Below, piece after piece: positions 1 to 64,000 of a DNA stretch of 64,000 nt. Positions within the stretch are counted from its first letter, which is position 1. Every line of letters begins with the position of its first letter. Origin of the DNA: Aplysia californica (Eukaryota); assembly GCF_000002075.1 (NCBI RefSeq), contig NW_004797318.1, positions 459,127-523,126 of the forward strand, read 5' to 3'. The translations under genes and the position numbers were made by a program. The notes below the pieces were generated by a model that was not told the origin of the DNA, searched no databases, and was given only the letters and a program-made list of their open reading frames with translations.

Positions 1-616
1 CCTGGTTAGTACTGGCTACTAGTTGCCAAGTTGGAATCTAGGTCAATGCCAAGTGTCAAGTGTCAAGGTCTTGGACACATGCGGCCGCAAGTTTCAAGGC
101 ACTAGGCCCTATTTCCTTTTTTTTTTAAACTTTGCCTAGACTAGAAGTTCTACTCTCCTCTTTCAACTTAAAATTGACCGCAGCTAGATCTAGTAGATCT
201 TTACTAGATTTAGATCTATCTAGATCTAGATTCTAGATCTACTTGAATGGAAAGTAAACAAAAGTTCCCATAGGTAAGTAAGCCAAGTATAGTAAACAAG
301 ACGTCAAGAGGTGACTCGATTGTTGTTAGCCTACCCCCCCTCCTCGTCTGTGGCTGTATAATAGCCTGGACATCTATAGCCTAGTTTTGTTTACTTTTCT
401 CGCTCGGGCGCACGAGCACACCGCATTTTACGCTTTACACATAGATCTAGATCTCTGCACTAGATCTAGATTTATATCTACTCTTACTCAGTGTCATTCT
501 GATTCTTTGTGCCGGCGGTCTGTCGTCAGTCAGTCACAATCGAGGATGCCAGTAACAGTTCCCACAACAAATAATACTAATACTTTGTAACGCGTGGCCC
601 ATGTCATGCCCATGCC

Positions 617-644
617 ATGGATCCTGTCGAAGAAGTCCTGCTAC
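617..644 (+). CDS. Tudor-Schlafen gene exon 1 (MDPVEEVLL)
   Basis: ATG in a GCCATGG context, strong C|GTAAGT donor; phase 1 matches the exon 2 acceptor. Confidence 0.65.
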
Positions 645-1185
645 GTAAGTTTATTATATCTCTAGCCTAGTCTAGAGTGGTTGGACCCCATACGAACCAT
701 TACCCAATATGAACCACCCGTCGCTTGTTTCGTTATGTAATGTGGTGAAATAGAAGACCAATTTCGTGAACCTATTCGCGAAGGCGTGGCTTTCATCCTT
801 CAATTTTATGTCTATAGTCTAGATCTAAATCTAGATCTAAACCTAGAATCTAGAGTCTAGATATTTAGGGGCTAATTTGTTGTTTTCCCAAAACATCGTT
901 GCGGGCGCTCCGAGTCTGAGGCATTTTGAGCTCTCTGGACACCTGAACTTGCATGATCACATCTCACGCTGGGTGTGTAGATGATCGGCCTTCAACTGTG
1001 ATGGGAAGTCCTCTCCTTTCCTGACCGCTGCAACAGTTCTTGGGAGGACTTCCGTAACGAGCGACCACTATGAGACAGCAGAATTGAGGGCTTGGGGTAG
1101 GGGTAGGGGTCTAGGCCTCTTTATTGTGTTTGATGGGAAGTCCTTCCCAGTTCTTGTTGTCTTTACTCCTGAATTTGTAAGATAC

Positions 1186-2521
1186 TCTGTGTAAGACGGC
1201 CACCCATTGTCAAGGAGAAAAGTGGCCGTATAAGACAGGTGGCTGTCTTAGGCAGGACTGATCAAGATGAAGAAAACAAATAATTCCTATCAGGGGTCCC
1301 AATCGAAAGTAGCCGCATTGTTGTTGTTTTTGTTGGTGGTGGTTTGTATTTTGTTGCTGATTTTGCACAAGGGTGACAATAAAACGAAATGTATCAGACA
1401 AGGAAGACTGAGTGCCATACATGTAAAAACAAACTCATGGGTCGCTACCACTCGGAGAACGAACGACGTTTGTCACAAGTTCATGTTGACGTCCTTTGTT
1501 ACTTTGTTACAGACTGGGTTAACAGTGACCACTCATCTCACTTACGATTTTGGGGGGCTCTCGTGGCCTAGAGTCTAGAGGTTTAGGTGTTGGCCTCTCA
1601 TTCAAAGGTCCCGGGTTCGAATCCGGGTAGCGACCGAAAAATTTTCTTCTCTAAAATTGTCTCCTTTCACCTCCTTTCCTGCTCTCTAGCAATGTTCTGT
1701 TGTCTGCTTTCAATTCCACTTTCTGCCCCCACCCCCTCACCTCCTTTGCCCCCTCCTCTGGGCTCCTGACTCTTTCTGCAGCCTTTCTACTGCTACTCCT
1801 TGGCTCCTCCTTACTGCTGTCTTTCTGCCACACCCCTGATCTTCTGGTAGGAAAGATCATCTACACCTAGTCTTCTCGGACAAGGGCGAAAAATCTCGGA
1901 GGGCCCGTGTGCAAGTTGCGCACGTTAAAGATCCCTTGGTGATATAAAATCGATAAGAGTAGGCTTCGGCCGCCACTCGGGCAAAATTCAAAATTTCCTA
2001 CTAACTGAAAATATTAGGTGTGTCCCGCGCGCTCATATGACCTATGCAGTTGCGAGCGCCGTAAAACACTTTACAAAACAAACAAACTTACGATTTGTGT
2101 TTAAGTTTTGGGCGGGGTTTATGGGTTATGAGGGATCACACGCTTTCCTCACCAGCAGCTGAAGATTGGTAGCTATTGGTCAACAAACAGTGGGAAGGGC
2201 CTACGCAACATGATCTGTTGGAGGGACTACCTAACAACAACGACAGGGGATTGAATTATGACGGCTCGCCCTCAACGCAGGGGGGCAATGCACAATTTAT
2301 TACTAAACGAAATGGAGTCACTAAGGTGGCCGTCTAAGACAGGTTTTATTGCTCAGTGTGATAGGGGTTGTGTGTTAAAATAAGGTGTCCGCGGCTGCGT
2401 TGGACAGGTGCCCGTTGTACACAGTTAAATTATATAGAAAAACCGCAAGGGGGGAAATGGAAAGTGGCCGTTTGTACAGGTGGCTGTCTTATAGAGGTGG
2501 CCGTCAGGGCAGGTTCGACTG
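1186..2521. mobile_element. pogo/Tigger-like MITE, left end eroded, interrupted by the family A SINE
   Basis: Homologous to 21350-21830; right end CAGGTTCGACTG|TA. Confidence 0.75.
1551..2085 (+). mobile_element. tRNA-derived SINE with Deu/Nin-like central domain and I/Nimb-type LINE tail (family A)
   Basis: A box (GTGGCCTAGAG) and B box (GGTTCGAATCC); CTTCTCGGACAAGG...GCACGTTAAAGATCCC core; GCGCTCATATGACC...GAGCGCCGTAAAAC tail; (AAAC)n end; TSD ACTTACGATTT at 1540-1550 and 2086-2096. Confidence 0.88.
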
Positions 2522-2719
2522 TATGTAGATAGACTGAATTTTAATTGGTGTGGGCAAAACTCGATGGTGCGTGGTGATGACAAAGGCAGGAGAACTCTGT
2601 CAGAGATGGAAATATGAATTTTGGAGGTAAAGGGGAGAGGAGCAAAACATATAGACAGAGACTGGCGCTTAAATCATGACCAAAATTGTGTCAATAGTGC
2701 TGTAAAACGTCTACTCAAT

Positions 2720-4125
2720 CAGAGCTGTTAAAGTATTTTTTAAAAGGTACTTTTTAAGTACAAATTTAAGTACAATCTAAAATATGAACAGTAAAAGTAC
2801 TTAAATCCTGTAAAATGTACTTGAGTACAAGTTTTTAAAAAGTACATGAGTACATTTTGAGCACTTTCTGCTAATATGATAAAACACTTCAGTGCTAATG
2901 CAAAACATCATATTGAATAACATATATCTAGTATTTGACAAATTAGGCCATTTATTACTAATAACGTAATACAAAGCATTTGAATATATATACTTACTGA
3001 AAGTAGGTGGAAATGGTCAGTGAAATTGAAAAAAAAACCCAGCAAACAAACAGACGCAACTAGTGACTAAGTGATGTTATAAATAGAACTTGTTTGAGCA
3101 AGACAATATGATCAAATGTAAGTCAGTCCTAGAGGTTGGAAAGTAGGAAATTATTATTCAATTGGACCGCACGAATATTCAAATTCAGTCTGTCTAGCAA
3201 ATTGTGGTGCAGAGTCAACTGCTGCAGTGGTCAGGGAAATAAAAGCGCAGTAGTTCACAGTTCGATGTGATCCCGTCTGACGTGGACGTGTAGACCCTAC
3301 CCATTCAGTTTGAGTTTGTGATGAAAGTTCACATGGAGTGCTCGGGTGCAAGTGTGATGTTGGGAGAAAACAAATGAACATGTTCATACGTCGGTATGAT
3401 CCCGAATGGGGCCAACATTGTGTACCGTTTCATTGAGATGAACAACGGAGATGTGGTCACTTTCATGAGGGTGGATGATCTGTGTAACACAATGGGAAGT
3501 ACAATGATCGCTTATTTTTACTGCTGCTTGTCTGATCGGCTGCACCAACCCAGATTTTTGTTCCTTGAATTATGATCTGAAATATGGGATCTTAGCTTCG
3601 GAGCGAGATCTTCGGGGTGACTAATGTGTTGCAAAAGTTCTGTTTTCTTGAACAGCGGGACCTTCAGCGAACCGGTATTGTAGGCTGTGGGACCTTGTGG
3701 CAGAGACTAATGTATTATAGGCCTATCTCATAAACTAATAATTTGCTGTGGGTGTGGTAAAAATTCATGTTAAAAAGCAGATAAGAATGAAAAAGAAAAG
3801 TGCTTTAATAGAATTTTGTACACATACGTGAGAGTATTGAGACTGGACTGTAAGTAAAATAGTATGGTTAACTTAAATACTTTCCCTCCCACAGGCAGAT
3901 ATGCACTACTTTTAACACTGCCATCATATTTTAGGGAAAATCCAAAGAAATCATCAATCGGCGAGATGAGGTGGCAAAGTGTTAAGGGTTAAACCAATGT
4001 ATTTTTAACTGCTGAAACACTCAATTCATTTTTATGGCCACGAAAACTTAATTTTGGTTGAATCGAAATGGAAATACATGATTTCAGATTCAGATTTTTA
4101 TCCGTCTTTGACTTTGACAACACTG
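2720..4125. mobile_element. Non-autonomous TIR DNA transposon (hAT/P-like)
   Basis: Imperfect TIR CAGAGCTGTTAAAGT / ACTTTGACAACACTG; flanks ACTCAAT and AATCAAT; subterminal AAGTAC repeats. Confidence 0.55.
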
Positions 4126-5441
4126 AATCAATGATACTGTAACATACAATCTATAAACAACAAACAGTAAAAGCATGAACAAAACACATTTTGGTGCAGC
4201 TGCAGACTCAAATATAATTTGAAACTCACAACTTTGACTTTGGTATTATTTTACTTTCCATCGAAATTGTCACCATCGTCTTCATTCACCTCTTTCTCTC
4301 TGGTATTGCGTATAGTGCACCAAATACTGTTAAGGACTCTTCACCTGCCTCTGTTCTGGTCAATCTTCTCCAAATCCAGCCGTGTCCCATGCCTGCATTC
4401 TGCCTCTAAATCTTGCTCCTTGCTGGATCTCGGCCTCCCTTTCTTTCTCTTTTCTTGGGGGCTGCGTCTTAGGCCTTGTCTTTGTAAGTTGTTACTCAGT
4501 CCATTGCCATCTTCTCATCTCTTGATCTCATTGCCAACTGGCTGTTGTTTGGTTCGTCACCTATCCTGAGAGCTTTTTATAAAACGAATGCTGCCAAGAC
4601 TCAAACACCCCCTGCATCATTGTTATTCACAAACAAAACAACACAAGAGAAAACAATTCAAACATTTAAAACCACTGGCTGAGGTGTCTTTAGGCCTTTC
4701 CCATAGGGGAACGTGTTTTTTCTTTTCTCATCCTTACTGTCGTCATTTGTCCTCTACTTCTTAAATTTTGTATGTTTGTTACACTCTTGTGACCTGCTCT
4801 TTCAGGGGTTCCTTGATAACTGCACTGTTATGAGCTTGACATTGATAAATCAGCCCATTTAGTTTTACTATTCTACTGTGCATAAGAACATGTTAATGTC
4901 CCCCCTTTGGGAATGGCCTAAAGACACTTCACTGCCCCGGGGGTAGCTAGGCTTTACACAGCCACACAACTTTTTGGCAAACAATCAAGATGACACAGGT
5001 GTGCATTTAAACGAATCGGTCTTCTTTTGCACAGCTTATACTATGCTGGCATTTCAGGCACCACTTTTTACTTTTCTTTATACATTACTTGCTCAGTGCC
5101 TGTAATCATCTACACAAAAACCTTATGTTTGCTATAACGAACACTCGGATTCAACGAGATTTTAGGTCAGGCCCGGCGACCTGGTTGAGTCCGAGTTTCA
5201 CTGTATTCCTGGCGGTGTTGGACAGGGATTACTGTGCATGGAATAACAGTATAGGAAGAGGCGTCAATGAACGGTTGCTATTGGTACTGGTGTCTGTCAT
5301 GGTAAACTTACTTCAAAGGCGGGCGTGACTCTACCTGTTGTAATTTATGTTTGATTATTTCTAAAAAAAACTCTATTTTGTTCTCAATTATAATATATGT
5401 AAAAATATGGTTGTGAAAATTAAGTTTTTCATTTATTTCAG

Positions 5442-6656
5442 ATTTGACAGACGTCATGTCGGCATCGAAGTCAAAGTCAAAGTCAAAGTCAAAGTATGCT
5501 GATGTGTCTCAGTACTTGTTCAAGGTATTGAGTTTCTCGAATTGGTCATCAATGGTCTCCGTTTCAGGCATGGCTATGGTGTCAGACCTATGCAACAAAG
5601 ACAAAGACGAAGGATTTCGAAAGGCTGCCATTGATAATGGCGTTGTGAAGCAGTTGGTTGGTATTCTGAGCAGACGGAATGAATATTTTCATGGAAGTGT
5701 AGAGCAAATAGAATCCCTGCTTAAACCTAAGTCTCCTCAAGGTTCTTTAGATCTTTCAGAAGATTCGACCGCTGTAAGGGTGCCTCTGCAAACAACCCTT
5801 GCTTTGAAATGCATTTATGAATTTTGCTCAATTTATAGTATTCACCACTACAAGTTTCTGGATGAGAGTTTTCTGCAATGCCTGTTAGGATATTTGACTA
5901 TGCATCGTGATGCTTCGATGAACAATTTCCAAAGCTTTTATCAGTTTGGACCTTCGTTCACAATGGCTTTGAAAGACATTGTCAGGTCCTATGGATTTGA
6001 TATGAAGGTATCAGCCAACTGGGACAGCCCTATCAATGCACAGGGGGAACTGTTATTTTACAAACCTGCTTTCATGAAAGTGAAAGATGTTCAGTTGAAA
6101 AGCAGAAGTGTTTGGTATGTAACGATTAGAGACGGAAGTTTGAACCCTGATAGTGACCTACACAAGAGACTTATTAAAGAGAAAGTTGCTTGGGAGAAAG
6201 GGCTTGATCTTGGGGAAGTAGGAGCGCATTCAGAATGGCGGAAAAATGGGACCAAAAATGCCCCTGAATCACCCACAGCCAGTTTGGAACTCACAGCCCT
6301 GAAATGGAAGAGTTGTTGTGTGACAAGTGTTGTCAATGGAAACTTCCTGTGGGCTTTGCTTGGTGATGACACAATAAAAACAGCATCTGCTATCTCGTCG
6401 TCGCTCAAGAAAGATCTTCCTTCATTGAAGAAAGCCAAGCCACACCCTGATGATGTGGTGGTTGTGGAGGCACAGTCTCCATCGGAGCGAGACGTTTTTC
6501 GTGCTCGGGTTGTGGAGGCAGCTGGGGGTGTGGTCACGGTGTTTGGGGTGGACAGTGGAGTCATGAGAAAAGTGCCAATCCACTGCGTCTATGCTCTGCC
6601 TTCGCATCTCACTCTGGAGGAGATCCCAGCAACAGTCTCGCTCGTTCGTTTAAAAG
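5442..6656 (+). CDS. Tudor-Schlafen gene exon 2 (ARM-like repeat plus extended Tudor module)
   Basis: 406-aa ORF 5444-6664 with TTTCAG acceptor and G|GTGAGT donor. ARM-like FRKAAIDNGVVKQLVGIL; Tudor-like CVTSVVNGNFLWA...VFRARVVEAAGGVVTVFGVDSG...IPATVSLVRLKG. Confidence 0.9.
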
Positions 6657-7389
6657 GTGAGTAATTGTGGTCGTTTACGTTGTCTGGCTATGGTTGGATA
6701 GCCCACAGTGGTTTTTTTCCTGAATGCCCCCCTTGTGACAAAATGGCAAGAAGAGTCATGTAATCAAAGATACTGTACCCTACGGTAAGATGCTACAGCT
6801 GCACCTTTCCCTAGACTCTAAAAATATGTAACCAGCGTAAAATAGGTCACGCCCCCAGCGAGCGTGTGACTGAGCCCTGATGACTTGGCAAGGGCTTGTT
6901 GGATAGAATGAGAGCGTCCTAGTTAATCCTACTCTAGGCCCCATTCTTATCTAGATCTAAATAATTATTAGATCTATCTACTAAACTAAAGTATTGATCA
7001 ACGTATTCCGATAATTTATCAAGATCTAAATTATTTTAAAAGAAAAACATTAGGTTTAAAAATAGTCTGACTTCGCTAAGGAGTGATAAGATCAGAGGAT
7101 ATACTGGTACCGGGTGCATAGGCTCATGATCCACTAAATGCAAATCTAGCCCTAGACAGTGACTCACGAAGTCTAGGCCTAGAATCTGTCCAATACAATG
7201 TTATTGATAGTATTGATGAGATAGTATAAGTCATTAAGTAGTGATGACAGGATCTCTGGGAGTATGTATTATAAGAATTCAAAAGATAGTGTCAATTAGT
7301 ATTAGATACACCGAGGAACGCTGCAACAGAAGAAGAGAGAGAGAGAGAGAGAGAATACAACATAGAAGTATGTCTTATTAACTCGATAT

Positions 7390-7427
<38 letters not shown>

Positions 7428-8019
7428 ATATATATAACATTTACATCTAGATTCTAGATCTACACCTAATGGAATGGGCCCGTACAAAAAGTACAGAGTA
7501 AAGCATTGGTCCTAGTCACGGATGCAAATTGTAAACAAAGCTTACAGGCTGAACTCTGATAGACCCCTCTCTAGTAGTTTAACTCTAATCTAGACTCTAC
7601 ACTAAAAAATCAATTTCTCATTGTCTTTCCTTTCTTGGTCCTTTGGGAATCTGAAGAAAGACAGTGGTTTGGGTGTTTCCTCCGGAATTAGAACAGCCCA
7701 TCGCTGAACAGAACTGGCCAGTATAGGCCGACAGGCATTGCGTTTCACTCGCCATGTTTACACACTGTCACATGCTCGCCGCTAGGTGGCGCTGGGCGTC
7801 GTTGTACCTCACAAAATTGGACAAGTGGAACATCTTAGTTTAGGGTATATAGGGAGGTTATACAGTTGTTGTAATGTAAGGTCCTTAGGGTATATTATCT
7901 CTGATGTACAGAAGAACACGGCTATTGCGGGACTGCTATGGGAATGCAAAGGGGAGATTACCGAAAATTTTCTTAAAATCCACATGATTACCTCCCTTCA
8001 ATATTGATAAAATTTGCAC

Positions 8020-8113
8020 TTTAGATTAGTCTTCCTTTTCTTGTCAACTTCGTTTATTATCTCAGCCTTTAATTCGAGTGAGAAGCGTTTCATTAAGTCT
8101 TTGTTGGAAGCCA
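8020..8113 (-). pseudogene. Remnant of a pogo/Tigger transposase N-terminus (CENP-B HTH_psq-like)
   Basis: MASNKDLMKRFSLELKAEIINEVDKKRK resembles the KRxxLSLExKxEII motif; short and truncated. Confidence 0.45.
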
Positions 8114-8329
8114 TCTTTTTCTCGATCTTGTTGCATGTGCTGTCTATCGTACCGGAAGGCCCACTGTAGAACTGGTGAAGGGGATGTGTGCGTATGCCTG
8201 AGGAATCACGCACTACACGCTCTCCTCTTCTTTTACTTTATAGCCCAGCCTAGGGCTATGGCCTATACGCTCTTATTCTGTACGGTACTGAGTGTCTAGG
8301 CTATGGCACATCACTGTATACTACATTTT

Positions 8330-8990
8330 GGAGTGGCTCACGTAATACGTCTCTCCGCACCGTCTCTCTCTGCCGCCTGCTCCACCTCACTCATCACTGG
8401 ACTGGCCAATCACAATTCCACACCGCTAACTGCCCGTTTAGATCCCGCCCGTTTAGATCCCGCCTACAGCCCCCCACCCCCAACCTCCTTCCCCTCAGCT
8501 AGAGCTCGCTCGGTCAGTCCCGCTGTATCCAAGTTCGGGCCTTTCCTTGCCCCGTTAAACCCGAGCACAGGAATGAGTTTGCATTTTTAAAAAGGGGGGT
8601 TTCGGTGAGGGCCCGCTGCAGCGGGTGCCGCTATAGTCATGTTCTACTGTATAGATCTACATCTCCTTTGGAGTGGTCCATGTAACGCCTCTCTCCGCAC
8701 TCCACACCATCTCTCTCTCTCGGCCTACTGCCTGCCCCACCTCACTCATCACTGGACTAGCCAATCACAAAGCCTCACCGCTGACTGCCTGTTTGGAGTC
8801 CGACTACAGCCCCCCCCCCCCCACCCCCACAGCTAAAGTTCGCTCGATCTCTCCTGCTCAACTGCTGTATCCGAGTTTGAGACTTTCCTTTCCTCGCTAT
8901 ATCCAAGCATAAGCAATTGAGTTTGCATATAGGAGAAAGAAAAGAGGATTCCGATAAGGTCCTGCGCTAGTCATGTTCTACTGTATTTTA
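8330..8990. repeat. Diverged tandem duplication of an approximately 325-bp unit (possible Helitron-like non-autonomous element)
   Basis: Shared blocks TTTGGAGTGG, CCACCTCACTCATCACTGGACT and TAGTCATGTTCTACTGTAT in both units. Confidence 0.75.
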
Positions 8991-9474
8991 TATTGTGTTT
9001 TACCAAGATGTCTTAGCAGAAGAGATTATAATATTATAATGTCAACTGAAACAGACTAAATTAGTTTGCACTTACTTTTGAAGAAGTCAAAACTCAATTT
9101 GTCTTTTTGTTTAGGGTGGGTACAGCTACATAGGGAAATAGGTAAGGCCAACAGAATTCATTCTGTAATTATGGAAATGGACTGAGTGTGAGGCCTGGCT
9201 CGCTTTCTGGGATTGGTCCAATGAACTTCCAAGCACACTGTTTCTTGTCAGTTTGTGTGTTCCCACACTCCACCTTTCCTTTGAGGTGTGATTTTTTTTC
9301 CTGCTCCCTTAAAATGGAAGGTTCAGCACAATATGTATCATGATGTAGAGAGCACCTGAAGTGTATGACATCTTATTCAGTGACAAAGTTCTCTTGTTTT
9401 GAGAATATCGTATAAAATTTCAGTTGTCTGTGAAGTATGAATACTGACAAAATATGCTGTTTCTCTCTCCCAAG

Positions 9475-9544
9475 GTATTAACCCACCACCTGTGGATCCT
9501 CGTGGTGTTGAATTGGCGGCTGCCTCTCTGATGTTGGTCTCCAG
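9475..9544 (+). CDS. Tudor-Schlafen gene exon 3 (GINPPPVDPRGVELAAASLMLVS)
   Basis: CCCAAG acceptor, AG|GTGAGT donor; completes the LxGIxP motif that follows extended Tudor cores. Confidence 0.85.
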
Positions 9545-9979
9545 GTGAGTGTTTGTGTAGTGTTTTGATGGTATAAATAAAAGCATTGTTTGATCGGGCC
9601 TTTAATTTTGGATGTCCTACTTTTTCCCAAAAAATCTTTAACAGTAATTACAATGGTGTCAGTTATCTAAATATACCTTAGAGCCCCATTTTATCTAGTA
9701 GGGATTTATTCTTTATAGCATGGAGGGCACCACTGGTAGGTTATATGATATTTTCTTTCCCTCTGTTGTTTTTCTGTATTAGTTTTTTCCAGCACTGAAT
9801 GACCCTTTTATTGGCGCTCATAAATGACCTTATCACATGCATTTGCGAGCGCCGTAAAACCCTCTACTATAAAAAAAAAAAAATGACCCTTTTATGTTGA
9901 TGGGTTTCTCTTTACTCAAACACCAGCTCATAGGACGACAAAGTCCTCTATCTGCGTCCCACTTTTATTTGTTCTCTAG

Positions 9980-10161
9980 GAACAGTATCAACACCTGCAG
10001 TCAGCTCCTGGAATTGGACCTCTTGACACAGTTTCCGGATCTGATCCACAGTCCTGACCCCCATGTAAGTTGTCAGGCACTCTCCCTGGCTGCAACACTG
10101 GTGACGGGAAAGGCAAGGAAATGTTGCAAGAAATGGCTCAAGATTCTCTTCGCTACTTTAG
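9980..10161 (+). CDS. Tudor-Schlafen gene exon 4 (ARM-like; NSINTCSQLLELDLLTQFPDLIHSPDPHVSCQALSLAATL...)
   Basis: TCTCTAG acceptor, G|GTATGT donor; in frame with ORF 9894-10169. Confidence 0.85.
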
Positions 10162-10641
10162 GTATGTGATTATTGACTGTTGTTGTTGTTGTTGTATTGC
10201 TGTTCCTGCAGCTCATGTGTTGATGTTTGCCCTTTTGGCTCTTCTGCCCTGCCAAGTATTCCAAGAAAATCTGATTTGTTTTTCTTTGTCTTTCTGAAGT
10301 CCCCAATTAGTTCTGCGAAAATACAAAACCTTTTGGATGGGGCGAAAGTTTTAACTTGTTATACCTACATTGGCTTGGTTTATGCAAATTAGTATATATT
10401 TATATTTAAAATTAGTAAGCACTGAGTGCCTAATTTAAAAAAAAAAAAGAATTTTTTAAAGTTACTGATAATTTGGATGAAAATTTCCAAGTGTTCTGAT
10501 TTGTGACTAAATTGTTGCTGCTTATAATGCCTTTCCTGAGGCCTGATGGTATAAGTTGTGGTTGGTACTTCTGACAATCTGGAGTAAGGAAGCACAGTTT
10601 TAATATTAGTGTCTAATATTTGCTTATTTTGTGTTTTCCAG

Positions 10642-10766
10642 TTGTCTTGAATAGATGTGTGCAGCGTCAATTACAGCATGCGGAGAACCAACGCTCTGAG
10701 ACTACGACTGACAAAGTGTGTCAGAAAAGCCTGCGGTTATCTGACATCAGCCCAGCGGACAATTCT
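10642..10766 (+). CDS. Tudor-Schlafen gene exon 5 (VVLNRCVQRQ...SPADNS)
   Basis: TTTTCCAG acceptor, weaker GTAAAT donor; phases fit both neighbours. Confidence 0.7.
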
Positions 10767-11722
10767 GTAAATATATAATTTCACAGTTGTTAAGCAGTTC
10801 TGTTATCATTCTCCTCGGGGACTGGAATTTTCTTCTGTAAGTCCTACTTGTTTCTGGTCTGTCTGTCGTCTATATTCTGTATTTCATATTGGTTTTCTCC
10901 TGCTGTGTAGATAGTCGGTGGGTGCTCTGATATCTTCTTTTTTTCAGTTGCAATTCTAAGTCTGTATCCCGGGGAAATACAGTGGTTGTCACCCAGTCTT
11001 GTCACAGTCTGCAACTTAAAAGCCTTTTATTACTTTGCTTTGTTCTAATGTCCCTCTTTTGTGAGTTACCTCTGTATGAGAAGTCTGGCAGCTTATGGGG
11101 TCATTTGCTCTTACCCAGTGAGCATGTAAGGGGATGGGCTCTAATCTTTTAGGTTTAGCTGGATGTGTTAGTTTTAATGTGCCATGGTTAGTAGGAATAA
11201 GTTTTCTGCTTTTTTAAATCACATCCTTACTTTTCTACGAAGTTCATTCTCTGCCTAAGAAGCCGTTTTTGCAATGCAACAGAATTTTAAAAAATAATTT
11301 GCATGACTATGAACCTTTCTAAAATAGAAACCTGACGACCCATTTAGAGATGAGGCAATGAGATATTTCGTCACTGCTTCAGCATACTTTGTTTATGTTG
11401 GGGAGAAGGAAGAGAGGTTGGCATTGATGAGCAGACAACAGTGTCTACCTATCACAAGCCTGCTTACACTGAACGTATTCTTTAGTCAGGTTCATGGGCC
11501 GTGCCAAGAGGGTCAGTCTTCACATCCATTTGTACTATCAGTTGGTTCTGTCATAAAGCTAGTACTAGTAGGCTGCAGCACTGTATGTCACATGAGGAAC
11601 TATTGTTTTGATTTGGAATAGACAGTCTGAGAATTATTGTGAAGTGCTGTTGTATGAAATTTCTGGTGAATGGATTACCATACTAAGAACTGTAACTTTC
11701 CTTTTACAATTCTTTGTTTCAG

Positions 11723-11807
11723 AACATCATTTCATCTTGCTTGCAGCTTCTTGTCAACCGTCTGTACATGTGCCGAGAAGCGAAAAACTTTTTCTACCGC
11801 GTTCAAG
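11723..11807 (+). CDS. Tudor-Schlafen gene exon 6 (NIISSCLQLLVNRLYMCREAKNFFYRVQ)
   Basis: TTTCAG acceptor, G|GTATGC donor; ARM-like helix pattern. Confidence 0.8.
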
Positions 11808-11915
11808 GTATGCCCATGGTTTCTCACTGTTCACATAAGGCAGCGGGTGGTTGGAAGGTGCCATTGGCAGGTCCTACTTCTTTATCGTTGCCGTGATTTT
11901 TGTCTATTGGCCCTG

Positions 11916-23362: not shown

Positions 23363-24861
23363 ACCCTGAAGTTAGTTTCTGGGATCTTTTCTACCCTGAG
23401 ATCAGGGATGTGGCTGAAAGACAGCACTAAGAAGGAGCCAGGAGTTACGGAGTAGCAGCAGCAAGAGTCAGGTACAAAGCAGATATGTGCCCAGATGCAG
23501 CCAGGGGTTCGGAGTAGAAGGTGAAGAGGAAAGTGGATTACAGAACAGGACTAGAGAACAGGGAAGGGCGTAAAAGGAAAAAAATTTAGTGAAGAAAAAT
23601 TTGTTGTCTCTTGGCAGATTTCTGGGGCCTATTGAATGAAGTGCGAACACCGTATCTCTAGACTCTAGACTAGACCTAGACATAAGGGAGAAGGAAGGCA
23701 GTGCCCTATATGTGCTTCCCAGGAAGTTCAGATTGTTTCAGAATGTTTTTAGGTCTGCTGGGGTAATGATATTGATCATAAAAAGCATAGATCTTGTTGT
23801 TGAGTGGGAACTTGGGCTGTACAAAATCCGATTTAGAGTTGATAGAAGTAAGTTTGATGTATGTTCTGTAGGGATCCCAAAAATGTCACAAGACTGGCTC
23901 TGAACTGGAGTCTTTAACACTTTTAGTACGGTCTGCAAATTTTGTCGCCAGGCCGTAGTATGCTCTCATTATCGCTGGTGACCTAGGTCTCCAACTTGAC
24001 CAGCACACTAAACATAATTAAACAACAAATGAGGCCACTTTGTTGAAGTAAATACCACCCAATAAGTTGCCCTATATGAAAGCTGAATGGTTGATGAAAC
24101 TCTGAATTTTTAAAGCGTATTTTTTTGGCTGTGAACGTTTTTAAAAATTCTTTAAAATTCTATCTTGGTTTCAGCATTCTAAACTGGTGTGGTACTTGAG
24201 GGGTTTCCTCTGTATGAGCCTTCAGTACTGTAAGTGTTAAGAAAACGGAAGAGTTCATCTCAGGAACACATGGTGCAGATCCATAAAGGCTGGCTAAGAT
24301 GAGTTCACAGTCTTGATGCACTGGTGCATTTGGTGTAATGGCTGTGCACTTTGCCTTGCTCACGAAAGAAATTGAATTATTCAATTCTCAAGTGAGAGAT
24401 CTATTTCCATTTGTCTATCCGTGTCTTTCAGATGGGGTGTACTCCACACAACTAATGTTGGTCGTGAATGATGTTAATTATGTCCATTGTGGTTTTAAAC
24501 ATTTACAATCCCTGAATCAGTCAAGAGATTTTCTGGCAAGTTTCAGTTTCTCGTGTTTCTCTTCTATATAATGAATTGTTTCACATTTTTAAATCCTCCA
24601 GTTCCTTAAAATGTTTCATTTGTGGCAGTGGGTAATTGTAAATTCACAATCATTTACAAAAAGAAAGAATTCATGCCTTTTCTGAGAGGTAAAAGGCTTG
24701 TAATCTTTTTTATCCGTTTTAAAAATAATGCTGTGGTGTTGATGAATAAACCAAATGGGTTCCAGGGAAACTGAAACAAGCCAGATGGTGTTTTTGATGA
24801 AATGCACGGCTGTTCTTCACATATCTTCTCTGCTCAGATCAATCTGATTGTCCCTTTTCAG

Positions 24862-24924
24862 ATGGAGCGGTGATGGACATAGAGAGTTGTCTAAAGAATG
24901 GAAATGTCCCTTTCTACGTAGCAG
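24862..24924 (+). CDS. Tudor-Schlafen gene exon 10 (DGAVMDIESCLKNGNVPFYVA)
   Basis: TTTTCAG acceptor, G|GTAAGA donor; phase 1-1. Confidence 0.8.
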
Positions 24925-25373
24925 GTAAGAAAATAAAGTTTGCGCTCTTGTCTTACAACCACTATTAATGAAACTGATGTGTCTCGAAATATATTTCTAA
25001 AAGTTTCGTTGATGTATTCAAGTGTCTATGCCAGCTTTAGATGTTTTGGTGTGAACATGGCTGGTCAATTTTGACACAGTGTCTTTTGCACTCAGTTTGG
25101 AAGTTGGTGCTTCACCAGTATGAGACAGATTGAATTGATTTTATTTCTGGCAAGCAGTCTGTGGTGGTTCTGCTCAACTAGAGTTGTAAGAAGGGTTATA
25201 AATGGATATGTCCTTCTTTTCTTTTTGACTTAATTTTTGTCTTGTCTTTGCCCATAAAGTCCAAGCTTCCAACGGCTTTTTCTGGATTAACTTGACAATT
25301 TTCTTGAACTATTTTCCTTCAGCGACTGGAATAGTAATTATTAATAAATTTTTTTATTGGGTTTCCCTTTGAA

Positions 25374-25568
25374 AATTAATTTATTGTATTTTTTTCTAAG
25401 AATGTAGCTATTGTAACCTTGAGCATGGTTATGTGAATTAATTTATTGTATTTTTTTCTAAGAATGTAGCTATTGTAACCTTGAGCATGGTTATGTGAAT
25501 TAATTTAATGTATTTTTTTCTAAGAATGTAGCTATTGTAATTAACCTTGAGCATGGTTATGTGAATTG
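25374..25568. repeat. Three tandem copies of an approximately 62-bp intronic unit
   Basis: AATTAATTTATTGTATTTTTTTCTAAGAATGTAGCTATTGTAACCTTGAGCATGGTTATGTG three times. Confidence 0.9.
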
Positions 25569-25690
25569 AATATATAGACTCTTTGCAATGTCAAAGTATG
25601 TTTGGTCGCTACACTGCCAGTCCACACCTTCGTGATGTTGTCATCAGCAAAATTTCTCTACGTTATATTTTCCTATTCTCTTTTCTTCAG

Positions 25691-25795
25691 AAAGCTTTGT
25701 GTCGTTCCGGCCTGATGACCGTCATGAGCTGTTCCAGACTGCCCAGCTCAATATGGCCTCATTTGCCACTGTCATCTGTGGGATGCTGAACACAG
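25691..25795 (+). CDS. Tudor-Schlafen gene exon 11 (Schlafen domain start: ESFVSFRPDDRHELF...VICGMLNT)
   Basis: TTCTTCAG acceptor, G|GTATGC donor; ICGMLNT matches the Schlafen (V/I)CAFLN(S/T) motif. Confidence 0.88.
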
Positions 25796-26327
25796 GTATG
25801 CTCTTGTCGGATCACATTAGATAGAATTTTTTTGGTGGTTTTTAGGAAGAAAAATTGAAGTTATCGATCAATGATTTTTTTTTGTTGGTATGTTTTATGC
25901 CATTTTAAATTATTTATCATGATTTTTGTCTATTAGAAAGGATCTGAAGTTTGCATTGTGAAGACTGAGCAAAAGAGCACAGACATTATGGATACTGTCA
26001 CAAAAACACATATACCACTTACAGCATTTTGCGTAAAGTGTAATCCTGACCCAAGGTCATTGTTGTCTGTTGGCTCTTATGTCACGTTATAAAAAGATCT
26101 CAAAATATAGTACTGGTATAGTTTGGGTTAAGATTTGGTGACTCAACAATGATATCTCTTCACTGTTGTTTAAACTGCAATTATCATCAAGGTCTTACCT
26201 TATGTTGTTGTGGGTGTAAAGTAAGTGGTAGGAGGGTGCTACTAGTAGGTTGGGGTTTGTTTTTTTCTTCCCTCTGTCGTTTCTTTGTCTTATCTGTCAT
26301 ACCTTTTCCATTGACTAGGACTGTTAT

Positions 26328-26505
26328 GTGGGTGGTTGGCGGGTGCCCTAGTGTGGTTTGCTCCTTCTTTCCTATCAAATATTTGTTGTCCTTATCTCTC
26401 CTCCTCCTTTTTCATGTTTGTTACTCTCTTGTAACACCTCTAATCGTCGGTACTTGTATGCTCTAATTGTGTTGAAAGTGTGGTAAAACTCTTACTAAAA
26501 CTAAA
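26328..26505 (+). mobile_element. Family C short retroposon copy
   Basis: GTGGGTGGTTGGCGGGTG...GTAAAACTCTTACTAAAACTAAAA. Confidence 0.8.
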
Positions 26506-26661
26506 AAACTTTTTCTTTTCTTTCTCTTTGTTGGTTCCTTTTATCTATTTTACCTTTTCCATGCACAAGAGTTGTTACCATGGTGATTTGCTTCTCTTTA
26601 CGTAAAAGGAACAAAATTAACTCACTCTTATAGTGCAGTCATCTCACCCGTTTGTCTCTAG

Positions 26662-26895
26662 GCCACGAAGGTACCATCTATCTGGGCATTTCGGAGACAG
26701 GCCAGGTGGATGGCGTGGAGCTGTCACATGACTTCCGAGACGATATCAGACTGGGCGTGGACAAGATAATGATGTCACGACTGACACCCACCGTGCTGCA
26801 CTCACAGTTCAAGGTTATCTATGTGCCTGTGGTGAAGTGGGTCGGAGATGATAAAGAGCGACACGTAGCTCGTGTCGCCAACCGCTATGTCGTGG
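26662..26895 (+). CDS. Tudor-Schlafen gene exon 12 (Schlafen/AlbA_2 core GHEGTIYLGISETGQVDGVEL...RYVV)
   Basis: TCTCTAG acceptor, G|GTGAGT donor; GGxhhhGhxDxGxVxG-like signature. Confidence 0.9.
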
Positions 26896-27779
26896 GTGAG
26901 TATCCTCAATGCCTGTTGTTCATGTTGCCCTGTGTATTTGTTTCATTTTCAAATTGTACACTGTGCATGGTGGTATTGTGTTGGTAGTGCTGTGAAATGT
27001 ATGTTCCACCTTTTGGCCATTCTCAAAGGGGGGACATTTCTCGTTCAAGCATAGTAGAATTGTAAATGGGCTGACTCATGTCACGCTCTTAACTGTGCCT
27101 GATCTACAACAGGGAACTTCTGCTTTTTCTTTCCTGATCCTTACTACTGTCATTTTCCTCTACTTCTTTTGTATGTTTGTCACTCTCTTGTGACCTGCTA
27201 TTTTGGGGTGCCTTGATAGTCGAAGCAGACCTTGTGCTGTTGAAGCTACAGAGGTGAGCAGTCTTAAGTCTGATTCCCTGTTAAGACTTCTCTGTTGACA
27301 CCCACCCCTTGGCGCTCATATGACCTTATGCAGTTGCGAGCGCAGTAAAACCCTCTACTATAAAAAAAAAAAAGAAAAGAGCTTCTTTGATAGGTCTTTT
27401 CTTTCTCTCTGGTGTTTGTATCTCTGTCTGTCTTACTTTTTCCCAGCAGTAAATGACCGATATTGCGTCTTCGTTCTTTTTACTTAAAACACTTTGAGGG
27501 TGGGACTAGATGGGGATAGATGTTTCTCTTACTTGGATAAAAAATGGATAGAAGTGTACTTTTTTGATCCAGCAGCCATCTGAGTTCGAGCCCTTCGGCC
27601 TGTAAAAAATATGGAAAGCATCGTGAATTTGCATTTCATCTTTGCTCAAAGCCATGTTAATCTTCCTGGTATTGTTTAATTTTTTGAAGTGCTGCATGTA
27701 CAGTGAAGGATAGATCATGTATGAAAATGCCAAACAAAAGCCTCTCAGTCTTTATCATTGTTTGCATTCTGTCTTACAG

Positions 27780-27877
27780 AGATCTCATTCAAACCCGTGC
27801 CTAAAGTGATTTACTGCTGCAAAGGGGATGAGAGCTACTACCGCACAGGTTCCACCACTATGAAGCTCAGCCAACAG
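27780..27877 (+). CDS. Tudor-Schlafen gene exon 13 (EISFKPVPKVIYCCKGDESYYRTGSTTMKLSQQ)
   Basis: TTACAG acceptor, CAG|GTACTG donor; VVEI...YxRxGSST-like AlbA_2 C-terminal motif. Confidence 0.88.
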
Positions 27878-30349
27878 GTACTGAAAACTGTAGCAAACCA
27901 GGTAGCGATCCTGGGTCTTTTTAAAGATCTTTGTTCTCTCTCAACCTCCTTTTTGTATTGTATTGATTGCTTTAGTGGGGGGGGGGTTGGATTTAGCTTT
28001 GTACTTGCGTCGTTACTTTAAGTTGCTGCTTTTTCTTTCTTCATCCTTACTTTCGTCATTTTGCCTCTTCTTCTTTTGTATGTTTGTCACTCTCTTGTGA
28101 ACTGCTATTTCCGGGGTGCCTTGATAGTCGAAGCAGACTTTGTGCTGTTGAGGCTAGAGAGGTGAGCAGAGTAAGCCTGATTCCCCGTTTCAACTTCTCT
28201 GTTGACATCCACCCCTTGGTGCTCATATGACCTTATGCAGTTGCGAGTGCCGTAAAACCTTACTAAAACTAAAGTTACAGCGTGAGTATATCACTGCTGG
28301 AATCCTCAGCTTTGTCAGGGAAGTCCTAGGTGTATGTTATGGGCATGAGGGGACCATGTCATCTGTTACAATAGACTGCACGTGAATGTGAATGAGATCA
28401 CGTTAGTTTGATTCCTGTGTCGGGAGAAATTTTATCGAGTATCCCGGTCTTTCTGCTAGAACGTTGTATCCCTTTCAGCCCGATTTGGCCCTGGCAGGTA
28501 TAGTAGAAGACTGTTCCTTCTAAATTATCTAAATTGTGTTGATGGGGGTGTAAAAACACCTGCATCAGTTAGCTTGACTGGTGGGTACTCTAACATTGTG
28601 GAGGCAGGAAGGACTGCGTTTGTTAACTTGATCAGCATTTTTACATTATGAACTCTGCTCTAGAAGAGTTAAAATAAACGCTAGTTTTACCGACTGTACA
28701 GTACGAAACAACCTACTCAATAAGACTCACCAGATCAGCAAGAAAGCAAGCCCACCCCAAACGTACATGCGCAATTCCAAATACACTCTTATCTATCTCT
28801 TGTAATGCTTACCATCTTGTCATGGCTGGTGCAGAAGTAAGGGTGATAACAGAAAACGCTTTATACTATAACTAGGTAGGCTAGCCCAAACTTGGTAAAA
28901 TCCCCCATTTTGGGTTAATTTTGACAATTTTTTTGAAAGCATTGTTCTCTTATGTCTGCAAGAACTGCTATGTCCAGTACATGTCAAAGTCATCTTTTTC
29001 CTTTCATGAAATATATCCAGTGGAACTTGGATTCAACAAACTTGAATTCAATGAAAGGGGCTGAATTCCCAGATTTTTTTATTTTCCTAAAAGTCAATAA
29101 AAATAACTTAAATTCAACGAATAGGCTACTATATGAGCAGGCTCGGATTCAATGAAGTCACTTGCAGGCTGAACAGCCCTCGATGACATGGCTTCGCTCA
29201 GTTTTCACACGAAACGACCCTTATCTGTTCTTAGAGACCATCCATGGCACCTGCATCGTGCACAAGGAGTTTAGAACTAATGGAGCCTCCTCTCTCTCTT
29301 CGCGGCGCCACGAGCAGTACGCCGNNNNNNNNNNNNNNNNNNNNNNNNNNNNNNNNNNNNNNNNNNNNNNNNNNNNNNNNNNNNNNNNNNNNNNNNNNNN
29401 NNNNNNNNNNNNNNNNNNNNNNNNCAGGTACTGAAAACTGTAGCAAACCAGGTAGCGATCCTGGGTCTTTTTAAAGATCTTTGTTCTCTCTCAACCTCCT
29501 TTTTGTATTCATCCAGCAAATGAAAATGCCTCTCATTTGAAACCAAAATGCTTTTGATTGAAAAAGTCAAGAACATTGATGGGCCTACATTGTTTGCGTA
29601 GTGCATGTAACTATCTCCACAAAAGCCTCATGTTCAACGAGATTGAAGCTCTGGCTCGATGACTTTGTTGAATCCGAGTTCGTCTGTAGTTTTATGTATT
29701 TGAAGTCGTAAGTTTGTGTGCCCTGTCCATTGAAAAAGATTATATACGTTTGTGCTGGTTTTGCGAGTACAAAACAACTTTTGTGGCACTCTTTGCCTTG
29801 CGCTTTGCATGAAAAGGAGCATATGAATTAGAAACTATTACAAAAAGAAAGTCAAATAAATAAGCTTTACTTTAAGTTTAAGATATCGTTTGTTGTTGCT
29901 TCAAGCCAAACCTAGCTTTGAAAATGCATTTGAAATCTTTCAAGTCCAAAACATCAAGAAAAAAGACAAGGGGCAAATTTATTCAAAAATGGAGCTGAAC
30001 ACAAGGGCTTTTAAAAACCAAACCGGGGATGATTATTTTCGCAAAATGTGAACCATTGCAAAACATGACCATGTTATGGCTTCTGGGCATGGTGCCAACC
30101 ATTGCTAGCAACAGTACATGTACTGGGGGAGAGTTGACTCCTGAGTGTGATGTTCGAGTGAATCCTTACCAAAGTTTTTGAGGCCGTGTCCTTTTGAATG
30201 AAGAATGAAAAGCAAATTTTAGACTTTCAAATATTGACTTTCTTTTTCTCGAGATAAAAATAAAAATTGAGCTTGTTGAAGGTGATACTGGTTTGCATTT
30301 TAGAAAATATTAAGCGTCTGGCTGTATTAGTTTTTGTGTTGTGATGAGT

Positions 30350-30754
30350 TTGTTTTAATAGAGGTTTTACGGCGCTCGCAACTGCATAAGGTCATATGAG
30401 TGCCAAGGGGTGGATGTCAACAGAGAAGTCCTTACTGGGAATCGAACTTACTCTTCGTACCTCTCTAGCATCAACAGCACAAAGTCTGCTTCGACTGTCA
30501 AGGCTCCCCAGAAATAGCAGGTCACAAGAGTGCGACAAACATACGAAAGTAGAGGAAAATGGCGATAATAAGGATTAGGAAAGAAAAAGCTGCAGTTCCC
30601 TGTTGCAATTCAGACACAGTTATGAGCCTGACCTTGATGAATCAGCCCATTTACAATTACAATTCTACTGTGCCTAAGAACTTGAGATGTCAATGCCCTT
30701 TGGGAATGGCCTAAAGTCCCTAAAGACCCTTCAGTCAGTAGCACCGCCGGGGGG
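30350..30754 (-). mobile_element. Family B retroposon, full length
   Basis: 15-bp TSD TGTGTTGTGATGAGT at 30335-30349 and 30755-30769. Confidence 0.88.
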
Positions 30755-31678
30755 TGTGTTGTGATGAGTGAAAAATGACTTTTCGTCTATGTTCACAAGG
30801 TTATAGTTAGGGGAGTGTACCCCCTCCGGGAAAAATGCTGCAACTCGCTTAACTCTGTATCTCCTGGGGGGGGCTAACCCACTACACCAGAGCCCTTTTT
30901 TGGTACTAAATCTAAAATGACGATAACGTCACTCAATGGGTCATTAAAATAATTATATCGAAACTAACGAACCTATTATGATAGCTCTTCATGTAATGAA
31001 TGAACTTCAGGTAAAAGAAACCTGCTTTCGGCAGTTGTCGTAAAGTAATTTGATGTCAGAGTCGCTGAAAAGGAATGTACCCGAGCTGCTGGGAGCTGCT
31101 TATCGGAGATAAAGAGTTAATAATCACCACAGAAGATCTATTTGATATCAATGTAAACAGAAAGAAAACTGTATTTGATAGTGTTAAGAAAGCCAACCTC
31201 TGCTCGTGTAAAAATTTGCATTTGGACTGTGTATCATAACAACAACAAAAATTAATGTTGTTTCCAAGGAAGCATTTTCTTTTATAATATAATAAGGAAG
31301 TTATAATCAAAATTGTATTCTTAAAAACATTGATTTGGGATGTTTTCATTCTTGGTAAAAGCATTCAGTTTTTTTGGCTCTACTCTCCTGTAAAATTGTA
31401 AAAACTGCATGTAATAATAATATGCAGTACTTTTAAAAATGACGGCAGCATGGTCTTGTAGAAGGTCAAGCTTTCTGTGTGTCAACAAGACACTGAAGAA
31501 TATTACTAGCGCTTACTTGCTCATGGTAGCTTTTTATAGCGTAAAGTGGTCCGTTTTCAGTAACCTCAGCTTTCAGTTCATAACCCACCCGAGATATAGC
31601 TTCAATATCTAAATATGTATACTGTACATACACATGTTTTTGGTTCTGTGAAGTAATTGCTGGTTGTTTCCCTTCCAG

Positions 31679-31786
31679 GATGTCCGTCACATGATCGTCA
31701 TTGAGGAGGAGGCTTGGCACAGGGACCAGATTATTTCTCTTCAAAAACAGCTCAAGGAACTCAAAGATATTGATGATAGACTTTAA
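31679..31786 (+). CDS. Tudor-Schlafen gene exon 14, terminal (DVRHMIVIEEEAWHRDQIISLQKQLKELKDIDDRL*)
   Basis: CCTTCCAG acceptor, phase 0, heptad coiled-coil pattern, TAA at 31784-31786. Confidence 0.82.
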   Translation, partial: DVRHMIVIEEEAWHRDQIISLQKQLKELKDIDDRL

Positions 31787-32829
31787 CCCCCTCCCTGCCG
31801 GGCTCAGCGGGCCAAGAAGTGCTTCCCCTGTGCCATGTGCCTGCTGATTCGGTGGCCTGTGATAAAGTCATTTTTAGTAGGTACCCCAAAACCCCGCCTC
31901 TGCGCAGTTGAAAGTGTGTAGGAAGCTCGAAATTTTATCATTTTTAATCGACCATAACTCATCTCCTTTGACACTAATCGTCACCCCGTTTCAAACTATG
32001 TCAGTTCAACTATTGTTTTTACCTGAAGTCAAAACTATTATGGACGACACATAGCGAAATATTGTAAAGTAAGCTCTCTAAAAAGGTTACCGAGATGTTC
32101 AGTAATGTGTTTTTCGCAGCCATTTTAATGCCGGCTACGGTGACAAAAATCGAGGGTGCTTCATGTTATTTTCTGGTCACATGACTTTTTCCTTCTATCT
32201 ATGATTCCGTAATGGCGACCTCTTTTTTTAAAGATCATAGCAAGCTTCATGAACTCGTCTGTGAAGGGGGTGCAGCTGGCGTTTGTTCATGGATGATGAA
32301 TGAATATAATATTCTTGAATATTGTGAACATCAGACAAAATGTTTGATGACTAATTCATTTAAGTGGGTTTTTTTCCCCAATATGTCTTTAAACTCATCT
32401 ATTATAAGACAAGCACCTGCACCAGTTGAATTATTTTTTTATACATAACTTTTTGAGGCCGGTTTACTGTTGAAAATGGACTCTCCTACTCGAGAGCTTC
32501 ATTCATCATAGTTCGGGATTATCAAATAAGTCGGTGCCTTTAGAATTGCTAGATGTATTCCTGAATAGAACCATTTTTTTTTTTTTAGATTAATGAGCCA
32601 TGGCCCTTTGAACTTTGTGGCAAATCTAACTTGTTTCTCCCCCACTCTCTTATTGAGGTTGCCATGTTCACATGGAGGACAAATATATATAATGATGAAC
32701 TCAATGATCTTTGATGAGAGTCAAGTGGTGGGCGGAAGTCATCTCAACAATAATAAAGAATCATTAAGATTCCAACAAAAAGAGTGTACTAGTGTAATCA
32801 AGAGAAATAACTAAGAATAATCATACAAA

Positions 32830-34130
32830 TAATCAGGTGTATTCTGATTGTTAGTTTCAGGCGTTTCATTTTCAACTACTCTTTCTTTTGTTTTAACTTC
32901 ATCTTTGCCAAAGACTTGGTCGTCTGAAGGCAGTACAACATAGTTAGGTTCTTCAAGTGAATGTTGGTTCTTTAGAAACTTTACACATCTAACTTTCTTT
33001 ACAAGTTGATTTTCTGGGAAGTAAACAAAGTAAGAAGGAAATGCAAAACAGGCTTTGCCAAATGTCTCCATGTTTGCAATGTTGGGCTTTTTCCCAGTCA
33101 TGCTTTGGAAAGGGGTACAATCAATGTTTTTGTGATAGCACCTGTTTCAGATGTATGCTGAGGCCAAAGTTGCATACGTCCAAAGGTTTTTGGGAAGCCC
33201 AGATTGCAAAAGAAGGCATCTTGACATATCAAAAAGGCTTCGCCATGCTCTCCCCGCCTTTCCATTCTGGTGAGGAGAGTATGGTGCAGTCAGTTCATGT
33301 TTTGTTTTGTTTAAATTAAGAAGAGCACTAAATTCTTTTGAAATAAATTCCCCCCCTTGATCACTCCTAACAATTTTCACATTCCCTTAGGGAGAAATGT
33401 CAGCAAGATATTGCTTGAAAGCTTTGACAGCATCACATTTCTGCTGTATGAAATACACAGACGTTAGATTGGTGAATTTGTCCACACAAGCAAGAGAATA
33501 CCTCATGCCATTGATGTCAGGTGGATCAACGGGTCCTGCTAGGTCAATGTGAACAATATCTAGCAGTCCTCGAGCAGAAAAGTCTGGTTTCCGACTGCGG
33601 ATGTCTGGCATTTTGCCTAAAGCTCACACTTAACAATCGAAATCGGGACTGTCGGTAATAATAATTCCCTCTGCTTTGGCTTCCAACTTCAGGATATTAC
33701 AGTGTCCCAAAATAATATGCCACTCCTTCAGGCTGTGACGGGATGTTTTCGTGTCTGACGAAGAATTGAGGAAATATAACTTTCCATCTTTATGAATATT
33801 AAATGTCGTTCCGTGTGAATGGAGTTTAGTACAATGCTGTTTGAATTGGACTGATGCTCCTTTCTCAGTTGCTGCGCGCACAGAGAAGATATTTTGGGCG
33901 AAAGAAGGGACGAAGAGAGCGTTTGTGAGCGTTACATTGCGTCGTCGTCCTGTGTTGTCCGTAAGCGAAATATTTGCGTTGCCCTGTCCCATTGCAACAT
34001 TTGCACATCTGGTGCCATCAGCCAGCTCTATGATGTGCTTAGCGGGGTCAAATTGATTTTGAAAGCGGACGAATCTGGCTTTGTCGTTCACAACATGGAC
34101 GGTTGCACAGCTGTCTACCAGGAAGGAGTC
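32830..34130 (-). pseudogene. Copia protease + GAG-pre-integrase + integrase, disrupted
   Basis: FLVDSCATVHV (DSG mutated), WHIILGHCN, VHIDLAGP, RSDQGGEF, APYSPHQNGKAGR (catalytic E appears lost); several stops and frameshifts. Confidence 0.9.
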
Positions 34131-34153
34131 GGTTTTATGACGACTGGATGGGT

Positions 34154-35035
34154 TTAACTTGGTATGTGACAGATCGTTGAAGGTGAAGACATATTGGTCG
34201 TCCCGATTGTTGCCGCAGAGGTCGTCCGTTTCTGCAACCTTGAGTTTGGATATCTTTCTGCAGAACTTGGTATCATGTGTGTTACTCCTGCAATGATCAC
34301 ACCATCTGCCTCTTTTGGGTCCTTTGCTGGATTTCGTCTGCAGTACTCTGTGTCATGGTTGTTCCTTCTGCAGTTATAACACCAACGTTTAGGTCTGGAT
34401 TCTGCAGAGCTCGCATTTGTCATCATGACAGAAGTTGGTTTTGGTGGCAGAGGCTTGATCTTTTCGTTGTCTTCATAGTTCCTGAGGGCTATCTTAAATT
34501 CCGAAAAGGTAATTGGTTTGTCACGTTGAGTAACCACTGTGGTGAAGGGTTTGTATGATTGGGGTAATCCCTTTATCACCATTGCTACGAGGAGACTATC
34601 TTGGATGGTTTCACCGGCAGTTTTTAGTGATGCTGCGGCTGTCTCGGCCCTGATAATATAGTCTGTGATAGACTCTGAGGTTGACTTGACCAATGACGTA
34701 AGTTCTGTACAGAGGGTTATAATCCTCGGTTTGCCTTTTGGCAAGTAGTGCTGTCTCAGTATTTTTAAGGCAGCTCGGCCATCGTTCCTCGCATCCCTGA
34801 TTATTAAAGACAGAGATCTGTCGTCAAGAACTTGGACTAATTCTGCTAAGACCTCTTCATTTTTCATGGAATCTATTGCAGCTTCATTCTCATCTAGATC
34901 TTTTAAAACATCGTCTAGACCTCTAATTTTCATAAAGCCTAGGAATTTTATCTCCCATAGCTCGTACTTCCTTTCATCTCCACTGAACTGGTTACGTTGT
35001 CTGGGCCCATAACCTATTGAAGTTGCCATGTTCAC
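34154..35035 (-). pseudogene. Copia gag (gag_2-like with CCHC knuckle CYNCRRNNHDTEYC), frameshifted at the 3' end
   Basis: ORF GYGP...FSGDERKYELWEIKFLG...DGRAALKILRQHY...ESITDYIIRAE. Confidence 0.9.
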
Positions 35036-48648: not shown

Positions 48649-48947
48649 GTACCACCAGTGTGGCGCATTCCAGGCACCCGCAACTTCTACAAGGGACATG
48701 AGTCTGCCAAATATGAAACAAGTAAAATAATCAATTATACCAGTGACAGCCATCATTCCTTCCACCCCACCCATCACCTGTCTGCTGGGACATTTCAGTA
48801 ACCCACTTTCAGCACTTTTTAAAGACCCCCGGGTGAGTGTTGAGTTCCTGCGTGCTGTCGGCATCGCTGACCGTTTATGAAGCCACAGCGCCAGAAGAGA
48901 GAGAGAGAGAGAGAGAGACCCCACCCATCACACTTTTCATTTCTCAC

Positions 48948-49074
48948 CTTCACTGATGTCAAACACGGCTCTCTGGCGGCGCAGTAGGTAGAACACCAGC
49001 AGGGCGAAGAACCCCAGGACTCCAGCCATAGATGAGTACCAGATGACCACGTTGCCGATCAGGTGAATCTGAGA
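48948..49074 (-). CDS. POMT1: POMT1 exon (SQIHLIGNVVIWYS...YLLRRQRAVFDISE)
   Basis: QIHLxGN and YLLRR motifs. Confidence 0.95.
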
Positions 49075-50109
49075 CTAAACACAAAGAGGAAGACACACAA
49101 CTTACAACTTATAAATCAGTGTTAGAGGAAGAAAAACTAATCAGACCAGACCCCTATATACATATCGCTATCTTATATTATTTCTTCATTTTACTTTTTT
49201 AAAATCTATTTTCTAGAAAAATGAAGATATGTTTACTTATTAAAACTAATTCTCTGGAGAAAAAAAATGGCGATATCAAAAGGGAAGCTAAATTTTATTT
49301 TTAAAAAGACATGGCCTTTTTTGTGTATAATATACACAGATTATGTTTAATAGGATGTACTGACACACTGCTGACGGTATCACAGTAAGAGTGGACATTG
49401 TCATATCATTTTTTAACAGGATTCTCAACACTTTTGTGTCCTCCATTCCCTTCTAAGATGACAAGAATCATAAAGTTTCTTTTGTGTGAAACTCACTGCA
49501 TCCACCAAAGCACGCTACAATGAAAAAACATGATGTGGTAGTGAACTATCTATACATGAGAGGCAGCGTGGTGAAATCAGGCGCTCGTCAAAATAACAAA
49601 ATTGAAGAAACTGGCATTTTTCTGACAGTTTGGCAATTTTTATCGAATTTTTGGTTCTTTGGCTCAACATCATTGTCGTCCAATTAAAAACACATTTCTG
49701 GGTGGATTTTACAAAAAAACGATGATTGAAGGCAAAACAAATATGTAAGTTTTCAGTTTCCACGGACAATCAAGCTACCTTTGAAACCAGTCGACCCCAC
49801 CTTCTTCAATCTCAAATATCTTCTATTCAAGATAGATGGGCATTTTTTCACCCATAGCAAGACAACGAGCAAGCTTTAAGATGATACCAATAACTCCACA
49901 TGCCCAAAAATCGACAAGCGCCTGATTCCACCACCTCATCACGCATTATATCATTGCAGTCAGCGCTATGGATTTATCCAGAAAATCATGGTGCTTGGGT
50001 CATCAAACTGTATGAATTGACTTATGTGGTTTAAACATGTGTGTATGTCAGCGGGTGTAAGTACAAGTACACCATGTGTGAGTGCAAGTGTGTGTGTTTG
50101 TATGAGCGC

Positions 50110-50170
<61 letters not shown>

Positions 50171-50965
50171 AATACAAAAGTGTGACTGTGAGTGAGTGTG
50201 TGTGTGTGTAAACATGTGTGCAAGTCTGTGTGTGTATGTGGATGTGTGTGTGTGTGTGCATGCATGCATGTGTGCATGTGTGTGTGCGTGCCTGCGTGTG
50301 TGAGTGTGTCATGCTAATGTTATCGAGTGAGCGCATCATACAGGAGATAATCTTAGCCAAGACACCCAACAATAGAACCCATAGTATAGAGGACTGTTAG
50401 TGAGTGAACTTAAGCTACAGTAGTGTGTGTGTGTATGTGTGAAGATGCAACTATGACAGTATGACTTCGAGTGTGTCGACGTGTATACACACATATATAT
50501 ANNNNNNNNNNNNNNNNNNNNNNNNNNNNNNNNNNNNNNNNNNNNNNNNNNNNNNNNNNNNNNNNNNNNNNNNNNNNNNNNNNNNNNNNNNNNNNNNNNN
50601 NNNNNNNNNNNNNNNNNNNNNNNNNNNNNNNNNNNNNNNNNNNNNNNNNNNNNNNNNNNNNNNNNNNNNNNNNNNNNNNNNNNNNNNNNNNNNNNNNNNN
50701 NNNNNNNNNNNNNNNNNNNTATATATATATATGAGAAAGCGTTTTTGCTTTTACTCACCTTAAGAAGTCCAAACCCCTCCAAAAAAGGTGATTTCTGTAA
50801 CCAGTTGTAGTTGTAGCTGCAAAGTGTCAACACTACAAACTCAAATATATATATATGTGTGTGAGCAGGAGTATATTGGTGTGCTTGTGTGTAAATGCAT
50901 GAGTGTTAGAGTATGCACACCCCTCTGGGTTTAAGCATGTATATAATATATGCTTGTGTACTCAC

Positions 50966-51082
50966 ATTATCCTTGGGACTCATCCAATAAGCGATATTCT
51001 TGGCCATAAAAGGCCACTGTTGAGGTAGAGAGCTGTACTTGTGCTCCAGTCGAGCGTCCTGTGTGCTGAATAGCATCTTGAA
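50966..51082 (-). CDS. POMT1: POMT1 exon (FKMLFST...EHKYSSLPQQWP...NIAYWMSPKDN)
   Basis: EHKYSSxPxxW and IAYW motifs. Confidence 0.95.
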
Positions 51083-51839
51083 CTGGGAACACAAACAAGA
51101 TATCTTTATCGCAGAGTTCTGTTTAGAATTTTTCAAAGAAATTAAAAGTATTTCTGGTTAGACATAAATCTGTAATAGACACAAGCATTATGCATGATAT
51201 GAGTTTAATGCCACTTCCTACACTGAAGATATAAAAAGTATTTCTGGTTAGACATAAATCCGCAAGGGATATAAACATTAAGATATGAGTTAAATGCTGC
51301 TTCCAACATAGAAAGGCTATTTCAGTGACATGATCACCAACCTTTCCAAAGGGAATTAAACAAAAGATGCAGGGAGCCTTGAAAACTCCCCATAAAACTT
51401 GAGTTTTAACTAGGCATAACCATTGAAATGGAGTGGTTCACCTTGAAACCTTAAAAAAGAGCTAACAACAGAAGGGGTAGTATAATTGATTAACGATTTG
51501 TACAAAAAGCAGCTACATTCAGCTGAAATTAAAACAACAACAACAAAACAAATCCAACCTCTTTTGGTATACAGTATTAGCAAGAACATAGTGAAAAAAG
51601 TAATCTCTGTAAGATTTCCACATCCTGGAGAAGCAGTAAAGACCACTGCAAAGTCAAACAAGAATTCAGACATATCTTACCCCAAAATTAAAAACTCTTA
51701 TAGAGGCTTGATCTCTTGAGAAAATTGCATCTCCTGTTCTAGAATCATACTCATGAGTTACTTTATTCTTTGTTTCATGCACCAACTTACAAAGAAGAAA
51801 GCAACGAAGGGAAGCGAACCCCATCTCACTGGCACTCAC

Positions 51840-51940
51840 CTGTAACTCATAGAGCTTGGCCCAGAAGGACATGTACGTCGCCTTCATGGGAATCATCTCA
51901 GCTTGCTGCAGGTCGGCTGCCTGCTGCTCTTTCTCCGAGC
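51840..51940 (-). CDS. POMT1: POMT1 exon (SEKEQQAADLQQAEMIPMKATYMSFWAKLYELQ)
   Basis: SFWxKxxELQ motif. Confidence 0.93.
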
Positions 51941-53290
51941 CTGAGAAGAGACAGATTTTTGTTTTTCTTAAGCCCCTTTTTACACAATTTTGACCATTCA
52001 CCAGCAAGGCTGCTTTGATCTTGACCCTAAACATTTTAGAAAGAGTCAAAGTAACCCATCTTCTAAATAATCAGATAATCTGAACCGAGTCAGTGTGGGA
52101 CAAAAAAAACATTCACAATTAATCAAAATAATTCATCAGCACTTTTCCAGCGTGTATTTTATAACTTACCACAGGTGCCAACTGGCACTTCTTGCTGTTC
52201 AAGGAAAATTTGGAAAGTGTTGTACACGTGCTGTCGAAATTGTCCCCATTGTTGAAGAAAAAAGTGGTTGTCTTAGACAGGTGAACGTCTAAGGCAGGAC
52301 TGATGAAAATTGTTCTTGTAGAGTAAGGGTTTTCTTTTCAGCAGCATCAGCAACAAGAAATGTGAGGGGAGGTGCTCATTTTATACCCTTCACCTGAATT
52401 TATCCAAGGATTTTCTTCCCCATCTCTAGTGACTTCAGTTTTGTTTCTACTATAATTTGTTTTGCCCGAGTGTGTTCTCATGAAAGACATTGTGATTATT
52501 ATTGCACTTCTTCGGGGGAAGTATGATCTTGTCTACTTTTGTACTACCTCAAACAATTCAGCTTCTGTGTATACAATGTGCAAAAAGTGAGTTTGATTCT
52601 CACATGAGAAAGATATCCCTCTCGCACCTCTGACTTTCAACGGAGATATAACGTCATACCAGGCCCGAATTAGCCTTGACAAGACAAGCGCCAAAGCAGT
52701 CTGCATTGAAAATTATCTTTCATGTACTGTCAAAACAACTATAATTATGTCATGGTCACAACACAACTGTTTAAGTAACGTTTTTTTTTTGGTTTTAGAG
52801 ACAGCTAGAAAAAAAAAACCAGCGCTAAATTAAGTTAACCCTATGACTTGACCAAAAATGAAATGTCCTGATAATTTGATTTTCAGTTCGCGAAAAAAAT
52901 ACATCCTGCTGTATTGTGGGTACAAAACAAGTAACAAGCGTTTTAACTGTACCAATAGCAGAAACCAGAAAGCAAATGACTCGCGCAATTGTTATAACTG
53001 GATTTTTTTTTTAATGTAGGTCTTTTTTACGCCATCAACACAATTTAGAACATTTAGAAGGCAGGCTTCAGGCCCTGCCTGTCAGCGCCTACCTGGACTG
53101 AGAGGGATACAACAATCCCAGCAGAAAGACCGACACACTCGAGACACTCGACAAAAATTACTCCCAACTCAGGAATCATCCTCAGGTCTCCAGTCTGCAT
53201 CAGCTACATGCTTAACCGCTACACCACAGACAGCGGTGCAATACAACTGTGATGACAATCGTCCCGTCAAATCTAGAGAACAAAGCTTAC

Positions 53291-53405
53291 TTCTGGTGTA
53301 GCGGTGTTCCTCCACATTCCACACAGTTGCCTTCTGCTTGACCAGACGGTCGGCCGAGACCTCCAGCTGGTTGAACCCCCACTCCGGCAGTTGCTTCCCT
53401 GTGGT
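53291..53405 (-). CDS. POMT1: POMT1 exon (TTGKQLPEWGFNQLEV...VWNVEEHRYTR)
   Basis: LPxWGFxQLE and WNVEEHRY motifs. Confidence 0.96.
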
Positions 53406-53469
53406 CTGACGAAATCATCGAACAGAAAGAGATCTCTTTTGATATCCTCTCAACATCCTCTTTCTCTCC

Positions 53470-53516
<47 letters not shown>

Positions 53517-54041
53517 TCCCTCTCTCTCTCCCTTCACAAGGATTTGTTNNNNNNNNNNNNNNNNNNNNNNNNNNNNNNNNNNNNNNNNNNNNNNNNNNNN
53601 NNNNNNNNNNNNNNNNNNNNNNNNNNNNNNNNNNNNNNNNNNNNNNNNNNNNNNNNNNNNNNNNNNNNNNNNNNNNNNNNNNNNNNNNNNNNNNNNNNNN
53701 NNNNNNNAGGACAAGAAAAAGAAGGAAATAATCATAATGTCACAGAAGAACATAATGACAATGGTGGCATAAAACATTTCCTTGACCTTATGATAAAACT
53801 GGCTATCCTACAAAATATCAACCAACCAATGGTAAATTATCCATTTCATATGCTCAGTCAAGGACTAGAAATTCTCATAATACATAAGAAATAAGGCCGG
53901 CCACCAGGTTACTGCGTGATAAACTCAAAAAAGTTTTTCGCTTCTCCTGTAAAATTTACTCTATCGGTCTTACCAAAAAGGCGATGATTTACAATCAATC
54001 AGTATGTTTAATCAGTATGCATATTGCACTTGTTCTTTTAC

Positions 54042-54134
54042 CTTGATGGCTGTGGTCGTGTTGACATGAACAAGTCTGATCTGACTTTTGATCGTCTGCC
54101 ACTGCTCATCCTCGCTGTCCCGATTAACAATATC
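54042..54134 (-). CDS. POMT1: POMT1 exon (DIVNRDSEDEQWQTIKSQIRLVHVNTTTAIK)
   Basis: MIR3 start, phase 0-0. Confidence 0.94.
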
Positions 54135-54870
54135 CTATGGAGGCACAGGTAAACGTAATATGACCATAAGAATAAACAATTCAGCAAGGACCAACAAACA
54201 TAGTCAAGCACCATGAAAAAAAAAGAATAGCGTGTGGACAAACATTAGACATTCTGCTCAAAGATAAGTGTGATACTTGTTTTTTTTACCATGTGTGAGA
54301 TATCGTGGTGAAATCAGGCGCTCGTCAAAATAATGAAATCAGAGAAAAAGGCACTTTTCCACAAGTTTGGCAATTTTTATCGAAACTTTGTTGGCTTAAA
54401 ACCTTGTATGTTTGTATGAAAACACATTTCCATGTCAACTTTACTGAAAACCCTTGTTTGAAGGCACAAAATATGTTATTTTCAGTTTTCAAGGACTCTT
54501 AAGCTATTGAAGTTGCCAAACTTTGGCGGTCATTTTCTCATTAATTTAACCACAGAAAAATGCTACCCCACCTTCTTCAATCGCAAATATCTCGACTTCT
54601 ATTCAAGCTAGATGGATATTTTTTTCATTGAAAGCAAAGCAAATGAATAAGCTTCCAGGTGATATCAATAACTCCACATGCCAAAAAGTTGACGTGTGCC
54701 TGATTCCACTCCGTCGTGCCACGTATAAGCTTTTAAGATATTGAAATATATCCAGTACCGGTAACACTGTTTTACTCAGTGAAATCTACTCACTGAAAGC
54801 ATGCAGACAAGTCAAGAACAATTTTTAAAATCCATATATAAATTATATAGTTGACTATGCACTTATATAT

Positions 54871-55856
54871 TAGGTACCGCAAACTGGTCGTGCGCCCCGT
54901 GGCACGCTGTCACGGAGACCAAAACCCATAATTTTACCCTCCTAAAACACCGTGTGATCATGCATACACACAGACACTTGATACATCAGAAGAAAGAGGA
55001 GCTTTTCCTCTTTTCAGTTTCTATATTTATTTGAATCAACGATTCTTTTAAAAGCAAAATCTTGTGGGATAAAAGACAACACTATCGAGATCTTCACTGT
55101 CGCAGCAGCGCATTTCATGTATTGATTTTTTGAGTGACCTCGGTTGAACAGGAACGGGAGCGTATGGTTTTAAATACTGCAATCTGATTCATCGATATTT
55201 CAAGATTAGAAGACGCTCTTTCCGGTGATATATTTCTAAAGACTATCCTTAAAAAATTAATAGAANNNNNNNNNNNNNNNNNNNNNNNNNNNNNNNNNNN
55301 NNNNNNNNNNNNNNNNNNNNNNNNNNNNNNNNNNNNNNNNNNNNNNNNNNNNNNNNNNNNNNNNNNNNNNNNNNNNNNNNNNNNNNNNNNNNNNNNNNNN
55401 NNNNNNNNNNNNNNNNNNNNNNNNNNNNNNNNNNNNNNNNNNNNNNNNNNNNNNNNNNNNNNNNNNNNNNNNNNNNNNNNNNNNNNNNNNNNNNNNNNNN
55501 NNNNNNNNNNNNNNNNNNNNNNNNNNNNNNNNNNNNNNNNNNNNNNNNNNNNNNNNNNNNNNNNNNNNNNNNNNNNNNNNNNNNNNNNNNNNNNNNNNNN
55601 NNNNNNNNNNNNNNNNNNNNNNNNNNNNNNNNNNNNNNNNNNNNNNNNNNNNNNNNNNNNNNNNNNNNNNAAGTGTAGACATTTCGCAATTAAAAAACTG
55701 TAACATTTTTCTGCCACTTCAGATGTTCATAACTTTGTTAAAAATGAAGTAATATGTATAGATTTGGTATCAAAATGTCCAGAATGATAAATTCTATCAG
55801 GTAGTGCAGTTAACTATGAAACCAGAGGACTTTGAAATTTCAGTTTGTGGTACCTA
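54871..55856. mobile_element. Non-autonomous TIR element (possibly Academ-like), spans an assembly gap
   Basis: TIR TAGGTACC(G/A)CAAACTG with 3-bp TAT flanks. Confidence 0.55.
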
Positions 55857-56271
55857 TATTTATCAGACACTGAAGAGACATCCTGACAGCTCACTTCAAT
55901 ATCTTAAGGTTGTACTACCCCAAATTTAATGTCCATATCCAACAGTACTGAGCCAAAAACTGGGAGAGCTGTAAAACCTTCAAAAACAACCCCCGTTTTA
56001 AAAAAAAGGCCCAGCAAGGAATTGAACCAGGGTCTTTTGCACCACAGCCCCAACAGGATACCAAAACTGAGCAAACAGCCAGTCCAAGACCTTTTAACCC
56101 AGCATATATCTATCATCCCGATCTCCCTTCCTTCTTTTTTGTGTTTGTTACTCTCTAGTAACACCTCTAATCTTACGGGCTTATATGACTTTATTGTGTT
56201 GGGACGCCGTAAAACTCTTCCTAAGACCAAAGTAAACCAGCACATGGACAAAAGTACTTCAAGAGACGTAC

Positions 56272-56368
56272 CACTCTCCACAAATTCTGCGCCGGCATTG
56301 ACACATTGTAGTTCACATAACAGGAAACCTCTTGATTACTCGGAGTCATAGGAGCAGCTACGTCATGG
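56272..56368 (-). CDS. POMT1: POMT1 exon ([32 protein letters not shown])
   Basis: HDVAAP...QEVSCY...MPAQNLW motif. Confidence 0.96.
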
Positions 56369-56677
56369 CTGTGGGAAGTCAGGAAAGTTTCTTTAACATC
56401 AGGCACAGTCGAACCAGTAAAAAAGAAAACTCAAGTGTGATTTCAGTTGCGCAACACTTTCAAAAGAGTAAGTTAAGAAACATTTTTCGAGAGTCTAACA
56501 AGCATCAACATCTGAGATTTGTATGATTAAATTTTAAAAGGCCAGAAACTCATGTGAGTCTCCACCTTTTCCGTAACTCATGAAATTGCAGCAGCAGCTG
56601 TTGTGCATCTCACAGGAAGTTTTGTATTAATCTCTCCAGGCCTTGCATATTCTGTTTTCAACAACTGACTCTCTTAC

Positions 56678-56770
56678 CTGTTGAGAGCTCGGCTGGTGAC
56701 CCCATGGATGAGTTGAACAATATCGCCATGCTTGACCGGCACTGGAGGGTCGTCTACCATCAGGTCATGA
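56678..56770 (-). CDS. POMT1: POMT1 exon ([30 protein letters not shown])
   Basis: MIR2 start. Confidence 0.95.
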
Positions 56771-57502
56771 CTGAAGGACAGGTGGGGAGAGGGCAAAATG
56801 GGGAAGAGCATGAAGCAAGCTATTCTGTCATCCTGTTCATTCATCTTGCTGATATTTATTGAACGATTTGGAAACACAAAGCAAAAATCCTTGTGTTCAT
56901 TGACTAAAACAAAGCATAGAAATACATATCTAATTATCTAAGTTTCTGTTCTATATGTTGTACTGCGTTATACACTACTAACTGCTTGATTCATTTTAAG
57001 CATGTTATATGGTATTATATGCAACTAAATTACCAATTTTGTTTAAAGAGCATGGTGTTACAATCAACTTATCAAGAAGTTTCTTTTTTAGCATGAAGCC
57101 TGGTGTTACATACAACTGTTTACTAAGCTTCTTTTTCAGCACACTGCATGGTACTACATGTAACTAATTACTAAACAAGACGAAACCAATATCTCTATAT
57201 GCCCAAAAATTGATGAGCGCCTGATTCCACTGCTTTGTGACACAAATTTCATTTTTAAGAATGGTGTTACACACAACAAACAACTAAGTTTCATTTCATT
57301 ATGTTGGTGCAATGTTAAACACAACTAATTATTATTTCTCTCGCCAAGATACTGGCGCTGTGTTACATGAAACAAATTACTACGTTTCTTTTGAACATGT
57401 TGGCATGATGCAAAGGGAGAAGGGGACCCGGGGGATCAAATCAAGAAAAACAAACAAACATAGTTAAAGTACTCGCATATATGGGCAAATTAAGCGACCA
57501 AC

Positions 57503-57735
57503 CTCTCCGGTTTCTTGATGATCCACCAGTTGTTGATGTCCTTGAAGACGTAGCAGGTGACCTGCTGCTGGTGAGAGCTGCCCCGTTTGTCCGGGTACTT
57601 GACCGGGTACATGTGAGCGTGCGAGTGCAGCCAGCAAGGCTGACCATTGGCAAGGTTCTCTGTGTGTCGTAGGGTGATCTGAGAGCCGTAGGAGACGTAC
57701 AGGGGCTGGCCACGGGTGAGGGCTGCTAAGCCACC
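57503..57735 (-). CDS. POMT1: POMT1 exon (MIR1: [11 protein letters not shown]...CWLHSH...[10 protein letters not shown])
   Basis: MIR domain motifs with splice sites. Confidence 0.96.
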
Positions 57736-58097
57736 CTGGGTAGTGAAAGGGAGAATGAGAGAGTGAGTGAGTGAGTAAGTGAGTGAGTGAGTGAGAGTGT
57801 GTGTGTGTGTTGGTGTGTGTGCATGTTTGAGTGTGTGTGAGATAGAGAGTGAGAGAAAAAAAAGAGGGAGGGAGTGAGGGAGAAAGAGACGTTTGAGAAA
57901 AAAGAGAACATTGATATAAAACAATCATTCAGCGCATGGGGAAAAGCAAGAAAGACTAGACAGGAACAAGCTGCACTAAATATATATTACTACACAGCTC
58001 ACAGCTAAAGGCGTAAGTTCTGTGAGCCTTCGAAACAAACTATCAACTTCATATAAACCCACACAAAAAAGTGTGGCCTCACACCAGTCCAACTGAC

Positions 58098-58253
58098 CTC
58101 GAGACTGGCCTGGAAAGCACTGGTCATGATATTGTCGTGAGGGCCGGCCTTGTGCAGGACACTGAGGTGGACGTAGAAGATGCTGAGATACACTGCCACG
58201 GGTACTGTCACTAGGGTCAGCAGACGGGCAAACAGATGCTTGACCAAGGTCAT
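58098..58253 (-). CDS. POMT1: POMT1 exon (MTLVKHLFARL...GPHDNIMTSAFQASLE)
   Basis: Conserved GPHDxIMxSAFQASLE. Confidence 0.95.
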
Positions 58254-59104
58254 CTAGACAGAACGAAGTACAATAACTTTCAACACGAAAAACTAAACAG
58301 GCTTTATGGAAAAGTTAGTTTCAGTTGCTGACAATGACACTGAAAGATGAGTACATATTTATAATAGCAATAATACAGGGTAGATGAATGTCTACAAGTT
58401 AAATCTCTTTCGCGCACGCACATACATGCCTGCACACACATACACACGCACGCATACACATGTACACGCGCGCGCGCACACACACACACACACCATACTG
58501 CACATCTGTGTACACTGAAATTTAAAAAAAAAACTTCCTTAACATACAAAGTCCTGTGACTGAAAGGCTCTGCCTTTGTTAAACCTGCCTCTGAGAGTCA
58601 TGTAAGAATGAACTGCAGGGCCAGGGAAGGAGAGGGACAATGTGTCTCTCAATGAGATGGATTAGCCCACAAAAATTTGTCAGTCCATACCAAGGTCCAC
58701 GGATATATCGTAAAATAAATTTTTGGCAGGAGAGTGAAAAACAATAACAAACTGAACTTCATTTGCACTCCATCTTTTTCTTCAGTGGGTCTTCTTCTTC
58801 TTCTTTTTCTCGTCCATCTTGAAACGGACATCCCAGTCACTAGTACAAAAGCTGCTGTTAGCCGCAGGTCCTCCAGGCAATTTCATGCCAAAACAAATTA
58901 CAGTGAGATGTTATCCACTGTGGCACAATTGTGTGGTGTTTGTAGAGGCTTACAATTGTTATAGTGTCTTCAGTGAGTGTACAAATTCTGTGTTATCTGT
59001 GGTATCAAGAGCCCGATTTTAATCAAGGCACAGACAAAGGACAGGAAAGTAGCAGCAGTAGAAAATAACTAAACAGGTTCATCTTATATATTCAAAGAGT
59101 GGAA

Positions 59105-59558
59105 TATGTGTCAGGACGTGGTGGAATCAGGCGCTTGCCAATTTTTGGCCATGTGGAGTAACCGGTATCATCTTAAAGCCTGTTCATTTGCCTTGTTTTT
59201 GATGAAAAAAAAATACCCATCTATCTCGAATAGAAGTCGAGATATTTGCGATTGAAGAAGGTGGGGGTCACTCAGTTTCAGAGGTAAAATTAGCGAGAAA
59301 ATAGCCACTAAAGTCTGGTAACCTCAATAGCTTGAGAGTCCTTGAAAACTGAAAATTCATACAAATTTTTGAGTCTTTAATCAATATTTTTCAGTAAAAT
59401 TCACAAGGAAATGTGTTGTTATACGGACATAAAAGTAAAAGGTGATGGGCTAAACAAAACAAAAATGTAATAAAATTGCAAAACTGGTGGAAAAGTGCCT
59501 ATTTCTTTGATTTCATTATTTTGACGAGCACCTGATTTCACCATGATACCTTACATAT
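59105..59558. mobile_element. Unclassified approximately 430-bp MITE family
   Basis: TIR core GTGGTG(G/A)AATCAGGCGCT with ATATGT ends. Other copies at about 36521-36962, 49550-49945 and 54290-54725. Confidence 0.75.
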
Positions 59559-59655
59559 GCAATAGTAGAACCCTTACATATGCAATAGTAGAACCAAGTC
59601 CTGTTACAAGTTATCCCCCCCCCCCAAATAATAACCCCCTAATCAGAGCACTTAC

Positions 59656-59749
59656 ATCAGACCTGGAGCTATCATCCAACATTCGCCAAAAATCTCTCCA
59701 GATTCGAACCACAACCAAAAACATGGTGAACACACCCACATACTTGACG
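59656..59749 (-). CDS. POMT1: POMT1 exon (VKYVGVFTMFLVVVRIWRDFWRMLDDSSRSD)
   Basis: KYxG motif; GTAAGT donor. Confidence 0.92.
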
Positions 59750-60097
59750 CTGGGGATTAGGAAACAAAAAAACAAACAGAAATGACACATAGAGACAAAA
59801 TCATTGGCCTATTTGTTGATGATTTTACATGTTTTACACCCCAATGACACAATTTCGATCATTTAGGAGATGAGCCGTCTGTCCCCTAGCTCAATAAGAT
59901 TCAGTGTCTCAACTTACAGCTGGGGCAGCCCATTAAGAAATTTCTACTTTCAGGAATTGAACTCTTGCCTTCTGGATGCAACAACAAGAGCCTGACCATT
60001 ACACACAGATGCTGGCTCAGGCATGCTGATGTTTTTGCTTCAGTAAGCGTTTTACAGCACTTGCAATACAATAAGATCATATAAGTGACCAGGATTA

Positions 60098-60493
60098 TTT
60101 TTGTTTTAATAGAGGTTTTACGGCACTCGCAACTGCATAAGTTCATATGAGTGCCAAGGGGTGGATGTCAACAGAGAGTCCTTATAGGGAATCAGACTTC
60201 CTCTGCTCACCTCTCTAGCTTCCACAGCACAAAGTCTGCTTCGACTATCAAGGCACCCCGGAAATAGCGGGTCACAAGAGTGTGACAAACATACAAAAGA
60301 AGTAGAAGAAAATGACGATAGTAAGGATTAGGAAAGAAAAAGCAGCAGTTCCCTGTTGTAGTTCAAGAACAGTTATGAGCATGACATTGTTGGATCAGCC
60401 CATTTACAATTCTACTGTGCATTAGAATGAGAAATGTCCCCCCTTTGGGAATAGCCTAAAGACACTTCAATCAGTGGCACTGCCCCGGCGGGT
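60098..60493 (-). mobile_element. Family B retroposon inserted into a family C copy
   Basis: 12-bp TSD TGACCAGGATTA at 60086-60097 and 60494-60505. Confidence 0.88.
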
Positions 60494-62461
60494 TGACCAG
60501 GATTAGAGGGGTTATAAGAGAGTAACAATCACAAGAAAAAGAAGGGGGAGGGATAAGGATGATAGATGTTTCAAAGGAATGAAGGAGCAAACCACACCAG
60601 AGCACCCTCCAACCACCCACTCATGCAGATGAATGCGGAGCAGGATACAACATCTCAGCATTAACAAGCAGAAGGAGTAGAACAGGCCAGAACGACCACC
60701 ATCAAACTGAAGATTCATTAAAATCATGGTTTTCACACCACCTGCAACACAATGAGATTATATAAGAGGTGAAGATTAAAGGTATTACGAGAGAGTAACA
60801 AACACAGGAAAAGAAGGGGGAAAGATAACGATGGCAGATGTTTCATAGGAAAGGAGCAAACCACACCAGAGCACCTGCCAACCACCCATTCAAGCTGATG
60901 AAAGCGGAGCAGAACAGGCCAGAACGACCACAATCAAACTGAAGATTAATTAAAATCATAAAATCATATGAGAGAAAGACTACCTGAAGCCATCAATTGA
61001 CCCATAATGTGAATGCATGAGCAAAATCAACATAACATGTCAATATTGAGAGCAGCTTCGCAAACAATGGGGCAAGGCAAGGTGGAGAAAATCAATAACA
61101 GATTCAAACGGATAGTGATGTGTTATCTGAGACCCAGCCAGGCCATTTTTTTTTCTTTGTATTTCTCTCATCACACAAAGACAACCAGTGGAAACAGGTA
61201 CAATGATCAATATACAGATCAATACAAAAAGTGGGGGGGAGGGGAGGGAGTGGGGTAAGTCAATAGCAACGAATGGAAAAAACAACTAAATTTAGCGAAC
61301 AGTAGATTTGGAAAAATACAGTTGAACCTGCACTAACAGCCACCTGTTTAAGACAACCCCCTGTACAGAAGACCACTTACTTTTTCCTCCCTTTTTACAT
61401 GAAATAACACTTTGTAAGACAGCCACCTGTCTCCTCGACAATGGGNNNNNNNNNNNNNNNNNNNNNNNNNNNNNNNNNNNNNNNNNNNNNNNNNNNNNNN
61501 NNNNNNNNNNNNNNNNNNNNNNNNNNNNNNNNNNNNNNNNNNNNNGGGGGGGCGGCCTTGAGTCTTAGACAGTTTTTACTGTCAGTTCAGTACACCGGAG
61601 AGAAAGTAAATCTATACCTAAACACTAGGTCTAATTTAGTTTGAGTAAGTTTCACGGCACTTGCAACACAAATAGGTTATGAAAGAGCCAAAGATTAGGT
61701 GGTATCATCAGAGAACAACATTCAAAGAAATAGATGAGGAGAGACAGGGAGGATAGATGTTTGATTGGAAGGAATCTACAATGGGCTTTGCTATGAAGGA
61801 AGAGCCTGCTATGGACCTGTGCTGTTTTCTGAGATACTGACAGCTCAACTTCCACTTGAACAGAATAAAACCAGAACTTCCTCCAATGTCCTTTGTGCGT
61901 ATATGAGACTTGGGACCATCACCTGTTCCAATGCAAGCCCTAAATGACATCACAGCTACACTTCTCCCTTCGAGACCAAACACTGACAACACACTCTATG
62001 GAACATAACAGCAACTGCAGCAAACCAGCACTTATCATTACATGGCATTGGTCAGAAGGGCGAGGGCCCAGGTGTTGTTAGATTAATAACAACAACAGCA
62101 ACAACATATCGTTGGGACCAGGTTGAGCTAGCGAGACTGCAGTCGAACCATCATTGGAGCGTGAGATGGTGTAAGAACTTTGTCAATGAAAAGCTGAGCC
62201 CACGTTGCCGAAGTTGCAGCCATGAAAAGGAGGATGTCAAACATATGTTTTAATATCCAGGAACAATGGCAATTCGAATGGACTTATTTGGACGAATGGA
62301 GGTGCCTCTAAGTAAATAGACAACGGAGCTGAAAAAGAGCCTTGCTCTCGCTCGAAGATTTCTTTGTGGAGTCCTGGTGGCCCATTAAGGAAACAACAAC
62401 AACAATAACTGAGATCGCGAGTCCAACTCCAGAAAACACTATATAAGTACCGGTAGCTCAC

Positions 62462-62527
62462 CTCAGTGTACATGTGAAGGAGATCCCTGCAAGACACAGC
62501 CAGAACCACCAAATCAAACTGAACTCT
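62462..62527 (-). CDS. POMT1: POMT1 exon (EFSLIWWFWLCLAGISFTCTL)
   Basis: FSxxWWFWL motif, phase 2-2. Confidence 0.92.
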
Positions 62528-63195
62528 CTGGGGGAAAAAAAAACAACTACGGGGTAAATATCAACCCAACTNNNNNNNNNNNNNNNNNNNNNNNNNNNNN
62601 NNNNNNNNNNNNNNNNNNNNNNNNNNNNNNNNNNNNNNNNNNNNNNNNNNNNNNNNNNNNNNNNNNNNNNNNNNNNNNNNNNNNNNNNNNNNNNNNNNNN
62701 NNNNNNNNNNNNNNNNNNNNNNNNNNNNNNNNNNNNNNNNNNNNNNNNNNNNNNNNNNNNNNNNNNNNNNNNNNNNNNNNNNNNNNNNNNNNNNNNNNNN
62801 NNNNNNNNNNNNNNNNNNNNNNNNNNNNNNNNNNNNNNNNNNNNNNNNNNNNNNNNNNNNNNNNNNNNNNNNNNNNNNNNNNNNNNNNNNNNNNNNNNNN
62901 NNNNNNNNNNNNNNNNNNNNNNNNNNNNNNNNNNNNNNNNNNNNNNNNNNNNNNNNNNNNNNNNNNNNNNNNNNNNNNNNNNNNNNNNNNNNNNNNNNNN
63001 NNNNNNNNNNNNNNNNNNNNNNNNNNNNNNNNNNNNNNNNNNNNNNNNNNNNNNNNNNNNNNNNNNNNNNNNNNNNNNNNNNNNNNNNNNNNNNNNNNNN
63101 NNNNNNNNNNNNNNNNNNNNNNNNNNNNNNNNNNNNNNNNNNNNNNNNNNNNNNNNNNNNNNNNNNNNNNNNNNNNNNNNNNNNNNNNNNNNNNN

Positions 63196-63250
<55 letters not shown>

Positions 63251-63467
63251 AACAGGCATATTTTTTCTTGTTTAAATAAGCATTTTACGGTATAAGCAAT
63301 ATGATTAGGTCATATACATAAATTCCGAAGATGTTAGAGGAGTTACAAGAGAGTAACAAACACAAAAAAGAAAGGGATGATAGAAGTCGTTTGATAGGAA
63401 TGAAAGAGCAAACCCCATCAGAGCACCCGCCAACCACCCACTCACACATTTCCCCTGCAGCCAATAC

Positions 63468-63573
63468 CTGTGACAGTTGCGGAACTTGAGATAGGCCAGC
63501 ACCGACAGGGTGGAGAAGAAGATGAGCATTCCCTCCATCAGCATGAACCGTGACTGCACCAGCAGCGCGTTGT
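63468..63573 (-). CDS. POMT1: POMT1 exon (DNALLVQSRFMLMEGMLIFFSTLSVLAYLKFRNCH)
   Basis: PMT-domain motif with canonical splice sites. Confidence 0.93.
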
Positions 63574-64000
63574 CTGAAGGGGGACACAGACATATAATTG
63601 AAAAAAAATAAATAACGGAAGACCGAGAACATTTGCTTCTCAGCCTTTGTAGAAATTTGAAACAAATATTTTACCAAAAGTAAGAGATGGATTGAAGAGT
63701 TGAGAGTTCTGTTTCAGTAAGTGTTTCACAGCATTTGCATCACAATAAGGTCATATAAGTGCCAAAGATTAGGAGGTGTTTCAAGAAAGTTACAAACACA
63801 AAAAGACGGAGGGGAGATAAGTACTAGTACGATAGATGTTTTGATAGAAGAGAAGGAGCAAACTACACCAGAGCACCCACCAACCATCCACAAAGTTGAG
63901 AGTGAATGGAAGAGACATTGTGTTTTAGTAAGAGTTCTATGTTTTACAGCACTTGCAGTACATATAATTGCCGAAGATTAGAGGTTTTGCAAGAGAGTAA

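What the first reader, a model, noticed from the sequence alone, without database searches (positions are those of the whole stretch)
617..31786. Undescribed-looking ARM-Tudor-Schlafen fusion protein: candidate metazoan counterpart of the PETISCO/PUCH small-RNA processing link
Seen: a phase-consistent 14-exon, 876-aa ORF with ARM-like helical repeats on both sides of an extended-Tudor module, an acidic linker, one Schlafen/AlbA_2 domain and a C-terminal coiled coil. Established: extended Tudor domains are hallmarks of piRNA/germ-granule proteins, and Schlafen domains are RNA endonucleases. In C. elegans the single-Schlafen-domain proteins TOFU-1, TOFU-2 and SLFL-3/4 form the piRNA 5'-processing nuclease PUCH, which docks on PETISCO through the extended Tudor domain of TOFU-6. 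Inference: one polypeptide joining these modules suggests a Schlafen-based small-RNA processing or transposon/antiviral defence complex outside nematodes, with this protein as scaffold. I know no named gene with this architecture but cannot search databases.
Basis: partly seen in the sequence, partly recalled or inferred. Interest (0 to 1): 0.9.

Follow-up and report, generated by a model that had tools for sequence, protein, structure and literature searches.

The report
Mollusc ARM-Tudor-Schlafen fusion protein gene
The window holds a real sea-hare (Aplysia) gene, already annotated but uncharacterised and conserved across snails and clams, that joins a protein-docking Tudor module inside an armadillo-repeat scaffold to one Schlafen-type RNA-nuclease fold; its function is untested, and the proposed piRNA link is only a hypothesis.

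Summary
The 14-exon, 876-aa chain is letter-identical to RefSeq XP_005092617.1, 'uncharacterized protein LOC101856162 isoform X2' of Aplysia californica. All splice sites are GT-AG, and the three assembly gaps lie in introns 7, 8 and 13.

Pfam finds Tudor and Schlafen AlbA_2 above their cut-offs. AlphaFold models plus structure searches confirm three folds:
- one armadillo (ARM) solenoid, residues 24-600, Z about 22;
- a Tudor module inserted in it, about 195-415, Z 11-12 against extended Tudor domains;
- a single Schlafen/AlbA_2 lobe, 690-840, closest to SAMD9 and SLFN12/11/13.
A disordered acidic linker and a C-terminal helix complete the protein.

Orthologues with the same layout occur in at least 13 gastropods and bivalves, all uncharacterised. 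One is an uninterrupted 767-aa ORF on a 2.7-kb contig assembled from a public sequencing run, so the fusion is one mRNA there.

- the Tudor methyl-arginine cage is degenerate;
- the state of the Schlafen acidic site is unresolved;
- there is no significant similarity to the C. elegans PUCH/PETISCO proteins;
- no relative was seen outside molluscs;

It is a new architecture built from known domains. Two earlier notes on this same window touch it; nothing was found on other DNA.

The parts
617..644 (+). Coding exon 1 of isoform X2 (residues 1-9 plus one base). This N-terminal extension is not conserved, and isoform X3 lacks it.
   Evidence: The orthologues' start Met aligns with residue 15.
5442..6656 (+). 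Exon 2 (residues 10-414). It encodes the N-terminal ARM helices, the strands and helices that precede the Tudor core, and the Tudor core itself.
   Evidence: Pfam Tudor E 5e-6. Model md2f20ab20fe2 has pLDDT 78. Extended Tudor structures match at Z 11-12, rmsd 1.5-2.4 A. ARM proteins match exon residues 14-166 at Z 12-13.6.
9475..9544 (+). Exon 3 (residues 415-437). The ARM solenoid resumes here.
9980..10161 (+). Exon 4 (residues 438-498), central ARM repeats.
10642..10766 (+). Exon 5 (residues 499-540). An ARM helix followed by a low-confidence loop (520-532).
11723..11807 (+). Exon 6 (residues 541-568), ARM repeat.
16830..16968 (+). Exon 7 (residues 569-614). The last ARM repeat and the start of the linker.
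17324..17456 (.). Assembly gap inside intron 7, flanked by (CA)n/(TG)n microsatellite.
18427..18532 (+). Exon 8 (residues 615-650), Ser-rich disordered linker.
19932..20085 (.). Assembly gap inside intron 8.
20217..20498 (+). Tandem repeat of 92 nt, 3.1 copies, 97% matches. It triplicates the 3' end of intron 8 and the first 53 nt of exon 9. Only the third copy runs on to a donor site.
20446..20518 (+). Exon 9 (residues 651-674), the acidic stretch of the linker.
24862..24924 (+). Exon 10 (residues 675-695). Isoforms X1 and X3 use an acceptor 24 nt upstream (24838), which adds 8 residues.
25691..25795 (+). Exon 11 (residues 696-730). It encodes the first Schlafen strand, with D704, H707 and E708, and helix 1.
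26662..26895 (+). Exon 12 (residues 731-808), the core of the Schlafen/AlbA_2 fold. It holds the NTGHEG loop, the GISE turn and the RLGVD helix.
27780..27877 (+). Exon 13 (residues 809-841), the last Schlafen strands, including the invariant E809.
29325..29424 (.). Assembly gap inside intron 13.
   Evidence: The alignment is uninterrupted across the exon 13/14 junction.
31679..31786 (+). Exon 14 (residues 842-876 plus the TAA stop), a conserved charged C-terminal helix.

Best explanation
LOC101856162 encodes a cytoplasmic scaffold for RNA-protein complexes that carries its own single-lobe Schlafen module.

Shown:
- Residues 24-190 and 416-600 form one armadillo solenoid.
- A Tudor module (about 195-415) is inserted into that solenoid.
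- A disordered acidic Ser/Asp-rich linker of about 90 residues tethers a single Schlafen/AlbA_2 lobe (690-840).
- A conserved charged helix (841-876) follows the lobe.
- The Schlafen lobe is the best-conserved part of the protein.

Inferred:
- The Tudor cage has lost most of its aromatic residues and its Asn. Tudor and ARM therefore probably dock unmethylated protein partners, as the TOFU-6 eTudor does, rather than reading dimethyl-arginine on PIWI.
- The Schlafen lobe binds, and perhaps cuts, RNA. One lobe is half of a vertebrate Schlafen core and a third of PUCH, so it probably works only after pairing. The partner would be a second copy, perhaps joined through the C-terminal helix, or another Schlafen-fold protein; Aplysia has at least four other AlbA_2-matching places, on three contigs.
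- The biological setting is RNA surveillance. Germline small-RNA or transposon control and antiviral or stress-induced RNA cleavage are both open.
For: Gene and architecture.

Folds:
- Pfam hits above cut-off.
- ARM profile E 7e-21.
- ARM proteins align over model residues 24..600 with 235-281 residues, Z 21-23 (most at rmsd 2.2-2.6 A), which makes one solenoid with an insert.
- Extended Tudor structures match at Z 11-12.
- Foldseek finds the SAMD9 AlbA_2/tRNase domain (E 3e-5, target TM-score 0.54) and SLFN12, 11, 5, 13 and 14 (E 1e-4 to 8e-4).
- The Atlas places residues 690-876 among Schlafen AlbA_2 clusters that are commonest in Mollusca (score 0.93).

Conservation:
- At least 13 mollusc species carry it, and the tree follows the species tree.
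- Mean pairwise identity is 37% in the Schlafen lobe against 13% in the linker.
- H707, R760, D764 and E809 are invariant.

One mRNA: P0043 is an uninterrupted 767-aa ORF on a 2668-nt contig, with AlbA_2 above the Pfam cut-off and Tudor just below it (21.7 vs 23 bits).

Degenerate Tudor cage: alignment to 2wac gives F to S355, Y to F362, Y to G378, Y to S381 and N to V383, and no family member has the Asn.

Multimerisation of Schlafen folds is known to create nuclease activity (PMC10567574). Other Schlafen genes exist in Aplysia.
Against:
- Catalytic competence is unresolved. The position of SLFN12 D233 is H, K or R in the family, and E708 is His in caenogastropods.
- A coiled coil is not supported by heptad analysis, so self-pairing is a guess.
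- Sequence alignments to solved Schlafens are weak (E 0.04 and 0.38) and place the first strand ambiguously.
Confidence: 0.45

Rival explanations
1. The protein is the molluscan counterpart of the PETISCO-PUCH link: a Tudor-docked Schlafen unit that takes part in 5' processing of piRNA or other small-RNA precursors in germ granules.
For: - In C. elegans an eTudor with a degenerate cage (TOFU-6) docks a Schlafen-fold nuclease built from single-lobe proteins (PMC10567574).
- Here both folds sit in one chain and the cage is also degenerate. This is a Rosetta-stone type argument.
- The structure matches are dominated by piRNA-pathway eTudors: TDRD1, TDRD2, Papi, Tudor, Krimper and Spindle-E.
Against: - There is no significant sequence similarity to the TOFU or SLFL proteins (best is TOFU-6 at E 0.73).
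- There is no transmembrane helix like that of SLFL-3/4 (maximum 19-residue Kyte-Doolittle hydropathy 1.45).
- The eTudor fold also occurs in the ubiquitous SND1.
- No germline expression data are available.
- According to the PUCH paper, flies and mice make piRNA 5' ends by PIWI slicing or by a separate endonuclease, so a Schlafen step is not expected outside nematodes.
Confidence: 0.12
2. It is an innate-immune or stress effector of the SAMD9/SLFN type. The AlbA_2 lobe would be a tRNA or rRNA nuclease held in check by the ARM-Tudor part and released on infection.
For: - The best structural match of the lobe is the SAMD9 AlbA_2 tRNase domain (7ksp_B and 9o0d, E 3e-5 to 9e-5).
- AlbA_2 is a recurrent defence effector from bacteria to mammals, and the Avs9 AlbA_2 domain alone kills E. 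coli cells when expressed (PMC12680541).
- Acidic residues stand at plausible site positions in Aplysia (D704, E708, E742).
- The family evolves fast, with branch lengths around 1 change per site.
Against: - It is a single-copy orthologue that follows the species tree, with one duplication. Expanding, turning-over immune families look different.
- There is no NTPase or other sensor domain.
- The acidic site is not uniformly kept: E708 is His in caenogastropods and the third acid is missing in Ylistrum.
Confidence: 0.2
3. The fusion is a gene-model artefact: a Tudor-ARM gene and a Schlafen gene lie next to each other and were joined by the annotation pipeline.
For: - The joining region is a poorly conserved linker spread over short exons, and two assembly gaps lie in its introns.
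- Aplysia RNA reads could not be consulted.
Against: - An uninterrupted ORF spanning all domains sits on a 2668-nt contig assembled from reads in a bivalve.
- The same architecture appears in independent annotations of at least 12 other species.
- There are three Aplysia isoforms, and all of them span both halves.
Confidence: 0.03

Closest known systems
Vertebrate Schlafen nucleases (SLFN11/12/13/14; PDB 7lrc, 7fex, 5yd0, 7zel)
   Same: The AlbA_2/Schlafen fold is shared (Pfam PF04326, 35.5 bits; Foldseek E 1e-4 to 8e-4). Sequence motifs are also shared around the GG loop and the following strand.
   Different: Only one lobe is present instead of the two-lobed core. There is no helicase or other C-terminal domain. 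The acidic site is only partly recognisable. ARM and Tudor lie upstream, which no vertebrate Schlafen has. Aplysia has a separate two-lobed Schlafen gene elsewhere.
C. elegans PUCH (TOFU-1, TOFU-2, SLFL-3/4) docked on PETISCO through the TOFU-6 eTudor
   Same: Both involve single-lobe Schlafen folds, and in both a Tudor with a degenerate aromatic cage acts as a docking module (PMC10567574).
   Different: In C. elegans these are separate polypeptides; here they are one chain. There is no significant sequence similarity, no transmembrane helix and no RRM. The role in piRNA processing is untested here.
SAMD9/SAMD9L AlbA_2 tRNase domain (PDB 7ksp, 9o0d)
   Same: It is the best structural match of the C-terminal lobe (E 3e-5, target TM-score 0.54). 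It is also a single AlbA_2 domain used as an effector inside a larger multidomain protein.
   Different: There are no SAM, SIR2, P-loop NTPase, TPR or OB domains. The set of three to four acidic residues is not clearly complete.
Extended Tudor (eTudor) domains of TDRD proteins and SND1 (PDB 4b9w, 5j39, 3nth, 5ygb, 2wac)
   Same: Two SN-like strands, the linker helix, the Tudor barrel and one following strand superpose at rmsd 1.5-2.4 A over 110-115 residues, Z 11-12.
   Different: The aromatic cage and its Asn are lost. The C-terminal half of the SN-like domain does not follow the core, because the chain returns to the ARM solenoid. Extra strands upstream (about 197-255) may replace that half. 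The module is an insert in a repeat protein.
SLFNL1 (mammalian, testis-enriched, one C-terminal Schlafen fold)
   Same: It has a single C-terminal Schlafen fold after a long unrelated N-terminal part, and its function is unknown (PMC10567574; PMC12680541).
   Different: The sources read here mention only the single C-terminal fold for SLFNL1, with no ARM or Tudor. Direct comparison was not possible: no SLFNL1 sequence was available from the tools.

Membership tests
Schlafen / AlbA_2 superfamily (PF04326) | Pfam model matched above the curated cut-off | tested here: met
   P0001 residues 720-838 score 35.5 bits against a cut-off of 25.3, E 1.6e-8. The orthologues reach E values down to 4.6e-11, though the truncated Nucella model P0025 has no AlbA_2 hit.
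Schlafen / AlbA_2 superfamily (PF04326) | Fold match to solved Schlafen or AlbA_2 structures | tested here: met
   Foldseek finds SAMD9 AlbA_2 at E 3e-5 and SLFN12, 11, 5, 13 and 14 at E 1e-4 to 8e-4.
Schlafen / AlbA_2 superfamily (PF04326) | Three to four acidic residues forming the ribonuclease site (PMC12680541) | tested here: inconclusive
   By spacing, D704, E708 and E742 could correspond to the first two Glu and the GVDD Asp. However, the SLFN12 D233 position is H, K or R, E708 is His in caenogastropods, and the alignments are weak and disagree. No residue-level superposition was available.
Vertebrate-type SLFN family | Two-lobed Schlafen core (N-lobe plus C-lobe) in one chain | tested here: not met
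   There is only one lobe, at 690-840. A two-lobed gene exists elsewhere in the genome (L004).
Extended Tudor (TDRD / SND1 type) | Pfam TUDOR above the cut-off, plus a fold match | tested here: met
   Pfam gives 26.8 bits against a cut-off of 23. Structure matches reach Z 11-12 at rmsd 1.5-2.4 A.
Extended Tudor (TDRD / SND1 type) | Aromatic cage (four aromatic residues plus Asn) that binds dimethyl-arginine | tested here: not met
   Only F362 remains in Aplysia. No family member has the Asn, and at most one or two aromatic residues survive. The mapping rests on a weak pairwise alignment (E 1.5) that agrees with the Pfam and fold matches.
Extended Tudor (TDRD / SND1 type) | Complete SN-like domain, with its larger half after the Tudor core | tested here: not met
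   Matches cover only 110-127 residues of eTudor chains that are 167-217 residues long, and they stop at residue 414, where the ARM solenoid resumes. A permuted substitute upstream is possible but was not resolved.
Armadillo-repeat proteins | Tandem three-helix ARM repeats forming a superhelix | tested here: met
   The family profile matches ARM proteins at E 7e-21. VIA-align gives Z 21-23 with 235-281 residues aligned, most at rmsd 2.2-2.6 A. The Pfam Arm model itself stays just under its cut-off.
PUCH / PETISCO components | Sequence homology to TOFU-1, TOFU-2, SLFL-3/4 or TOFU-6 | tested here: not met
   The only hit is TOFU-6 (9g6z_A) at E 0.73, from the Sinanodonta orthologue.
PUCH / PETISCO components | Assembly of several Schlafen-fold subunits into an active nuclease that cuts capped piRNA precursors | not testable with these tools
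The test needs biochemistry.
SAMD9 / SAMD9L | SAM, AlbA_2, SIR2, P-loop NTPase, TPR and OB domains in that order | tested here: not met
   Only the AlbA_2 domain is shared. Pfam finds none of the others.

The most novel reading that the evidence does not exclude
The covalent fusion is Rosetta-stone evidence that Tudor-docked, multi-subunit Schlafen nucleases are not a nematode peculiarity. On this reading the protein is the molluscan scaffold-plus-subunit of a small-RNA (piRNA) precursor-processing nuclease. Its Schlafen lobe may use a family-specific invariant set of residues (H707, R760, D764, E809) rather than the canonical acidic triad.
Probability: 0.1. Interest if true: 0.85.

Novelty: new variant of a known kind. 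Interest (0 to 1): 0.5.

Why it matters
Schlafen folds are emerging as RNA nucleases in immunity (SLFN11-14, SAMD9) and, in nematodes, in piRNA 5'-end formation. There, single-lobe proteins become active only when assembled, and they are docked by a Tudor domain.

A family conserved since the gastropod-bivalve ancestor ties a Tudor module and a single Schlafen lobe into one chain. That gives an independent, testable hint that the two folds cooperate outside nematodes. It also points to a defined protein to express, assay and pull down in a phylum where RNA-surveillance factors are barely characterised.

The Tudor module inserted into an ARM solenoid is also an unusual structural arrangement. 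If the lobe proves inert and the partners unrelated to RNA, the family is simply one more lineage-specific scaffold.

Tried and rejected
- The search for homologous proteins with exon 2 found nothing, because its length window excludes the 876-aa protein.
- The same tool with the family alignment found only the query itself.
- With the Schlafen region of the Mercenaria orthologue it found two more bivalve members and nothing outside molluscs.
- The Atlas search with the whole protein gave no usable hit.
- phmmer of exon 2 and of P0001 against PDB sequences gave no significant hit.
No RNA reads could therefore be laid, and read laying was not used.
Self-association is therefore untested.
- My threading script first split exon 9 across two copies of the 92-nt repeat through a GC 'donor'. 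I rejected that in favour of the single exon 20446-20518 with canonical sites.
- I first read the Schlafen lobe as clearly lacking all catalytic acids, from the SLFN12 alignment. I withdrew that after spacing arguments and other alignments showed the first strand may be placed differently.
- The coiled-coil claim was not upheld by the heptad count.
- Paper searches for the locus names and for Schlafen with Tudor and armadillo, or with mollusc and piRNA, found nothing relevant.
The joined product was used only as the database record P0001 that a search with exon 2 returned.
Full report
WHAT IS THERE

The window is a piece of a 927-Mb, 4332-contig genome. Protein names returned later identify it as Aplysia californica.

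Exon 2 (window 5442-6656) is a 405-codon open stretch with a Pfam Tudor match. A full HMMER scan with this exon alone returned an 876-aa public protein that is 100% identical over the whole exon (P0001). It is XP_005092617.1, 'uncharacterized protein LOC101856162 isoform X2'.

Threading P0001 on the window gives 14 coding exons between 617 and 31786:
- every intron is GT-AG;
- phases are consistent;
- no exon contains N;
- the stop codon is TAA.

My script at first split exon 9 between two copies of a 92-nt tandem repeat. The sequence shows one exon at 20446-20518 with a normal acceptor and donor.

Two further annotated isoforms differ only slightly:
- one uses an acceptor 24 nt upstream of exon 10;
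- one starts at Met15 without coding exon 1.
Orthologues also start at that Met, so the nine codons of exon 1 are the weakest part of the model.

The joined product was used only as record P0001.

THE ASSEMBLY GAPS

The three gaps lie in introns 7, 8 and 13, each at least 356 nt from an exon. I did not try to fill them.
- At the exon 13/14 junction the alignment with orthologues is uninterrupted.
- Introns 7 and 8 interrupt the variable linker, where a small unseen exon cannot be excluded.

DOMAINS AND FOLDS

Pfam places Tudor at residues 303-410 and SLFN_AlbA_2 at 720-838, both above their cut-offs. A profile of 12 family members matches armadillo-repeat proteins in the PDB at E values down to 7e-21.

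An AlphaFold model of the whole protein has mean pLDDT 70, with the folded parts mostly in the 80s (72-93 by 10-residue block). Structure searches with it gave two results.
- Foldseek found three groups of hits:
  - the SAMD9 AlbA_2/tRNase domain;
  - SLFN12, 11, 5, 13 and 14;
  - extended Tudor domains.
- VIA-align laid ARM proteins on model residues 24..600, with 235-281 aligned residues at Z 21-23, most at rmsd 2.2-2.6 A.

The helices before and after the Tudor module therefore belong to one solenoid, and the Tudor module is an insert in it.

A separate model of exon 2 (pLDDT 78) matches eTudor structures at Z 11-12 and rmsd 1.5-2.4 A. The match covers protein residues 295-414: two SN-like strands, the linker helix, the barrel and one following strand. 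The larger C-terminal half of a canonical SN-like domain does not follow the core. Strands and helices upstream (about 197-255) may stand in for it; I could not resolve this.

Three other features were checked:
- Residues 601-689 are disordered, acidic (net charge -10) and poorly conserved.
- The last 36 residues form conserved charged helices, but heptad periodicity is weak, so a coiled coil is not shown.
- There is no hydrophobic segment fit for a membrane.

DISTRIBUTION

The same layout is found in two groups:
- Gastropods: Elysia (two species), Plakobranchus (a partial model), Babylonia (two paralogues), Nucella and Haliotis.
- Bivalves: Solemya, Ylistrum, Sinanodonta, Mya, Mercenaria and Mactra.
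All are named 'uncharacterized' or only after a domain.

A maximum-likelihood tree follows the species tree, with one caenogastropod duplication and long branches.

One member, P0043, is an uninterrupted 767-aa ORF with UTRs on a 2668-nt contig assembled from a public run. It is 67% identical to the Mercenaria protein. The genomic genes are split into many exons, so this contig is a spliced mRNA that spans every domain.

In Aplysia both halves are single copy. No relative outside molluscs turned up. However, the bivalve members were already at the detection limit of the single-sequence search (E 1e-5 to 1e-4), so absence elsewhere is not shown.

FUNCTIONAL RESIDUES

Tudor. In the alignment to Drosophila Tudor-SN, the four cage aromatics and the Asn correspond to S355, F362, G378, S381 and V383. 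Across the family the Asn is never present, and at most one or two aromatics remain. This argues against dimethyl-arginine reading. It resembles the degenerate cage of TOFU-6, which binds its partner on another surface (PMC10567574).

Schlafen. The active site of AlbA_2 nucleases consists of three to four acidic residues (PMC12680541).
- A phmmer alignment of the Sinanodonta orthologue with SLFN12 (E 0.04) would leave none of them.
- That alignment needs six gap positions. The predicted strand just before helix 1 is H707-E708-L709-F710.
- The spacing from that Glu to the acidic turn after the GG strand equals that in SLFN11/13. I worked this out and from the known residue numbers, which I recalled from memory.
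- On this reading D704, E708 and E742 could form the site.
- Against it, the position of SLFN12 D233 is H, K or R, E708 is His in caenogastropods, and Ylistrum lacks the third acid.
- hhalign against Aplysia's own two-lobed Schlafen gene covers only the GG-loop region.

I leave catalytic competence open. The family-specific invariant residues H707, R760, D764 and E809 deserve mutagenesis.

INTERPRETATION

The safest reading is a docking scaffold (ARM plus a cage-less Tudor) that carries a single Schlafen lobe on a flexible acidic tether. The lobe probably acts on RNA only when paired with another lobe. I put this at about 0.45.

The rivals are:
- A SAMD9/SLFN-like defence nuclease is about 0.2.
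- A mis-joined gene model is nearly excluded, about 0.03.

No paper in the library mentions the gene, its orthologues or the domain combination.

VERDICT

The gene is real, conserved and uncharacterised. It is a new arrangement of known domains and a reasonable candidate for experiment. Its link to small-RNA processing is a hypothesis without direct support.

Noticed in passing
window 20217-20498: A 92-nt unit is repeated 3.1 times at 97% identity. It covers the end of intron 8 and the first 53 nt of exon 9, just downstream of the assembly gap at 19932-20085. Copy 1 has CTG instead of the CAG acceptor. Copy 2 has an intact acceptor but no donor. The repeat could be a real duplication or an assembly artefact.
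   Followed up: partly
window 32811-35756, minus strand: ORFs that look like a Ty1/copia-type retrotransposon lie just downstream of the gene. They include a 293-aa gag-like ORF with a CCHC zinc knuckle and fragments that look integrase-like. The ORFs are broken into pieces. I only observed them.
   Followed up: no
window 57441-57928, minus strand: An open stretch carries a MIR-domain-like motif, of the kind seen in protein O-mannosyltransferase or SDF2. It is probably an exon of the next gene on the opposite strand.
   Followed up: no
L004 (G000:C131:333300-335300), ORF 361-1029: Aplysia has a separate Schlafen gene of the classical two-lobed type. It has an N-lobe CALLNSGGG motif and a C-lobe AFANHEGG...GIED motif. 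Further AlbA_2 matches lie on contigs C1194 (two) and C40. These are candidate partners for the single-lobe protein.
   Followed up: partly
window 17193-17604 and 17770-18009: Long (CA)n/(TG)n microsatellites flank the intron-7 assembly gap, which probably explains the gap.
   Followed up: no
P0019 and P0024 (Babylonia areolata), P0025 (Nucella): Caenogastropods carry two paralogues of the family. In both, the conserved Glu of the THEL strand is replaced by His. The Nucella model P0025 looks truncated or mis-predicted in its Schlafen part.
   Followed up: partly
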